Source of the DNA: Bacteroidia bacterium
Lineage (GTDB): Bacteria > Bacteroidota > Bacteroidia > UBA10329
Direction: 5' to 3'
Length of the DNA: 43,969 nt
Assembly: GCA_047611425.1 (NCBI GenBank)
Contig: JBLFWJ010000003.1
Location: 1 to 43,969 of the forward strand
Both the position numbers and the translations under genes were made by a program. How positions within the stretch are numbered: position 1 is the first letter of the stretch; each line of letters starts with the position of its first letter. Shown piece by piece: positions 1-43,969 of this stretch. The notes under the pieces are model-generated. The model was not told the DNA's origin. It did no database searches and was given only the letters and a program-made list of their open reading frames with translations.

Positions 1-93
1 CTGGGTCATATTCATAGCGTCTTGTGCCAACACTCCAGTAGAAAAAGCAGTGGTTGCCATGAAAGACAGGATAATAAACTTGAAAAATTTCAT
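1..93 (-). CDS. 5' end of a secreted protein gene, truncated by the window edge
   Basis: Reverse strand reads MKFFKFIILSFMATTAFSTGVLAQDAMNMTQ: basic N-terminus, hydrophobic core and VLA-Q signal peptidase site. Open to position 1; not in the ORF track. Confidence 0.7.
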   Translation of the reverse strand, partial: MKFFKFIILSFMATTAFSTGVLAQDAMNMTQ

Positions 94-235
94 CTGATTT
101 TTTTAGTTCTTGCAAAGGAACGATTCTTAGGCGGTCTTAGTTGTCAACATGCTGACCGCTTCTGTCACAAATACTAAAGCGGTAACACCTCTAACTATAA
201 AAACTCGTTTCATATAAATTCCAAGATGTAGCACA

Positions 236-243
236 TAAATTTG
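236..243 (+). promoter_or_regulatory. Bacteroidota housekeeping-sigma -7 box (TAAATTTG)
   Basis: Matches TAnnTTTG, 4 nt before the ATG at 248. Confidence 0.55.
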
Positions 244-247
244 CAAA

Positions 248-868
248 ATGATTCCATTGCTTCCGGCAGCCTACTTCGCACCTATATCTTATTATGGCTA
301 TCTGGTTGAATCAAATTTTCAAGTTGGAATCAATGAAAACGAGCGATTTCAGAAGCAAACAATTAGAAATAGAGCTGAGATCCTTGGAGCTAACGGTAAG
401 ATTCGTCTCACCGTTCCATTAATTAAATGGTCCACTAAAGTTCCAACTAAAGAAATTCGAATTGATAATTCGTCCAACTGGAAACACGTGCATTGGATGT
501 CCATTCAATCGGCTTATAGGAATTCGGCTTTTTTCGAGCATTATGAAGACAAAATCAAGGCTTTTTTCATTGCAGATTATGAGCACTTAATTGACCTCAA
601 TATAGCTTCTTTGCAATTGGCAACAAGTCTATTAAATGCTGATTTATCAATTGAGAACATATCAGATTCTGACAATCTTGACAAAGCGTTATTCGAAGAC
701 TTAAAGTCAAAATTCATTAAGAAAAGACTGAATAAACCTTCCAAAACCTATCCCCAAGTTTTTAGTGATCGATTTGACTTCTTCGCTGATCTAAGCATCT
801 TAGATCTATTGTTCAATCTTGGGCCAAGAGCTTCAATTTACCTCCAAAATCAACACAAAATCAGCTGA
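248..868 (+). CDS. WbqC-like family protein
   Basis: Motifs FQKQTIRNR..I, LTVP, W..VHW.SI..AY..SAFF and LSILDLLFNLGP are typical of WbqC-like proteins. Confidence 0.85.
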   Translation: MIPLLPAAYFAPISYYGYLVESNFQVGINENERFQKQTIRNRAEILGANGKIRLTVPLIKWSTKVPTKEIRIDNSSNWKHVHWMSIQSAYRNSAFFEHYEDKIKAFFIADYEHLIDLNIASLQLATSLLNADLSIENISDSDNLDKALFEDLKSKFIKKRLNKPSKTYPQVFSDRFDFFADLSILDLLFNLGPRASIYLQNQHKIS

Positions 869-878
869 GGCTGATAGC

Positions 879-886
879 TATATTTG
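879..886 (+). promoter_or_regulatory. -7 promoter box (TATATTTG)
   Basis: TAnnTTTG consensus, 6 nt upstream of the ATG at 893. Confidence 0.55.
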
Positions 887-892
887 CGCCAT

Positions 893-2533
893 ATGAAAAA
901 CGGCAAACAAGACCTAGAATTCAATAAGAACGAGGATTCTTACAAGATGCTCATCTCTTCGATGCAGCGGAAATTGGAAGCTATTCAACTTGGAGGCGGC
1001 CAAAAGAAAATCGATAAGGAACATTCTAAAGGCAAGTACACTGCTCGAGAACGAATCGACCTTCTTATTGATAAAGGAAGCAAGACTATCGAAATCGGAA
1101 ATTTTGCTGGTGACGGCATGTATGAAGAAGAAGGCGGCTGTCCATGTGGAGGAGTAGTAATCGTAATCGGTTATGTGAAAGAGCGGCAGTGTATGATAAT
1201 TGCCAATGACGCTACCGTTAAGGCTGGCGCTTGGTTTCCAATTACGGGAAAAAAGAATTTAAGAGCACAGGAAATAGCAATGGAAAACCGTTTACCCATC
1301 ATTTATTTGGTGGATAGCGCAGGGGTTTACTTGCCTATGCAAGACGAAATATTCCCAGATAAAGAACACTTTGGTCGCATCTTTAGAAATAACGCCAAAC
1401 TCTCGTCAATGGGTATTCTTCAGATTGCCGCCATTATGGGAAGCTGTGTTGCTGGTGGTGCTTACCTTCCGATAATGAGTGACGAAGCACTTATCGTGGA
1501 TAAAACTGGCAGCATTTTCTTGGCTGGTTCTTATCTAGTTAAAGCTGCCATAGGTGAGGACATTGACAATGAAACTTTGGGTGGGGCGACTACGCACTGT
1601 GAAATTAGCGGAGTCACCGATTACAAAGCGGAAAATGAAGACGCAGCATTAGCCAGCATCCGAAACATCTTAGATAAAGTTGGGGACTTTGAACGAGCAG
1701 GCTTCAGCCGTATTGATGCCATTGCACCAAAGCGCCCGGTTAAAGATGTGTATGGAATTTTGCCAAAATCTAGAGCCAAAGAATACGACATGAATCAGAT
1801 TCTTGATTGTGTTTTAGACGACTCAGAATTTGAAGAATACAAAGCTGGTACGGGTAAAACGATTCTTTGTGGTGTAGGAAGAATAGATGGTTGGGCAGTT
1901 GGAATTGTTGCGAACCAAAGAAAGATTGTAAAAACCCGAAAAGGTGAAATGCAATTTGGTGGCGTTATTTATTCCGATAGCGCAGATAAGGCGGCCAGGT
2001 TTATTATGAATTGTAATCAGAAGAAAATACCGTTGGTCTTTTTGCATGACGTAACTGGCTTTATGGTAGGCTCTAGGTCAGAACATGGTGGCATAATAAA
2101 GGATGGCGCCAAAATGGTTAATGCCGTGGCTAATTCAACGGTACCAAAATTTACAGTTGTTATTGGCAACAGCTACGGTGCAGGCAATTACGCCATGTGT
2201 GGTAAAGCTTATGACCCAAGATTAATCGTTGCTTGGCCTACTGCTCAAATCGCGGTTATGGGAGGCGCACAAGCAGCTAAAGTGCTTTTGCAGATTCAAA
2301 AAAGCACGATGAAATCCAAAGGGCAAGAAGCAACTCCAGAAGAGGAAAAAGAGCTTCTTGATACAATTACAAAACGATACACAGATCAAACATCTCCTTA
2401 CTATGCAGCATCCAGACTTTGGGTTGACAGCGTAATAGATCCGGCAGACACACGTCAATGGATTAGCAGTGGAATTGAAATGGCTGATCATGCAAAGGTG
2501 GAACCCTTTAATGTTGGGGTTTTGCAAACCTGA
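893..2533 (+). CDS. Acyl-CoA carboxylase carboxyltransferase (beta) subunit, methylcrotonyl-CoA carboxylase-like
   Basis: Motifs ARERIDLLID, ANDATVKAGAW, VDSAG, DEIFPDKEHFGRIF, GSCVAGGAY, GFMVGSRSEHGG and GNSYGAGNYAMCG. Start moved to ATG 893, downstream of the -7 box. Confidence 0.9.
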   Translation: MKNGKQDLEFNKNEDSYKMLISSMQRKLEAIQLGGGQKKIDKEHSKGKYTARERIDLLIDKGSKTIEIGNFAGDGMYEEEGGCPCGGVVIVIGYVKERQCMIIANDATVKAGAWFPITGKKNLRAQEIAMENRLPIIYLVDSAGVYLPMQDEIFPDKEHFGRIFRNNAKLSSMGILQIAAIMGSCVAGGAYLPIMSDEALIVDKTGSIFLAGSYLVKAAIGEDIDNETLGGATTHCEISGVTDYKAENEDAALASIRNILDKVGDFERAGFSRIDAIAPKRPVKDVYGILPKSRAKEYDMNQILDCVLDDSEFEEYKAGTGKTILCGVGRIDGWAVGIVANQRKIVKTRKGEMQFGGVIYSDSADKAARFIMNCNQKKIPLVFLHDVTGFMVGSRSEHGGIIKDGAKMVNAVANSTVPKFTVVIGNSYGAGNYAMCGKAYDPRLIVAWPTAQIAVMGGAQAAKVLLQIQKSTMKSKGQEATPEEEKELLDTITKRYTDQTSPYYAASRLWVDSVIDPADTRQWISSGIEMADHAKVEPFNVGVLQT

Positions 2534-2551
2534 TTACTGCCGCATTAATCT

Positions 2552-2578
2552 TAATTTTGAAACCCGATAGACTATCGG
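2552..2578 (+). promoter_or_regulatory. -7 box (TAATTTTG) followed by the palindrome CCGATAG-A-CTATCGG
   Basis: TAnnTTTG at 2552-2559; perfect 7-bp inverted repeat at 2564-2578, ending 3 nt before the wza ATG. Confidence 0.5.
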
Positions 2579-2581
2579 CCT

Positions 2582-3343
2582 ATGACCAACAGGTACATCC
2601 TCCTGCTCATTCTTCCAGTTCTGCTTTTGTCCTCGTGCGATAAGTACTTGAACAGACATATTATGATGCAAACTGGACCGTATTATCCTTATGGAGAATT
2701 CGATGACCGATCTGAGAGTGAGTATAGGCTTGCCGCAGATGACAAAGTGGCCTTTGAATTATATCCCAACAATGGTTTTTCTCTTATTGATGCAGCTTCA
2801 TCTGGCACCGCCATAAACCAAGCTGGCGTTAGACAACAAATCCTGATTGAGTTTGATGGTTTTATGAAATTGCCAAAGCTTGGTCGGACTTATATGGAAG
2901 GGCTCACCATTAGACAGGCAGAACTAGTGCTTGAAGACAAGTTTTCAGAATTCTATAATGAGCCATTTGTGCGCTTAACGGTGCAAAACAAACGTGTAAC
3001 TATTATTGCCGGTGGTAACAGTAAAGTTGTGACGCTTACAAATGAGAATACAACGTTGTTTGAAGCATTAGCTTCCGCAGGCGGAATTCCAAAAGATGGT
3101 TTAGCAAGTAAAGTAAAGCTAATACGGGGTGATTTACGAACTCCAGAAGTCTTTGTGCTAGATCTTTCCACCATGGATGGAGTGAAAGAAGCTAACCTTG
3201 TTCTTCAGGCTAACGACATCATTTATATCGAAACTAGGGTACGAGCTATTGAGAGAATTACAGAGATTATTACCCCTTACGCATCTTTGCTCTCCAGCTT
3301 CATCGTAACCTACTCGTTGATTAATACCATTGCGAACCGGTAA
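2582..3343 (+). CDS. wza: Polysaccharide export outer-membrane lipoprotein (Wza/OPX family)
   Basis: Lipobox LLSSC; Poly_export motif (YRL..DD, DG...LPKLG....GLT); SLBB motif TLFEALASAGG..; LQANDIIY. Directly upstream of wzc. Confidence 0.85.
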   Translation: MTNRYILLLILPVLLLSSCDKYLNRHIMMQTGPYYPYGEFDDRSESEYRLAADDKVAFELYPNNGFSLIDAASSGTAINQAGVRQQILIEFDGFMKLPKLGRTYMEGLTIRQAELVLEDKFSEFYNEPFVRLTVQNKRVTIIAGGNSKVVTLTNENTTLFEALASAGGIPKDGLASKVKLIRGDLRTPEVFVLDLSTMDGVKEANLVLQANDIIYIETRVRAIERITEIITPYASLLSSFIVTYSLINTIANR

Positions 3344-3344
3344 A

Positions 3345-5792
3345 ATGGCAAAGAGAAAGATATCGTCATTAAATGATGAACTGGACCTGAGCCTGTTAAT
3401 GCTCATTGCGAGGCAAAGTGTCGTATCCGTAATTGTATTCTTTGCTTTTTTCGCATTTACAGCGTTTCTCTATTTAAGGTTTACACCTCCTGTATACCAA
3501 TCGGCTGCAACTGTACAATTGGGTTTTGACAGTCGCACAACTAATATTCTTCAAACCACCAACATTTATGAGCAATCAATTTTTCAAGAGATAGAATTGC
3601 TTCGTTCACCAGTATTCCTAGAAAAATCTCTTGGAAAGTTACCTCTAGACATAAGTTATTACTCGAAAGGTGAAATACTTTCTCAAGAGATGTATAAAAC
3701 CAGCCCATTTAATGTTGGCTATAAGGTGCATCAGTCTATAATTTATGGCAAACCAATTTATGTAAGGTTTCAGGAAGACCTAAGCGTAGTTGTAGAATAC
3801 AATATTGGAAATTACGGATATGAGCAAGTCTTTCAAATTACGGATAGCGTTATAACGGATCACTTTTCGTTAAAATTCTCGATCATAGATGCAGAGTCAA
3901 TATTCCGCCAACAAAACGAAGAAGAAAATCAATTTTATGTAGAAATTAATAATCCTGAAGGTATTGTAACTGACTACAGAGCTAGGTTAGTGGTGAATGT
4001 TCTTAACGAATTCGCGAAAACGATTCATATTCAAATACAGGAAAAAAATGCACAAAAGGCTCATGAAATCGTCCAAACTGTTTCTCTAGATTTTATTGAT
4101 TTTGATGAATTAAGAAAACAAGAGTCGGCCAATAGCATACTAGAATTTGTTGACGATCAACTTGCCAGGATTTATGACCGATTATATGAGACCGAAGATC
4201 AATTAGAAGATTTTAGAAAGGCAAATAAGATTAAAACCGAAAAAGTCAACACTCGACCTTTACCTGATTTTTATGGTAGAATAGACCAGCTTGAAGAGAA
4301 AAGTATCGAGCTTGAACTTGATTTAGAAGTCATACAAAGAGTACGGCAAGAACTCATGTCTGAGCTGGATTTAGACATCTATCAATTATTCTCATTATTA
4401 GCCGGTGCAGATTATGAGGGTATTATTTCTGACTTATTAGGGAAACTAAAAGATCTCTTTGTTCAAAAGGAAAAGCTTCTGTATGTAGTAACACCTACAA
4501 GTGATCAAATTAGAACAATCGACTACCAGATTCAAATTCAAAAAAATCTTCTTTTAGAAAGCCTCATTTCAGTTGAGAAGAGTTTGATTAAAAAGCAGGT
4601 TGAATCAAAAACAAAACTTGACAAGTACTTAAAAAAGGTAGATGAGCAAGGAACACTCTCTTATAATGAAATCGAGTATTCTCGTCTTATTCGAATTTAT
4701 CAAGTGAATGAAAGCTTCTACAACAAGCTGGTAGACAAAAAGGCTGAGTACTCTATTTCTAAAGCCGGTTACGTATCCAACAATAGAATTCTGCAACGAG
4801 CTAAAGTAGCTGAAGAACCTTTATTCCCAAATAAGAGAGTTGTCCTGTCTGTGTGCTTTGTCGCAGCTTTGGCTTTTAGTCTTGGAATGATTGGTATCCG
4901 GTACCTGATGCACAACAAGATTACCACGGTAGGGGATATTGTCAAACATACTGACGCGCCAGTACTAGGGGTTATTCCTCGATACAAAAAAGATATTCCT
5001 AACTCTCAGTTACTTGTAGATAAGAATCCGAAATCCATGATTTCGGAGGCATTCCGTTCGGTTAGAACGAACATGGAGTTCATCTCCAAAATGGAAGGGT
5101 CCAAAATCGTTTCCATTACATCAACCATCTCTGGAGAAGGAAAGACTTTTGTGGCTATCAATCTAGGAGGTATTATTGCTTTTGCTGGCAAGCGTGTTGT
5201 GCTTCTTGATTTGGATATGAGAAAGCCAAAGATTCACCTTGGCTTTAACGTGGATAATGACAAGGGAATGAGCACCATTCTCATCGGAAACGATGAACCA
5301 GAGAATTGTATTCGACATAGTAACCTTAGCAATTTCGACTTCATTACTGCCGGCCCAATTCCTCCTAATCCATCAGAGTTAATTATTAACAAGCGAATGA
5401 CAGATACGCTTGAACTTCTGAAAAAAAAATATGATGTAATCATAATTGATAATCCTCCAGCCGGAATTGTAACAGATGGTATTCTCAACATGCAAAGGGC
5501 CGACTACCCAATTTATATTGCCAGAGCAAACTATTCTCGAAAGCCATTTATTGAGAATATTGAGAGATTGATAAACGAAAATGGCATTGCCAAACTATCA
5601 GTCGTTCTTAACGGTGTAGAGACACTTAGGTCGGCCTACGGCTATGGTTATGGATACGGTTACGGCTATGGTTATGGGTACGGTTATGGTTATGGATATG
5701 GATATACGTATGGCTATGGTTATTACGAAGAGGAAGCTGAAAAGAAAGGCAATCGATTCCTAAAAAGATTGTTTAAAGGAAGGTACGACTGA
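3345..5792 (+). CDS. wzc: Polysaccharide co-polymerase / BY tyrosine kinase (Wzc)
   Basis: Two TM segments flank a periplasmic coiled region; EAFRSVRTN, Walker A GEGKT, DLDMRKP, IIIDNPP; C-terminal Tyr cluster. Start taken at ATG 3345. Confidence 0.92.
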   Translation: MAKRKISSLNDELDLSLLMLIARQSVVSVIVFFAFFAFTAFLYLRFTPPVYQSAATVQLGFDSRTTNILQTTNIYEQSIFQEIELLRSPVFLEKSLGKLPLDISYYSKGEILSQEMYKTSPFNVGYKVHQSIIYGKPIYVRFQEDLSVVVEYNIGNYGYEQVFQITDSVITDHFSLKFSIIDAESIFRQQNEEENQFYVEINNPEGIVTDYRARLVVNVLNEFAKTIHIQIQEKNAQKAHEIVQTVSLDFIDFDELRKQESANSILEFVDDQLARIYDRLYETEDQLEDFRKANKIKTEKVNTRPLPDFYGRIDQLEEKSIELELDLEVIQRVRQELMSELDLDIYQLFSLLAGADYEGIISDLLGKLKDLFVQKEKLLYVVTPTSDQIRTIDYQIQIQKNLLLESLISVEKSLIKKQVESKTKLDKYLKKVDEQGTLSYNEIEYSRLIRIYQVNESFYNKLVDKKAEYSISKAGYVSNNRILQRAKVAEEPLFPNKRVVLSVCFVAALAFSLGMIGIRYLMHNKITTVGDIVKHTDAPVLGVIPRYKKDIPNSQLLVDKNPKSMISEAFRSVRTNMEFISKMEGSKIVSITSTISGEGKTFVAINLGGIIAFAGKRVVLLDLDMRKPKIHLGFNVDNDKGMSTILIGNDEPENCIRHSNLSNFDFITAGPIPPNPSELIINKRMTDTLELLKKKYDVIIIDNPPAGIVTDGILNMQRADYPIYIARANYSRKPFIENIERLINENGIAKLSVVLNGVETLRSAYGYGYGYGYGYGYGYGYGYGYGYTYGYGYYEEEAEKKGNRFLKRLFKGRYD
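5637..5726 (+). repeat. (Tyr-Gly)n coding repeat, the Wzc autophosphorylation cluster (16 Tyr in 30 aa)
   Basis: TAYGGN hexamer x11, then YT-YG-YG-YY; synonymous codons vary between units. Confidence 0.9.
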
Positions 5793-5796
5793 GAAA

Positions 5797-6339
5797 ATGG
5801 AAATAACAAAAACTAAAATTGAGGACTTACTTGTATTAACACCGTGCGTTTTTAAGGATGATAGAGGATACTTTTTCGAATCCTTTAGCAAAAAAGTTTT
5901 TGGTCAAGCTGGAATAACTGCGGAGTTTGTCCAAACCAATGTCTCAATGTCCTGTAAGGACGTAATTCGTGGTTTACATTTTCAAAAGCCTCCATTTGCT
6001 CAAGGTAAACTGGTGAGCGTTTTGCGAGGAGCAGTTTTGGATGTCGCGGTGGATCTTCGAAAAAGCTCCCCGACATACGGGCAATATCATATCGAAGAAA
6101 TTAGCGAATACAATAAGAAGGTATTCTGGGTACCTCCTGGGTTTGCACATGGCTTTAGAACGCTAGAAGACAATACTCTGTTCCACTATAATTGTACTGC
6201 GGGCTACGACAAAGAATCCGAAGGTTCAATTCTCTGGAATGACCCAGATTTAGCTATTGATTTTGGAGATGTTTCCCCACATTTATCAGAGAAAGATAAA
6301 GTGGGAACTCTGTTTGCCGATTTCAATTCACCGTTTTAA
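5797..6339 (+). CDS. rfbC: dTDP-4-dehydrorhamnose 3,5-epimerase
   Basis: Motifs DDRGYFFESF, RGLHFQ, QGKLV, DVAVDLRKSSPTYG, PPGFAHGF, WNDPDLAI and LSEKD. Confidence 0.95.
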   Translation: MEITKTKIEDLLVLTPCVFKDDRGYFFESFSKKVFGQAGITAEFVQTNVSMSCKDVIRGLHFQKPPFAQGKLVSVLRGAVLDVAVDLRKSSPTYGQYHIEEISEYNKKVFWVPPGFAHGFRTLEDNTLFHYNCTAGYDKESEGSILWNDPDLAIDFGDVSPHLSEKDKVGTLFADFNSPF

Positions 6340-6377
6340 GGGAAAGTGGGTACCTTCGCGGCCCGCAAGGCCGAGCA

Positions 6378-7475
6378 ATGTTTCTTGACAATCCAACCAA
6401 TCTACTCATAGTTTACCTCGTTTTTGGGTTTTGTACTGTGCTGTTCTCGTTTTTGATTAACGGACTGTTTCTGAAATTTTCTCGCACACTTGGCGTGAAA
6501 GACCAAGAAGACAACTTAGTTCGTTGGAGCGCAACTTCTAAGCCTGCACTCGGAGGCATTTCATTCTACATACTTTTTCTTTTTGCCATTGCTTGCTACT
6601 CAATGCTTTTTGAAGCAGTCAGCTACATGAATAACGTAGTTCAATTTTTAGGAGTAATGGCTGCATGCTCTCTGGGTTTTGTAGTTGGACTAGCGGATGA
6701 TGCATACAATACAAAGCCCTTCTTGAAATTCTTCGCGCAATTTACTTGCGCAATAATCTTGATAAGCACTGGCACCTATATCAACATGAGTGGCTATCTG
6801 TTATTCGATTATTTCATAACTGTTTTTTGGATTGTTGGTCTTATGAATTCGATTAACATGATGGATAATATGGATGGAATAACCACCAGTCTATCCATCT
6901 CAATTGTTCTTGCAGGCCTATATGTTCTAATTACTAAACATCAAGTTCGCAGCATCTATTTCATCACTCTGGTTGGAGTCCTTTCTGGATTAATCGGTTT
7001 TCTGTACTATAATTGGAACCCAAGTAAAATGTACATGGGCGATTCTGGAAGCCAATTCTTAGGCGTGTTTCTGGCAGCCATAGGAATATTGTTTTTCTGG
7101 AATTTTAATTCTGCACCTGATTTTAGAATTCAAACTAGACAATTCATTATTCCACTTTTGATCTTCATTATTCCAATCATTGACACTACCACGGTTACCG
7201 TCAATAGATTGATGAGAGGGCAAAGTCCTTTTGTTGGAGGTAGGGACCACACTACCCACAACCTGTCCTACATGGGGTTATCAGATAGACAAGTTGCCCT
7301 AGCCTTTTTTGGACTATCAATGATGTCACTCGTTTTGTTGGTGGTAATTGACAAGTTCATTCCTCAGGATGTTTGGGATTACAAACATTTTGCACTTTTC
7401 CTTGGTTACTTCGTTTTACTGTTCGGTTTCCTTTTTGGAATTACGAAGATCAAAAGGGTTCCTAAAAAATCATGA
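6378..7475 (+). CDS. Undecaprenyl-phosphate HexNAc-1-P transferase (WecA/MraY-like family)
   Basis: Polytopic membrane protein with GLADD, NSINMMDNMDG, YNWNPSKMYMGDSGS, DT and DHTTH motifs. Confidence 0.85.
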   Translation: MFLDNPTNLLIVYLVFGFCTVLFSFLINGLFLKFSRTLGVKDQEDNLVRWSATSKPALGGISFYILFLFAIACYSMLFEAVSYMNNVVQFLGVMAACSLGFVVGLADDAYNTKPFLKFFAQFTCAIILISTGTYINMSGYLLFDYFITVFWIVGLMNSINMMDNMDGITTSLSISIVLAGLYVLITKHQVRSIYFITLVGVLSGLIGFLYYNWNPSKMYMGDSGSQFLGVFLAAIGILFFWNFNSAPDFRIQTRQFIIPLLIFIIPIIDTTTVTVNRLMRGQSPFVGGRDHTTHNLSYMGLSDRQVALAFFGLSMMSLVLLVVIDKFIPQDVWDYKHFALFLGYFVLLFGFLFGITKIKRVPKKS

Positions 7476-8521
7476 TTAAAAGAAAGTTCAGTGTATTAGT
7501 CGGCCTACTGGTCGTATTGGGGCTTGTTCAACTTTTCATTTTTAGCTCTGTTGAAAAAGGATCTGAGGACAAAGAGTACCAGCAGGCTTTCAACCAAGAC
7601 TATCGAATTTATACCCTCAATATCCCTGCGGATCTTGAGTTCTGTGGTGAGCAAATTCCTGTTCACGACATTGATATTCGGGAACGCTTAGACCGAGAGT
7701 TGTTGGTTAACACGTATTGGCAGAGTAACTCATTGCTGTACATAAAGCGCTCAAAAAAGTGGTTCCCAATCATTGAACCGATTCTTGCAGCCAACGGAAT
7801 TCCTGATGATTTCAAGTACTTGGCTTTAATAGAGAGCGGATTGACCAACGTGGTGAGCCCTTCTGGAGCAACCGGTTTTTGGCAATTGATGAAGGAGACG
7901 GGAAAAGAGTTTGGTTTAGAAGTAAACAAGGAAGTTGACGAACGGTACAACTTAACTCTTGCGACAAAGGCAGCGTGTAAATATTTAAAGCAAGCCTACA
8001 GCCGATACGGAAACTGGACCTTAGCAGCTGCTAGCTACAATATGGGCATGAACGGTGTAGACCGTCAGCTCAAGCGTCAGCAAGCAGATAGCTATTACGA
8101 TCTTTTGTTGAATTCCGAAACTTCACGTTATGTGTTTCGTGTAATTGCAGCAAAAGAGATTCTCACCAACACAACTAAATACGGATTCAGGTTCCGCGAA
8201 AAAGACCTCTACCCTACTCCACAGGTACAGTCCATCAAAGTGGATACCACAATTGACAACCTTGTGACCTTTGCCAAGGCGAATGATGTGAGCTATAAAA
8301 TTCTTAAAATCTTCAACCCGTGGTTGAGGCAAACCAATTTGCCTAATTCTTCAGGAAAGCAATATTCTATTGATTTTCCAACTGCAGGTTATTTCGATCA
8401 TCATAGTAATGGCCAAGAATTAAACCCAGCGTTTGTGGATAGCTTGGAATCGATTGCCGATTCCGTTATCGTTTACCCTACCGATACGCTTATCGCAGAA
8501 CCCAGTTCTGAGAATGAGTAA
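7472..8521 (+). CDS. Lytic murein transglycosylase (SLT/MltD-like), with a LysM-like C-terminal part
   Basis: YLALIESGL (catalytic Glu), SGATGFWQLM, VDER, AAASYNMG and ETSRYV; N-terminal TM segment. Confidence 0.88.
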   Translation: MIKRKFSVLVGLLVVLGLVQLFIFSSVEKGSEDKEYQQAFNQDYRIYTLNIPADLEFCGEQIPVHDIDIRERLDRELLVNTYWQSNSLLYIKRSKKWFPIIEPILAANGIPDDFKYLALIESGLTNVVSPSGATGFWQLMKETGKEFGLEVNKEVDERYNLTLATKAACKYLKQAYSRYGNWTLAAASYNMGMNGVDRQLKRQQADSYYDLLLNSETSRYVFRVIAAKEILTNTTKYGFRFREKDLYPTPQVQSIKVDTTIDNLVTFAKANDVSYKILKIFNPWLRQTNLPNSSGKQYSIDFPTAGYFDHHSNGQELNPAFVDSLESIADSVIVYPTDTLIAEPSSENE

Positions 8522-11375
8522 AAAGAAGTCGGGATTCGTTGCTCAGCCCTACTTGGAAGTGAATGGCGCTCGCGTTCACAACCTTAAGAATATTGACGTA
8601 AAAATTCCTCGATATAAACTAGTGGTAATCACTGGATTGAGCGGAAGCGGAAAATCCTCTTTAGCATTCGACACGATTTACGCTGAAGGACAAAGACGTT
8701 ATATAGAAACGTTTTCGGCCTATGCCCGTCAATTTATGGGCAATCTAGAACGGCCAGATGTAGACAACATTACAGGCCTAAGTCCAGTAATTAGCATAGA
8801 GCAAAAGTCTACCAATCGTAGCCCGAGATCTACGGTAGGAACAATTACTGAGATCTACGATTTATTCCGTTTGATGTACGCTCGGGCATCCATTGCCTAC
8901 AGCTACAACACTGATGAGCGTATGATCAAGCATACGGATGATGACATGCTTCAAATTCTGAAAGATGAATTTGAAGGCAAACGCATTATTCTGATGGCAC
9001 CGGTGATAAAAGGCCGAAAGGGACATTATCGCGAGCTTTTCGATCAATTCAGAAGACAGGGTTTTCAACGGGTTCGAGTTGATGGAGAAATTCTAGAATT
9101 GGACTCAGAGATTAAACTGGACAGGTACAAGGTTCATGATATTGAACTGGTTACAGATCGAGTTAAGGTTGATGAATCCAATCATAAAAGACTTCGCGAT
9201 TCTTTGAACTTGGCAATGAAGCATGGAAAGGGATCCCTCCTAATCCAGGACCATGAAACCGGTGAAACACGATTTTTGAGCCGAGCGTTGATGTGTCCAA
9301 CCTCAGGCATCGCCTATGATGAACCTCAACCTAATTTGTTTTCTTTCAATTCACCCTATGGTGCATGTCCAACCTGTAACGGGTTAGGAAACGTGTCGGA
9401 GATTGACAGAGAGAAGATCATTCCGAAAACCACGCTTTCTATTGCCCGTGGTGGCATTGCTCCTCTGGGAGAGCAAAAGAATACTTGGATTTTTCACCAA
9501 CTCGAGGCAATTGGTGATAAGTATGATTTCAAATTAAACACACCCATCAAGGATATTTCGGAAGAAGCTTTGAATGTGATCCTTCAGGGATCAAACGAAG
9601 TTTTCAAGGTGAAGCAGAGTGAAGGATCCACATCAAGCAATGTATCTCTGTCCTTTGAAGGAATTATGAGCTTTATCTCTCGCCAAGCGACAATGTCAGA
9701 CTCCGCTCGATTGGAAAAATGGGCTAAAGGATTTACCTCTAGGAAAGAGTGCGACAACTGCAATGGGGATCGGCTTAAAAAGGAATCACTCTACTTTAAA
9801 GTAGCAGATAAGAACATAGCCGAAGTCGCTAGAATGGATCTTCAAGCTTTGGGAGATTGGCTAGCCACGGTTGAAGAGAAACTGGATGAACGGCAATTGC
9901 TAATTGGTCATGAGATTTTAAAGGAAATTCAAACACGGCTGCAATTCTTACTAGATGTTGGGCTTGAATATTTGGCACTAGACCGACCAAGCCGATCACT
10001 TTCTGGTGGAGAAGCTCAAAGAATAAGATTGGCTACACAAATTGGTTCCGAATTAGTTGGTGTGCTCTACATCCTAGATGAACCAAGCATTGGATTGCAT
10101 CAACGAGATAATCAACGCTTAATTAAAGCATTGCAAAAACTACGTGACACGGGTAATTCCGTTATCGTGGTTGAGCATGACAAGGACATGATGATGGCTG
10201 CAGATCAGGTCATTGATCTTGGCCCAGGCGCTGGAATTCATGGTGGTGAGTTGGTTGGGCAAGATGTTGCCTCTGCCCTGCCCCATGAACGGTCTCTAAC
10301 CGCTGGTTACTTGAGTGGCGGAATGAGTATTCCATTTAGAAAGAAGCCTCGGAAAGGAACTGGAAAGTTCCTAACCCTCAAAGGTGCTACTGGCAACAAT
10401 CTCAAAAACGTTGACCTCAAACTTCCTTTAGGAAAGATGATTTGCGTTACTGGCGTTTCTGGAAGTGGAAAATCAAGCTTGATTAACAGCACCTTGCATC
10501 CAGTTCTATCCAACGAATTACATCGTGCGGAAAGACAATATCTTCCGTACAAAAAACTGGTTGGTCTTGAAAATCTAGACAAGGTAATTGGTATAGACCA
10601 AACTCCAATCGGACGAACACCTAGATCAAACCCAGCAACATATACAGGTGTGTTTTCGGATATACGCGCCCTATATGCTTCGTTACCTGAAGCACAGATT
10701 CGAGGGTACAAAGCAGGCCGGTTTTCTTTCAACGTAAAGGGTGGTCGATGTGAAGAATGCAGAGGTGCTGGTGTTCGAACCATCGAAATGAATTTCTTGC
10801 CAGATGTACATGTTCATTGTACAACCTGCAATGGCAGAAGATTCAATCGCGAAACACTTGAAGTTCGATTCAAAGGAAAATCGATTTCTGACTTGCTTGA
10901 TATGAACATTGAGCAAGCCATGGAATTCTTTGAAGGCATTCCAAGCATCCTTCGAAAGATTAGCACCATAAATGATGTTGGTCTTGGATACATCAGTCTA
11001 GGCCAGAGTTCCACAACCCTGTCTGGTGGTGAAGCACAGCGAATAAAGTTGGCTTCTGAACTGTCCAAGAAAGACACTGGTCAGACCCTTTACATTCTGG
11101 ATGAACCAACAACGGGCCTTCATTTCGAAGATGTTCGTGTTTTACTTGGTGTACTAGACAAACTTGCAGATCGCGGCAATACTGTTTTGATAATTGAACA
11201 TAATATGGATGTAATCCGCTCAGCAGACTACATCATCGATATCGGAAAAGAAGGTGGTGAGCGTGGTGGTGAAATAATTGCCCAGGGATCACCGTTAAAG
11301 GTTGCGACTGAGACAAATTCCTACACCGGTGTTTTTCTAAAAGAAGAATTCGATTCGTTAGGAATCAAAATCTAA
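8514..11375 (+). CDS. uvrA: Excinuclease ABC subunit A
   Basis: GARVHNLKN, two Walker A motifs ([18 protein letters not shown]), two LSGGEAQR signatures and CxxC zinc fingers. Start at ATG 8514. Confidence 0.97.
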
Positions 11376-11450
11376 TTGTTACGATTCTTCACTAACCTTG
11401 AACGCTAATTTGAGTACAATTGGCAATTCATTGATTTCAATATTTCCATC

Positions 11451-12161
11451 ATGACAGAAAAAGACAAGAGAATTCAACGTGCACTGAAAGAGAAAAGTTG
11501 GAACGAGATAAAGACGAACGATTCTTGGCAGATCTTTAAAATTATGAGTGAGTTTGTGGATGGTTTCGAGTCAATGGCTCGAATTGGTCCATGCGTTTCC
11601 ATTTTCGGATCAGCGCGTACAAAAGAGGATAACCCACATTATATCTTGGCTGAAGAAATCGCCTTCCACCTTGCCGAATTGGGCTTTGGAATTATTACCG
11701 GAGGAGGACCAGGAATTATGGAAGCAGGTAACAAAGGTGCTAATCGCGCAGGCGGTAAATCTGTTGGGTTGAACATAGACCTGCCTCACGAGCAATCATC
11801 CAATCCGTATATAGATCACGATAAAGACATCAATTTCGATTATTTCTTTGTTCGAAAATTGATGTTCATGAAATACGCTCAAGGATTTGTAGTACTCCCC
11901 GGGGGATTTGGAACCTTGGACGAATTGTTTGAAGCAATCACATTAATTCAAACGGGAAAAGTCGCACAGTTTCCTATTATTCTCGTTAGTTCGGAATACT
12001 GGAATGGTATGCTTGATTGGATAAAATCTACCATGCTTAGCCAAGAAGGAAACATCAGCCCTGAAGACTTAGACTTGATTACGGTTGTTGACACATGTGA
12101 AGAAGTATCCCAGGCTATCGACAATTTCTATTCTAAACACAAACTCAAGCCTAATTACTAG
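11451..12161 (+). CDS. LOG family (TIGR00730) nucleotide phosphoribohydrolase
   Basis: Motifs FGSAR, ITGGGPGIMEA, YFFVRK and PGGFGTLDELFE. Confidence 0.92.
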   Translation: MTEKDKRIQRALKEKSWNEIKTNDSWQIFKIMSEFVDGFESMARIGPCVSIFGSARTKEDNPHYILAEEIAFHLAELGFGIITGGGPGIMEAGNKGANRAGGKSVGLNIDLPHEQSSNPYIDHDKDINFDYFFVRKLMFMKYAQGFVVLPGGFGTLDELFEAITLIQTGKVAQFPIILVSSEYWNGMLDWIKSTMLSQEGNISPEDLDLITVVDTCEEVSQAIDNFYSKHKLKPNY

Positions 12162-12265
12162 GATTTAACAATTCAACGTTAATTGATTACCAAGTTTTCC
12201 CCTCGATTATCATTTGAATTAATGGTTATTTTAGCCCGCTGTATAGCTGTAGACCGAAAAACCAT

Positions 12266-13663
12266 ATGAGCATCAGAACTTTACTCTCTGCCCTATTCAT
12301 CTTTCTTTTTGTTTCAGGGTTTGCACAAGAATCTCCAGAAGGAGATGATGCGGTAACAACCGAGACAGAGACGGCCGAAAAGGAGCCTAAGGTCAAAAAG
12401 CCAAAGCCACCTTACTACGACCATAAATTGCCTTCAATTCAAATTAATGGTGGTAATCTTTCATTGTTGTCAGATGATATGGATAGCAAGAATCAACCTT
12501 TTGTAGGGGCCAATTTAAGATGGGCTTATGGTGCAAAAGTGGAATATCGTCCGTTGAACTATTTAGGCGTTTCACTTGGAGTTATGATGGGGTCAGTTGC
12601 AAATAAGCAGAGAGCCGGTAATCAATTCAACAATTACACGGTTGAAACTGACATTCTAAGTGCAGAATTCAACGTTATTATACCGCTTGATAATAATGTA
12701 ATCATAAACCGAGCAAGCAAATTTGCTCCATACCTTTTTGGAGGCGTAGCATATCAGTGGTTTAGCACAAAGGCCGATAATTATAGTTCAGACGGCAGAT
12801 ACTACCATTATTGGAGAGACGGTAATGTTTATGATCGAATCGAGGACATTGACCATTCCAATCGCAGAGAGCAACTTTCACATGACCAGAACTATGAAAC
12901 TCCTTTAAAAGAGGGATACGGTGATTCTGTTAGATATGATCGAGCTCAATTGGCTTTTCCTTTTGGACTTGGATTAAGATTCAAATTTTCCAATTCATTC
13001 TATGCCGACCTATCTGCTACATATTACTGGAGCATGTCGGATTACTTGGACAACTATAAATCTGATGAAGGAACCCAAACAGACCACATGCTGTACACCT
13101 CTGTGGGGTTTGGATACAACATTGGAGCCCGAAAGAAAAAACCGGATAGCACTCAGTTTGACCTAATTGACTTTAAGGCCCTGGATCAAGATGACGATGA
13201 TGGAGATGGCGTTAGAAACATGGAAGACCTGTGTGCAGGTACACCTCAGGGAACTGGAGTTGACGAAAAGGGTTGCCCAACTGACGAAGACAATGATGGG
13301 GTGCCTGATTACATAGACGATGAATCAGGTTCTGCAGAAGGTGCATTGGTTGATGCTAGAGGAGTGACCATTGGAGACGTGATACCAGGAACTGATACGT
13401 TAGCTGTTAAGCACAGTGTGGTTTATTTGGCCTACCCTAGCCAAAAATTCAAGCCAATGGGATCGATTTACAATACTGAATCGATAGAAGATGCAGGTAA
13501 TAGGTCAGCTGATTTAGGTGACTTTAAAGATGCCGATTACGATGGTGATGGTTACATCTCAAGTGAGGAAATCACGTTAGCAATTGATGCCTTCTTTGAA
13601 GGTGAGTTGGATTACTCAGCAGATAAACTGCATGATCTTATGGATTTCTTCTTCGATCAATAA
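12266..13663 (+). CDS. Outer-membrane beta-barrel protein (OmpA/PorG-like barrel) + TSP3-like Ca-binding repeats + C-terminal EF-hand/dockerin-like module (paralog 1)
   Basis: Signal peptide GFA-Q; alternating beta strands (PYLFGGVAY, FPFGLGLRF, SDYLD, YTSVGFGYNIG); DDDGDGV..DLC..TP..GCP.DEDNDGVPD; ends DADYDGDGYISSEE...LMDFFFDQ. Confidence 0.75.
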   Translation: MSIRTLLSALFIFLFVSGFAQESPEGDDAVTTETETAEKEPKVKKPKPPYYDHKLPSIQINGGNLSLLSDDMDSKNQPFVGANLRWAYGAKVEYRPLNYLGVSLGVMMGSVANKQRAGNQFNNYTVETDILSAEFNVIIPLDNNVIINRASKFAPYLFGGVAYQWFSTKADNYSSDGRYYHYWRDGNVYDRIEDIDHSNRREQLSHDQNYETPLKEGYGDSVRYDRAQLAFPFGLGLRFKFSNSFYADLSATYYWSMSDYLDNYKSDEGTQTDHMLYTSVGFGYNIGARKKKPDSTQFDLIDFKALDQDDDDGDGVRNMEDLCAGTPQGTGVDEKGCPTDEDNDGVPDYIDDESGSAEGALVDARGVTIGDVIPGTDTLAVKHSVVYLAYPSQKFKPMGSIYNTESIEDAGNRSADLGDFKDADYDGDGYISSEEITLAIDAFFEGELDYSADKLHDLMDFFFDQ

Positions 13664-13672
13664 TTAACTAAG

Positions 13673-14994
13673 ATGACAACCAGAAACATCTTTACTTGGT
13701 TGCTCTTGGTTTGCGCAAGACACTCCGTCAACTCATCTTCCTTCCAAAAAGGACTCACTCCGACTTGCACGCAAGACCTTTGAAAAGGAGAACGACATTA
13801 AAATGCCCCAGTTTGGTATTAGTGCGGGTGTTCTAAACTATTTTTGGTGAACCTGACCACAACGGACGGACCAATCCATTGGTTGTTAGTTATGGGGTCA
13901 ACGCAAGTATCATTCAGAATTTGAGTCCTTCCTTCGGATTGAAATCCGAGTACATGCATGCACGTCTTATATTTAATAAAGAGGACGGTCCGTCAAATAA
14001 TTTCTGAACGGACATTAACGCGGGATACGTCCAAATCTTCTACAACTTCGCAAGAATTCTCCCGCAAAATAGAATCCTGAACCCTTTTATTGCAATTGGT
14101 GTTGGCACCTTCAATTCCAAAGGAGATCTCAAGAGTGCAGAGGGATATCGATACTTCGAACATTCTGATGGTTCACTTTGGAGTTTACCAGAAGAATCTG
14201 AATTTTCGGATGATGCGGTTGATTTGGTTAGAGACCATGTATATGAATCGGATCTTCATGAAGAAAATATAGACGGATTAGGAAAATACAGCCAATTCGC
14301 CCTATCAGTTCCTGCAACATTCGGATTAAATTTTCAGATTTCTAATCGGGCAAGTCTTCAAGTTTCGTCCGCATTTCACTGGACTACAACAGATCTCATA
14401 GATAACATTAGTTCAAAAGGGGATGATAAAAACGACATGATTCTTTACAATTCCATCTCATTCTTTTACGATTTCCTCTCTCCAAAAAAAACTAGGAAGA
14501 GTAATTACAATCAGGTCGAATTCTTCAGCCTAGAAGGTGATGGAGATGGGGTTAAAGATTTCGAAGATTTATGTCCATACACACCAAAAGGTTCGCCAGT
14601 ATCAACAATTGGTTGTGCCCTTGATGGAGATGAAGTACCTGATAATCTAGATAAGGAGTTGACTTCCAACCCAGATTTACCAGTAAACAAAGATAGTGTT
14701 TCTATAAAAGATAGTCTGAAAGTAACTATAGCCTCGGATTCAGTGGCCACTAAACACGAAGTTCGGTACTTGGTTTATCCGGGTATGGCAGAAATGTACG
14801 CGGTGAAAAGAACCGGAAACTCACATCAAACGGCCATCAATCTTACCGGTTATCAGCAATTTGATTTGGATAAAGATGGATTCCTTAGCGTTGCAGAAGT
14901 ACATTCTGCAATCGATAAATTCTTCGAAGGAGAAATGCCAGAATTAACTGCTACAGACCTTGCTGGACTGATTGACCACTTCTTCGATCAATAA
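13673..14994 (+). pseudogene. Degraded paralog 2 of the barrel/TSP3/EF-hand family
   Basis: ATG at 13673; frameshift near 13710 (FAQDTP...KMPQFGISAGVLNYF lies in another frame); second frameshift in the T5 run at 13841-13845; in-frame TGA at 14005-14007; then open to 14994 with family motifs (SKGDLK, SDG, RDHVYESDL, TDLIDN, DLDKDG...LIDHFFDQ). Confidence 0.85.
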
Positions 14995-15042
14995 AAAAAA
15001 GATAATACCTTTAGCCGCTTAACAATCAAGACCTTAGTACCT

Positions 15043-16161
15043 ATGAACTTTAGGAATATAACCAGTTTCTTCGTGATAGTAATGGTGCTTGCAGTAACAA
15101 CTGCACAAGCCCAAGTTAGTGTTACTACTAACCTTCCTGCGAGTGCAGCTCCAGGCAGTCAATTTCTAGTCGAGCTAACAGTAACTAAACCTGGAGTAAC
15201 TGGGTTTGCCAAATTGGAGCAAAGCCTCCCTACTGGTTTTGAAGCTTCGGCCGGACAAACAGCTAACGCAACATTCTCCTTCAAAGACAGAAAGGTTAAG
15301 TTTTTATGGATGGCACTTCCTAATGGAGACACATTTACCGTCTCTTATAAAGTGCAAGTAGATGCTTCATTGAGTGGTAACCAAATACTTGAAGGAAAAT
15401 TCGCTTACATAAAGGACAACGCTACGGAGAAGTATATTCTTCCAAAAGACATTATAGCTGTTGGTGCAGATCCGGCTGCCGCAGCTGAAGCTCAGGCTTT
15501 AGCTTCTATCGAAGCAGATGCCAAAGCAAAAGAAGATGCTGATGCAGCCGCTCGTGAAGCAGCTGCAGAATCTGAAGCCACAGCAGAAGAGGTGGTTGAA
15601 GAAACACCTGAAGTCGTTGAGGAAGTAGCCGAAGAAGTTGCTGAAGTCGTTGAAGTCGTTGAAGTGGTTGAAGAAGTTGACAACAGCGCTGCCGAGGCAG
15701 AAGTTGCTGCTGCTGAAGAAGCTGACAGACAAGCAAAAGAGGCTGAACTGGAAAGACTAAGAACTGAAAAAGCTTCAAGAGAAGCTGAAGCAGCCGCAAT
15801 TAAGGCAGCAGAACCCGTTGCAGTAGAAGTAGCTCCTACCAAGGAAGCCGCTCCAAATTACAATGATGCGATGCTTCAAAGCAAAGCAGGATTAGTTTTC
15901 CGAGTTCAAGTATCAGCAGGGCCAAATCAAGTAGATCCAGCAGTTGTAGCGAGCAAGCTAGGTTTAACCGAAACTGTAATGTTGGAAGAGAATGAGGGCA
16001 TGTTCAAGTATGTCGTTGGTGAGTTCGGAAGCTACAGACCTGCTAAAACTTTCTCCAACTCACTTAGAGATAATAATGGTGTTGACGGTCCTTTTGTTAC
16101 TGCCTATAAAGATGGATCTAGAATTCACGTTAAGGAAGCACTTGACATGGCAGGTCAATAA
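15043..16161 (+). CDS. Secreted protein: N-terminal beta-sandwich (cohesin/Ig-like), Ala/Glu/Val-rich linker, C-terminal SPOR-like domain
   Basis: Signal AQA-Q; LPASAAPGSQFLVELTV..LPTGF..TVSYKV..LEGKFAY; low-complexity linker; FRVQVSA...FKYVVGEFGSY..A...LR..GV.GPFVTAYKDG.RI. Confidence 0.7.
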   Translation: MNFRNITSFFVIVMVLAVTTAQAQVSVTTNLPASAAPGSQFLVELTVTKPGVTGFAKLEQSLPTGFEASAGQTANATFSFKDRKVKFLWMALPNGDTFTVSYKVQVDASLSGNQILEGKFAYIKDNATEKYILPKDIIAVGADPAAAAEAQALASIEADAKAKEDADAAAREAAAESEATAEEVVEETPEVVEEVAEEVAEVVEVVEVVEEVDNSAAEAEVAAAEEADRQAKEAELERLRTEKASREAEAAAIKAAEPVAVEVAPTKEAAPNYNDAMLQSKAGLVFRVQVSAGPNQVDPAVVASKLGLTETVMLEENEGMFKYVVGEFGSYRPAKTFSNSLRDNNGVDGPFVTAYKDGSRIHVKEALDMAGQ

Positions 16162-16189
16162 ACGCGCAAAAAAAACACAGACATTGACA

Positions 16190-16219
16190 TGACCTGGGCT
16201 TTGTCCCGGGTTATTTTTT
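16190..16219 (+). terminator. Probable Rho-independent terminator
   Basis: GACCTGGG / CCCGGGTT stem (with G-U pairs) followed by ATTTTTT, about 30 nt after the stop at 16161. Confidence 0.6.
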
Positions 16220-16246
16220 ACCTTGAACTTTCGTAAATCGGAATTG

Positions 16247-17863
16247 ATGTTGCGCAGATCGTGGTTAATTCTTCCATTTTTAATTAGCTGTTGTATCAGT
16301 TATGGCCAAGTAGTAGAGTCTGAGAATGATTCTTCCTTTAAAACTATACAGCTACCCATGTTCGACCTAGGTTTTGGCTGGTCATTTCTTATGGGTGATA
16401 TAGGAAACACTTCTCCTGCGCCAAGTTCGGCATTACAATTCTCCTACGGATTGAGTATCCGCCAGGCAATAATGCCGTATCTCTCTGTTTCAATCGACTT
16501 TAGCACTGGGAAATTTTATGGGGAAAAAGCCTTGGGAGATACGGAAAATCTAAATTTTCAAACATCTGTAATCAGCCAAGGACTTCAGTTCACATACGAG
16601 GCTTCCCACTTATTTAATAGGAATAACAAAGGATTTGTTCAATACCAGCCTTATGTTGGCATCGGTGTAGGATTAATCTCATTCCGAGCAAAGGGTGACC
16701 TAAAAGATGGGAACTTGAATACCTACAATTATTGGAGCGATGGAACAATCAGAAGTTTGCCAGAAACACCAAATAATGTAGACCTCGCAGAAGTAATATC
16801 GCGAGATTTGGTATATGAGTCTGACTTACGTGACGCAAACTTGGACGGATTTGGACGCTACGATCAAATGGCCTTGAGAATACCAATCGAACTTGGTTTT
16901 AGATACCAATTCACCAAACGAATTGGAGCACACATCAAAGGCATTTACAATCTGAATTTTACCGATCTGTTGGACAACGTAACATCTGAAAGTCTGGGTG
17001 ATCGGCAAGCAAACGCTGATAATGATAACCACCTGTCGGCAATGATGGGCGTAAGTGTTTATTTGGGGGAATATCGAAAGCCAAAGAAAAAGAAACGAGA
17101 ACCTATGCCTGCCCTCTTAGCGGAGGAAGATTTAGATTCAAATAATCAAGAGGTTGATCCAATTCAAGACTCCATTTCCAACCTGGCTGTTGTTTCAGTA
17201 AACAACGATAATCAGGATTCAGATAGTAAAGAAGAAAGTTCTAATTACTCTAAAAACCTTGACTCCGAGGCCATTACTAGTTCGGAATATGGAGCTAAGA
17301 ATGTGGAAGACGTTGGTCAGGTTGATGAAGCTATGCTTGGGAATGAATCAGCTTCAACTAAAAACGAAATTGATAAATCCGCCTCCAATAAATCAACGGG
17401 TGAGTCAAACACCGATATTTTGAGTCAGATAGAAATTACCGAGAATCAATATAGCCTATCTGTCGATTCTAACTCCCAAAATGAAAGCAGCGAGTCTTCT
17501 AAGAATGCTACCATAGATCAATCTGAAGTCGGAGAACCGAGTAGTGCTATTTCGGATAGCTCTACCTCAAGCACGACCAACGACAACTCCATAGAAAACA
17601 CTATTGCTCAACCTAATAGTATTTCTAAAAAAGAGCAAAGAACGAATGAGTTAACAACGTTTGACCTGATTGAAAAAACGATGGGGATTGGGTCAACTGA
17701 GCCTAAAATTGCTGGTCGCTTTCATTGGGCTGATGTTAATACGGACAAATACATTTCTGCCGATGAGGTGTTACACTTCATAGACCTCTTATTTGACGGG
17801 GAATCTGAGTACACCCTACCAATGATTCACGAGTTGATTGAGTACTATTTTGACCAAGATTGA
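16247..17863 (+). CDS. Outer-membrane barrel paralog 3, with a long Ser/Asn/Glu-rich disordered linker and C-terminal EF-hand/dockerin-like module
   Basis: Signal SYG-Q; FLMGDIG, AKGDLKDG..YNYWSDG, RDLVYESDLR, TDLLDNV; linker of roughly 200 aa; ends ADVNTDKYISADE...LIEYYFDQD. Confidence 0.75.
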   Translation: MLRRSWLILPFLISCCISYGQVVESENDSSFKTIQLPMFDLGFGWSFLMGDIGNTSPAPSSALQFSYGLSIRQAIMPYLSVSIDFSTGKFYGEKALGDTENLNFQTSVISQGLQFTYEASHLFNRNNKGFVQYQPYVGIGVGLISFRAKGDLKDGNLNTYNYWSDGTIRSLPETPNNVDLAEVISRDLVYESDLRDANLDGFGRYDQMALRIPIELGFRYQFTKRIGAHIKGIYNLNFTDLLDNVTSESLGDRQANADNDNHLSAMMGVSVYLGEYRKPKKKKREPMPALLAEEDLDSNNQEVDPIQDSISNLAVVSVNNDNQDSDSKEESSNYSKNLDSEAITSSEYGAKNVEDVGQVDEAMLGNESASTKNEIDKSASNKSTGESNTDILSQIEITENQYSLSVDSNSQNESSESSKNATIDQSEVGEPSSAISDSSTSSTTNDNSIENTIAQPNSISKKEQRTNELTTFDLIEKTMGIGSTEPKIAGRFHWADVNTDKYISADEVLHFIDLLFDGESEYTLPMIHELIEYYFDQD

Positions 17864-17897
17864 ATTTGACTATTTTTGATCGGTTGTGAACAAGCCT

Positions 17898-19781
17898 ATG
17901 AAAAGACCCCTACTCCTCACCTTGCTCCTCATTGTACCAATGATTTCCTTAGTTCTGGAAGTCAATGGACAAACTCCCGAAGAGCTGTATTACAAAGATG
18001 ACAGTGGCCGTGATGCTCTATTCAAACCAAGAGTTGGACTTGGCACGGGCATATTCACTTTCTTTGGTGATGTTAATGACGACAATCGACTACACCCGTT
18101 TACCAGTAGTTTGGGATACGAATTTGTTGCTTCAGCCAATTTATCAAGGTATTTCAATCTTAATTTGAAAGCGATTTACGGGAATATAAAAATCAACGAA
18201 CGAGGAAAAGAAATTGAAGGATTTGATGAAAAGCGTAACCTCAATTTCAAATCAGAAATGTTTTTGGGAGGAGTTGATGTTAGTTACAACTTCAACCATC
18301 TATATAATAAACCTGGTATAATACAGCCTTTTGTGTCAGCTGGTGTGGCCTTTTTAAGCTTTGATACAAAGAGCGATCTTAGGGATTCACGAGGTATATC
18401 CTATCATTATCATAGTGATGGACTGATTAGTGACATTAGTGAGGAAGAAGCACGCGAACTGCAGATTGATGCGCCAGAGGTTCTTCGGGATTACACGTAT
18501 GAAACGGACCTAAGAAAAGAAGACCTTGATTCGTTAGGAAAGTACAATACATTTTCATTTGCAATTCCTGTTTCTTTAGGAATCGATTTTCGATTGAGTA
18601 GAAGGGTCAGTGCAAAATTCAGCAGCACATTCTACTACACATTTACTGATAACATAGACAACGTATCTTCGGAAAGTTCAGGAATTCGTCAAGGCAATAA
18701 GGCCAATGACATGTTTCTATTCACTTCGCTTAGCGTAAGTTACGCACTGGGATCAAACAAAAAGTCTGTTAAGGCCAACAAAACGAAGTATTTTCAAGGA
18801 ACAAACTTTACCGCGTTATATTTTGACGATTCTGATGGAGATGGCGTAAATGATTTTGACGACCTCTGTGCCAAAACCCCAGATGGCGCTAAAGTTGATG
18901 CGTTTGGTTGCGCTTTGGATTCAGATATTGATGATATCCAGAATTATCGAGATGACGAAGAATCTACACCGCAAGGAAATATCGTAACAACTCGTGGAGT
19001 CACACTTACAGATAGTATGATGCTGGCCTCATACATAGATTCTGCGGCACTAAAAAGATCCTTAATCCCTCAAATTTATCCATCTGGTGTATTGAGCATT
19101 AACCCGCCTCTTTCACCAGAAGATTCGACCATGTTAGCTGATACCAGAATTCGCTTACAATCGGAGATTGAGTCGAATAGCGACCTTGATCTGGTGTTCA
19201 AAGCGATTGAAGATGAGGTAAATAAGATGGACTTCTCAGAAGCTACAGACCCTGCAGAAGTCTATGCTAAAGCTGAGCAGGTATATTCCAAAATGGTTAA
19301 GAATAAAACCATAGAGCCAACGGCCCCAATGGCCATTACAACTGAGCCAGCCAAACCATCTATAATTCCTCCAGAATATGTGGAGGCTGACTACAATGGT
19401 GATGGTATACTTACCTCTGATGAAGTATTGAGAGTGATTGATGCCATTCTGGAAGGAGGTTCTTCATTTACAGTTGCACAAGTTCTTGGTATTATTGATT
19501 ACGCCACGGAGTATATGGACACCGCGAAGGTGGTCGATTTCGGAGGTACTTATGGTGTCTACATTGACAATTCACTGCATATTTTGAATGACTATGGCGA
19601 TGGACGTTCTAATTCTCAGCGATATTTAGCAAAGAAATACTCTGCAGTAGATGCAAATGGTGATGGCATCCTTACTCCTAACGAGGTGAACGATATGATT
19701 GCCAGATTCCAAAATGGTGATACCAACTATACAGAAACACAGATTTACGATTTGATCAACCTTTTCTTTGAAGAAGAATAA
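17898..19781 (+). CDS. Outer-membrane barrel paralog 4, with TSP3-like repeats and two EF-hand/dockerin-like modules
   Basis: Signal VNG-Q; FFGDVN, YHYHSDG, RDYTYETDLR, TDNIDNV; DSDGDGVND..DLC; ADYNGDGILTSDE and DANGDGILTPNE...LINLFFEEE. Confidence 0.75.
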   Translation: MKRPLLLTLLLIVPMISLVLEVNGQTPEELYYKDDSGRDALFKPRVGLGTGIFTFFGDVNDDNRLHPFTSSLGYEFVASANLSRYFNLNLKAIYGNIKINERGKEIEGFDEKRNLNFKSEMFLGGVDVSYNFNHLYNKPGIIQPFVSAGVAFLSFDTKSDLRDSRGISYHYHSDGLISDISEEEARELQIDAPEVLRDYTYETDLRKEDLDSLGKYNTFSFAIPVSLGIDFRLSRRVSAKFSSTFYYTFTDNIDNVSSESSGIRQGNKANDMFLFTSLSVSYALGSNKKSVKANKTKYFQGTNFTALYFDDSDGDGVNDFDDLCAKTPDGAKVDAFGCALDSDIDDIQNYRDDEESTPQGNIVTTRGVTLTDSMMLASYIDSAALKRSLIPQIYPSGVLSINPPLSPEDSTMLADTRIRLQSEIESNSDLDLVFKAIEDEVNKMDFSEATDPAEVYAKAEQVYSKMVKNKTIEPTAPMAITTEPAKPSIIPPEYVEADYNGDGILTSDEVLRVIDAILEGGSSFTVAQVLGIIDYATEYMDTAKVVDFGGTYGVYIDNSLHILNDYGDGRSNSQRYLAKKYSAVDANGDGILTPNEVNDMIARFQNGDTNYTETQIYDLINLFFEEE

Positions 19782-19791
19782 AAACAAAAAA

Positions 19792-21609
19792 ATGAAAGCA
19801 CCATTACTTTTCTCCCTTTTCATTATTGGGACACTAACTGGCGGTTCCGCCCTGGCCCAGGATAAGCCAGATGTGAAAAAAGCAACGGATTCACCAAAAG
19901 TTGAATCTGAAGCGAAAACGGAACCAATAAAAACCAGTTCAAACGTGAAAAGCTATGCTCCACATGAGTTTAAGCTAAACGTTCATGCCGGTGGAGGGTT
20001 TAATCTTTTTATGGGTGATATTGCAGACAATGCATCTACTAACGTGCACCGAATTGGTAATCGGTTTGCATATCACTTTGGAATTGGAGCTACGTTAACT
20101 CCATGGCTCGATTTAAACGCGAACGTAATTATTGGCCGTTTAAACGGTAATGAGCGAAGCCATGAAGAAGGCGAATTGTGGAAAAACAGAAACTTCGAAG
20201 CCAAGACTTTTGCAGCAGGACTGGAACTCTCCTACAATTTTAAAAACATTGGATTTTTTCGAGATCCACGGGTAATGGTGCCATTTGTGGGTGCCGGTGC
20301 ATATTTTAGTACGTATGATGTATACATAGATAAGAAAGTTGATTCTACTGGTGATAAATACCACTATTGGTCTGATGGCCGAATTATGTCTGAAGAGGAA
20401 GATAATCTCATTTCAGATAACGCTCAACCAATAGTTCGAGATTTCCTTTACGAATCTAAGGAGGCTGACTCTCCTGTAAAAGCGTTGGCCATACCTGTTT
20501 TCGGAGGTTTTGATTTCAACATAGATCGCAACTGGGCCTTCCGTTTAAAGGCGGCATATTTCTTCACATTAACTGACGCAATAGATGGATATGATGATCC
20601 TCAGCATTCAGATAATTTGGATGGCTATTTCTACACTTCGGCCAGCGTATTTTTCAAATTCAATCCATTTAAAAAACGAGCGGCTAAAGGCGAAGTACCT
20701 TTAGAATATGTTGGTGATTTTGGTCCATTAATTAATGAGGATACAGATAAGGATGGAGTTGTTGATTTTCTTGATAAATGCAACGGTACACCAACAGGTG
20801 TCACAGTAAACTCCGATGGTTGTGCACTTGATAGCGATAATGATGGAATTCCAGACTACAGAGATAATCAGAAAAACACCGTGGCAGGATACATTGTAGA
20901 CGAGCATGGAGTAGCAATCAGTTACAAAAATATCTATGAAGAATTCCAAAAGGACACTTTCTCTATTCTAAGAAGAAACGAGTGGTTATACTCTCAACCC
21001 GAAAAGGATCCTCAGTACACGGTACATGTTGGAACGTTCACTAATTACGATATTCCAACTCAATTGAAAATGAAATTGAGTTCCATAAGCGGGTTAGTTG
21101 AAAGAAATATTAACGATAGCGTGTCTGTTTTTACCCTTGGATCATTCAACAATTTTGAGGCCGCAGAAGCAAAACAAAACCAGTTGATTAAATCTGGAAT
21201 CGATCAAGCTTTTGGGGTCAATGAAAATGCCATTAAGAGGGTTGCTGACGATATGAAGGAACTTAGAGTGTCAGATCCGATCTTTTCTCAGGGTGCTAGA
21301 ACAGAAAAAGAACCAGATATCCTTAATTATGGTGTTGAATTAAAGGAATACAGATTGAGGTTAGACATAAACAGGTTGTCATCAGTAATTGCCAAGTATG
21401 GTGTAGAAATGAGATCGACCCCTGGTGGCATTAAAATCTATCGAATTGGTTCTTTCAATCATTTTGACGAGGCTGAAAAACTTAGAAAAAGTGTCGCAAA
21501 ATTGGGTGTTAAAAACCCTCAAATCAGTCCACGCTTGAATGACCGACCAATTGATGTTGATAAGGCTAAAGAGCTCGAATCAACTATCAATCCTCAGGAA
21601 GAAAAGTAA
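19792..21609 (+). CDS. Outer-membrane barrel paralog 5, with TSP3-like repeats and two SPOR-like domains
   Basis: Signal ALA-Q; FMGDIA, YHYWSDG, RDFLYES, TDAIDG; DTDKDGV.D..DKC..TP..GCALDSDNDGIPD; YTVHVGTF...LGSFNNFEAAE and YRIGSFNHFDEAEKLR..LGV. Confidence 0.75.
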   Translation: MKAPLLFSLFIIGTLTGGSALAQDKPDVKKATDSPKVESEAKTEPIKTSSNVKSYAPHEFKLNVHAGGGFNLFMGDIADNASTNVHRIGNRFAYHFGIGATLTPWLDLNANVIIGRLNGNERSHEEGELWKNRNFEAKTFAAGLELSYNFKNIGFFRDPRVMVPFVGAGAYFSTYDVYIDKKVDSTGDKYHYWSDGRIMSEEEDNLISDNAQPIVRDFLYESKEADSPVKALAIPVFGGFDFNIDRNWAFRLKAAYFFTLTDAIDGYDDPQHSDNLDGYFYTSASVFFKFNPFKKRAAKGEVPLEYVGDFGPLINEDTDKDGVVDFLDKCNGTPTGVTVNSDGCALDSDNDGIPDYRDNQKNTVAGYIVDEHGVAISYKNIYEEFQKDTFSILRRNEWLYSQPEKDPQYTVHVGTFTNYDIPTQLKMKLSSISGLVERNINDSVSVFTLGSFNNFEAAEAKQNQLIKSGIDQAFGVNENAIKRVADDMKELRVSDPIFSQGARTEKEPDILNYGVELKEYRLRLDINRLSSVIAKYGVEMRSTPGGIKIYRIGSFNHFDEAEKLRKSVAKLGVKNPQISPRLNDRPIDVDKAKELESTINPQEEK

Positions 21610-21630
21610 ACTGCTTATAAGTTCGATAAT

Positions 21631-21662
21631 GAAAGGGAGGCTAATTGCCTCCCTTTCTGTTT
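21631..21662 (+). terminator. Rho-independent terminator closing the barrel cluster
   Basis: Perfect 11-bp stem GAAAGGGAGGC-TAATT-GCCTCCCTTTC followed by TGTTT. Confidence 0.8.
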
Positions 21663-21684
21663 CCCCTCCTATCTTAGAGCAATT

Positions 21685-22896
21685 ATGGATTTAATCGCAC
21701 TATCCATTCCGGCATTTTTTATCCTAATTGCCATTGAGCTGATTTACGCAGCAATCAAGGGTATTAAACTATACCGATTTAACGATACTGTTACTAACAT
21801 CGGATTAGGAATCGGACAACAGGTTACCGGGTTATTGATGAAGGGAGTTCTCTTCTTGGGGTACATCTTTCTTTTTGATAATTACAAGGTTGCACAGCTA
21901 GAGATTAACACGCTAAATTGGATTTTACTCTTTCTTGCAGTAGATTTTCTTTATTACTGGTTTCATAGACTAAGCCACCAAATCAATGCATTGTGGGCAG
22001 CACATATTGTCCATCATCAAAGTGAAGAATACAACCTTTCAGTTGCTTTAAGACAGTCATGGTTTCAAAGCTGGTTCTCTTGGGTGTTTTATCTACCTCT
22101 TGCCATTATCGGGTTCGAACCGATTATGTTCATTACCATGAGCGCTATTAACACGATATACCAGTTTTGGATTCATACCAGAACAATTGGGAAGCTAGGT
22201 CCATTGGAGTGGATTATAAATACACCTTCGCACCATCGAGTCCATCATGGGTCAAATCCAAAATACATTGATAAGAACCATGCGGGCTCGTTGATTATTT
22301 GGGATCGGATGTTTGGTACATTTCAAGAAGAAGAGGAAGAACCAGTTTATGGTATCACCAAACCACTAAACAGTTGGAACCCATTCTGGGCGAATTTTCA
22401 TTATTGGGCAGAGCTTTGGGACCTTTCAAATCGATGTACCATACCACTGGATAAAATTAAAGCTTGGATAATGCCACCTGGTTGGAAGCCTTATTATCTA
22501 GGTGGCCGAGAGTTTCCTTCGGAAATCGATCATTCCGCTTATCAAAAGTATGATCAAGACAGCGACAAGAAAGTACACTGGTACATAGGATTGGTTTTTG
22601 CCTCAAGCTTGACTCTTTCATTGTTGACCCTTTTCCTTGCTGATCAATTATCGTTGGCAGAATCGATCCACTTGAGTCTTAGTATCCTTCTTGGAGTAAC
22701 TGTCTGTGGTACGTTAATGGATAACCCGAATATTGCAATTCGCCTTGAATACGCTAGATTCTTAGTTCTAATTTCTGGTGGATTTCTATTTTTCACGAAC
22801 GTTAATCCCGGATGGATTTCTAATGCCATTATCTGGGGGGCCATAATTAGCCTTGTGATTTTTAGGCTCTTCAATATTATAAGCAAACAAGAATGA
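21685..22896 (+). CDS. Fatty-acid hydroxylase/sterol desaturase family, alkylglycerol monooxygenase-like
   Basis: His boxes WFHRLSH, HIVHH, WIH and HHRVHH; HQSEEYNLSVALRQ; IIWDRMFGTF; extra C-terminal TM helices. Confidence 0.85.
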   Translation: MDLIALSIPAFFILIAIELIYAAIKGIKLYRFNDTVTNIGLGIGQQVTGLLMKGVLFLGYIFLFDNYKVAQLEINTLNWILLFLAVDFLYYWFHRLSHQINALWAAHIVHHQSEEYNLSVALRQSWFQSWFSWVFYLPLAIIGFEPIMFITMSAINTIYQFWIHTRTIGKLGPLEWIINTPSHHRVHHGSNPKYIDKNHAGSLIIWDRMFGTFQEEEEEPVYGITKPLNSWNPFWANFHYWAELWDLSNRCTIPLDKIKAWIMPPGWKPYYLGGREFPSEIDHSAYQKYDQDSDKKVHWYIGLVFASSLTLSLLTLFLADQLSLAESIHLSLSILLGVTVCGTLMDNPNIAIRLEYARFLVLISGGFLFFTNVNPGWISNAIIWGAIISLVIFRLFNIISKQE

Positions 22897-23609
22897 GTGT
22901 AAAGAGAATTCTAATCTTGGCGTTTATTATTATGGGTACTGTTGAAGTTTCGGCAGAGTTTTTTGAGTTACCCACCATAATCTATAAGAGTAAACCTTGG
23001 ATGATGATTATCCTAATCTTGCTTTTATTGAAATCGGTTGATGTAAAATCTAACCGGAGTAATAGATTCATGCTTTTGGCACTTGTATTCTGCTTCTTTG
23101 GCGATGTTTTACTTATGATTCAACCATCCAGCGAAGGACTATTTATCGCTGGCCTCTTCACATTTCTCGTTGGGCACTTGATGTACACCTATGCTTTCTA
23201 CTTAGACACTCAAACTCCGTTTAAAAGCAAATGGAAAACTGAGCATTTACTAATACCAATCATGCTGATGGCTCATGCTTTACTAATTGCATCGTTAATG
23301 GTTGGAAACCTAAATGGGGTAATGATGGTAGCTGTACTCATCTATGTGGTTTTCATCACAATTATGGGAGTGGCAGCTGCTGCACGAATTAGAGACGGTT
23401 ACACTTTAGACAGAATAATGTTGCTGATGGGTGCACTCTTCTTCGTATTCTCAGATACGTTAATCGGAGTTACGAAATTCATAGACCCAGACGTGCCATT
23501 TGCGCGTCCCGCAATCATGACCCAATACTTACTGGGTCAAATATTAATCATTTTGGGTTGGACTGGTAAAACCAATCCACACACAGAAATTAAAGTAGCG
23601 ACAGCTTAA
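22893..23609 (+). CDS. YhhN/TMEM86 family lysoplasmalogenase
   Basis: Motifs SKP, GDVLL, GLFTFLVGHLMY, Y...I..M, GALFFVFSDTLI and IMTQY..GQ; polytopic membrane protein. Confidence 0.85.
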   Translation: MSVKRILILAFIIMGTVEVSAEFFELPTIIYKSKPWMMIILILLLLKSVDVKSNRSNRFMLLALVFCFFGDVLLMIQPSSEGLFIAGLFTFLVGHLMYTYAFYLDTQTPFKSKWKTEHLLIPIMLMAHALLIASLMVGNLNGVMMVAVLIYVVFITIMGVAAAARIRDGYTLDRIMLLMGALFFVFSDTLIGVTKFIDPDVPFARPAIMTQYLLGQILIILGWTGKTNPHTEIKVATA

Positions 23610-26056
23610 GCTACTCTTAAAGGTGACTTAACTTTCTCTTTAAGAAGAGCCTTGTCTATTACTTGATCCATCGTACTTACGTAATGGAAAGTCAAGTCCT
23701 TTCTATACTCCTCTTCAATTTCCTCAACGTCAAGTCGGTTATCCTCACAAACGATAATCTCCTTTACGTTGGCTCTACGCGCTGCAAGCATCTTCTCCTT
23801 GATGCCGCCTACTGGAAGAACTTTTCCTCGAAGCGTAATCTCACCGGTCATGGCAACTTTGGCTAAAACTTTTCTTTGAGTAAATACTGAAGCCAATGCT
23901 GTGAAAATCGTAATTCCAGCTGAAGGACCATCTTTAGGTGTTGCACCTTCCGGAACGTGAACATGTACATTCCAATTATCAAAAACATCGGAATCAATAT
24001 CTAGTTGATCAGAATGTGCTTTTAGATATTCGAGCGCAATTACAGCCGATTCCTTCATTACATCACCAAGGTTACCGGTCAACGTTAACTTCCCTTTACC
24101 CTTGCTTAGACTAGATTCAATAAAGAGAATGTCCCCTCCAACTGCAGTCCAAGCCAAACCAGTTACAACTCCAGCAATACTATTGTCGACAACCTTATCT
24201 CGGCTGTTTCTTGGTGGACCAAGAATTTCTTTTACTCGATCAAGAGTCAGCGTAATCTCATGCTTTTCTTCCATGGCCACTTTCATAGCCGTAGCTCTTA
24301 CCACCTTCGCAATTGTCTTCTCTAAACTTCTAACACCAGATTCTCTGGTGTAGTTGTCTACTATGAAAGACAAAACCTTCGGTGGAAACTTTAAGTCAGC
24401 TTTTTTCAGGCCATGCTCTGATAGTTGCTTTGGAATGAGATGTCGCTTAGCAATCTCAACTTTCTCTTCAAGTGTGTAACCACTTAGTTGGATGATTTCC
24501 AATCGATCTCGAAGTGCCGGTTGTATCGGTCCCAAGAGATTTGCCGTAGCAAGAAACATAACCTTAGAAAGGTCATACTCCATCTCAAGGTAATTGTCAT
24601 AAAACGAACCGTTCTGTTCTGGATCGAGTACTTCTAAAAGTGCCGAAGATGGATCACCGTGATGGTCATTCCCAACCTTATCTATTTCATCTAAAATGAA
24701 GACGGGGTTGGAACTCTTCGCCTTTTTAATGTTCTGCACTACTCTACCGGGCATTGCACCGATGTACGTCTTTCTGTGCCCTCGAATCTCAGATTCATCC
24801 TTCAATCCACCCAAGGACATTCGAACATATCCACGTCCAATCGCATTGGCAATCGATTTCCCCAAACTCGTTTTACCAACTCCAGGAGGGCCAACTAAGC
24901 AGAGAATCGGTGCTTTCAAATCACCTTTCAATTTCAATACAGCCAAATGCTCAAGAATTCGCTCCTTCACTTTGGTCATTCCGTAGTGATCCTTATCTAG
25001 GATACGCTTGGCTCGCTTCAAGTCAAATCGATCCTTGGAATATTCTCCCCAAGGAAGATCTAAAAGCGTTTCTAAGTAATTCATCTGAACTGAATATTCA
25101 GATGCAGCTGGATTCATCCTACCAAGCTTATCTAATTCCTTATGGAATTGATCCGCCACGGTAGAAGTCCACTTCTTAGATCTGGCTTTCTTTTTCATGT
25201 CTTCAACCTCTTGGTCAAAGACATTTCCACCCAACTCTTCCTGAATTGTTTTCAGTTGCTGATTTAGGAAGTACTCTTTCTGTTGTTGATCAATATCAAC
25301 CTTAACCTTGCTTTGAATCTGATTCTTCAGTTCAAGCATTTGTAATTCTTTGGTCAAGTGACCAAGCAGCATGGTTGCCCGCTCCTGAAGGTCAGCAACT
25401 TCAAGCATACTTTGCTTTACATCCACCTCAGCATTCATGTTACTGGAGATGAAATTGATTAGGAAAGACGGGCTCTCAATATTCTTAATGGCAAAGGCAC
25501 TCTCAGAAGGAATGTTTGGGGATTGCTGAATAATACTCAACGCCATATCCTTCAATGACTCTACAAGAGCATTGAATTCCTTTTTCTTTTTAGCTGGCTT
25601 TATTTCATCAAACGCTGAAATTTCAGCCCTGAAGTATGGATCCTCTTGAACAATTTTAATTAGTTCAAAGCGCTTCTTTCCTTGAATGATAACGGTGGTA
25701 TTTCCATCGGGCATCCGAAGCATCTTAAGAATCTTAGCAACCGTACCTACACGGTTTAATTCTTCCTTTCCCGGATCCTCAGTACTGACATCCTTTTGCG
25801 AAACGACACCAATAATCTTTTCGCCTTTATAGGCGTCCTTAATCAACTTAATGGACTTATCCCGTCCAACCGTTATTGGAATTACCACTCCTGGAAACAG
25901 AACTGTGTTTCTTAAAGGTAGAATAGAAAGTTCTTTTGGAATGTCAGCCGCAGCCATCGATTCCTCCTCCTCGGTAGTAATCAGTGGGATGAACTCGGGA
26001 TCATCGTCCAGCATGTCGGACAGATGCTTTATTGTATCGTCAAAAATGTTCTTCAT
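23606..26056 (-). CDS. lon: ATP-dependent Lon protease
   Basis: [47 protein letters not shown] (catalytic Ser) and PVGGIKEK. Confidence 0.97.
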
Positions 26057-26066
26057 AAGAGGGTTC

Positions 26067-26137
26067 CAAAGGTAAACTTACGGTTGACCGAAACTGTCAA
26101 CCAACATGCCAATCTGCACAACGTGACATAATTGCCA
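26067..26137 (-). promoter_or_regulatory. lon upstream region: -7 box, inverted repeat and TGNCA motifs
   Basis: TACCTTTG on the minus strand at 26067-26074; GGTTGAC-N7-GTCAACC at 26082-26102; TGCCA at 26107-26111; TGACA-N4-TGCCA at 26124-26137. Confidence 0.45.
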
Positions 26138-26146
26138 CTTTATCCG

Positions 26147-27325
26147 TCATTTCCGCTGACCATCTGTCAACTTGAACACGCTTTCCAACAGATCCTGTTC
26201 TGTCTTGTCAAGTTTGACACTTCGCCTGTCCATTACACGCTCTGCTGTCTCAAGCGCTTTATCCAGCTTGTAATTAAGCATGGAACGCGCACTACCCCAA
26301 CTGAATGACGGGACAAATTTTCGAGGAAAGTCGGATCCATAAATATTACAGCTGACTCCAACCACGGTTCCAGTATTCAACATGGTGTTGATTCCAGTTT
26401 TGGAATGATCTCCCATTATGAGACCGCAGAATTGCAAACCGGTATCGATATAGGCTTTTGCCGGATAGTTCCAACAATCGACTAAACCGTAATTGTTCTT
26501 CAAGTTTGAATTGTTGGTATCTGCACCCAAATTGCACCATTCGCCAATTACAGAATTGCCTAAAAAGCCATCATGGCCTTTATTAGAATACCCGATGATA
26601 ACTGAGTTGTTTACCTCCCCTCCTACTTTGGAATGAGGTCCGACCGTAGTCGGTCCATAAATTTTGGCGCCCATTTTAACACCTCCATGCTCGCACAACG
26701 CAAACGGCCCTCGAATAACGGCCCCTTCCATTACTTCACTGTCTTTCCCAATATAGATTGAGCCATTGACTGTACTTAGAATACTGGCTTCGGCTTTGGC
26801 TCCTTTCTCGATAAATATCTTACCATCGCCAACAATCGTATTTGTTGAACTGATTTTTTGAGACTTCCGGCCTTCAGTTAGAAGAGTGAAATCGGACTCA
26901 AGTTCAACACCATTGTTGGAGAAAATATCCCAAGGATACCTGATTACTGTAGCATCAATTTTCGTCTCCTTTCCGCTGATTATGGAAATATCAAAATTGG
27001 CAACACCGCCAGAATGTGTTCTCAAAGCAATCAAAGCACCTTTGGAGCAGATTGCCTCACCCTGACCCAAAGCCTTCACTTTTTCTACTAAATCTGCAGA
27101 CGGACAAACCCGCCCATTAATCAAGATGTTATCCTTTGCTTTTTTAAGCTTAAACTTTTCTGAAAGATGCTCTTGAGTGATGTGACTTGCGCTGCCATCC
27201 AACCACTTTTCCCACTTCTCCTTAATCGTCATTATGCCGATTCTTAGTTCAGATGCAGGTCTCGTGTAGGTAAGCGGCAGCAGGTTGTCCCAGCCATTGT
27301 CGTCAAAAAGAATAATATTCATCAT
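26147..27325 (-). CDS. GlmU-like putative sugar nucleotidyl/acyltransferase (Bacteroidota type)
   Basis: LLPLTYTRP..LRIGI.TI.EKW N-terminal domain; left-handed beta-helix repeats; SNKGHDGFLGNS.IGEWCNLGA. Confidence 0.85.
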   Translation of the reverse strand: MMNIILFDDNGWDNLLPLTYTRPASELRIGIMTIKEKWEKWLDGSASHITQEHLSEKFKLKKAKDNILINGRVCPSADLVEKVKALGQGEAICSKGALIALRTHSGGVANFDISIISGKETKIDATVIRYPWDIFSNNGVELESDFTLLTEGRKSQKISSTNTIVGDGKIFIEKGAKAEASILSTVNGSIYIGKDSEVMEGAVIRGPFALCEHGGVKMGAKIYGPTTVGPHSKVGGEVNNSVIIGYSNKGHDGFLGNSVIGEWCNLGADTNNSNLKNNYGLVDCWNYPAKAYIDTGLQFCGLIMGDHSKTGINTMLNTGTVVGVSCNIYGSDFPRKFVPSFSWGSARSMLNYKLDKALETAERVMDRRSVKLDKTEQDLLESVFKLTDGQRK

Positions 27326-27341
27326 CTCGTGGTTAGTGGCG

Positions 27342-27349
27342 CAAAGCTA
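27342..27349 (-). promoter_or_regulatory. -7 promoter box (TAGCTTTG)
   Basis: TAnnTTTG on the minus strand, 16 nt upstream of the glmU-like start. Confidence 0.5.
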
Positions 27350-27399
27350 TGAACGCTGACCGAATACAATAGAAGCCAATAATTGCGGTTATTTGGGGA

Positions 27400-28980
27400 A
27401 TGATCAGACTTTACTTGACCTTGTTTGCTTTGTGTTTCGGACTGACCGCCTTTGGTCAATCTGGCTTGGTCAATAGTTCCCCTGTTGTTGTCTCTGAATT
27501 TGACGGAAAAGCTTCCGAAGACCTTATTCTTCTACCCATGAACTTTGACAGTGACGTTTGGCTCCAAAACGTCAAAGTCGCATTGAAGGACAAACAAGTA
27601 TTGATTGTATCGTTGGTCTATACGCGGTTCCGGACCAGTGCGACCTTCGATCAGGTTTCATTAAATCGCTCTAGATTAAAGGAGTTTCAAGATTTACTTC
27701 CGGATCTTTTCTCAGATAGGACCATCCTATGGAGATTAGTTGAACAAACCAACGGAAACATCAGGCCAGAAGCTCAAAAACTGTTTCATGGGTTTGCAAT
27801 TAATGTCCGTCCAAAACCAACCAGTGAATCCAGAAAAGCTGAATTGAAAGAACTCGAGAATCTGAAGAAATTGCTGAGTGATCCTGATGTGAGTGATGCT
27901 GAAATTGCAAAGGCAATTGATGCTGAAGCCTCGGTTGGGGACTCTGCATTTTCAGGCGAAAAGGCGTACTATTTCATGGCAGAAGGTGTCTATCGAACCT
28001 TTGATCGACCGGCCGCTTTCATTGGAGGAAACGAGGCATTGCATCATCATTTGGCCAGTAATCTTACTTACCCCATCAAAGCCCAGGCTGACAGCGTTGA
28101 GGGTACCGTAATTCTTTCTTTTGATGTTGCTCCAGATGGAAATATTGAAGGCCTCAGAACTGTTGCTACCGTTTCTTCTGAACTGGATTCAGAAGCCATT
28201 CGGGTGATGAAGAAATCACCAAAGTGGTTTCCGGCTTTATTCAACGGTGTTCCTATTGCAAGCAGCTATACCATTCCAATAGTTTTCGATTTAGACGGAG
28301 ATGGAAAGGCTGAAACTGGTAAGATAAAATCAGTTAGTTCAGAGTTTATTCCTTTCGGAAAAGACAAAACCGTTACAGCCGTTTTAGACCGAAATGATTG
28401 GGGCAAAATGGCGATTGTTTCTGATGTTACCGGAAGCATGTCTCCCTACACATCACAGCTTTTGGCTTGGTTTCGGGCAAATGCTTCAAATCCTAATATT
28501 CATTCGTTCACCTTCTTTAATGATGGGGATGAAAAGAATGACAATCGTAAAAAGATTGGAATTACGGGTGGTATTTATCATACTCGAAGCAACGGTCTCG
28601 ATACGGTTTTCGACCTGATCACTCAGGCAATGAATAATGGAAACGGTGGCGATATACCTGAGAATAATCTAGAAGCTGCATTGTCTGCACAAGACGATTG
28701 CCCCGATTGTGACATCATTCTTATCTCCGACAACTTTGCCACACCTCGCGATTTGAAATTGTTTGATCAGATTAAAAGCCCACTACGGATTATACCGTGC
28801 GGAGCCCATTTGGGCCTGAATCTAAATTACCTCATGCTGGCTTATCAATGCAACGGCTCGCTTCATTCTTTGGATGGTGACATAACTGGCTTTGACCAAA
28901 TGAAGGAACGTGAAATCGTTTCGGTCGGAAGTGATCAATACCAATTACTAAATGGTCGATTCATTCGAATTGGAAGGTAA
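27400..28980 (+). CDS. Secreted protein with an internal TonB C-terminal domain and a C-terminal vWA-like domain
   Basis: Signal AFG-Q; F.GG...L..NLTYP..A....VEGTV..SFDV..DG...LDSEAIRV....PKW.PA..NG; MIDAS-like DVTGSM, GGDIPEN and LISDN. Confidence 0.7.
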   Translation: MIRLYLTLFALCFGLTAFGQSGLVNSSPVVVSEFDGKASEDLILLPMNFDSDVWLQNVKVALKDKQVLIVSLVYTRFRTSATFDQVSLNRSRLKEFQDLLPDLFSDRTILWRLVEQTNGNIRPEAQKLFHGFAINVRPKPTSESRKAELKELENLKKLLSDPDVSDAEIAKAIDAEASVGDSAFSGEKAYYFMAEGVYRTFDRPAAFIGGNEALHHHLASNLTYPIKAQADSVEGTVILSFDVAPDGNIEGLRTVATVSSELDSEAIRVMKKSPKWFPALFNGVPIASSYTIPIVFDLDGDGKAETGKIKSVSSEFIPFGKDKTVTAVLDRNDWGKMAIVSDVTGSMSPYTSQLLAWFRANASNPNIHSFTFFNDGDEKNDNRKKIGITGGIYHTRSNGLDTVFDLITQAMNNGNGGDIPENNLEAALSAQDDCPDCDIILISDNFATPRDLKLFDQIKSPLRIIPCGAHLGLNLNYLMLAYQCNGSLHSLDGDITGFDQMKEREIVSVGSDQYQLLNGRFIRIGR

Positions 28981-29026
28981 TCCAAATCGTCTCTTTTAGT
29001 CGCCAACTCTTTAACATCTTTACCAA

Positions 29027-30619
29027 ATGCTTAAAAAGTGGCTTCTCCGACTTTCACCTCTTCTCATTCTATCGATCATTGGGTTTTGGCCTTTGTCAGA
29101 TGCCGATTTAAAAATTGAATTTGACCAAGAAGCAATTGATAAGAAGCATGACTTTCTTGCTAAGTTGGAATTGGATTCGTCTGTTTCGCGGCCGAACATA
29201 TTACTAATCATGGCCGATGATTTGGGAAAAACCGACATCAGCCTTTATGGTGAACCTCCGATCCAGACGCCAAACATTGATGCCATTGGATTGAATGGAG
29301 TCACCTTCACAGATGGCTATATCACTTCTCCCATTTGCGCACCTTCCAGAGCTGGGCTCTTAACAGGACGATATCAGCAGCGATTTGGGTTTGAGTATCA
29401 GCCTCATGATCGATACCCAAAAAACCTGATTGAGTTATTGGTTTACAAATACTTCATAGCCACCGGAGATTGGCGCGTGGCAGATCAATACCGATTCCCT
29501 GAGTTTGACGACATTCTCAAAAACGGAATGCCGCCATCCGAATTGATGATTTCAGAACTTCTGAACGCGGTTGGTTATGCCACGGGCATTGTTGGAAAAT
29601 GGCATTTAGGAGCGGGTGATCACGCCTTGCCAATTAACCGAGGATTCGATTATCAATATGGTTTCTATGAGGCATACTCGCTCTATATGGCCGACACTTC
29701 AAATCCATCGGTAATCAATCAAAGACATAATGATTTTTCAGATCCATTTATTTGGGAAAAAGGCCGTTCTGGCAATTGCGCCATCCGCAGAAACCATGAT
29801 GTAATTGAAGAGGAATTCTACTTGACGGATCGGATTGCCGAAGAAGCCAACGATTTTATGGAACAACATAAAGACGAGCCGTTCTTTCTCTACGTCCCAT
29901 TCTTGGCACCACACACTCCATTTCAGGCAACCAAATCTTACTTCGATAAACTGGATCATATTAAAGATCGGAACAAGCGGGTTTACAATGCAATGATCTG
30001 GCAACTGGATGATGCCGTTGGATCGATCATACAAAAACTAGAAGAGCTTGATCTTGAAGAAAACACGTTGGTCATTTTCATGAGTGACAATGGTGGGGCT
30101 ACTTATACACACGCAACGGACAATGCACCATTGAAAGGAGGCAAGTTCACCAACTTTGAAGGTGGCCTAAACATTCCATTTATGATGAGTTGGAAAGGGC
30201 AGATTGACAGCAGAACCGTAAGCCATAACCCTGTAATCTCGACCGATGTCTACTCCACGATGACATCACTTCTAGGAATCACTGGATTCCCAAAGGAATT
30301 GGACGGTCAAGACTTGTTCGAAGCAATGGATTCGATGGAAATTGTACGTGACTTGTTTTGGAGGTCGGGCTACAACAAAGCTGTCAGAAGTGGGAAATGG
30401 AAACTGGTCCGGGATGAACTATCAGACCTGACAGTCTTGTATAATCTTGAGTCGGATAAAAGTGAAACGACAGACTTATCTAAAGAATACCCAGATACAG
30501 TTCAGCATCTTCTTCAACTTCAAAAAGAGTGGGAAAAAGGAACGGTTAATCCGGCTTGGCCAAGGGTAATGGACTTCACTTTTCATGCTGAAGATGGAGA
30601 CTTTCGGTTTCCGCTTTGA
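29027..30619 (+). CDS. Formylglycine-dependent (S1) sulfatase
   Basis: PNILLIMADDLG, CAPSRAGLLTGRY (CxPxR), GKWHLG, APHTP, SDNGG, GGK..FEGG and LYNL..D..E. Confidence 0.92.
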   Translation: MLKKWLLRLSPLLILSIIGFWPLSDADLKIEFDQEAIDKKHDFLAKLELDSSVSRPNILLIMADDLGKTDISLYGEPPIQTPNIDAIGLNGVTFTDGYITSPICAPSRAGLLTGRYQQRFGFEYQPHDRYPKNLIELLVYKYFIATGDWRVADQYRFPEFDDILKNGMPPSELMISELLNAVGYATGIVGKWHLGAGDHALPINRGFDYQYGFYEAYSLYMADTSNPSVINQRHNDFSDPFIWEKGRSGNCAIRRNHDVIEEEFYLTDRIAEEANDFMEQHKDEPFFLYVPFLAPHTPFQATKSYFDKLDHIKDRNKRVYNAMIWQLDDAVGSIIQKLEELDLEENTLVIFMSDNGGATYTHATDNAPLKGGKFTNFEGGLNIPFMMSWKGQIDSRTVSHNPVISTDVYSTMTSLLGITGFPKELDGQDLFEAMDSMEIVRDLFWRSGYNKAVRSGKWKLVRDELSDLTVLYNLESDKSETTDLSKEYPDTVQHLLQLQKEWEKGTVNPAWPRVMDFTFHAEDGDFRFPL

Positions 30620-30632
30620 TTTATCTATCAGA

Positions 30633-31370
30633 TCAATTTGCATCAATCAGATTACCCGACCCGGTCACAGAAACATCCACGCCCGGCTGTCCTTTGTAAT
30701 TGAGGTTTCCTGAACCAGTAATGCTTCCATGAAGGGTATCCACGACATGTACGTTGATGTTTCCTGAACCAGAACCATCCACCGATACATCGCGGGAAAT
30801 TAAATTGAATGCTTGGATATTTCCAGTTCCAGAAACCATATTTGACATAACCATAAGAGTGTCTGGTCCTGTTAAAGAGATGTTTCCTGATCCCGTGATT
30901 TGCAAATCCATCGAATCAGAATAAACTTGTTGCAATTCTACTCCTCCACTGCCTGCAACGTTGATTGATAAGTTTGGTGCACGAAGTGAGTCCAGTGCTT
31001 TAACCGTACCTGAACTTCTTAGATCGATACTTTTGAAATCCTCCGTGGTTATGATATAAAGCTTGAATTCGCCAATGTGTTCCACGCAATCTTCGGTAAA
31101 ATCCATGATTAGTACACCGTTTGTTATGTGAAACTGCAATACTTTAAAAAGCTCCTCATCCGAACGCAAAACAACACTCTGGCTATCGCCTTGAGCAAGA
31201 TAAACTGTGCCTTCGCAAAACATTCTCAATCCTGAAATGGCGCCAATACTATACGGCCGATCAACTACATCACCTGTAACGCTGAAACAGGAGATATCAT
31301 CACAACCGGTACTAAACAACATCACTAAAGCAGCTAAAATTGGCAGAATAAGTTTGTAGATGACTTTCAT
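30633..31370 (-). CDS. DUF2807 / head GIN-domain lipoprotein
   Basis: Lipobox STGC; repeated (I/V)xGSGx(I/V) beta-helix units; YKGQP...V.GSG end. Start at ATG 31370. Confidence 0.85.
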   Translation of the reverse strand: MKVIYKLILPILAALVMLFSTGCDDISCFSVTGDVVDRPYSIGAISGLRMFCEGTVYLAQGDSQSVVLRSDEELFKVLQFHITNGVLIMDFTEDCVEHIGEFKLYIITTEDFKSIDLRSSGTVKALDSLRAPNLSINVAGSGGVELQQVYSDSMDLQITGSGNISLTGPDTLMVMSNMVSGTGNIQAFNLISRDVSVDGSGSGNINVHVVDTLHGSITGSGNLNYKGQPGVDVSVTGSGNLIDAN

Positions 31371-31372
31371 AA

Positions 31373-31708
31373 TTATTGAATTACATGTCGGCAATTTCTT
31401 CCCTTGGTATCTAGCATTACAGATAACCTACCTGTGGTTCCTCGGAACTCTTGTAAAGGTATTCGTAATTCAGCATACTCCGGATGCCTGAGAACTACGT
31501 AACCAAAAACCTCTTCGAAAGAATCTTCCAATTCGATTTTAAAATCGCCTGACTCGCTGGTTGTGGCCTTCTTATCAAAGCCAGAAACCGAAATCTCAGT
31601 TCCTCTGACTGGCTGCCCCAGAAGATTCATTACCACCCCTCTAATTTCCTGTCCTTGTGCGGTAAATCCAACCATCAAGAAAAAAAAGACTGTCCAGATT
31701 TTTCTCAT
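31373..31708 (-). CDS. Small secreted protein, carboxypeptidase-regulatory-like fold
   Basis: Signal AQG-Q; IRGVV....GQPV.G..ISV......TT..SGDF.I. Stop is coupled between its two neighbours. Confidence 0.6.
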   Translation of the reverse strand: MRKIWTVFFFLMVGFTAQGQEIRGVVMNLLGQPVRGTEISVSGFDKKATTSESGDFKIELEDSFEEVFGYVVLRHPEYAELRIPLQEFRGTTGRLSVMLDTKGRNCRHVIQ

Positions 31709-33729
31709 TGGCTAAGTATCACAAATTCAGTTCTACGATTTTTTGCTCTGCCAGACTTTGTAGAGTTATCTCCAAGCGGTTTATTTTCCCCAAAACCATT
31801 ATGAGTTAGTCTTGAAGCAGGTATTCCAGAATCCATTAAGAAACGATATACAGATCGAGCTCTATTTTTAGATAACGTCAAGTTCTTGTTGTCATCTCCT
31901 GTACTGTCCGTATGTCCGTGAATTCCAACTTTCAACGTTTTATTGACTTTAAGAAACCTGACAAATTCTACCAAAATAGGTTTCGCCTTCGGATTTAGGT
32001 CGAATGAGTCTGAAGCGAAATTAATGTTATGTAGCCGATGCGTTGAGCCAATCTCCATCTTTTTCACCTCCACATCTTCGGTAACAATTTTATTTAAAGC
32101 CGTATCCTCAACCGACAAATAGCGAGAATTGAACCCTGTTCCCTTCTTGTCAACAGACATAATCATGTCATCGGTAAAATTGACAACCGCAACATACTTT
32201 CCAGTAATGGAATCAACCTGAATCTGCGTTACCTCCTTCGTTTCCATGTTCCGGAATTCAATCTTGGCGTCCGTAACCGGCCTCTTCTTTTCATCCAAAA
32301 GTTGCCCTTTCATAAAGAGTACCTTTTCTGGTCGGGCTTCTTTGTACAAGGGAAAACTGAACAGATCCCAACCTCCTACTCCGTCTCTTCTTTCATTGGA
32401 ATTGAAATAAGCCGTTTTGCCATTAGTGCTCACAAAAAAGCCAACATCATCATGTTCTGTATTGATCGGATATCCAATGTTTTTAGGTGTTGTCCAATTA
32501 CCGGCACTATCTTGTCTAACGTAATAAATGTCGAATTCACCCACACCCAAATGCCCGTCAGAACTAAAGTACAGCGTATGACTGTCCTCGTGAATGAAAG
32601 GAGATTTCTCGTTGCCTTTGGTGTTTATTTGAGTTCCAAGATTCACTGCTTTGCCCCATTTTCCGTCTTCCCGTTTGTGTGAAACATATAGATCCATATC
32701 GTTGATTGAACCGATAGAATCTTCACGGATACTCACGAAATACAAGGTCTTTCCGTCAGGCGTGATAGTAGGTTGCCCTTCAAAGGAATTCTTTTGATTC
32801 ACACTATCTCCAACATTCTTTGGCTCAGACCACATATGGAATTGGTCTTTGAAACTCATGAAAATGTCGCAATTCTTGTAGCCCTGAGCATCCACCTCAC
32901 AGATGGTTAAGTACATCCTCCGGTTATCGACAGTGAGGGTGGCACTGCCCACATTTTCAGAAAGATTAAAGGGTTTCATCATTGGCTTACCACCATGAAA
33001 CTTCCCATCAGCCATTCGCTTGCTTCTTGTGAACTCTTCCACCTGTCTTGGTGTCAGATCATTCTTGGCCTTCTTCTCTAGACTCCGGATGTACAAGCAA
33101 TAAACATCATCGGGAGAAATGATGGCCAAGTATTCACTCTTCTTAGAAGAAACGCCTTCTACAACCTTGGGCTCAAATGGTACAGGTTTTTCGTAAATGT
33201 CCTTGTAGTATTCGGCATTTTTCATCAAAGTCTCCGCCTCGTCATACTTCTCTGTGTAATCCTTTGGATACATCCGATCATCGGCATATTCCAACTCCAT
33301 AAACTGCTTGAAGTATGCGAGTGCCTTGGTCATTTGCTTTTCTCCCATCGACAGTTTGGCCAGATAGAAGAACGTATAAGGATGGTACTCTGGGCAGAGT
33401 TCAGCCACCTTTTCAAGCTTGTTCTTAGCCCAGCCTAACTTAGCTCTTGGGTCACGCTCGGCTTTTCTTAGTTGAGAATATGTTTTTAGGAAAATGGCAC
33501 CATGATGATCTGGTTCCTCCTCTAAGATCTTCTTGCAAAGCTCATTTCTAACCGATGGTTTGCGTTCCACTTTTGCCTGTTCCCATAGCTTGTTAATCTT
33601 TTTGTTGCCAGGCATTTCGCAGGCATCCGGATTCTGGGAAAAAGTGAATAGCGAACAGTGAATAGCGAACAATACAAGAACCAGCCTTCCCAACGTGTAA
33701 AATTTAAACCTAGAACTTAGAACTATCAA
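31705..33729 (-). CDS. OmpA-family peptidoglycan-binding protein with TPR and PD40 repeats (PorE-like architecture)
   Basis: TPR-like N-terminus; PTITPDGKTLYF, INTKGNEKSPF, LYFSSDGH.G.G..DIY, NIGYPINT; OmpA domain GHTDSTG..N..LS..RA..V and NRRTEF. Start uncertain. Confidence 0.88.
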   Translation of the reverse strand: MIVLSSRFKFYTLGRLVLVLFAIHCSLFTFSQNPDACEMPGNKKINKLWEQAKVERKPSVRNELCKKILEEEPDHHGAIFLKTYSQLRKAERDPRAKLGWAKNKLEKVAELCPEYHPYTFFYLAKLSMGEKQMTKALAYFKQFMELEYADDRMYPKDYTEKYDEAETLMKNAEYYKDIYEKPVPFEPKVVEGVSSKKSEYLAIISPDDVYCLYIRSLEKKAKNDLTPRQVEEFTRSKRMADGKFHGGKPMMKPFNLSENVGSATLTVDNRRMYLTICEVDAQGYKNCDIFMSFKDQFHMWSEPKNVGDSVNQKNSFEGQPTITPDGKTLYFVSIREDSIGSINDMDLYVSHKREDGKWGKAVNLGTQINTKGNEKSPFIHEDSHTLYFSSDGHLGVGEFDIYYVRQDSAGNWTTPKNIGYPINTEHDDVGFFVSTNGKTAYFNSNERRDGVGGWDLFSFPLYKEARPEKVLFMKGQLLDEKKRPVTDAKIEFRNMETKEVTQIQVDSITGKYVAVVNFTDDMIMSVDKKGTGFNSRYLSVEDTALNKIVTEDVEVKKMEIGSTHRLHNINFASDSFDLNPKAKPILVEFVRFLKVNKTLKVGIHGHTDSTGDDNKNLTLSKNRARSVYRFLMDSGIPASRLTHNGFGENKPLGDNSTKSGRAKNRRTEFVILSQ

Positions 33730-33773
33730 CCTCAGTGTTTTTACTCTTAACTAGTAACCAGAAACTCGTAACT
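33643..33773. repeat. Heptamer-based tandem repeats
   Basis: AGTGAATAGCGAAC x2 at 33643-33670; TAGAACT x2 at 33711-33724; CTTAACT-AGTAACC-AGAAACT-CGTAACT at 33746-33773. Confidence 0.7.
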
Positions 33774-36463
33774 CATTTTGGTTTCCCAAACAATCCGTTC
33801 AACAATTTTCCTGCCTCTTCTTCCACTTTCTTCTCGGCTTCCTTTTGCAAACGAGCCGCTTCTTCTCTTGCTTTCTTTTCCAATTCTGCTTGTTGTTTTT
33901 TCAATTCAGCCTCGGCTTGCTGCTGAAGTTTAGCAGCTTCATCTCTCGCTAAGTTTTCTAACGCTTCTTGTTGCTTTTTTAGCTCAGCTGCTGCCTGAGC
34001 TTTTAGGTCGACTCCTGCACCTCCACCTGAACTTCCTCCAAATCGTGGAGTAATCTTGGGCTTGTCGGTTGTTCCAGTAATCACCAAATCCACCTTGATT
34101 TCATCGCCCACAGATACGTTGGCTCCCAAACCATTAACGGCCGAGGTTAAGGTTCCCATCAAAGCATTTACCTGAGCCCCTAATATGGCAGTTGGAACCT
34201 TTGTGGCCATTACATAATCCATCGTTCCATCAAATCCATGTGATCCAAAAATGTTTGCTGCAACAGGGCCAACCTTAGTATCGAACGGTTGAACGTGCAC
34301 TCGTCCATTGATGAACTTAAAACTCAGGTTTACATTCTTCACCTCCGGATCTTTCAATGCATTGATTTTAAGCACTTCACCAATCTTATTGAAGGACTCG
34401 GCCCCAACCAGTTTCAAGCTATTACTGGTGAGGTTTCCGCCTCCATTCAAGGAGTTATAAATCGGCTCCATATCTCCGCCTAACTTTCCTTTTAGGTTGA
34501 AATTGACTGATGCTCTTCCGTCAGTACGCTCCGCAATTGGTGCGATTTTCTTCATTGACTCAAACTTTGTGTAAGCCTCTTTCAGAGAAACGTTCTTAAA
34601 GTCCAAGTTCATATCAACCTTCGGGTCGTTGATGTCGCGTGAATCGTATGATCCACTTAACGCCAAAGATCCACTCAACACATTCATGTTCAGGTTACTT
34701 AGATCGGCCTTTCCATTTTTCAGAATAATCAATCCTTTAACATTGGTGATGTCAAGATTGTCATAAAGTACTTTGGTAAATGAAGAGGTCAATCGAACAT
34801 CCAAATTCTTTGGTATTTCAATTACGCCAGATGATGGTTCTCCACTTCCTTCTCCACTACTTTCTCCAGAGCCACCTTCTTCAGGTTCTTCTGAGTCCGA
34901 AACAAACATGTTCAAATCCATCAATGTAGAACTGATATCAAACCTTCCTTTTAGGTTATCATCACTCATTACATAACCGATATAATTATCGATTCGTCCA
35001 GATGCTTTCAAATCACTTTCACCGATTTTGCCATCAAACGATGCCAACTCCAAATAAGCAGGATTGAACTTGAACTGACCGTACTTAACAGAAACCGGAG
35101 CAGGAAGGCTGTCCGAATTGTAGACAATATCCATGGCAATCAATTCGCCTTTCGCATCCACTTTACTAAATCGCTTTTTCTCGATATCTGAGTTTCTTGC
35201 CTTAACTGAGAAATCAGAAATCAGTGTTCCGGTCAATTGGTCCCCTGCTCCCATTGGAATGGCATCGGCCAAACTTGCTAGGTCAATCTTACCATTGAAA
35301 GATGCGTCCACGTTAGGGTCACTAACTGGTGAGCTTACTTTGGCCCGCATATCAAATGGATTACCAGCTAGCTCTACATGCAATTTTGAAAGGTCGATCA
35401 ACGTAAGGTCTGCATCGCCTCCAGGGTTTTTCACGTTCAGATCGACCTGAATATTACTAAGTGATTTAGGAAGGTCAGGATACTGGAAGGTTGCATTGGC
35501 AACATTGACATCCACATTGAATCCCGGGATGGTTCCTTCGTTGTAAACACCTTTGGTATAGCCATCAACAGTAAGTGTACCGGTGGTTTTAATGTCTTCA
35601 AAATCTTTGGAATATACTGCCGGAATCAAAGAAAGAATTTCCTTAAAATCGGCTTGAGGAGCGGAAAAAGTCAAATCCATTTCAACGTCATCATCATTCG
35701 GCATGCTCACTACACCATCAAACAAAAGGTGCAGTCCATTTATTCTGAAATCGTTCTCCTTTAGTTGATAAGCACTGTTTGCTAGATCGGCATCTATGCC
35801 AGCATCAAGGGCCAATTCAGCGTTGTTTAGGTAAGCCACTTTTCCTGATACCAGTCTTACTTCCTCCATCAACACATTTGTATTGATTACCGTTCTGTCG
35901 GCAGAAAGATCTCCACTTAGGTCTACGTTCAACGCGGAGGTGCTGAATTCCAAACCTCCTTTTTCATCAGCGTAACTGATGGCCACATTCTCAATTCCAA
36001 AGTGATCCACAATCAAATTGAATCCCCCTGAGGAAGCTTCTGTTGCTGTGGTATCCAAAGCTCCTTCGCTCGGAATAGTAATGTCATAGTTGGCCGCCCC
36101 ATCCTTCATCACCTTCACATCCACCTTGCCATCAACAAGCGTGATGCTATTCACTTTTGGTGATCCGTTGAATGCACTCATTAGATCAACATCCAACGCA
36201 AGCGCGCTTAAACTGACCAAAGTATCGCCAGCAAATGGTTCATTATTGATGATTGTAAGATCTGCCAGACCAACGTACAGGTCTGGAAAACTCCAAATGA
36301 TAGATATCTCTACACCAGAGAAATCAAGTGTAGCATTCAGGTTTTTGTTGGTTTCTTCTTTGACCGCTTTTGTAATTGGTTCTTCTAAAACGATTGGAAC
36401 AACGATGGCAGCTACCGCAATCAACACAAGCAGTGCAACGATAACGTAAATGAGTTTTTTCAT
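33773..36463 (-). CDS. AsmA-family (AsmA-like C-terminal region) bridge-like protein
   Basis: Single N-terminal TM anchor, long beta-rich body, GSHGFDG.MDY and GTTDKPKI, C-terminal helical tail. Start at ATG 36463. Confidence 0.85.
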   Translation of the reverse strand: MKKLIYVIVALLVLIAVAAIVVPIVLEEPITKAVKEETNKNLNATLDFSGVEISIIWSFPDLYVGLADLTIINNEPFAGDTLVSLSALALDVDLMSAFNGSPKVNSITLVDGKVDVKVMKDGAANYDITIPSEGALDTTATEASSGGFNLIVDHFGIENVAISYADEKGGLEFSTSALNVDLSGDLSADRTVINTNVLMEEVRLVSGKVAYLNNAELALDAGIDADLANSAYQLKENDFRINGLHLLFDGVVSMPNDDDVEMDLTFSAPQADFKEILSLIPAVYSKDFEDIKTTGTLTVDGYTKGVYNEGTIPGFNVDVNVANATFQYPDLPKSLSNIQVDLNVKNPGGDADLTLIDLSKLHVELAGNPFDMRAKVSSPVSDPNVDASFNGKIDLASLADAIPMGAGDQLTGTLISDFSVKARNSDIEKKRFSKVDAKGELIAMDIVYNSDSLPAPVSVKYGQFKFNPAYLELASFDGKIGESDLKASGRIDNYIGYVMSDDNLKGRFDISSTLMDLNMFVSDSEEPEEGGSGESSGEGSGEPSSGVIEIPKNLDVRLTSSFTKVLYDNLDITNVKGLIILKNGKADLSNLNMNVLSGSLALSGSYDSRDINDPKVDMNLDFKNVSLKEAYTKFESMKKIAPIAERTDGRASVNFNLKGKLGGDMEPIYNSLNGGGNLTSNSLKLVGAESFNKIGEVLKINALKDPEVKNVNLSFKFINGRVHVQPFDTKVGPVAANIFGSHGFDGTMDYVMATKVPTAILGAQVNALMGTLTSAVNGLGANVSVGDEIKVDLVITGTTDKPKITPRFGGSSGGGAGVDLKAQAAAELKKQQEALENLARDEAAKLQQQAEAELKKQQAELEKKAREEAARLQKEAEKKVEEEAGKLLNGLFGKPK

Positions 36464-36530
36464 GGGGATAATTATAAGAAGGCAGGTCAATTGACCTTGT
36501 GATCTTCAACGGTTAAATGTGCGAAAAATT

Positions 36531-37955
36531 TTAGGTGGCTTCAACGTGTTCGTCACCAATTTGATTCTCGCTGGTAGCAATGATTCCAGCGACCATACTA
36601 TCGCCTGTTACGTTGACAACAGTACGGCACATATCAAGGATTCGATCAACAGGAAAGATGATTGCAATCCAAGCTGGATTGAGTCCAACACTTTCAAGAA
36701 CAATGATCAACATTATCAGCCCTGCACTTGGCACTGCTGCTGAGCCAATGGACGCCAAGGTTGCTGTTAGAACGATAATTAACTGCTGAGTAATGGTTAA
36801 GTCAACCATGTGCAATTGGGCAAGAAACACAACAGCTACTGCTTGATAAAAGCTGGTTCCATCCATGTTAACTGTGGCACCGATTGGAAGGACAAAACTT
36901 GTCACTTCCTTAGATACTTTCAGGTTATCTCGAACGCAATCCATCGTAACAGGTAACGTGGCTGCGCTAGAACTGGTTGAAAATGCCAAGAATTGTGCAG
37001 GCGAAATTGCCTTGAAAAACTTGGGATAGTTAATGCCCTTAATGAAGATTGAAGCGAGAGTCGGATAGATTACGAAAATCATTAATCCCAATCCGATAAC
37101 TACAGTTAGACTGTACCAACCCAGCCCTTTAAAAATTTCGATTACCGCTGCTGGGCTATCTCCAGACATCTTAGAAATGACGCCTGCCAAAAGGGCAAAA
37201 ACGAAGAATGGCGCTGCTTTCATCACGATGTCAACCATCTTAAGAAAGATCTCGTTGGCACTGTCAACCAAATCAATCATCGGTTGAGCCACCTTTCGAG
37301 GAATCATCAGAATGGTCAAACCAAAGAAGATTGCGAAGAAGATCACCTGCAACATCAATCCATTATTGTTGAGTGAATTGAATATGTTGCTTGGCACCAT
37401 ATCCACCAAAAACTGAAGTGGACCCGCATCTTTTGTTGATTTGGCGGACTTCATCTTTGCGGCAACTTTTGCATCCATCGGCTCAGCTGCCAAGATGCCT
37501 CTTGCAGTGTTTGCGCGTTCGGCTAATTCTGGTTTACATGTAAAACACTTTCCATCCTTTAACTCAACATCTTCTCGGCTTTCAACCCAGACTTCGTAGG
37601 CTAACCTGTTGTCCGTTCGTTGCTCGTCATCCAGTAAAGTTCCAGGTTGAATGACATTCACTAAAATCAATCCCAACCCAACTGCCGATATCGTGGTAAC
37701 CAGATACATAAAGAGCGTCTTCGCTCCCATCCTACCTAATCTACTCACATCAGACAGACCAGAAATCCCCTTGATTATCGAGAACAACACTAACGGCACT
37801 GCAATCAACTTAAGCAGATTGATGAAGATTTTTCCGAAGGGATCGATCCAATTAATAGTGAATTCACTCCAGCCCAGCCAGCTTGATAACAGGGCGAAAA
37901 TGACTCCTAGTATCAATCCAATAATGATCTGCCAATGCAGTGCTAAATTCTTCAT
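36531..37955 (-). CDS. Dicarboxylate/amino acid:cation symporter (DAACS, GltP-like)
   Basis: Motifs AFSTSSSAATLP, PIGATVNMDG, SIGSAAVP and VDRILDMCRTVVNVTGD. Confidence 0.93.
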   Translation of the reverse strand: MKNLALHWQIIIGLILGVIFALLSSWLGWSEFTINWIDPFGKIFINLLKLIAVPLVLFSIIKGISGLSDVSRLGRMGAKTLFMYLVTTISAVGLGLILVNVIQPGTLLDDEQRTDNRLAYEVWVESREDVELKDGKCFTCKPELAERANTARGILAAEPMDAKVAAKMKSAKSTKDAGPLQFLVDMVPSNIFNSLNNNGLMLQVIFFAIFFGLTILMIPRKVAQPMIDLVDSANEIFLKMVDIVMKAAPFFVFALLAGVISKMSGDSPAAVIEIFKGLGWYSLTVVIGLGLMIFVIYPTLASIFIKGINYPKFFKAISPAQFLAFSTSSSAATLPVTMDCVRDNLKVSKEVTSFVLPIGATVNMDGTSFYQAVAVVFLAQLHMVDLTITQQLIIVLTATLASIGSAAVPSAGLIMLIIVLESVGLNPAWIAIIFPVDRILDMCRTVVNVTGDSMVAGIIATSENQIGDEHVEAT

Positions 37956-38106
37956 GAATGCGTGGTGAATGATGCGATCCGAAAGTATAAAATTGCAAGC
38001 CGTTCCTCGAAGTAAGAATTCAATCTACTCCATCAGGTTTTCAAGTGATCATTTTCACAACTTTTAATGCCGAATTCAGTTACTTCGCAAACTTAAATCC
38101 AGCATT

Positions 38107-39099
38107 ATGAGAATTGCGATAAACGGCTTTGGAAGAATTGGAAGGGTGACAATGAGAGCAATACTTCAGCGGGGAAATATTGAGGTAGTAGCCATCAATG
38201 ACCTTACGGACAACAACACGCTGCGACACCTTTTCAAGTACGATTCCGTTCATGGTGGATTCAAGGGCACGATTGAAAACGATGAAAATTCTTTGACATT
38301 TAATGGAAATCGGGTTGCGGTTTATGCGGAAAGAGATCCGGCCAAATTGCCTTGGAAAGAACTAGAGGTCGATCTGGTATTAGAGTGTACCGGCCTTTTC
38401 CGTTCAAGAGATACGGCAGGAAAGCACATCGAAGCAGGCGCAAAACGCGTGGTGATCAGCGCACCAGCAAAAGACAAAGACATTCCATCCGTAGTTCTTG
38501 GGGTGAACGATCATTTGGTGGATCTTACCGCACCGATCATTTCCAATGCGAGCTGCACCACCAACTGTGCTGGACCAATGGTAAAAGTGTTGGAGGATGC
38601 TTGCCATGTTGAGAGCATTTTCGTCTCAACCATTCACGCGTACACTGGTGATCAGAATATTCATGATGCTCCACACTCTGATTTACGTAGAGCGCGTGCT
38701 GCTGCTCAATCCATTATCCCAACTACAACCGGAGCTGCAAAAGCCTTGGGAAGAATATTCCCACACCTAGAAGGACACCTTGGTGGAGCTGGAATTAGAG
38801 TTCCAGTTTTAGATGGTTCGCTTACAGACCTTACTTGCATTGTTCGTTCTGACATTTCGGTGGATGAGGTAAACGCACTTTTCAAAGAGCAAGCTGCAGG
38901 CCCATTAAAGGGTATTTTGGAATACACCGAAGATCCGATCGTGTCGTGCGACATTATTGGAAATCCACACTCATGTGTATTTGATGCCGGATTGACCTCA
39001 GTTATCGGTAAGATGGTAAAGGTTGTTGGTTGGTACGATAACGAGGTTGGCTACTCCAATCGTTTGGCAGATTTGGTTGAGCGATTAGCGAAGCAGTAG
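38107..39099 (+). CDS. gap: Type I glyceraldehyde-3-phosphate dehydrogenase
   Basis: INGFGRIGR, ASCTTNC (catalytic Cys), RARAAA and WYDNE. Confidence 0.96.
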   Translation: MRIAINGFGRIGRVTMRAILQRGNIEVVAINDLTDNNTLRHLFKYDSVHGGFKGTIENDENSLTFNGNRVAVYAERDPAKLPWKELEVDLVLECTGLFRSRDTAGKHIEAGAKRVVISAPAKDKDIPSVVLGVNDHLVDLTAPIISNASCTTNCAGPMVKVLEDACHVESIFVSTIHAYTGDQNIHDAPHSDLRRARAAAQSIIPTTTGAAKALGRIFPHLEGHLGGAGIRVPVLDGSLTDLTCIVRSDISVDEVNALFKEQAAGPLKGILEYTEDPIVSCDIIGNPHSCVFDAGLTSVIGKMVKVVGWYDNEVGYSNRLADLVERLAKQ

Positions 39100-39130
39100 G
39101 CGCGATTCAAAATTTGGTTGAGCCTGCAAA

Positions 39131-39216
39131 GGTCCCCCTGAGCTTGTCGAAGGGCGACCGTAGGTTGAAAGCCTGCCTTTGGATCACAAGCCGTGTTTCG
39201 ACAAGCGCAACATGAC
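39131..39216. repeat. REP-like inverted repeat pair downstream of gap
   Basis: GTCCCCCTGAGCTTGTCGAAG (39132-39152) versus the reverse complement of TTTCGACAAGCGCAACATGAC (39196-39216): 15/21 identical, core GCTTGTCGAA. Resembles the CTGAGCTTGTCGAAG repeats I recall from Bacteroidota intergenic regions. Confidence 0.7.
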
Positions 39217-39456
39217 TCCGTGTCATAGTCATACATAGGGAATCGAAGAACCCAACACAACTCTATTGTTCTAAAACACCCCGATTCTGGTTCATTTCCT
39301 TCTTTGCAAGTCCCGCCAATGGCCTGTTTTTCTCTATAGTCTCCATAATCATCCTAAAAAACACTCTGTTAATGCCTTTAAAGGCATGTAATCTCAACTT
39401 ATGGTCATTATAGGCAGAAATCTCAATATAAAACAACCAGCTTGCGATTATTTTCG

Positions 39457-39464
39457 TATATTTG
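39457..39464 (+). promoter_or_regulatory. -7 promoter box (TATATTTG) for the cdo-decarboxylase operon
   Basis: TAnnTTTG consensus, about 80 nt upstream of the TTG at 39546. Confidence 0.55.
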
Positions 39465-39545
39465 TCGCCTAACATCGTTTAGTGGTTTTATCCATATATT
39501 ATAATTGGGTTTGGGCATTGAATTAAAAAAAGGCCATAAACCGTT

Positions 39546-40100
39546 TTGAGTTCAATCCAAGAGAAGCACAAACCATATCAATCTTTAGATGGGCTAGTCA
39601 CCGCCCTCTCTGACGAAGAGCCGTCCAAATACACCGACATAATCCGTTCAATAAACTTGCCCGTAAGCGCATTTGAGAACTGTTGCTCCTGGTCGGATAA
39701 GGGCTACACCCGAAACTGCATTCTTGATACCGACAAATTTGAATTGATCCTACTTTGCTGGGAAAAAGGTCAAGTCACCCCTATCCACGATCACGGAGGC
39801 GAAGAATGCTGGGTTCATATTATTCAAGGTAAATTTCGAGAGACGGTTTATAACGTGGATGATTTAGGTGAACTAAATGTGGTTAAGACGAACATTTCAA
39901 ACACAGGTGATGTCACGTACATGTCTGATTTTATGGGCTGTCACCGTTTAGAAAACTTGTCTGATACCAGAAGTTTGTCTTTACATCTTTATGCAAAGCC
40001 AATTCGCAATTGCAATGCATTTGATGAGGGGCTTGGGAAATTCGTCCGTAAAGATTTAACCTACAATACCGTCTTCGAGTTTGAAGATGAATTAACGTAA
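39546..40100 (+). CDS. cdo: Cysteine dioxygenase (cupin, Arg-type)
   Basis: YTRN, LLCW..GQ.TPIHDH, HRLEN and SLHLY (3-His iron site, Ser-His-Tyr triad). Confidence 0.88.
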   Translation: MSSIQEKHKPYQSLDGLVTALSDEEPSKYTDIIRSINLPVSAFENCCSWSDKGYTRNCILDTDKFELILLCWEKGQVTPIHDHGGEECWVHIIQGKFRETVYNVDDLGELNVVKTNISNTGDVTYMSDFMGCHRLENLSDTRSLSLHLYAKPIRNCNAFDEGLGKFVRKDLTYNTVFEFEDELT

Positions 40101-40110
40101 TTGCAACTGT

Positions 40111-41514
40111 ATGTCTGATATAAGTAGTGACCTGGCTCTATTCAACGAGCTGGCTGAAGTCTTACTCAATGAAGAAGAGACCCATCCGGTAGCCGATCGA
40201 ATAGACTCCAACAAACTTTACGATTCTATAGACCTCTCGCTTAATGCATCTCCGATGGTTGATAGCGAGTTTAAGACAGTACTGAAAGATGTACTTGTCT
40301 CAACTCCGAAAACAGCCACGAAGCTATTCTTCAACCAACTTTTTGGAGGCCGTCAAGGAAAAGCTGTCTTAGGTGATTTACTTGCCGTGATGCTTAACAA
40401 CAGTATGTATACATACAAAGTTGCAGGCCCTCAAGTGGGTATTGAGCAGGAGATTATTAGGCAATGTTGTAATCTGGTTGGATACGGTCCTCAAAGCAAT
40501 GGCACCTTCCCTACAGGTGGTTCCATGAGCAATTACATGGCCGTGATTATGGCTCGAGATGCAAAAGACCCTGAGTGCAGAACTGCCGGAATGACAAAGC
40601 CATTGGTCATTTACACTTCCAAGGAATCACATTACTCTAATGCGAAAAATGCAAGCTTCGCTGGAATTGGAAAAAACAACATTCGATATATACAGGCTGA
40701 TTCCAATGGGCGAATGATTCCAGAGAAATTGGAAGCACAAGTCATTAAGGACCTACAAGAAGGATTCATTCCTACTTATGTAAATGCCACTGCGGGCACA
40801 ACTGTTTTAGGGGCTTTCGACCAGATAGACAAGATTGCAGACATCACCGAAAAGTATAAGATATGGCTTCATGTAGATGGCGCCTATAGCGGAAGCGTGA
40901 TCTTCAGCGATAAGTACAAACACCTTGTAAAGGGAATAGAAAGATCTGATTCATTCAGCTTCAATGCCCACAAAATGCTTGGAACACCAATGACGTGCTC
41001 TACCATTTTAGTGAAGGATAAAAAGCAGCTTCATGATTCTTTCAGCAACGAAGCCGATTACCTGTATCAAACCGATGGTGACGATTTCAATTTAGGTAAG
41101 ACCTCTTTCCAGTGCGGAAGAAGGAATGACGCTTTGAAATTCTGGACGCTTTGGAAATCTGTTGGAACCAACGGCTTAAAGCAGATTGTAGATCAGCAAT
41201 TTGAATTAGCGGATGTGGCTCGTGAATACGTGATAAATAATCCAGACTATACAGTCTATAGTTTCGATGACTCCATCTCCATCTGCTTCAATTATAAGGA
41301 CGTTGATCCGATGGACCTTTGTACGGCATTGTATGAGAATCAAATAACGGTTGTCGGTTTTGGGTCCTTTAATGAAAACACGTTTGTTCGACTGGTTACC
41401 ATCAATGCGAATAATACAAAGCAGGACATCTTGAACTTCTTTGCAGTTCTAGAGGAATTTGCTGATAAGACCCCAAGCCTGAAAACGTTAGAGGAAGTCA
41501 GGTCTTCCCTTTAA
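40111..41514 (+). CDS. Group II PLP-dependent decarboxylase, cysteine-sulfinate decarboxylase-like
   Basis: FFNQLF, GGSMSN, SHYS, TAGTTVLGAFD, WLHVDGA, NAHK (PLP Lys) and QCGRR; F-x19-S-x-Y selectivity motif. Confidence 0.85.
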   Translation: MSDISSDLALFNELAEVLLNEEETHPVADRIDSNKLYDSIDLSLNASPMVDSEFKTVLKDVLVSTPKTATKLFFNQLFGGRQGKAVLGDLLAVMLNNSMYTYKVAGPQVGIEQEIIRQCCNLVGYGPQSNGTFPTGGSMSNYMAVIMARDAKDPECRTAGMTKPLVIYTSKESHYSNAKNASFAGIGKNNIRYIQADSNGRMIPEKLEAQVIKDLQEGFIPTYVNATAGTTVLGAFDQIDKIADITEKYKIWLHVDGAYSGSVIFSDKYKHLVKGIERSDSFSFNAHKMLGTPMTCSTILVKDKKQLHDSFSNEADYLYQTDGDDFNLGKTSFQCGRRNDALKFWTLWKSVGTNGLKQIVDQQFELADVAREYVINNPDYTVYSFDDSISICFNYKDVDPMDLCTALYENQITVVGFGSFNENTFVRLVTINANNTKQDILNFFAVLEEFADKTPSLKTLEEVRSSL

Positions 41515-41547
41515 ATCATGTGCTTCTTTAACGTAACTTCGTCTCCG

Positions 41548-41937
41548 ATGAAACTGAGGCAATCGTTAAGAAATATGTCATTGCTGCTTCTAGCGGCAGT
41601 TTTTTTCTTGGCGTCTGGTGTCGTTTCAATTCACGATCATGAACATTCCCATGACCATGCAGTTTCTCATTCGCAAGAGGATGAGGCTGATGCTTGTCAC
41701 AGATCCATTTATCACGGTGACCTGAATCTTGGCTGTGAGCATAAAAGCCATGTTCATGACTCTGACCTTGATTGTCAACTCTGTGATTTCATCAACAATC
41801 GATGCGATCAAGACTTGGTTCAAGCCGAATCGCTTTTGTCATTTTCGGGTAATAATGAGAACTCTTTCTCCCCGCTTCAATCACGCTCTTTTAATCAAGA
41901 TTACGAGCACGGGCAAAGAGGGCCCCCGCGAGTGTAG
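41548..41937 (+). CDS. His-rich DUF2946/CruR-like leader protein with CxxC and C-terminal RGPP
   Basis: Hydrophobic N-terminal segment; HDHEHSHDH, CH...H....CEH..H.H and CQLC; ends QRGPPRV*. TAACTTCG (41534-41541) supports the ATG at 41548. Confidence 0.75.
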   Translation: MKLRQSLRNMSLLLLAAVFFLASGVVSIHDHEHSHDHAVSHSQEDEADACHRSIYHGDLNLGCEHKSHVHDSDLDCQLCDFINNRCDQDLVQAESLLSFSGNNENSFSPLQSRSFNQDYEHGQRGPPRV

Positions 41938-42001
41938 TTGACTAGAATTATTTCCATTTTCTAATCTCGATGATCAGAGGTCATCGACTACACTTATTAT
42001 A

Positions 42002-42571
42002 ATGAACACACTTAATATTTTGAAGTGGGCTATGCCCGCAATGGTTGTTCTTGCATTTTCCTCATGCGAGAAAGAAGACCCAATTATCCCAAACGAGGAA
42101 GAATTAATCACCACTGTTCAACTCACCCTATCTCCCAGTGGATTAGGGCCTGACGTGGTATTCGAATTTCAAGACCTTGATGGAGATGGAGGTACTGAGC
42201 CAATTATTACTGTACCAACTTCATTAATTGCAAATCACACCTACACCGGATCTATAACGTTTCTAAGCGAGATTGAAACTCCGGCAGAGGACATAACAGC
42301 GGAGGTAAATGATGAAGCCGAAGACCATCAAGTGTTCTATCAGGTTTCTGGTGGATTGAACTCAACCTTGACCTACACAGATACCGATGCCAATGGAAAC
42401 CCAGTTGGTTTGGCTATTCACCTTGAAACGGGCGATGCATCAACCGGACAATTAACGATTACACTTAGACATGAACCAGATAAATCTGCATCAGGCGTTT
42501 CCGAAGGAGACATAGTCAACGCAGGTGGCGAAACTGACATTGAAGTGACCTTCGATGTTTCGATTCAGTAG
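42002..42571 (+). CDS. Acidic lipoprotein of the type often encoded next to Bacteroidota metal TBDRs
   Basis: Lipobox FSSC; NEEELITT, DLDGDGG, DITAEV..EAEDHQVFY, D.DANGNPVGL, LRHEPDK and GGETDIEVTF. Confidence 0.75.
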   Translation: MNTLNILKWAMPAMVVLAFSSCEKEDPIIPNEEELITTVQLTLSPSGLGPDVVFEFQDLDGDGGTEPIITVPTSLIANHTYTGSITFLSEIETPAEDITAEVNDEAEDHQVFYQVSGGLNSTLTYTDTDANGNPVGLAIHLETGDASTGQLTITLRHEPDKSASGVSEGDIVNAGGETDIEVTFDVSIQ

Positions 42572-43969
42572 GGAACTCCTTCTGAATTTACTAGTGCCTT
42601 TCTCACTGGTTGGCCAGCAATGCGATATTTCCATTACTGGCCAACTGGTGGATGAAAGCACTGGCATTCCTATGTCTTATGCAACGGTTTTTATTGAAGA
42701 ATTGCAGACCGGTGTTGCCTCTGATGAAAACGGTGAATTCACCTTAAGCAACCTCTGTCCAGGTGGTTATCACATCAAGTTCAACCATATCGGTTGCGAA
42801 ACAAATACACGTTTCATTCAGCTTGAAGCTGACACCACAATACTGATCACTATGCACCATCACAACGAGTTGGTGGATGAGGTTGTGGTTCATGATCATT
42901 CCTCGGAACATGAACAGGTCGTAAGCGCTACAATCCGTTCTTCCGAGATCTCGGAAATGTCAAACCGCGACCTGACCGACCTTCTCGATCAGGTAAGTGG
43001 TGTCAGTGGTTTAAAAAGCGGTGCCGGAATTTCAAAACCGGTTGTACATGGTATGTATGGCAATAGATTGGTTATTCTAAACAATGGCATTGCACAGGCT
43101 GGGCAGCAATGGGGGAATGATCATGCGCCAGAGATCGATCCTTTTGCGGCAGGTCACATTTCAGTTGTGAAAGGTGCAGGAGCCCTCGCCTACCCTGGCT
43201 CGGCATTAGGTGGAGCCGTGCTGATAGAACCCGACCCCATGCCAACCGACCCTCATATTCATGGTCTAGTCGGTTACATTTTTCAAACCAACGGATTGGG
43301 ACATACCCTTAACGTGCGTCTTGAGCAGAATGCCAAGTGGGCAAGTTGGAGGGTGAACGGTACAACAAAACTTATTGGGGATCGAAGCGCTCCCAACTAT
43401 TTGCTTACCAATACAGGCAAACGGGAGTACGACCTTTCTGCCCAATTGGAAAAACGGTTCTCATCCAAATGGAGTGGCAATCTGTATTACAGCCTATTCA
43501 ATACACGTATTGGTATTCTAAGAGGATCCCACATTGGGAACCTCACCGATCTTGAAAATGCCATTGGCAGAGATGAGCCTTTGTTTACACGAGACACATT
43601 CTCTTATCACATTCAAGCACCCATGCAAAATGTGATGCACCATTTGGCCAAGCTCGAATTCTCAGGGATACTTGATGAACACAATAGCATTAAACTGAAG
43701 TACGCTCTTCAATACAACGACCGTAAAGAATTCGATGTAAGACGTTCCGGACGTTCAGATATTCCCGCGTTAAGCCTTGGCCAGTCTGACCATTTTATCG
43801 AAGGACAGCATCTCTATCTATCAGATAATGACTTGACCCTGAGGTCAGGTATCCAACTGCGATTGATAGACAACACCAATAATCCTGAAACGGGCGTATT
43901 GCCTTTGATCCCCGATTATCGGTCGTACGAGGTTGGCGCTTATTTCATAGCTCAGAAGGAATGGAAACG
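42555..43969 (+). CDS. TonB-dependent receptor with N-terminal CarboxypepD_reg-like domain (3' truncated), probably for a metal
   Basis: Not in the ORF track (no stop in the window). ATG 42555 reads MFRFSRELLLNLLVPFSLVGQQC..ITGQLVDESTG.PM..ATV; MHHHNELVDEVVVHDH; plug SKPVVHGMYGNR...GQQWGNDHAPEID...VVKGA.ALAY...ALGG. Confidence 0.88.
   Translation, partial: MFRFSRELLLNLLVPFSLVGQQCDISITGQLVDESTGIPMSYATVFIEELQTGVASDENGEFTLSNLCPGGYHIKFNHIGCETNTRFIQLEADTTILITMHHHNELVDEVVVHDHSSEHEQVVSATIRSSEISEMSNRDLTDLLDQVSGVSGLKSGAGISKPVVHGMYGNRLVILNNGIAQAGQQWGNDHAPEIDPFAAGHISVVKGAGALAYPGSALGGAVLIEPDPMPTDPHIHGLVGYIFQTNGLGHTLNVRLEQNAKWASWRVNGTTKLIGDRSAPNYLLTNTGKREYDLSAQLEKRFSSKWSGNLYYSLFNTRIGILRGSHIGNLTDLENAIGRDEPLFTRDTFSYHIQAPMQNVMHHLAKLEFSGILDEHNSIKLKYALQYNDRKEFDVRRSGRSDIPALSLGQSDHFIEGQHLYLSDNDLTLRSGIQLRLIDNTNNPETGVLPLIPDYRSYEVGAYFIAQKEWK

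Follow-up and report, generated by a model that had tools for sequence, protein, structure and literature searches.

The described systems closest to the locus reported here are the OmpA-family tethers, the SPOR-domain proteins, the cohesin–dockerin pairs of the cellulosome, PorG and PorE of type IX secretion, and the OmpM/SlpA tethers of Terrabacteria. RlpA, one of the SPOR proteins, is anchored in the outer membrane. Its SPOR domain is named in the available part of PMC6895207, and the accessible text of bioRxiv 10.1101/2022.07.01.498525 describes a Cytophaga SPOR domain that binds denuded glycan with a Kd of 0.8 µM and is septal in E. coli. PorG, according to the available portion of PMC12365241, is an 8-stranded outer-membrane barrel. 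The present locus lies in a window of 43,969 nucleotides of Bacteroidia DNA (contig JBLFWJ010000003.1) and most likely represents a lineage-specific expansion within a conserved Bacteroidia envelope cassette. This cassette, kept across many Bacteroidia but uncharacterised, appears undescribed: literature searches turned up no paper on a barrel–module/sandwich–SPOR system, in line with the original prediction, which knew of none.

The locus (12266–21609) consists of five co-oriented PorG-like outer-membrane barrel genes (par1–par5) flanking one non-barrel gene, and all features described below are on the + strand. Intergenic gaps in the array are 10–60 nt, except for a 14-nt overlap of par4 with par5. 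The LOG-family gene at 11451–12161 is the conserved upstream neighbor of the cassette in distant families. In par1 (12266–13663, 465 aa), a PorG-like 8-strand barrel is followed by two TSP3-like motifs and, at the C-terminus, a module (13505–13660), in which a Ca loop and a helix are followed by a degenerate repeat ending in LMDFFFDQ. Par3 (16223–17863, 546 aa), whose signal peptide is cleaner if translation starts at an alternative ATG at 16247, comprises a barrel, a long Ser/Asn/Glu-rich linker, and a module (17699–17860); no TSP3 motif was found in it. Par4 (17886–19781, 631 aa) has a barrel, one TSP3-like motif, and two modules (19359–19514 and 19617–19778), while par5 (19768–21609, 613 aa) combines a barrel and two TSP3-like motifs with two SPOR-like domains (approximately 21013–21321 and 21322–21606) in place of a module. 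The placement and orientation of these genes had been recognized before, but par2 (13674–14994) had been taken as intact, and it is a pseudogene of a barrel–module gene. Indeed, its alignment with intact orthologues of 448–462 aa runs in two frames and spans an in-frame TGA at 14005–14007, and a further frame shift lies within the signal peptide, making two frameshifts in all. The same letters, with no indels, are present in contigs from four other sequencing runs, and the par2 module (14833–14991) is still readable.

The window barrels are homologous to PorG, as judged by profile comparison: an alignment of the par1 family with the genome's own PorG equivalog gave a probability of 99.2 and an E-value of 2.6e-19 over 208 columns (hhalign). 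The par4 barrel also matches DUF6089 at 40.2 bits, over the Pfam cut-off. With the exception of SPOR in par5, the Pfam OmpA, SPOR, and LysM families gave no match to the barrel proteins at E ≤ 1, which agrees with the earlier statement that the module-bearing paralogs contain no peptidoglycan-binding domain. In a tree of the barrels, par1 is the orthologue of the single barrel–module gene of distant families (clade support 100/99), and the par2, par3, and par4 types cluster with barrel–SPOR genes (35 rows, 100/99 support) in a group that stands apart from the par1 clade. It follows that module and SPOR ends have been swapped on a common scaffold.

Since the module is found on PorG-like barrels as well as on a PorE-like protein, it could be a tag that gathers parts of the type IX secretion system, and not part of a septal membrane tether. 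The barrels score as high as 81 bits against NCBIfam T9SS_PorG, and one module-bearing protein is ordered TPR, WD40, CRD, and OmpA, as is PorE in the available part of PMC12773672. However, every barrel falls under the PorG cut-off of 130, whereas a separate PorG encoded elsewhere in the genome scores 184.6 bits; the module-bearing PorE-like protein is likewise below the PorE and CHU_0125 cut-offs. Moreover, the cassette is without any secretion-system gene, its fixed neighbors being uvrA and the LOG gene. A secretion accessory is thus a very unlikely identity for this cassette.

The central gene (15043–16161) encodes a protein of 372 aa with a signal peptide, an Ig-like sandwich (15109–15480), an Ala/Glu/Val-rich linker of 135 aa, and a SPOR-like domain (15886–16158), but no barrel, as had been proposed. 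A terminator-like hairpin 3′ of the gene (16189–16214; −14.2 kcal/mol, z −1.43) is a weak candidate, given that 16 of 200 shuffles fold equally well. The C-terminus of the central protein gave no match in Pfam; its L054 orthologue, which can be aligned to the central family over its full length (hhalign probability 100), matches SPOR at 28.5 bits, above the Pfam cut-off. Similarly, the SPOR match of par5 reaches 18.5 bits, under the cut-off of 21, and par5 shares 31% identity (E 5e-54) with P0123, a protein whose SPOR domain scores 54 bits. The SPOR-like label of the window domains rests on this homology, their own scores being below the Pfam cut-off. On the same basis, and with no match of the module profile to par5, the description of this paralog as lacking the module and carrying two SPOR-like domains holds.

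The sandwich domain occurs once in this genome and is much more highly conserved than the linker of the central protein. By structure and sequence together, its closest neighbors are DUF11, CARDB, bMG10, and pilin Ig domains; its structural neighbors in the Atlas are DUF11/CARDB domains with TM values of 0.75–0.81. Among 46 sandwich domains, Pfam matches were to DUF11 in 9, bMG10 in 10, pilin Ig in 14, and Cohesin in only 1 (E 0.044), and the Cohesin profile had no match in the genome at E ≤ 1. The domain thus looks like a DUF11/CARDB-type Ig domain, and the cohesin identity originally proposed for it is not supported.

The C-terminal module ascribed to paralogs 1–4, and its doubling in par4, were recovered by a profile of about 42 aa. 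In an alignment of the five copies, D, D, E, I, and G are invariant, and the five-copy profile, searched against its own genome, found exactly those five (E 4e-28 to 7e-25) and, on a different contig, a single degenerate copy. EF-hand families of Pfam match all five copies; the par1 module (profile E 3.4e-25) reaches 26.6 bits for EF-hand_5, against a cut-off of 25.9. In a PDB sequence search with the module, EF-hand proteins account for 60 of the 60 matches listed. The module is made of two loop–helix segments in tandem, about 22 and 20 residues long, whose homology is indicated by an hhalign score of 21.7 that none of 200 column shuffles reached, and it aligns with the EF-hand pairs of calmodulin. 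It represents an internal duplication of an EF/F-hand in which one Ca loop is intact and the second loop is degenerate. Lone EF-hands usually pair. Positions 13, 14, 16, 20, 38, and 39 of the module are constant within each paralog class and differ between classes; this pattern would be odd if every class docked on the single sandwich of the lineage.

The original prediction saw in the module a candidate dockerin. On a strict reading, module and sandwich would be a diverged dockerin and a diverged cohesin, related by descent to their cellulosomal counterparts and binding in the same way. The tandem segments do match the duplicated F-hand layout of type I dockerins, as given in the available portion of PMC4728124, and 2 of 10 distant module proteins have marginal Dockerin_1 matches of 23.0 bits (cut-off 22.9) and 20.3 bits. 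Feature-based Atlas neighbors at 0.81 also include Dockerin_1 clusters, a value so low that they serve as leads only. Nevertheless, Dockerin_1 matched none of the five modules at E ≤ 10 and nothing in the window at E ≤ 1, and EF-hand families outscored it in every case. The lost second loop, the alignment with calmodulin, and the DUF11/CARDB affinity of the sandwich likewise argue against common ancestry with the cellulosomal pair, which we consider extremely improbable. The dockerin-like layout therefore stands, while dockerin homology does not.

Among 401 Bacteroidia genomes, the sandwich was detected in 204, the module in 118, and both in 115, counts that overstate the support since these genomes are kin and not independent. 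The module is thus almost never found without the sandwich. In a fully listed sample of 111 genomes with a completeness of 90% or more, the sandwich was present in 61, the module in 43, and both in 42, with no module in 19 of the 61 sandwich genomes. In 35 of these 43 module genomes, which belong to many families, the sandwich follows on the same strand 85–352 bp after the end of a module. The complementary distribution of domains noticed in the window is therefore genuine and extends beyond it, and the functional link between the module and sandwich genes is real. In three loci from three families (L053, L054, and L055), the order is LOG, barrel–module, sandwich–SPOR, and barrel–SPOR; three others (L057, L058, and L059) show the identical order minus the barrel–module gene, which is wholly absent in the three inspected sandwich genomes that show no module. 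In the genome G132, complete by markers, LOG and barrel–module are followed by an unrelated gene, and no sandwich was found even by profile, although this assembly is in 480 contigs.

The best reading of the module would be a Ca-dependent protein-interaction tag, with the adjoining sandwich–SPOR protein as the leading candidate partner. We infer this docking tentatively, and it is rather less probable than the cassette as a whole. It is also possible, though again rather unlikely, that the same cassette works without such docking: the module would then serve as a structural or regulatory tail that binds Ca, or modules would pair with each other, and sandwich–SPOR would work with barrel–SPOR or another envelope component. 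Indeed, the sandwich–SPOR and barrel–SPOR pair is the constant part of every inspected cassette, including those lacking the barrel–module gene, and no module was detected in 89 of the 204 genomes with the sandwich, which requires a different function or partner for the sandwich. The module is also the terminal part of an 849-aa PorE/CHU_0125-like protein with its own OmpA domain (88 bits), as well as of a 306-aa protein, a 196-aa lipoprotein, and proteins of 757 and 847 aa of unassigned type; it is therefore no mere replacement for a wall-binding domain. Furthermore, par4 and many relatives have two modules per chain, so pairing inside one chain would be possible, the module surface is paralog-specific, and TSP type 3 repeats, which lie beside the module, likewise bind Ca. 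On the other hand, the tight adjacency and co-occurrence described above speak for docking, as does the strong conservation of the module inside each paralog class (tails of the par1 type hardly vary), which suggests a specific partner over a generic Ca site. The 'split OmpA' of the original prediction thus keeps its complementary distribution, but the sandwich genomes without a module, the OmpA-bearing module protein, and the class-specific surfaces speak against its simple form.

Taken as a whole, the cassette probably links the outer membrane to peptidoglycan. Its core comprises (i) a PorG-like 8-strand outer-membrane barrel whose putatively periplasmic tail has TSP3 Ca repeats and, at its end, the duplicated EF/F-hand module, (ii) a secreted protein of the periplasm, in which a low-complexity linker of 100–170 aa joins one or two DUF11-like Ig sandwiches to a SPOR domain, and (iii) a further barrel, from the same family, with two or three SPOR domains fused directly. 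Of these, (iii) would tether the outer membrane directly to the wall, and (i) would be connected to it indirectly. The tails are presumably periplasmic, since the barrel is even-stranded and SPOR occupies the homologous position. As the wall-binding domains are SPOR, the proposed target is denuded glycan at the division septum, to which the cassette proteins may bind. If the module and sandwich do pair, they would be a functional analogue of cohesin–dockerin, not a homologue.

Compared with the cellulosome, the cassette has in common a short C-terminal Ca-loop module with duplicated loop–helix, encoded beside a beta-sandwich gene, and a putative plug-and-socket logic; yet it matches neither profile, has lost the second Ca loop, has a DUF11/CARDB-like sandwich, and would be periplasmic, whereas the cellulosome is extracellular. 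Its barrels are homologues of PorG, and the module ends PorE-like-ordered proteins in other Bacteroidia, but the cassette proteins are below the equivalog cut-offs in a genome with a separate true PorG, and no TSP3 or EF-hand tail is present within the 209 positions of the PorG profile. In OmpM/SlpA (barrel plus SLH), as far as the consulted portions of the sources describe them, barrel and wall-binding domain are likewise in one chain with no separate adaptor protein, while barrel family, wall-binding domain, and phylum differ. RlpA, FtsN, DamX, DedD, and Cytophaga CHU2221 also have C-terminal SPOR on an envelope protein; in the cassette, the anchor is a beta-barrel instead of a lipid or inner-membrane helix, and chains have two or three SPOR copies, those in the window below the Pfam cut-off. 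OmpA-family tethers, including Bacteroidota forms with TSP3, resemble the cassette in the 8-strand barrel and TSP3-like periplasmic tail, and par5 is alike also in its wall-binding end. Yet the cassette barrel is of the PorG/DUF6089 type, its wall-binding domain is SPOR and not OmpA_C (no OmpA match at E ≤ 1), and an EF/F-hand module replaces the wall-binding end in four paralogs.

The cassette (12266-21609) consists of six closely packed reading frames, all on the + strand. Five of them encode paralogous PorG-like outer-membrane barrels, namely par1 (12266-13663), par2 (13674-14994), par3 (16223-17863), par4 (17886-19781), and par5 (19768-21609). The sixth, the central gene (15043-16161), encodes a non-barrel protein. 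Within the window, the cassette is preceded by genes for an SLT lytic transglycosylase, UvrA, and a LOG-family protein and followed by those for a fatty-acid hydroxylase and a YhhN protein. The uvrA and LOG-family genes (8433-12161) are fixed upstream neighbors across distant families, also at loci L053, L057-L059, and L108. The transglycosylase gene (7472-8521) stands directly before uvrA; ahead of both, in the stretch 248-8521, is a surface-polysaccharide block with WbqC-like, Wza-like exporter, Wzz/tyrosine kinase, dTDP-sugar epimerase, and GT4 genes. Between the central gene and par3, a hairpin at 16189-16214, with a 10-bp stem and then a T run, folds weakly better than its shuffles (z -1.43) and may be a partial boundary between two transcription units. 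Scans for sigma-70 promoters, which do not cover those of Bacteroidota, and for terminators gave no excess in the window over the shuffled expectation, and the window contains 0 Rfam matches. Public runs that contain positions 13400-16300 at a high share are labeled as ice metagenome, and those with a small share as seawater or sediment.

One of the barrel genes, par2, is a pseudogene. Its reading frame is shifted twice and interrupted by an in-frame TGA (14005-14007), and the start codon lies in a third frame. Intact orthologues of 448-462 aa from related genomes align to 13600-15050 in two frames and across this TGA. Contigs of four other runs cover the lesions with no differences and no indels; thus, an assembly error is ruled out, and the lesions are real in this population.

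The barrels are homologues of PorG but not equivalogs. The equivalog model of PorG (NCBIfam NF052316) gave 35.8, 27.8, 39.9, 81.4, and 41.3 bits for the five barrels, all below the cut-off of 130 bits, and the genome has its own PorG on another contig, with 184.6 bits, which excludes the possibility that the barrels are PorG itself. Alignment of the par1 family with the genome's PorG (hhalign probability 99.2, E 2.6e-19) extends over 208 columns, i.e., the whole PorG barrel, described as an 8-stranded outer-membrane barrel (PMC12365241). The Pfam family DUF6089 matched par4 above its cut-off (40.2 bits); the Pfam matches of the other barrels lie below cut-off. The barrel is followed by two TSP3-like motifs in par1, one in par4, and two in par5; par3 has none, and a long low-complexity linker takes their place. 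OmpA_C (PF00691) has no match at E ≤ 1 in any of the six proteins.

Most probably, the cassette links the outer membrane to peptidoglycan via domains identified as SPOR-like from homology. On its own, the central protein's C-terminal domain gave no Pfam match, SPOR (PF05036) included, a six-frame search of the window with the SPOR profile gave none, and par5 scored 18.5 bits, below the cut-off of 21. Orthologues with clear homology to the window proteins scored 28.5, 54.2, and 60.1 bits. Among them, the central orthologue at L054 covers the full SPOR profile (28.5 bits) and aligns end to end with the central family (hhalign probability 100). P0123, a par5 homologue whose SPOR domain scored 54 bits, is 31% identical to par5 (E 5e-54). 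Within the central family, 3 of 49 members match SPOR at E ≤ 0.01. A SPOR domain of Cytophaga binds denuded glycan with a Kd of 0.8 µM (bioRxiv 10.1101/2022.07.01.498525); if the SPOR domains of the cassette act in the same manner, they would be placed at the septum.

A search among proteins of similar length gave 143 relatives of the central protein at E ≤ 0.001, which share its architecture and come nearly all from uncultured Flavobacteriales or Bacteroidia. In a 49-member alignment, the N-terminal Ig-like sandwich and the C-terminal domain are strongly conserved, and the linker has 102-172 residues, rich in Ala, Glu, and Lys. In the window, the bin 15631-15727 lies within its repetitive Glu/Val-rich part, where short contigs from elsewhere pile up; in this bin, the summed contig depth rises about threefold in 4/4 runs. 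The sandwich has no Pfam match above cut-off. Only two families match the window's own copy, a pilin Ig family and, at 19.2 bits and below cut-off, bMG10; 46 diverse sandwiches gave weak matches to the pilin Ig family (14), bMG10 (10), DUF11 (9, best E 1.7e-5), BatD (4), and Cohesin (1). In an ESM Atlas model with a whole-protein pLDDT of 0.62, the sandwich has DUF11/CARDB neighbors at TM values of 0.75-0.81, and none of the ten Atlas neighbor rows listed bears the name of a cohesin. Sequence searches of the PDB gave 0 matches at E ≤ 10 with the sandwich alone and nothing relevant with the central family. Among longer proteins, the sandwich search gave 2 matches (660-663 aa), each with an extra Ig-like domain and SPOR and without barrel or module; no fusion of a barrel or module with the sandwich was found there, although a blank from such a search is weak evidence.

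The module in question is the C-terminal segment of about 42 residues in par1-par4, present twice in par4. When its five copies are aligned, residues D, D, E, I, and G are the same in all. A profile built from them recovered the same five from the genome (E 4e-28 to 7e-25) and, in addition, a degenerate sixth copy, in which a 196-aa lipoprotein encoded on another contig ends. On that contig (C148, locus L012, 499-1623), two small paralogous lipoprotein-like genes of 176 and 196 aa are adjacent, neither with a Pfam family, and only the second ends in the degenerate module (hhalign probability 92), from which the Ca loop is gone. Families of the EF-hand type (PF13202, PF00036, PF13405, and PF13499) match 5/5 modules; the par1 module exceeds the EF-hand_5 cut-off (26.6 vs. 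25.9 bits), and the others fall below it. Along with this profile match, the module has the canonical 12-residue Ca loop followed by a helix that defines an EF-hand. In sequence searches of the PDB, EF-hand proteins account for all of the 60 best matches in each case, out of 438 with the module profile and 143 with the par1-family profile. Among the matches listed are calmodulin, EhCaBP, and polcalcin, and the longest of the matches listed cover a calmodulin EF-hand pair.

Internally, the module is a tandem duplication. Its Ca loop and helix (22 residues) align with the next 20 residues at an hhalign score of 21.7 and a probability of 89 (34 sequences), a score reached by 0/200 column-shuffled controls (mean 7.9, sd 2.4). 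The canonical loop, D-x-[DN]-x-[DN]-G-x-I-S-x-x-E, is present in segment 1 only; in segment 2, the last loop position is K, Y, or D according to class, non-acidic by our tally. Across 51/54 distinct tails, residues D1, I8, S9, E12, I17, D18, F21, G23, L35, I36, D37, F40, and Q42 are common to the classes, and positions 13, 14, 16, 20, 38, and 39 are class-specific. Against representative proteins, the module profile gave 20351 matches at E ≤ 0.001. Most of the best 150 are proteins with multiple EF-hand repeats in which the match is confined to the loop; about a dozen of these 150 have full C-terminal modules, and 10 of that dozen were scanned with Pfam.

Nearly all genomes with the module also have the sandwich. 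In the GTDB order (24 genomes), the sandwich was found in 21/24 and the module in 24/24, with the same gene order; the three genomes without a sandwich match are fragmented assemblies. Of the 401 genomes of the class that were searched, the sandwich occurs in 204, the module in 118, and both in 115; the sandwich alone occurs in 89, neither in 194, and the module alone in three (G007, G013, and G132). For 111 sampled genomes of at least 90% completeness, with all matches listed, the corresponding numbers are 61, 43, and 42; in 35 of the 43 with the module, a module lies upstream of the sandwich match on the same strand, with its end 85-352 bp away. The co-occurrence and synteny that the original prediction proposed to test were borne out (115/118 and 35/43), although related genomes are not independent and such counts overstate the statistical weight. 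These tallies include an unpublished genome, G115, on which alone no claim depends. In a phylum sample of 151 genomes, the sandwich was found in 4, all of the same class and including the window's own genome.

The pair of module and sandwich recurs in many families. At the distant loci L053, L054, and L055, the order, read as the ancestral cassette, is a LOG-family gene, a barrel-module gene, a gene for two sandwiches and SPOR, and a gene for a barrel with two to three SPOR domains. In three sandwich-only genomes (L057-L059), the LOG-family gene is followed by sandwich-SPOR and barrel-SPOR genes, with no barrel-module gene, and genome G030 has two barrel-module genes at a separate locus. A barrel tree of 49 rows (first 330 residues, rooted at the midpoint only) was built from 51 phmmer matches in the window plus 21 chosen loci, to the exclusion of other loci. 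It places par1 with single barrel-module genes of distant families and the par2, par3, and par4 types with par5 and other barrel-SPOR genes (100/99 support in each case). This grouping indicates that the barrels multiplied in the window's lineage and that SPOR and module were exchanged on one scaffold.

The original prediction was of a split OmpA, in which the barrels dock Ca-dependently onto the central protein as a shared SPOR adaptor. Direct docking of the module on the sandwich is a tentative reading, more doubtful than probable. It is supported by the conserved adjacency of the two genes, by the inclusion of almost all module genomes within the sandwich genomes, and by the interchange of module and SPOR ends on a single barrel scaffold. 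Yet, 89 genomes have the sandwich without a detectable module, six module positions are class-specific, and in G132 an unrelated gene comes after the barrel-module gene, with no sandwich found. The module is also present on proteins that already have an OmpA domain. An 849-aa protein of G030 (L063, G030:C64, 1370-3916) contains TPR, WD40-like, CarboxypepD_reg, and OmpA (88 bits) domains with the module at its end, and scored 333 bits with CHU_0125_OmpA and 310 bits with T9SS_PorE, both below cut-off. This domain order is the one given for PorE (PMC12773672). Module-bearing reading frames of about 850 aa recur in other Bacteroidia, and a 306-aa protein also ends in the module. Complex prediction with sandwich residues 23-146, Ca, and par1 residues 400-465, each chain with an alignment, gave ipSAE values of 0.09 and 0.08 against a mark of 0.32, without controls, and speaks neither for nor against binding.

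Two further sets of proteins were observed. In the window, a 673-aa PorE/CHU_0125-like OmpA-family protein (31705-33729, - strand; 232 and 220 bits, both below cut-off) lacks the module, and many paralogs of it exist in the genome (23 matches). Locus L109 (G006:C10) and others like it in the window's family encode two neighboring proteins, of 757 and 847 aa, that end in the module, have two copies of it each, and match no further Pfam family; the window's own genome (91% complete) yielded no counterpart.

If docking does occur, the module might be a periplasmic Ca-dependent tag through which different envelope proteins plug into a SPOR-anchored adaptor at septal peptidoglycan, by way of its Ig-sandwich head. 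PorG-like barrels, PorE/CHU_0125-like OmpA proteins, and small lipoproteins would be among those tagged. Such a tag, possible but rather unlikely at present, would amount to a periplasmic counterpart of cohesin-dockerin with a separate evolutionary origin and to a new coupling of outer-membrane constriction to division in Bacteroidia. A portable C-terminal tag common to several envelope proteins would, if true, represent a new organizing principle for the periplasm and a useful experimental handle in Flavobacterium or Cytophaga.

To our knowledge, the attachment of the outer membrane to the wall, and its inward pull at division, are poorly understood in Bacteroidota compared with Proteobacteria. 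The cassette, present in about half of the sampled Bacteroidia genomes (204/401), joins outer-membrane barrels to SPOR domains directly and possibly also through an adaptor. In the literature searched on DUF6089, SPOR, dockerin/cohesin, PorE/PorG, and TSP3/EF-hand topics, neither the cassette nor a periplasmic plug-and-socket tether is described, and no paper was found on DUF6089 or on SPOR with Flavobacterium johnsoniae. NCBI names the three products of the cassette only "hypothetical protein", "outer membrane beta-barrel protein", and "SPOR domain-containing protein". The parts are known domain types; their combination and reach are new.

The original prediction took the module as a candidate dockerin and the sandwich as a candidate cohesin. 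By profile, neither identity was supported. Dockerin_1 (PF00404) has no match at E ≤ 10 on the five modules, and a search of the genome translated in six frames gave no Dockerin_1 match in the window at E ≤ 1; EF-hand families match instead, and the second Ca loop is gone. The Cohesin profile (PF00963) has no match in the genome at E ≤ 1 and matched one of 46 sandwich domains (E 0.044). Common ancestry with true cohesin-dockerin pairs, to which the marginal Dockerin_1 matches in two of ten distant module proteins (23.0 and 20.3 bits, cut-off 22.9) might point, is highly improbable. Type I dockerins contain two duplicated F-hand segments of about 22 residues (PMC4728124). The module likewise has two duplicated segments, of 22 and 20 residues, but differs in having no Ca loop in segment 2. 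Its layout recalls the duplicated F-hands of dockerins, and a degenerate EF-hand pair would fit it equally well.

Follow-up and report, generated by a model that had tools for sequence, protein, structure and literature searches.

Four adjacent genes in the window (the whole 43,969-nucleotide stretch of DNA that we analysed) carry five copies of a module of about 45 residues that, judged from its sequence, is a distinct, lineage-restricted and undescribed offshoot of the EF-hand. The family is well supported: its members are conserved, sit at the C-terminus of their carriers and are nearly confined to one order of Bacteroidota. The carriers are, as far as sequence matches identify them, PorG-like/DUF6089 outer-membrane barrels, mostly with a TSP3 repeat. 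For function, we infer the location, Ca binding and docking of the module, and give about an even chance to its being a periplasmic, calcium-stabilised protein-protein docking tip on the tails of these barrels.

Features of the module-bearing gene array, in window positions
Feature	Length	Position	Strand	Description
P1	465 aa	12266..13663	+	signal peptide, outer-membrane beta-barrel, TSP3 repeat, linker, C-terminal module
Module copy 1		13529..13660	+	loop DYDGDGYISSEE, helix 2 ..AIDAFFEG, helix 3 ..LMDFFFDQ, stop codon next
P2, broken carrier gene		13674..14994	+	module intact; C-terminal 328 codons open
Module copy 2		14860..14991	+	..AIDKFFEG .. LIDHFFDQ, stop codon next
P3	372 aa	15043..16161	+	signal peptide, Ig-like domain, Ala/Glu-rich stretch, putative SPOR-like C-terminus; without barrel or module
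P4	546 aa	16223..17863	+	barrel, long Ser/Asn/Glu-rich linker without TSP3, C-terminal module
Module copy 3		17729..17860	+	loop DVNTDKYISADE, Lys at position 6; ..FIDLLFDG .. LIEYYFDQD, stop codon next
P5	631 aa	17886..19781	+	DUF6089 barrel, TSP3, linker, two tandem modules
Module copy 4		19386..19517	+	internal; end decayed to ..IIDYATEYM
Conserved inter-module piece of P5		19518..19646	+	family motif DFGGT.AVY.DG.LNIL
Module copy 5		19647..19778	+	..MIARFQNG .. LINLFFEEE, stop codon next
P6	613 aa	19768..21609	+	same barrel and TSP3; tail ends in SPOR region, not module

The preliminary description had placed five copies of a C-terminal module in this array, and we confirmed their positions to about 3 bases. 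A profile of the five copies was searched against the 3.22-Mb assembly of the same genome, scoring 16 candidates. Because only six matches were returned at E<=10 in the whole assembly, five of them the window copies (E 3.9e-31 to 4.8e-27), the copies exceed chance expectation. The sixth copy (E 2e-6) lies on another contig (C148), in a 196-aa protein whose signal we read as being of lipoprotein type. It retains both helices and has lost the Ca loop, which points to the helices as the kept core of the module.

A 12-residue EF loop with ligands at positions 1, 3, 5 and 12 and a hydrophobic residue at position 8 is present in all five window copies (D1, D/N3, D5, hydrophobic 8, E12). The loop had been called canonical in every copy; this holds for four of the five, but copy 3 is near-canonical, with Lys in place of Gly6. 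Across 42 family members the EF-loop positions are kept as D8 (98%), N/D10 (97%), D/N12 (100%), G13 (90%) and E19 (98%), Ile24 and Gly30 are invariant, and at least 95% of the modules keep D8, E19, L42, I43 and F47. Helices 2 and 3 resemble each other in one register, an offset of 19, which ranked first of 595 pairs of 8-column windows in the 42 modules and was common to all of the top eight pairs. The internal likeness first noticed as IDxFF..IDxFF is therefore real at the level of the family, although letter for letter it is found in copy 2 only. The second helix does lack a Ca loop, as had been claimed: the module has one loop, and its second unit retains just a helix and N-cap. The module may have arisen from an EF-hand pair cut where the second loop would start, or it may represent two loop-plus-helix units in which the second loop decayed.

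In the relatives of P1, a set biased by having been chosen for likeness to the module, conservation is 0.91 in the module compared with 0.75 in the barrel and 0.74 in the linker, and within the same biased set it is 0.97 in the helices and FF(D/E)Q end and 0.81 in the loop. These values bear on the reading that the module is a plain structural Ca site without a partner, the acidic tail and TSP3 serving to stiffen the tail or buffer divalent cations. Canonical loop ligands, Ca-binding TSP3 repeats in the same tails and the limitation of matches to generic EF-hand families are all consistent with it. However, a mere ion site needs no strict C-terminal position, and both the better conservation of the helices and end and the loop-less sixth copy argue against it, so we regard a plain Ca site as unlikely.

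A search with the profile of the copies was made against 1.84 billion proteins, and the best 150 matches were examined. Among these, 36 match over the full length and conserve both the second helix and the FF(D/E)Q end; 34 of the 36 end no more than one residue from the C-terminus of the protein, and the other two bear a second module at their end. The remaining 114 are generic EF-hand proteins aligned at the loop only. The search thus returned more than generic EF-hands lacking the second helix and end, and the suggestion of a new domain family gains support from these C-terminal relatives with helix 3 and FF(D/E)Q, given that the Pfam matches are generic and NCBIfam gives none. The module region of P1 matched 26 proteins of 264-508 aa at E<=0.01, the window's own included; in a Pfam scan eight of the 26 also matched the barrel and/or TSP3, and no further domain type scored above its cut-off in them. 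Named relatives are few: they come from Flavobacteriales or Bacteroidota MAGs, plus one labelled Granulosicoccus. The archaeal relatives that the preliminary description had looked to were not seen among these, most matches bearing no name. At the level of genomes, the module is present in 24 of 24 from one Bacteroidota order (1-9 matches each, mostly in a single array) and in one of 400 sampled from the rest of the phylum. G363, a genome of a second family, has a single module only. The bacteria concerned are uncultured and come from ice and seawater metagenomes, the window itself deriving from an uncultured sea-ice bacterium.

EF-hand models were the only Pfam families matched by the window copies, all below their cut-offs (best EF-hand_5, 25.8 vs 25.9 bits), with relatives scoring above cut-off, for example P0040 (EF-hand_7, 53.4 vs 30) and P0037 (EF-hand_1, 30.7 vs 25.4). 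The EF-hand_7 alignments end at about positions 41-50 of the 67-position pair model. An NCBIfam scan gave nothing covering the module, and no family in either database covers the whole of it. Sequence matches in the PDB are of calmodulin type, nearly all of them aligning to profile positions 2-27. We rejected a two-unit, four-helix EF-hand pair as the identity of the module, which has one loop and three helices.

The structure of copy 1 was predicted as three helices (model m4dd677f28997, pLDDT 90.1, pTM 0.70), so a single module is predicted to be a self-contained fold. Tandem modules were modelled as well (m830f2bd53f10), giving a pTM of 0.51 and no defined two-module fold; the inter-module piece of P5 is predicted there as three short strands (residues 68-71, 76-80 and 83-87) with a local pLDDT of 66-68. 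Both models were built on shallow alignments, of 14 and 20 rows. Each was used in a fold search with VIA-align of 48,161 chains, from which the best 50 rows were listed and in which Z below 5 is flagged as common for helical models. Canonical EF-hand lobes fit the model poorly (Z 2.2, rmsd 4.9 A).

As a rule EF-hands come in pairs, lone ones usually joining loop to loop. The modules might accordingly be self-pairing, the loops of two tails, or of the two modules of P5, joining to cross-link barrels into dimers or larger assemblies. The tandem modules are retained in 19 orthologues of P5, making 20 of 20 aligned sequences of the P5 type; several modules are present in most genomes of the order; and the best Foldseek rows, although non-significant (E 3-6), include the domain-swapped or oligomeric EF-hands 1k9u, 3li6, 1ht9 and 1cta. 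Yet the lone module is predicted to fold confidently by itself, the tandem model has no confident joint fold, none of the rows listed for it spans both modules, and G363 has just the one module. We think self-pairing rather unlikely on balance.

The two-fold symmetry of the helices had been likened to that of dockerins. In the single-module search dockerins account for nine of the 50 listed rows (Z 3.0-3.9, rmsd 2.5-3.8 A, 44-49 residues aligned), and in the tandem search for five of 50 (Z 3.1-3.8); the best dockerin match, 2vn5_B, reached Z 3.9 and 3.8 with 46 residues aligned at an rmsd of 2.7 A. Dockerins are thus a slightly better fit to the models than EF-hand lobes are, all Z values being weak and within the common range. 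Dockerin_1 (PF00404) gave no match on the five copies at E<=10, and in the same genome at E<=1 none on the copies, its sole match lying elsewhere (contig C190, 14.8 bits, below cut-off). On the 26 relatives it gave two partial one-repeat matches (positions 34-56 of 57; 23.0 and 20.3 bits vs 22.9). Cohesin (PF00963) was not found at E<=0.1 in the genome (G000), which is 91% complete. The likeness therefore stands as a weak one of fold but not as family membership, which we rejected: the module has a single Ca loop, where a dockerin is built of two repeats of some 22 residues, both with Ca loop and helix; PF00404 did not match the five copies, and no cohesin was found in the genome. A true dockerin homologue would have a cohesin-like partner, possibly at the cell surface, and a dual binding mode. 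The offset-19 likeness of helices 2 and 3 and the listed dockerin rows speak for homology, as do Atlas clusters that carry Dockerin_1 and score 0.80-0.81, a lead only; the lone loop, the lack of profile and cohesin matches and the Z values below 5 make it very improbable.

Among the carriers, P5 matches PF19573 (DUF6089) at 40.2 bits, above the cut-off of 23.2, and P6 at 19.5; the others match OMP_b-brl or nothing. The Pfam matches of P1 (OMP_b-brl, TSP_3, EF-hand) and of P6 (TSP_3, DUF6089, SPOR) are all below cut-off. NF052316 (PorG-like, NCBIfam) matched five of the six window proteins at 27.8-81.4 bits, P5 having 81.4 and the others about 28-41, with E 3.8e-10 for P4; P3 gave no match. All of these scores, P6 included, lie under the equivalog cut-off of 130 bits, and we rejected the carriers as PorG proper. 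The linkers between barrel and module differ, as in the roughly 200-residue stretch of P4, so the module is indeed kept where linkers are unrelated. P2 has frame changes at about 13783 and 13840 and an in-frame TGA at 14005-14007, as seen also by tblastn with the G420 orthologue, which is intact and has 468 aa. Over this region the contigs of runs X4, X5 and X6 are letter-identical, with no insertion or deletion. SPOR domains occupy the place of the module in P6 and in its 765-aa counterpart in G363.

The module might alternatively be a C-terminal sorting or processing signal, recognised and perhaps removed; its strictly C-terminal position and conserved last residues would suit this. Against it, the carriers already bear N-terminal signal peptides and barrels, P5 has an internal copy, no type IX C-terminal domain family was found by NCBIfam at E<=0.1 in the six window and two C148 proteins, and known sorting tags appear unlike the Ca-binding domain predicted here. 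We consider such a signal highly unlikely.

P3 lies among the carriers. Its C-terminal stretch, which we read as SPOR-like from its likeness to the tails of SPOR-ended proteins of G363 and G107, gave no SPOR match in the Pfam scan. The Ig-like domain of P3 is found in 21 of the 24 genomes of the order, there directly after P2, and in four of 400 genomes from elsewhere in the phylum. In G363 the uvrA-LOG locus likewise has an array, here reduced to barrel plus module, then Ig-SPOR, then barrel plus SPOR. In another family all three genomes have the Ig-SPOR gene, and no module was found in them and no module gene adjoins it; P3 is thus not dependent on the module, a point against the docking-tip reading, as is the lack of a defined two-module fold in the tandem model.

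As judged from sequence and prediction, the module begins with a short entering helix, followed by its single Ca loop and an exiting helix; a six-residue turn around the invariant Gly then leads to a third helix, with which the protein ends in FF(D/E)Q. The module forms the end of the long tail carried by the PorG-like/DUF6089 barrels, where paralogues have SPOR and other Bacteroidota OmpA-type proteins a peptidoglycan-binding domain; by analogy with PorG/OmpA topology and with the SPOR paralogues, this tail is probably periplasmic. Ca2+, abundant in the marine periplasm, would keep the small fold rigid, in a structural rather than a signalling role. As a docking tip, the module could then link its barrel with another module or with a partner in the periplasm, the best candidate partner being the Ig-like domain of the neighbouring P3, in which case barrel tail and P3 would form a two-part link from outer membrane to cell wall. 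The fuller version, in which the module serves as 'plug' in a dockerin-like Ca-dependent system and P1, P2, P4 and P5 dock on the Ig-like domain of P3 in place of an OmpA-type anchor, we hold to be unlikely; if true, it would equip this lineage with a modular tether of two parts joining the outer membrane to the cell wall. The docking-tip reading itself would imply an outer membrane-cell wall linkage in Bacteroidota undescribed in searchable papers, and a small Ca-dependent protein-protein module comparable to half a dockerin. The sequences would add to the EF-hand group a defined domain family, with one loop, three predicted helices and an obligately C-terminal position, that takes the place of a cell-wall-binding domain on outer-membrane barrels.

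The usual OmpA-type anchor architecture ends in OmpA_C. Bacteroidota anchors of this type (OMP_b-brl, TSP_3 and a peptidoglycan-binding domain) share the layout of barrel or anchor, TSP3 and terminal domain with the carriers, and the TSP3 parts in the window match NF053612 (PA1041-family anchor) weakly; the carriers differ in having, where the anchors end in a peptidoglycan-binding domain, the EF-hand-derived module, or SPOR in P6.

The barrels are also related to PorG of the type IX secretion system. PMC12365241 describes PorG as an 8-stranded barrel that binds PorK through a periplasmic extension at its C-terminus, which sets a precedent for docking by a tail. The carrier tails are 150-350 residues longer than that of PorG and end in a predicted folded module, whereas PorG ends in a Cys-bearing peptide.

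With the EF-hand pair (PF13499 EF-hand_7; also PF00036 and PF13202) the module shares a canonical 12-residue loop between helices; in contrast to the pair it has no second loop and no fourth helix, its entering helix is short, and it is strictly C-terminal, bar the internal copy of P5-type proteins, ending in FF(D/E)Q. Like the module, the type I dockerin (PF00404) is small, combines Ca loop and helix, lies C-terminally in its carrier and has two similar antiparallel helices; it also gives the best small-domain fold match (Z 3.0-3.9). It has two loops where the module has one, and its carriers are secreted enzymes, whereas those of the module are outer-membrane barrels that, by analogy, would place it in the periplasm.

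Four of the six genes in the array carry the module, a C-terminal unit of about 45 residues with one Ca loop, three helices and an FF(D/E)Q end. When a profile of the five window copies was run against the whole 3.22-Mb assembly it gave 6 matches at E<=10 (16 candidates scored). Five of these are the window copies themselves (E 3.9e-31 to 4.8e-27), lying within about 3 bases of where the preliminary description had placed them, and the sixth is on contig C148; with just 6 matches in the assembly, the cluster is therefore more than EF loops scattered by chance. The canonical Ca-loop ligand pattern claimed for the copies is present in all five, copy 3 having Lys at Gly6.

Module-bearing gene array and associated features in the window
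Feature	Position	Strand	Product or nature	Module
uvrA and LOG-family gene	8433-12161		directly upstream of array	
Six-gene array	12266-21609	+	six genes, one strand	four with module
P1	12266-13663	+	465 aa	single copy at very end
P1, last 35 bases	13629-13663	+	module end	
P2	13674-14994	+	broken gene	single copy at very end
P3	15043-16161	+	Ig-like protein	
P4	16223-17863	+	546 aa	single copy at very end
P5	17886-19781	+	631 aa	two copies: one internal, one terminal
P5, between-module piece	19518-19646	+	conserved piece	
P5/P6 overlap	19768-19781	+	14 bases	

The last 35 bases of P1 also occur in other contigs (a 4724-base contig in sequencing runs X1, X4 and X6, and an 841-base contig in X5) with 3 differences in each and unlike flanks. 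These contigs probably hold a relative's P1 gene, and the match indicates that the module end is well kept even at the DNA level. Compared with an intact 468-aa orthologue, P2 has frame changes near 13783 and 13840 and an in-frame TGA at 14005-14007; its module is intact. The break sites read identically, with no insertion or deletion, in contigs from three further runs (X4, X5 and X6), so P2 appears to be a genuine pseudogene carried by the population, not an assembly slip; these three runs may share one campaign.

To set the module against generic EF-hands, the profile search proposed in the preliminary description was performed with a six-sequence profile of 48 positions (A2) against 1.84 billion representative proteins, and gave 6229 matches at E<=0.001. 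Of the top 150, 114 are proteins with several EF-hands that align best over the loop region only, never past profile position 32, and 36 span the profile from position 1-5 to position 44-48. In 34 of these 36 the protein C-terminus lies at most 1 residue from the module end; the two with a module that is not terminal, P0049 and P0092, have another module at their end. The P2 fragment of the window itself (P0082) is among the full-span matches, as are a P1 relative (P0009) and a probable P4 orthologue (P0059). Across 42 modules Ile24 and Gly30 never vary, L42, I43 and F47 each occur in at least 95%, and the final two positions are D/E in 88% and Q in 83%; conservation figures for P1 relatives are biased upward, that set having been chosen by module likeness. 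Because conservation takes in helix 3 and the FF(D/E)Q end, the profile does not retrieve only generic EF-hands, and the family is distinct from them. In Pfam the module matches EF-hand models only, with alignments that end around position 41-50 of the pair model's 67, and no NCBIfam family was matched. A PDB sequence search with the profile aligned the loop region, positions 2-27 in nearly all rows, with one calmodulin row reaching position 40. An Atlas search gave the cluster to which the protein itself belongs (score 0.93, 141 members), further rows at 0.80-0.81 being leads only.

An AlphaFold2 model of the 54-residue P1 end (14-row alignment; pLDDT 90.1, pTM 0.70) predicts three helices, at residues 7-12, 22-34 and 41-53. 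The internal duplication first noticed as IDxFF..IDxFF holds at family level: in the module self-comparison the helix 2/helix 3 register, at offset 19, is top of 595 window pairs, and this offset is common to all of the top 8. The likeness reaches the N-cap Ser/Thr and the hydrophobic residue preceding it. The module fits two loop-plus-helix units of which the second loop has decayed, as it does an EF-hand pair cut off at the start of loop 2, in agreement with the Pfam coordinates.

Contig C148 encodes neighbouring paralogous small proteins of 176 and 196 aa (locus L006, 499-1029 and 1033-1623), with signals that we read as lipoprotein-type. The sixth module copy ends only the second of these, which matched no Pfam or NCBIfam family; this copy has kept both helices and lost the Ca loop (..LIDEFFDG..MIDKFFDN), which points to the helices as the module's conserved core. 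A plain Ca site, its ligand pattern present in the window copies and its loop lost in the sixth, is a quite improbable reading of the module.

All 24 genomes from the order of the window, which span one family and three genera, have the module; each gave 1-9 matches, most of them lying in a single syntenic array. Among 400 other genomes, evenly sampled across the phylum, it was found in one (E<=1e-7), in a search that scored at most 15 candidates per genome and from which weak copies could have escaped. That genome, G363, belongs to another family and has a reduced array at the uvrA-LOG locus, in the order barrel plus module, Ig-Ig-SPOR, then barrel plus SPOR. Because the array is immediately preceded by uvrA and the LOG-family gene there (locus L070, 1245-5307) as well as in the window, in different families, the locus looks orthologous and old. 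Relatives that carry a name are MAGs of Flavobacteriales or Bacteroidota, with one labelled Granulosicoccus; the runs containing window DNA bear ice and seawater metagenome labels.

P5 scores above the Pfam DUF6089 cut-off, and the other carriers have sub-threshold barrel matches. The NCBIfam PorG model has sub-threshold matches in five of the six window proteins, all but P3 (28-81 bits; cut-off 130), and judged by sequence these five are PorG-like, not PorG. TSP3 repeats occur in P1, P2, P5 and P6. P6 has the same barrel and TSP3 as the carriers, with a tail ending in a SPOR region (Pfam, sub-threshold), and we read the repeated end stretches of its 765-aa counterpart in G363 as SPOR-like. 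The TTG start listed for P6 overlaps the end of P5; the true start may be an ATG nine codons further in (MKAPLL..). Barrel and/or TSP3 matches were found in 8 of 26 scanned relatives, in which no other domain type scored above its cut-off. In the relative P0156, which lacks a barrel, the TSP3-linker-module tail follows a signal peptide and a Lys/Glu-rich stretch.

PorG, a barrel of eight strands, binds PorK through a C-terminal extension in the periplasm (PMC12365241), and because of this precedent and the SPOR paralogues we infer by analogy that the carrier tails would be periplasmic. We give about an even chance to the reading in which the module is a putative periplasmic, Ca-stabilised docking tip at the tail end, standing where a peptidoglycan-binding domain would be. 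Its main rivals are the plain Ca site and self-pairing of the modules, of which P5 has two and P1, P2 and P4 one each; self-pairing seems to us unlikely. The piece that separates the P5 modules is likewise conserved, with the motif DFGGT.AVY.DG.LNIL, in 19 orthologous loci (L050-L068), and is predicted to form three short strands. Relatives have a second locus encoding 750-880-aa proteins with tandem modules (e.g. G406:C10:30985-33715, G405:C3, G417:C30 and G408:C51), in which a similar piece stands ahead of the last module; no counterpart of this locus was found in the window's own assembly (91% complete, 245 contigs).

For a docking tip, P3 is a candidate partner. P3-type proteins, found in the window and at loci L048 (7858-9294) and L070 (8053-9585), combine a signal peptide with one or two Ig-like domains, low-complexity sequence and an end that we read as SPOR-like. 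The P3 Ig domain, at 15106-15462 in the window, was found in 21 of the order's 24 genomes (those in which it was missed are 95%, 90% and 63% complete), where it is 64-75% identical, and in 4 of the 400 other phylum genomes, namely G363 and all three genomes of family f10. The f10 genome examined (G107) has no module gene beside its Ig-SPOR gene, and the module was not found in this family in the phylum sample (E<=1e-7, with up to 15 candidates scored in each genome). This rules out strict co-occurrence of the two, and P3 is therefore proposed as a partner that does not strictly co-occur with the module.

Neither the single-module model nor a second, independent model of the P5 tandem region (20 orthologues; pLDDT 79.3, pTM 0.51) had a Foldseek match in the PDB at E<=0.001 or reached a Z of 5 in a Foldseek-independent fold search covering 48,161 chains. 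Among the matches listed by the fold search, dockerins are 9 of 50 for the single-module model and 5 of 50 for the tandem model, each of the latter aligned to one module; the dockerin 2vn5_B aligns with the single module at Z 3.9 and rmsd 2.7 A (46 aligned). Canonical EF-hand lobes fit more poorly than dockerins, with a best Z of 2.2 (rmsd 4.9 A) in the 34 chains that Foldseek aligned, and with Z 3.1-3.5 at rmsd 4.7-5.6 A against the tandem model. All Z values of the module models are in the range that the tool calls common, and the modelled likeness to dockerins is therefore a weak helix-packing resemblance, not homology. Of the dockerin affinity suggested in the preliminary description, this resemblance stands, being reproducible in two models, whereas dockerin membership fails by sequence and no cohesin was found in the window's own genome (91% complete). 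DUF6089 is named in no paper found, and the portions of the literature available to the search held nothing relevant on EF-hand, dockerin-like, SPOR or TSP3 outer-membrane tails of Bacteroidota (subscription journals not covered in either case). What had been put forward as a possible new family is best read as a distinct EF-hand variant.

Follow-up and report, generated by a model that had tools for sequence, protein, structure and literature searches.

In the 43,969-nt stretch of Bacteroidota DNA analyzed here (the window), a small leader gene ends in a presumed ribosome arrest site, and the RNA just behind this site pairs with the initiation region of the next gene to form a stem that we call P1. 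Our main reading, which draws on computation and comparison and to which we assign a probability of roughly 60%, is that P1 is a regulatory element and that arrest at the leader's RGPP motif would unmask the start of a set of uptake genes that lacks a Shine-Dalgarno (SD) sequence. The stem probably keeps these metal-uptake genes off until a ribosome stalls. Read in this way, the locus carries an unmasking device of the SecM/CutF kind at a start with no SD sequence, and the principle is already known from other bacteria. An earlier, sequence-only reading of this DNA had proposed SecM/MifM-like logic, and this is still the best reading because the modeled footprint of a stalled ribosome frees the start region and because the helix recurs in homologous loci with different sequences.

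The leader ORF (41518..41937, + strand) encodes 139 aa when counted from its first ATG in the ORF list, with internal ATGs at 41548 and 41575 as alternative possible starts. Because it begins 4 nt downstream of a PLP-decarboxylase gene, it may not be the first gene of its operon. The predicted protein combines a hydrophobic segment at its N terminus with a His-rich stretch, conserved Cys and His residues, and a C terminus that reads GQRGPPRV before the stop. Homologues were found in 16 of 61 related genomes and in 45 of 401 genomes of the class, and their alignment (A1) has invariant residues at C41, C54, H56, H59, C67, C70, R115, P117, and P118. Cultured bacteria with such a leader include Ohtaekwangia koreensis DSM 25262 and Chryseolinea sp. 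H1M3-3. A CXXC motif read from the sequence (C86-Q-L-C89; 41773..41784, + strand) lies 44 residues N-terminal of RGPP in the window. This motif is invariant in A1 and, by a search rule that permitted spacings of 38 to 50 residues, is present in 55/55 related Bacteroidota loci (the family loci), where its distance to the arrest motif is always 43 to 46 residues.

The presumed arrest site consists of the RGPP codons AGA GGG CCC CCG (41917..41928, + strand). In CruR, the stalled ribosome has one of the two Pro codons in its P site and the other in its A site, and we borrowed this assignment from the CruR toeprint (PMC12992588), which places Pro 41923-25 in the P site and Pro 41926-28 in the A site. 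RGPP and RAPP are described as robust arrest motifs in other peptides and ribosomes (PMC12992588), and by analogy RGPP would also arrest a Bacteroidota ribosome. All 16 first-found loci have R[GA]PP followed by 2 to 5 residues and a stop; across the 55 family loci, the motif is RGPP in 31, RAPP in 18, and KGPP in 6, and the tail behind it is 1 to 7 residues long, mostly 2 to 3. In the window, the tail is RV, and the TAG stop codon that follows (41935..41937, + strand; read from the sequence) falls within the 5' arm of the long stem.

Searches of the leader against Pfam and NCBIfam assigned no family, and a Pfam domain was found in 0/64 of its database homologues, among them proteins of 64% identity (P0052-P0054). 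In its motif layout, the leader looks like the copper sensor CruR. The DUF2946 model PF11162 matched neither the window leader at E<=0.01 or E<=10 nor anything in the whole genome at E<=10, and it gave weak matches to 3/16 relatives (best E, 0.0088).

The spacer between the leader and the lipoprotein gene that follows (41938-42001) is 64 nt long and AU-rich, with no terminator-like site. Both inverted repeats described in the sequence-only reading are there: AGTGTAGTTGA (41931-41941) is complementary to TCGACTACACT (41984-41994, or -18 to -8 relative to ATG 42002) over 11 positions with one G-U pair, and TCGATGA (41967-73) and TCATCGA (41981-87) form a perfect 7-bp repeat that an inverted-repeat search recovered independently. 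In the unconstrained ensemble at 37 C, the long stem takes the form of the 9-bp P1, in which the last leader codons and the stop, GAGUGUAGU (41930..41938, + strand; +7 to +15, counted from where the P-site Pro codon begins; also in the MFE structure), pair with ACUACACUU (41987..41995, + strand; -15 to -7 of ATG 42002) at probabilities of 0.62 to 0.99. Seven of the eight pairs of its core (41931-38/41987-94) reach at least 0.97. The long stem is thus part of the low-energy ensemble, as had been supposed, but not at full length: the complete 11-bp version accounts for 7% of the ensemble and lies 1.2 kcal/mol above the MFE, and its three extra pairs (41939-41/41984-86), which alone are incompatible with the short stem, reach probabilities of 0.07 to 0.18.

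Two hairpins lie within the P1 loop, and they would bring the P1 arms together. P2 (41943..41963, + strand; 41943-47/41959-63 in the MFE structures) is small and weak. P3, formed by CGAUGAUC and GGUCAUCG around a 3-nt loop (41968..41986, + strand), is the short stem described earlier with two pairs added and U41967-A41987 removed; its pairs (41968-75/41979-86) have probabilities of 0.81 to 0.91 and coexist with P1 as an inner branch. P1 and P3 may stack coaxially, since no unpaired base separates them. This P1-P2-P3 architecture is unchanged when folded at 4, 15, 25, or 37 C, and unpairing the P1 5' arm costs 8.9 kcal/mol. Rfam covariance models gave no match at E<=1 on either strand of 39000-43969.

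A stalled ribosome was assumed to cover its message from -15 to +15 of the P site, and we modeled this footprint by forcing 41908-38 to be single-stranded. As the sequence-only reading had anticipated, the footprint covers the 5' arm and frees the region just upstream of the start: P1 is lost, and positions -14 to -1 of ATG 42002 become unpaired with probabilities of 0.67 to 0.99. The cost of opening -18 to +12 drops by 3.8 kcal/mol, from 12.1 to 8.3. A ribosome in the terminating state, as any terminating ribosome would, also opens P1, but transiently. Without a ribosome, the P1 3' arm has an unpaired probability of about 0.01. The masked part of the start region is only -15 to -7 (-18 to -8 in the sequence-only reading); the AUG and -6 to +8 stay open in the "off" state (0.74 to 0.99 unpaired). 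Any repression at this locus would then depend entirely on the masking of this upstream stretch.

These states suggest how the device may work. Once the leader has been read through and the ribosome has gone, P1 would form and conceal some of the initiation region, which has no SD sequence. Arrest at RGPP would instead leave a ribosome sitting over the entire 5' arm; with P1 blocked, -14 to -1 would be single-stranded and the uptake genes would be translated. Metal binding to the CXXC/His region of the nascent leader would, by analogy with CruR, probably release the arrest, and metal sufficiency would then switch uptake off. Both the identity of the metal and the direction of the response are drawn from analogy here; the genes found behind such leaders (a ZnuD-like receptor, a COG0523 GTPase) point tentatively to zinc rather than copper.

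The putative cargo begins with a 189-aa lipoprotein from the ORF list (42002..42571, + strand; lipobox LAFSSC), which we take as the first regulated gene. A Pfam search assigned it to no family, and its homologues occur in 31/61 relatives, most of them immediately behind a leader. The next gene (42555..43967, + strand) overlaps the lipoprotein stop, extends past the end of the window, and encodes a TonB-dependent receptor with CarbopepD_reg_2 and Plug domains (Pfam, 3.6e-18 and 9.3e-13); its NCBIfam matches to ZnuD, heme, and copper receptors are weak, sub-threshold, and confined to the plug. In relatives, the gene after the leader encodes a receptor, a lipoprotein, or a CobW GTPase. As noted in the sequence-only reading, the letters upstream of ATG 42002 contain no SD-like sequence. 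Initiation in Flavobacterium johnsoniae is reported to involve -14 to -11, with A-12/A-13, and the A-rich region that the P1 3' arm covers here promotes initiation in that species (PMC6847099). Masking -15 to -7 would be expected to lower initiation.

Several comparisons address whether the stem exceeds chance. The region from 41905 to 42030 folds at -33.2 kcal/mol (z, -2.64), a stability matched by 3/200 shuffles. The arm duplex energy of -16.9 was reached by 0/500 shuffles of the 5' arm region, and the arms pair better than 36/36 upstream and 60/60 downstream decoy windows and than 54/54 start regions from unrelated loci. When the same decoy test was run across loci, 1/35, the window, beat all decoys on both sides. 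Start regions in these loci are AU-rich, and the GC-rich Pro codons frequently form stronger duplexes with coding decoys taken downstream; for this reason, we replaced the decoy duplex measure with partition-function measures and genome-wide controls. Swapping start regions among unrelated loci placed the cognate combination in the top 5% for 8/55 loci with the arm fixed and for 17/55 with the start region fixed. The crude duplex tests are moderately positive only.

The controls were ordinary gene junctions of the same genome. Comparable pairing between stop region and start region was present at 43/363 of them (~12%), and on co-directional junctions with spacers of 50 to 150 nt the same pseudo-footprint lowered the opening cost by at least 3 kcal/mol at 10/362 and by at least 3.8 kcal/mol at 4/362. 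Natural variants of the spacer itself were sought in two places: a metagenome scan for close relatives matched 595 pattern stretches and yielded no relative, and the contigs of four DNA runs (X8, X9, X10, and X12) showed no differing letters over 41700-42300.

We then compared related loci by architecture rather than column by column, because a direct sequence alignment of the window's spacer to the sister genus did not align the helices. With a helix scored, in leader loci and controls alike, when the stall-proximal window and the start window share 7 or more expected base pairs, 25/55 non-duplicate leader loci have one, against the 43/363 control junctions. The opening cost falls by at least 3 kcal/mol in 18/55 leader loci against the 10/362 controls. 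Relative to ordinary junctions, the helix is enriched about 4-fold when scored by pairing and about 12-fold when scored by opening cost. With kinship controlled by keeping one locus per 40%-identity cluster (30 clusters), the pairing rule is satisfied by 10/30 (binomial p, 0.0017) and the opening-cost rule by 9/30 (p, 8e-8). Overall, the layout recurs with different sequences in 12/30 leader clusters, and 18/30 have no positive member. The 7-pair rule found no helix in 30/55 family loci, and in 23/55 no long-range pairing was found even with longer downstream context.

Where a helix is present (26 loci), its 5' arm begins a median of +9 from the P-site Pro codon (range, 0 to +12) and lies within the stalled footprint in 26/26. 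This position relative to the stall site is kept even where the stop is at +24 or +27, although the distinction between an arm tied to the stall site and one tied to the stop codon depends on long C-terminal tails in only about two independent lineages. The arms comprise at least 10 unrelated sequences, and the helix targets whichever gene comes first downstream, be it a receptor gene, a lipoprotein gene, or a 56-aa ORF inserted there. The AUG and the 3' arm overlap in 15/26; across the family, the masked part varies and is -15 to -7 only, the AUG, or the stretch from +13. Covariation, a check put forward in the sequence-only reading, was observed in the sister genus as 8 compensatory pairs of 24, all in the inner hairpins, but not in the closing helix, which is almost invariant.

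Three other explanations of the stem can be weighed against this evidence. In the form originally proposed, the long stem and TCGATGA/TCATCGA are mutually exclusive, and a stalled ribosome tips the RNA toward the short stem. Such a two-state switch is very improbable. The 11-bp and 7-bp stems do both use TCGA 41984-87, and the 11-bp version is close to the MFE, but in the ensemble the long stem gives up its overlapping pairs and keeps 9 bp, so that both helices form together. The footprint makes no difference to the presence of the short stem (p, 0.85 to 1.0 with it and 0.8 to 0.9 without), which leaves no meaningful competition and means that this stem carries no information; in related loci, likewise, the inner hairpins are nested inside the closing helix and do not compete with it. 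A chance or generic stem of an AU-rich spacer, with no regulatory role and with any regulation by the leader acting independently of it, is improbable as well. The 43 ordinary junctions that pair at least as much, the unmasked start codon in the window, and the failure to obtain close relatives for covariation of this stem all speak for it, whereas the absence of any match to the duplex among shuffles, decoys, and non-cognate start regions, the rarity of an equal footprint-dependent gain (4/362), and the recurrence of the layout across clusters speak against it.

The remaining alternative, CruR-type control, is unlikely but deserves more weight. Here the RGPP arrest would mainly keep transcription from ending prematurely, through Rho or otherwise, between the leader and the next gene, P1-P2-P3 would be structural (acting on pausing or stability, for instance, or reflecting simple translational coupling), and initiation would not be regulated by arrest. 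CruR itself has the same CXXC-45-RAPP layout with a TonB receptor downstream and acts through Rho (PMC9426467); about half of the family loci have no stall-to-start helix, so another output must exist there; and terminating ribosomes also open P1 transiently. Against this, Rho-dependent termination in CruR takes place in a 162-nt, G+C-rich spacer (PMC9426467), quite different from the 64-nt, AU-rich spacer of the window, and the helix is enriched over ordinary junctions, with its 5' arm placed in the stalled footprint at every helix-bearing locus. Rho protection and start masking are also compatible with each other.

If arrest-dependent unmasking is correct, the window may exemplify something broader. 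We tentatively suggest, at slightly less than even odds, that there is a widespread, unannotated Bacteroidota class of metal-sensing arrest leaders (CXXC, 43 to 46 residues, R/K-G/A-P-P) that control SD-independent initiation through a helix that connects the entry-channel bases of the stalled ribosome with the next gene's start codon or with its A-rich -15 to -7 region. So far, the dissected examples of arrest-peptide control over metal genes are CruR and CutF, both Proteobacterial, and RGPP/RAPP leaders before TonB receptors have hitherto only been catalogued. The same sensor module would in Bacteroidota be wired to a different output, SD-less start masking, and would become the first riboregulator of the arrest-peptide type described from a translation system indifferent to SD sequences. 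Its natural variants would map which part of the initiation region the Bacteroidota 30S subunit needs single-stranded and would offer a natural system for asking what makes that region accessible. Dozens of "hypothetical" genes of 120 to 140 aa in Flavobacteriales, Saprospiraceae, and Cytophagales would gain a function, and the operons behind them would be metal-regulated uptake systems with no known transcription factor.

Among known systems, the metal-sensing leaders CruR and CutF are the closest relatives of the window leader, and SecM and MifM are more distant. In SecM-secA, MifM-yidC2, and uDF_RQH, a ribosome stalled at a C-terminal RAGP/RAPP-type motif disrupts a stem that sequesters an initiation signal, while a ribosome that reads through opens it only transiently (PMC10987492); stall-dependent melting of the start-masking stem has been demonstrated for the RAPP-type uDF_RQH leader of secDF2 (PMC10987492). 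The window shares with them a start-masking helix whose other arm lies inside the stalled footprint, although the AUG itself is unmasked. The Sec/YidC machinery is both what those leaders sense and what they control, and the sequence that they mask is an SD sequence; upstream of ATG 42002 there is none, and the signal sensed is probably a metal. A Sec/YidC monitor of the SecM/MifM type was rejected for this locus, as the downstream genes encode a lipoprotein and a TonB-dependent receptor and not sec or yidC.

Small RGPP/RAPP ORFs upstream of TonB-dependent receptor genes have been catalogued across Gram-negative phyla (PMC12992588), and the window leader fits that catalogue in its size (<300 aa), its motif near the C terminus, its localization signal, and its downstream TonB receptor. 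The main text of PMC12992588 does not use the terms "stem-loop" or "secondary structure," gives no RNA mechanism for the class, and includes no tested Bacteroidota member. In Bordetella pertussis CruR (Bp2923, DUF2946), the CXXC-RAPP spacing of 45 is conserved within one or two residues, and arrest keeps the operon on (PMC9426467). The window leader resembles it in its N-terminal export/TM segment, CXXC, ~45 residues, R-A/G-P-P, and 2 to 3 residues before the stop, as well as in the TonB-dependent transporter operon downstream. It differs in having RGPP instead of RAPP, extra invariant Cys/His residues, and a His-rich stretch, and in lacking a PF11162 match; CruR homologues are reported mostly in Proteobacteria, whereas the window leader is from Bacteroidota, and no start-masking helix is described for CruR (PMC9426467). 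Among relatives with a TonB receptor, CruR alone has been dissected by experiment, and it uses Rho, not start masking.

CutF, which controls cutO in Rhodobacter capsulatus, provides the experimental precedent for stall-dependent melting of a start-masking stem in a metal operon (PMC9973294), and it acts only in cis (PMC9973294; bioRxiv 10.1101/2025.02.05.636593). It is a small exported Cys-motif protein (a DUF2946-like leader) at the head of a metal operon, and the window leader may be another of this kind. Its motifs are CxxxC and a PPP-type stall rather than CXXC and RGPP, and its stem masks an SD sequence, whereas the helix described here, at a start that has none, masks -15 to -7 (the AUG itself in relatives) and has its 5' arm in the last codons and stop of the leader. 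Copper enhances stalling of CutF and induces a detoxifying oxidase; because the cargo in the window is an uptake system, we expect a response of the opposite sign.

The leader is a forward-strand ORF of 139 aa (41518-41937) that ends in GQRGPPRV and a TAG stop codon (41935-37), with the codons of its presumed RGPP arrest site at 41917-28. The lipoprotein gene that follows starts at ATG 42002. A sequence-only reading of this junction had reported two inverted repeats, and both lie at exactly the coordinates it gave: a long one of 11 bp including one G-U, AGTGTAGTTGA (41931-41) with TCGACTACACT (41984-94, which is -18 to -8 of the ATG), and a perfect short one of 7 bp, TCGATGA (41967-73) with TCATCGA (41981-87). 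A separate inverted-repeat search recovered both independently (as I2 and I4).

Folding of 41905-42030 yields an energy of -33.2 kcal/mol (z -2.64), which was equalled in 3 of 200 dinucleotide shuffles. The minimum-energy structure is a branched fold consisting of a 9-bp closing helix, P1 (41930-38 with 41987-95), which is a short form of the long stem; a weak hairpin, P2 (41943-47 with 41959-63); and an 8-bp hairpin, P3 (41968-75 with 41979-86), which includes most of the short stem. The two stems had been described as mutually exclusive, and this is wrong. Within the same partition function, P1 (pair probabilities of 0.62-0.99) coexists with P3 (0.81-0.91), and the extra pairs needed for the 11-bp stem (41939-41 with 41984-86), the only long-stem pairs that clash with the short stem, have probabilities of just 0.07-0.18. 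The full 11-bp stem makes up 7% of the ensemble, against 35% for the structure with exactly P1 (9 bp) plus P3 (8 bp). Freeing the 5' arm of P1 from pairing costs 8.9 kcal/mol, and the fold is the same at 4, 15, 25 and 37°C. The presence of the long stem in the low-energy ensemble was one of the points on which the sequence-only reading had staked itself; the stem dominates that ensemble. The repeats and the long stem stand, and the mutual exclusion of the two stems falls. An additional inverted repeat of 18 nt (78% complementary; 41886-41903 with 41962-41979), which links leader codons 5' of the stall site with the 5' half of P3, is outside the minimum-energy structure and could compete with P3 if no ribosome sits on it.

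The observed duplex energy was never reached when the 5' region of P1 was shuffled (0/500), and the pairing is better than that of 36 upstream and 60 downstream decoy windows and of the start regions of 54 unrelated loci. As controls we scored every co-directional junction in the same genome whose spacer measures 50-150 nt (363 in all). Stop region and start region share at least 7 expected pairs in 43 of these (11.8%), so pairing alone is not rare and a functional measure is needed.

To model a stalled ribosome, the P site was set to the first Pro codon (41923-25), following the toeprint of CruR, which has the first Pro codon in the P site (PMC12992588), and a footprint of -15 to +15 was assumed. 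With 41908-38 forced single-stranded, P1 is lost, P3 is kept (0.85-1.0), and -14 to -1 of ATG 42002 become unpaired at 0.67-0.99. Opening -18 to +12 then costs 8.3 kcal/mol, 3.8 less than the 12.1 of the free RNA. When the identical calculation is run on control junctions (n = 362), with a pseudo-footprint placed 15 nt ahead of the stop, the median gain is 0.01, with at least 3 in 10/362 and at least 3.8 in 4/362, which puts this junction in roughly the top 1% for its genome. In this calculation, the anticipated melting of P1 and opening of -14 to -1 are borne out, and the short stem, which was expected to be favored by stalling, persists. Without the footprint, the AUG and the bases from -6 to +8 are largely unpaired already (0.74-0.99), so repression would depend on masking of -15 to -7. 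In Flavobacterium johnsoniae, an A-rich -14 to -11 region and A-12/A-13 promote initiation, and translation is tuned by structure around the start (PMC6847099). That the masked stretch includes this region is suggestive of a role in repression, not proof of one.

The leader matches no Pfam or NCBIfam family. Homologues occur in 16 of the 61 related genomes; in a sampling of the whole class, 45 of 401 genomes carry them, representing 29 of 199 genera. A profile search found 64 database proteins: none has a Pfam domain and, except for one that bears the name of an unrelated enzyme, all are named "hypothetical". In each of the 16 first loci the leader ends in R-G/A-P-P, 2-5 residues and a stop, and the aligned leaders share an invariant CXXC plus other invariant Cys/His residues; another 39 loci were drawn from Flavobacteriales, Saprospiraceae, Chryseolinea, Ohtaekwangia and Cyclobacteriaceae. 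From 75 loci examined, we dropped 12 duplicates, 7 without the motif by rule and 1 without a downstream ORF. In the other 55 loci, the distance from CXXC to motif (38-50 allowed in the search) is 43 (26 loci), 44 (20), 45 (6) or 46 (3), and the motif is RGPP (31), RAPP (18) or KGPP (6; L068, L069, L073, L074, L081 and L085, at the same distance from the CXXC).

To compare these loci, we scored each one by its expected number of base pairs linking two windows: window A runs from the P-site Pro codon to stop+12, and window B spans -22 to +12 relative to the start. Up to three in-frame ATGs were considered as starts and the best was kept, for leader loci and controls alike. At least 7 expected pairs are found in 25/55 leader loci versus 43/363 controls (Fisher odds ratio 6.3, with a p value that overstates the difference because the loci are related); with hand-chosen starts, 20 of the first 35 loci were positive. 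An opening gain of at least 3 kcal/mol occurs in 18/55 leader loci versus 10/362 controls. Clustering the leaders at 40% identity gave 30 clusters, 12 of which contain a positive locus; with every cluster represented by its first member, 10/30 are positive for pairing (binomial p 0.0017 versus 11.8%) and 9/30 for opening gain (p 8e-8 versus 2.8%). Where arms are readable at p>0.5 (26 loci), the 5' arm starts at a median of +9 from the P-site codon (range 0 to +12), a position that holds in long-tail leaders with the stop at +24 or +27 (L059, L062, L070 and L072). Of these 26 loci, 15 have a 3' arm that overlaps the AUG, and the arm sequences fall into at least 10 unrelated types.

In the sister genus (L002-L014), the arms are UUUCAUGAU and AUCAUGAAA, with a palindrome, UCAUGA, that places the leader's UGA stop in one arm and the next gene's AUG in the other. 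The spacers hold two inner hairpins, and compensatory changes affect 8 of 24 predicted pairs. The covariation sought in homologous spacers is therefore present in the inner hairpins, where all 8 lie, and not in the closing helix, which is nearly invariant. Given this closing helix with two inner hairpins, we take P1-P2-P3 to be the family layout with a shorter spacer. Three genomes (L002, L004 and L005; ~1950-2550 in each locus) have ORFs of 56 and 117 aa, of no Pfam family, between leader and lipoprotein; the minimum-energy structures there pair the stop region with the AUG of the 56-aa ORF, at p >0.5 in L004 and L005 and with just 5.7 expected pairs in L002. In most sister-genus leaders, the open frame contains no ATG 5' of the hydrophobic segment and has a conserved T-F-V-x-V stretch at that place, making a non-ATG start or a shorter protein possible. 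Several of these loci have, immediately 5' of the leader, a lipoprotein with a Cytochrome_P460 match and a C-x-x-C-H motif (L004 897-1412, 9.9e-07; equivalents in L002, L005 and L006).

Several results weigh against a regulatory role for the helix. Below the pairing threshold are 30/55 loci; with 60 nt of downstream context, 23/55 have no long-range pairing and 4 pair elsewhere. A start-region swap test, with 8/55 and 17/55 loci in the top 5% and ~3 expected, is moderately positive. Across loci, the AU-richness of start regions makes the decoy test on raw duplex energies fail for the most part. A helix tied to the stall site is separated from one tied to the stop codon by only about two independent lineages with long tails. 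A metagenome scan and the contigs of DNA runs yielded no close variants of the spacer; nine DNA runs, all labelled ice metagenome, contain at least half of the sampled words of 41300-42700. Six of these runs may be where the DNA came from, and no run is recorded as RNA.

The surroundings of the leaders also vary. In the Chryseolinea-type loci L097 (1730-2749; cobW 5.5e-56), L100 and L104, a CobW/COG0523 GTPase gene and no receptor follows a RAPP leader after 167-175 nt, and no stall-to-start helix is predicted; this gene suggests that part of the family serves zinc-type metal homeostasis. In the window, a CDO_I cysteine-dioxygenase-type cupin (1.3e-23) and a PLP-dependent Pyridoxal_deC decarboxylase (1.4e-75) occupy 39546-41514, a pair that could make hypotaurine- or taurine-like compounds. 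The decarboxylase gene ends 4 nt before the leader's first ATG, so it is questionable whether the leader is the true first gene of its transcript. At 41580-41600, where the leader encodes its hydrophobic segment, a terminator-like hairpin of 9 pairs precedes TTTTTTTC.

A catalogue spanning Gram-negative phyla lists small RGPP/RAPP ORFs upstream of TonB receptors (PMC12992588), and CutF-like proteins have been noted in Bacteroidota (PMC9973294, figure legend). The main text of the catalogue paper makes no mention of stem-loops or secondary structure (PMC12992588), and our literature search found no described RNA mechanism for such Bacteroidota leaders, a family that the papers' supplementary lists may include. 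The closest relative in layout is CruR of Bordetella pertussis, in which a spacing of 45 residues, constant to within one or two, separates a CXXC from RAPP, three residues follow, and a TonB transporter is encoded downstream (PMC9426467). The family shares this arrangement of CXXC, spacer and R/K-G/A-P-P (spacing 43-46), but PF11162 (DUF2946), the family of CruR, has no match in the window's protein or genome and weak hits in 3/16 relatives; we therefore call the leader CruR-like and place it outside DUF2946.

This shared layout speaks for the main rival explanation, termination control as in CruR, which we consider unlikely here. It may operate alongside unmasking, or be the output in helix-less loci. 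The best reading, at a probability of roughly 0.6, is arrest-dependent unmasking of the next start as in SecM-secA, which keeps the SecM-like proposal of the sequence-only reading without its two-hairpin switch. A ribosome reading through the leader would open P1 just transiently, and one held at RGPP would keep the 5' arm in its channel and the start region open. If CruR is a guide, metal bound by the nascent Cys/His region would end the arrest and turn uptake off. Experiments have demonstrated arrest-dependent unmasking both in CutF-cutO (PMC9973294) and in a secDF2 leader of the RAPP type (PMC10987492).

Follow-up and report, generated by a model that had tools for sequence, protein, structure and literature searches.

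Nascent peptides that sense metals allow a metal to be read without a dedicated regulator protein, and they have been recognised only recently (CruR in 2022, CutF in 2023). To our knowledge, the metal-sensing leaders tested to date are all proteobacterial and respond to copper only. In Bordetella pertussis, the DUF2946 protein CruR (Bp2923) carries RAPP three residues from its C-terminus, preceded by a CXXC motif at a spacing of 45 aa that is conserved within 1–2 residues, and copper control of a TonB-dependent transporter needs both motifs (PMC9426467, Roy et al. 2022). CutF of Rhodobacter capsulatus, called a member of the DUF2946 family in 10.1101/2025.02.05.636593 was at first put forward as a copper chaperone (PMC9426467). 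It requires its signal peptide and opens a stem-loop in which the ribosome-binding site of the following gene is concealed; copper strengthens its stall, and the gene under its control encodes a multicopper oxidase for detoxification (PMC9973294, Öztürk et al. 2023). The same survey describes 5,334 CutF-like proteins in 29 clusters, 19% of them from Bacteroidota, with TonB-like proteins as their second most common neighbours. For arrest peptides of the RAPP/RGPP class, RGPP gave the strongest arrest in ApcA, ApdP and SecM contexts in reporters, and the peptides described as tested in that study include no Bacteroidota member (PMC12992588, Fujiwara et al. 2025). Bacteroidota are also not among the phyla that Roy et al. 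name for Bp2923 homologs (PMC9426467).

The window analysed here is a stretch of 43,969 nt from a Bacteroidia bacterium. An initial annotation had singled out a 129-aa ORF with an export or transmembrane segment, many His and Cys residues including CQLC, and RGPP two codons ahead of the stop. It had compared this ORF with stalling RAPP/RGPP motifs and with the copper-responsive CruR system (CxxC plus RAPP, before a TonB-dependent receptor), in agreement with PMC12992588 and PMC9426467, respectively. We recovered the ORF with each of these features, the export signal being a prediction (Table 1). An alternative in-frame ATG upstream, at 41518, would give 139 aa; the start at 41548 is favoured because the close homologs P0003 and P0004 begin at the equivalent position. 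K2, R4 and R8 precede a 17-residue hydrophobic stretch, residues 2–33 form one helix in the AlphaFold2 model (pLDDT 94–97 over the first 20 residues), and all aligned homologs have a hydrophobic N-terminal block; the export signal is putative, judged from the sequence and the modelled helix. No Pfam family matched the leader at E ≤ 1, and an NCBIfam scan named none. It is selected by all four filters used for CutF-like proteins, namely a length below 150 aa, PP among the final 15 residues, a signal at the N-terminus and a following gene no more than 1,000 nt away on the same strand (PMC9973294), with 129 aa, PP at 126–127, a hydrophobic N-terminus and a 64-nt gap to the lipoprotein gene. A C-terminal sorting signal was considered and rejected: the 2–5 residues after RxPP comprise neither a hydrophobic helix nor a basic tail.

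Table 1 Features of the leader locus, in window coordinates
Feature	Position	Strand	Basis
Leader ORF, 129 aa + TAG stop	41548..41937	+	ATG 41548, TAG 41935–41937; homologs found
Hydrophobic export or membrane-anchor segment (putative), residues 10–26, MSLLLLAAVFFLASGVV	41575..41625	+	Read from sequence
His/Cys-rich putative metal-sensor segment, residues 29–79, CQLC end at 41773–41784	41632..41784	+	Alignments A1, A2
Linker, 44 aa, variable in sequence, fixed in length	41785..41916	+	Spacing counts, unconserved A1/A2 columns
RGPP, putative arrest motif, R124 G125 P126 P127	41917..41928	+	Codons AGA GGG CCC CCG
Two-codon tail (R, V) + TAG stop	41929..41937	+	Read from sequence
5′ arm of predicted long-range stem: last two codons, stop and 5 nt beyond	41929..41942	+	RNAduplex
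Inner hairpin (TCGATGA-loop-TCATCGA) within the 64-nt gap between leader and lipoprotein genes	41967..41987	+	Predicted fold
3′ arm of predicted stem, −19 to −6 from lipoprotein ATG (putative translation-initiation region)	41983..41996	+	RNAduplex
Lipoprotein, 189 aa, lipobox FSSC then EKEDP	42002..42571	+	Lipobox
TonB-dependent receptor (TBDR), N-terminal 471 aa, cut by contig end	42555..43967	+	CarboxypepD_reg, His-rich linker, Plug

Loss of RGPP from orthologs had been named beforehand as an observation that would speak against arrest; the motif was instead retained. R124, P126 and P127 are invariant in alignment A1, and R[AG]PP stands 2–5 aa ahead of the stop in all 16 loci of related genomes. 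A profile of the family, which neither Pfam nor NCBIfam names, matched 805 cluster representatives at E ≤ 0.001, and among the best 149 of these, 144 have R[AG]PP within 12 aa of the C-terminus. The variants in this set are RAPP (87), RGPP (57) and KGPP (4), and tails of two (78 proteins), three (35) or four residues (15) dominate. The Arg, Gly and Pro codons of the motif vary from locus to locus, indicating that selection acts on the peptide. Across the whole 3.22-Mb genome, neither RGPP nor RAPP occurs in the 2,388 ORFs of at least 150 aa (906,747 residues), in which the comparison tetrapeptides AGPP and AAPP occur six and five times. Only one of 18,261 ORFs of at least 40 aa ends in R[AG]PP followed by at most 8 aa: this leader. 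Such exclusion matches the proteome-wide avoidance of RAPP and RGPP reported by Fujiwara et al. (PMC12992588). The leader has three sequence features of the RAPP/RGPP class, a C-terminal motif, a conserved motif position with drifting flanks and an N-terminal hydrophobic segment, and, in common with ApdA, ApdP and ApcA, combines small size and a putative secretory or membrane nature with RGPP near the C-terminus. The genes for those peptides lie ahead of secDF or yidC, and the peptides report on how well Sec or YidC is working, whereas the leader precedes a metal importer and a lipoprotein and, unlike the characterised members, has an N-terminal Cys/His cluster.

The 12 His residues of the leader are at positions 29, 31, 33, 35, 37, 41, 51, 56, 65, 68, 70 and 121, and the five Cys at 50, 63, 76, 79 and 86, with CQLC at 76–79. 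H35, D48, C50, C63, H65, H68, C76 and C79 are invariant in A1; in A2 (137 sequences), C50, H65, H68 and C76 are invariant and H29, E46, H51, H56, C63 and C79 are at least 90% conserved. Cys86 is not conserved. Lewinella copies have CQWS in place of CxxC and retain RGPP, so the CxxC is not indispensable. The linker has no secondary structure in the AlphaFold2 model (pLDDT 60–73). From CxxC to RxPP, the 16 related loci have 44 aa (12 loci), 45 (3) or 43 (1), and the best 149 of the 805 profile matches include 89 proteins with 43 aa, 22 with 44 and 14 with 45. The spacer had initially been put at about 35 aa, or one tunnel length, and both figures need correction. CQLC and RGPP are actually 44 aa apart (a count that starts at Cys86 gives 37 aa), and the ribosome exit tunnel holds roughly 30–40 aa. 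CxxC would lie just beyond the tunnel exit at the stall.

The DUF2946 profile PF11162 (gathering score 23.7 bits) did not match the leader, and a six-frame search of this genome with it gave no match. Sub-threshold matches to PF11162 were given by 32 of 137 family members, the best at E 4.7e-4; every other family was matched by three members at most. Two other Bacteroidota ORFs score with both models: L031 has 23.8 bits with PF11162 and 29.9 bits with the family model, and L035 has 21.3 and 27.7 bits. DUF2946 clusters make up 10 of 30 ESM Atlas neighbours. True DUF2946 members were obtained from megaplasmid records. Comparison by hhalign of the family with three of these only gave 3.8% probability and E 0.011, with little aligned beyond CxxC and RxPP; the family model scored the Cupriavidus protein (L064) at 9.8 bits and did not list the two Ralstonia proteins. 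In the latter, CxxC and RxPP are 46 and 45 aa apart (hand count). pSymA, pSymB and a Paracoccus plasmid gave no PF11162 match, tblastn of plasmids with a Ralstonia DUF2946 protein found Ralstonia only, and a protein search that used the DUF2946-like ORF of locus L030 as query yielded a single protein without a name.

The leader is therefore not recognised as Pfam DUF2946; its architecture is nonetheless the same. CruR and the leader are both small proteins, encoded before a metal-ion-type TonB-dependent transporter, in which an export signal (putative in the leader) is followed by a CxxC, a linker predicted to be unstructured that sets a constant distance (44 aa in the leader, 45 aa in CruR), and R-A/G-P-P 2–3 residues ahead of the stop. 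The two differ in the sensor (four conserved Cys and a His-rich run here, one CxxC in CruR), the motif (RGPP against RAPP), the intergenic region (A/T-rich with 64 nt here, G+C-rich with 162 nt in CruR) and the lipoprotein gene that, unlike in CruR, separates leader and receptor. With CutF the leader shares a short intergenic region and a structure, predicted here, that involves the downstream start region; CutF differs in controlling a detoxifying multicopper oxidase rather than a metal importer and lipoprotein, and in its proline-rich motif, described as a C-terminal PPP repeat (10.1101/2025.02.05.636593) rather than RGPP. We conclude that CruR and CutF, leaders that sense copper, probably have a relative in this leader from Bacteroidota.

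Downstream, the lipoprotein and TBDR that had been noted are both present. The lipoprotein belongs to no Pfam or NCBIfam family, has 40–61% identity across 15 loci and contains invariant DxDGDG, H109, H157 and GETDI. AlphaFold2 models it as a beta-sandwich, which had no match in the PDB by Foldseek at E ≤ 0.001. VIA-align returned generic Ig-like sandwiches at Z ≤ 7.4 (RhoGDI, glycosidase domains, S-layer domains; CrdA at Z 5.9), and the fold accordingly points to no ligand. The acidic stretch that follows the lipobox Cys is similar to signals for lipoprotein export reported in 10.1101/2023.03.17.533168, and the protein may possibly serve as a surface lid of the receptor. The receptor matches PF13715 (CarboxypepD_reg, 3.6e-18) and PF07715 (Plug, 9.3e-13), with a conserved His-rich linker between them (42852–42914). 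For a full-length ortholog, the closest solved receptors are ZnuD (9.8e-17) and then OprC (3e-6). We rejected assignment to the ZnuD-type family NF038289, with which the ortholog scores 119.7 bits against a cut-off of 950 bits; ZnuD is simply the nearest solved relative. The order of these relatives, zinc then copper, keeps copper in play beside the zinc, nickel or cobalt proposed initially, and we consider zinc or copper the most likely metals. In all 17 extended loci a receptor-like ORF follows the leader on the same strand (identity confirmed by Pfam in three scanned loci and the window), and in 15 of them a lipoprotein-like ORF does so too, while the genes upstream differ between loci.

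The leader stop and the lipoprotein start are predicted to pair over the arms listed in Table 1. RNAduplex gives this duplex −16.9 kcal/mol, against −8.5 ± 2.4 for shuffled partners, 2 of 500 of which reached it; among natural 34-nt windows, 112 of 6,252 (1.8%) did, which makes the stem only moderately unusual. The stem is also part of the minimum-free-energy fold (z = −2.88). In the sister genus, a comparable pairing of different sequences is predicted between TTCATGAT at the stop and ATCATGAA at the start; where a locus has TTCTTGAT, a matching ATCAAGAA is present (L020, L022), and relatives have two covarying hairpins at the place equivalent to the inner hairpin. In 9 of 11 loci, shuffles matched the observed duplex energy in 0.4–9% of trials. 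The stem is undetectable in L017, L025, L028, L029 and L053–L056, where shuffles match the energy in 14–93% of trials. The TCATGA palindrome could recur for unrelated reasons, from a Ser-TGA end and an ATG-AAA start. Rfam had no match in 41300–42300 at E ≤ 1. Two metagenome scans for DNA of closer relatives (62–64% identical), undertaken to test covariation of the stem of the window, found none. Among the sequencing runs searched for the locus, DNA runs matched and no RNA run did; contigs of four DNA runs across 41500–42100 were identical to the window, without variation.

We think it fairly likely that the leader is a cis-acting arrest peptide of the RAPP/RGPP class governing a metal-uptake module of lipoprotein and TBDR, unmasking of the start region included. 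The comparative predictions that we examined for an arrest peptide, on motif, spacing and synteny, were all borne out in the related sequences. The proposal starts from the anatomy of the leader, the conservation of those three features, the absence of RGPP and RAPP from the other ORFs surveyed in this genome and the pairing predicted between stop and start; for stalling, metal binding, metal identity, the direction of the response and RNA unmasking we infer the behaviour from CruR and CutF. On translation, the N-terminal hydrophobic segment would target the leader to the membrane, and the ribosome would stall with the two Pro codons (41923–41928) in the P and A sites. Residues 29–79 would then lie 47–97 residues from the peptidyl-transferase centre, far enough for the His/Cys segment to have emerged from the exit tunnel and to have crossed the membrane at least in part. 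Without metal, the stall would persist and the ribosome would cover the last codons and the stop (about 41929–41938), a stretch that could then not pair with 41983–41996; the lipoprotein start would stay open and the uptake genes would be made. With plentiful metal, the four conserved Cys and the His residues would bind it, and the segment would compact, pull on the nascent chain and release the arrest. Termination two codons on would let the stem close, and downstream expression would drop. The direction of this response is a guess, since metal can strengthen the stall in CutF (PMC9973294).

The output could instead resemble that of CruR, the stalled ribosome shielding the transcript from Rho and its release leading to Rho termination in or after the leader, with the stem incidental. 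This we hold to be possible but unlikely. It is the sole output known from experiment where a leader with CxxC and RAPP precedes the gene of a TonB-dependent transporter (PMC9426467), and a scan found no terminator-like site or intrinsic terminator between leader and lipoprotein gene. The distant members L028 and L053–L056, with intergenic regions of 126–503 nt and no detectable duplex, also recall the 162 nt of CruR. Against it, the 64-nt intergenic region of the window is A/T-rich (12 C, 8 G) and would be a poor Rho loading site, failing the criterion of a C-rich, unstructured region (PMC9426467), and the predicted pairing of stop and start is seen in two genera, each with sequences of its own.

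That the product is a stable exported or anchored metal-binding protein, such as a periplasmic acceptor or chaperone, in which RGPP has a structural or interaction role, appears improbable. The His/Cys segment is conserved far beyond the needs of a bare leader and is modelled in parts at pLDDT about 85, an export signal is predicted, and CutF itself was at first proposed to be a copper chaperone (PMC9426467). However, the last 50 residues are unstructured, variable and fixed in length and end in an invariant RxPP by the stop, which fits a ruler with an arrest motif better than a folded domain, and RGPP and RAPP are avoided elsewhere in the genome. A dual role as leader and functional protein is compatible with these observations.

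We also regard as quite improbable a polarity like that of CutF, in which metal would strengthen the stall and induce downstream genes for handling excess metal or a metal-bound substrate. CutF, as a DUF2946 member, acts in this way (PMC9973294, 10.1101/2025.02.05.636593), and the short intergenic region with its stem is closer to the CutF layout than to that of CruR; yet the genes controlled here are an importer akin to ZnuD and OprC and a lipoprotein, uptake systems of a kind normally repressed by their metal, and copper relieves the CruR leader ahead of its TonB-dependent transporter (PMC9426467). The layout of a small ORF rich in Cys and His ahead of a TonB-dependent receptor is known from methanobactin operons, but a precursor of a ribosomally made Cys/His-rich metallophore imported by the receptor is extremely improbable: only the lipoprotein and receptor are conserved nearby, with no genes for modifying enzymes, the conserved residues fall within the first two-thirds of the protein, the rest of which varies except for RxPP, and there is an N-terminal hydrophobic anchor.

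Within the reading as a cis-acting arrest peptide, a more specific version can be put forward as speculative. The family may be a natural force sensor that responds not to copper but to another metal, likeliest zinc: a Cys4/His mini-domain of about 50 residues, exported during translation, would fold around the metal at a constant 44 residues from RGPP and pull the ribosome free, and the stall would block pairing of the stop and start regions. This would make it the first zinc-responsive arrest peptide and the first such switch worked out in Bacteroidota. Bacteroidota largely lack Shine-Dalgarno-led initiation, and the mechanism, if true, would show arrest-peptide control of a downstream gene where Shine-Dalgarno sites are rare. 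It would also extend metal-sensing nascent peptides to another phylum and perhaps another metal, and the conserved ruler would offer a compact natural system for metal-driven co-translational folding forces. The family merits study for its Cys4/His sensor, richer than that of CruR, for the shared 43–45-residue ruler and for a receptor closest to the zinc importer ZnuD. Published surveys already describe leaders ahead of TonB-dependent receptors, and the list of Öztürk et al. includes Bacteroidota (Öztürk 2023, PMC9973294; Fujiwara 2025, PMC12992588); the present leader is therefore a new, uncharacterised case of a known type. Such ORFs should be annotated as regulatory leaders rather than as 'hypothetical protein'.

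Only 33 nt separate the leader of the window from an unrelated gene that precedes it on the same strand, and no Bacteroidota-type promoter box was found there. The promoter scan also returned sigma-70 matches, which are not relevant to Bacteroidota. Among 15 relatives, 10 have a promoter-like box just ahead of the leader.

The 129-aa ORF upstream of the lipoprotein and receptor genes is a real and strongly conserved feature, and most probably works as an arrest leader with a regulatory role, like CruR and CutF. Membership of the arrest class, taken alone, can be held more firmly than this overall reading, the RNA step and the identity of the metal less so. Its family is unnamed and has a distinct sensor, possibly along with a distinct metal and output.

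The leader and its neighbouring genes
Feature	Position	Strand	Details
Cysteine-dioxygenase-type cupin, then PLP-dependent decarboxylase	39546-41514	+	Pfam PF05995 (1.3e-23), then PF00282 (1.4e-75)
Leader ORF	41548-41937	+	129 aa; ATG at 41548, TAG at 41935-41937
RGPP of leader	41917-41928	+	followed by R, V, stop
Lipobox protein	42002-42571	+	189 aa; 64 nt downstream of leader
TonB-dependent receptor	follows lipoprotein, runs off contig end	+	CarboxypepD_reg domain and Plug

The leader start is matched by the start of the close homologues P0003 and P0004; an in-frame ATG at 41518 would lengthen the protein by ten residues. The basic N-terminus (K2, R4 and R8) is followed by a 17-residue hydrophobic stretch and then by a segment holding 11 of the 12 His and all five Cys residues (C50, C63, C76, C79 and C86), with CQLC at 76-79. 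A stretch rich in Ser, Asn and Gln lies between this segment and RGPP. The initial annotation had the ORF, motif and context right apart from the spacer, which it put at about 35 aa; CQLC and RGPP are 44 residues apart. AlphaFold2, run on a 137-sequence alignment, modelled residues 2-33 as a single long helix and placed short helices in the His/Cys segment, while residues ~85-119 had no secondary structure (pTM 0.32, mean pLDDT 75.7). A terminator-like hairpin of nine pairs followed by a T-run is present at 41580-41600, within the codons of the hydrophobic segment, and may be a by-product of Leu, Ala and Phe codons.

A protein search returned five non-self homologues of 39-64% identity, each ending in RGPP plus 2-3 residues. 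Six-frame searching yielded matches in 16 of 61 genomes, own genome included, comprising 13/23 genomes of the same family and 2/37 of other families in the class. Both CxxC and R[AG]PP (RGPP in 15, RAPP in one) are present in every one of the 16 ORFs, separated by 44 (12 loci), 45 (three) or 43 (one) residues, with the motif two (four loci), three (11) or five (one) residues from the stop. In a 21-sequence alignment, H35, D48, C50, C63, H65, H68, C76, C79, R124, P126 and P127 are invariant and the linker columns are unconserved. The motif codons vary among loci (Arg CGC/AGA/AGG/CGA/CGG, Gly GGN, Pro CCN), and selection therefore acts on the peptide.

The profile of this alignment matched 805 of 1.84 billion representative sequences at E ≤ 0.001, 483 of them at E ≤ 1e-10. 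Of the best 149 non-query matches listed, 144 place RAPP (87) or RGPP (57) no more than 12 residues from the C-terminus; KGPP stands there in four, and in the remaining one RAPP is 17 residues away from it. Spacing from CxxC is 43 (89 proteins), 44 (22) or 45 (14). Loss of RGPP from orthologues, which the initial annotation had named as evidence against its proposal, is thus clearly not what is found. The KGPP carriers (P0020, P0088, P0136 and P0141) hold it at the same place, two residues before the end. In two Lewinella homologues (6001-6408 in both L053 and L054), CQWS replaces CxxC with the four-residue register kept, and the protein ends in RGPP plus three residues; the intergenic regions at these loci span 439-503 nt. 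Carriers also include Flavobacteriales MAGs and Roseivirgaceae. Across the phylum the distribution is patchy, with matches at E ≤ 1e-5 in 7 of 401 evenly drawn genomes when up to 10 candidates were scored per genome.

The motif is rare in this genome. Over the whole 3.22-Mb assembly (91% complete), the 2,388 ORFs of at least 150 aa (906,747 residues) contain neither RGPP nor RAPP, with AGPP occurring six times and AAPP five times. Only one of 18,261 ORFs of at least 40 aa, the leader itself, ends in R[AG]PP plus up to eight residues. This scarcity agrees with Fujiwara et al. 2025 (PMC12992588), who report that RAPP/RGPP are avoided proteome-wide and enriched where small secretory proteins end.

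The architecture is shared with CruR, the DUF2946 leader of Bordetella pertussis. In CruR, RAPP is described as standing three residues from the C-terminus, with 45 residues between it and a CXXC, a distance that varies by no more than 1-2. According to the same report, expression of the TonB-dependent transporter downstream is lost when RAPP is mutated, copper control is lost when CXXC is mutated, and lengthening the spacer by five residues strongly reduces that control; in the model given there, copper relieves the stall, permitting Rho-dependent termination (PMC9426467). CruR has been shown to arrest in vitro, the P and A sites being occupied by the Pro codons (Fujiwara et al., PMC12992588).

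The leader had no match in Pfam at E ≤ 1, and DUF2946 (PF11162) found no match in its genome and exceeded the cut-off in only 2 of 201 Bacteroidota genomes. Sub-threshold PF11162 matches were obtained for 32 of 137 family members (best E 4.7e-4), any other Pfam family being matched by at most three. We compared profiles using three true DUF2946 members (48.3, 36.2 and 75.9 bits) encoded on megaplasmids of Ralstonia and Cupriavidus. The hhalign comparison gave 3.8% probability and E 0.011 over 55 columns; the two CxxC motifs were aligned, as were RGPP and RAPP, with little beyond these. With the family model the Cupriavidus protein reached 9.8 bits and the two Ralstonia proteins went unlisted; the model does recognise two Bacteroidota ORFs that PF11162 scores too (L031, 29.9 bits; L035, 27.7 bits). 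DUF2946 clusters make up 10 of the leader's 30 nearest neighbours in the ESM Atlas (score 0.96). The leader family is thus of the same design as DUF2946, a likeness we claim for design and not for homology.

The leader also counts as "CutF-like" under the rules that Öztürk et al. 2023 set out (PMC9973294). Their set is given as 5,334 proteins, of which Bacteroidota contribute 19%, and TonB-like proteins rank second among the neighbours. The kind is already in print, a Bacteroidota share of that list included, and both surveys report enrichment of such leaders before TonB-dependent receptors (PMC9973294, PMC12992588). No tested Bacteroidota example was found in the literature library searched.

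Gene order was surveyed at 17 extended leader loci. In L017-L027, L053, L054 and L056, a lipoprotein-like ORF of 187-190 aa and then a receptor-sized ORF come after the leader, both on its strand, the receptor being cut by the contig end in L019 and its frame apparently broken in L054. L028 has the order leader, receptor, lipoprotein, and in L029 and L055 the receptor directly follows the leader. Upstream genes vary by locus. The cupin/decarboxylase pair, which could form hypotaurine or taurine from cysteine, is absent upstream of the leader in the relatives' extended loci; in the window 33 nt separate the end of the decarboxylase gene from the leader. Three loci (L017:3140-3900, L018:3585-4324 and L019:3800-4489) carry two extra small ORFs between leader and lipoprotein gene. 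One, of 56-59 aa, begins MK(D/E)xLSFYDVK(S/A)KSKFES; the other, of 117 aa, has no match in Pfam or NCBIfam. Ten of 15 relatives (within L003-L014) have a [TC]AnnTTTG box whose end is 5-6 nt from the presumed leader start codon (ATG, GTG or TTG) and upstream of it, the starts having been partly chosen by position. The box resembles what we take to be the Bacteroidota -7 promoter element, and its placement suggests that these mRNAs are leaderless or nearly so; none is present in 41250-41560 of the window.

Sequence just upstream of the lipoprotein ATG is predicted to pair with the final codons and stop of the leader, enclosing a 7-bp hairpin (41967-41987). The minimum-free-energy fold of 41890-42010 is -30.2 kcal/mol (z = -2.88; 1/200 shuffles as good). 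The duplex 41929-41942/41983-41996 has -16.9 kcal/mol, compared with -8.5 ± 2.4 for shuffled partners (2/500 reach the observed value), and 112 of 6,252 natural 34-nt windows of the contig (1.8%) are as good. In the sister genus the design recurs with other sequences: stop-side TTCATGAT pairs with start-codon ATCATGAA, a context retained at the start of the shorter extra ORF, and in L020 and L022 leader end TTCTTGAT is accompanied by ATCAAGAA before the start. Both-sided, compensatory change affects 11 of 20 predicted pairs in two internal hairpins there. The observed duplex energy is reached by 0.4-9% of shuffles in 9 of 11 sister-genus loci (L018-L024, L026 and L027) and by 21-29% in L017 and L025, these loci being related and so not independent tests. 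The duplex was not seen in the distant members L028, L029 and L053-L056, several of which have long intergenic regions.

By toeprint geometry, a ribosome whose P site is occupied by Pro126 is expected to shield the mRNA as far as ~12-15 nt past that codon. Stalled here, it would reach about 41935-41938 and cover most of the stem's 5' arm, so that the lipoprotein start region would be kept open, by the logic demonstrated for CutF, SecM and MifM. Output through a CruR-like Rho mechanism instead is about equally probable; no intrinsic terminator was found between the leader and the lipoprotein gene, and no Rfam family in 41300-42300 at E ≤ 1.

The four conserved Cys and several His residues of the sensor would fit Zn(II) or Cu(I) alike. 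Among solved structures, ZnuD (9.8e-17) and then OprC (3e-6), both metal-ion importers, come closest to the receptor in sequence; its NCBIfam scores fall far under every cut-off. Pfam confirmed the receptor architecture in all three orthologues scanned (L024, L028 and L029). Twelve orthologues, aligned over their full length, conserve Cys in the N-terminal domain and a His-rich linker, MHHHNELVDEVVVHDHSSEHE (42852-42914), between the CarboxypepD_reg domain and Plug. In L020, a gene near that of the receptor specifies a secreted (T9SS) protein that carries a plastocyanin/azurin-like copper-binding domain (7639-10098, Pfam). We rate Zn somewhat above Cu as the candidate metal, with Ni or Co also possible. 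Since the regulated genes encode an importer, as for CruR, the metal would relieve the stall and turn uptake off; CutF responds in the opposite direction, showing that the reverse is possible.

At 40-61% identity the lipoprotein exceeds the leader in conservation, and DxDGDG, H109, H157 and GETDI are invariant; Pfam and NCBIfam assigned no family, and no informative structural match was obtained. Its CEKEDP, following the lipobox Cys, is similar to acidic export signals described for surface "lid" lipoproteins of non-SusC receptors (10.1101/2023.03.17.533168).

Among other neighbours, L025 encodes a DUF4625 lipoprotein, and an ORF at L027:3-569 shares a similar N-terminus with the L020 plastocyanin-like protein. 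A 328-aa ORF (MYVKRNY...) lies downstream of the receptor in L022, L023, L024 and L026; the one copy scanned, from L024, is a bacterial bestrophin (PF25539, 2.4e-51). As annotated, the lipoprotein ORF overlaps the first ATG of the receptor ORF by 17 nt (42555-42571); translation of the receptor may begin further downstream, because the two genes stand ~25-55 nt apart in relatives.
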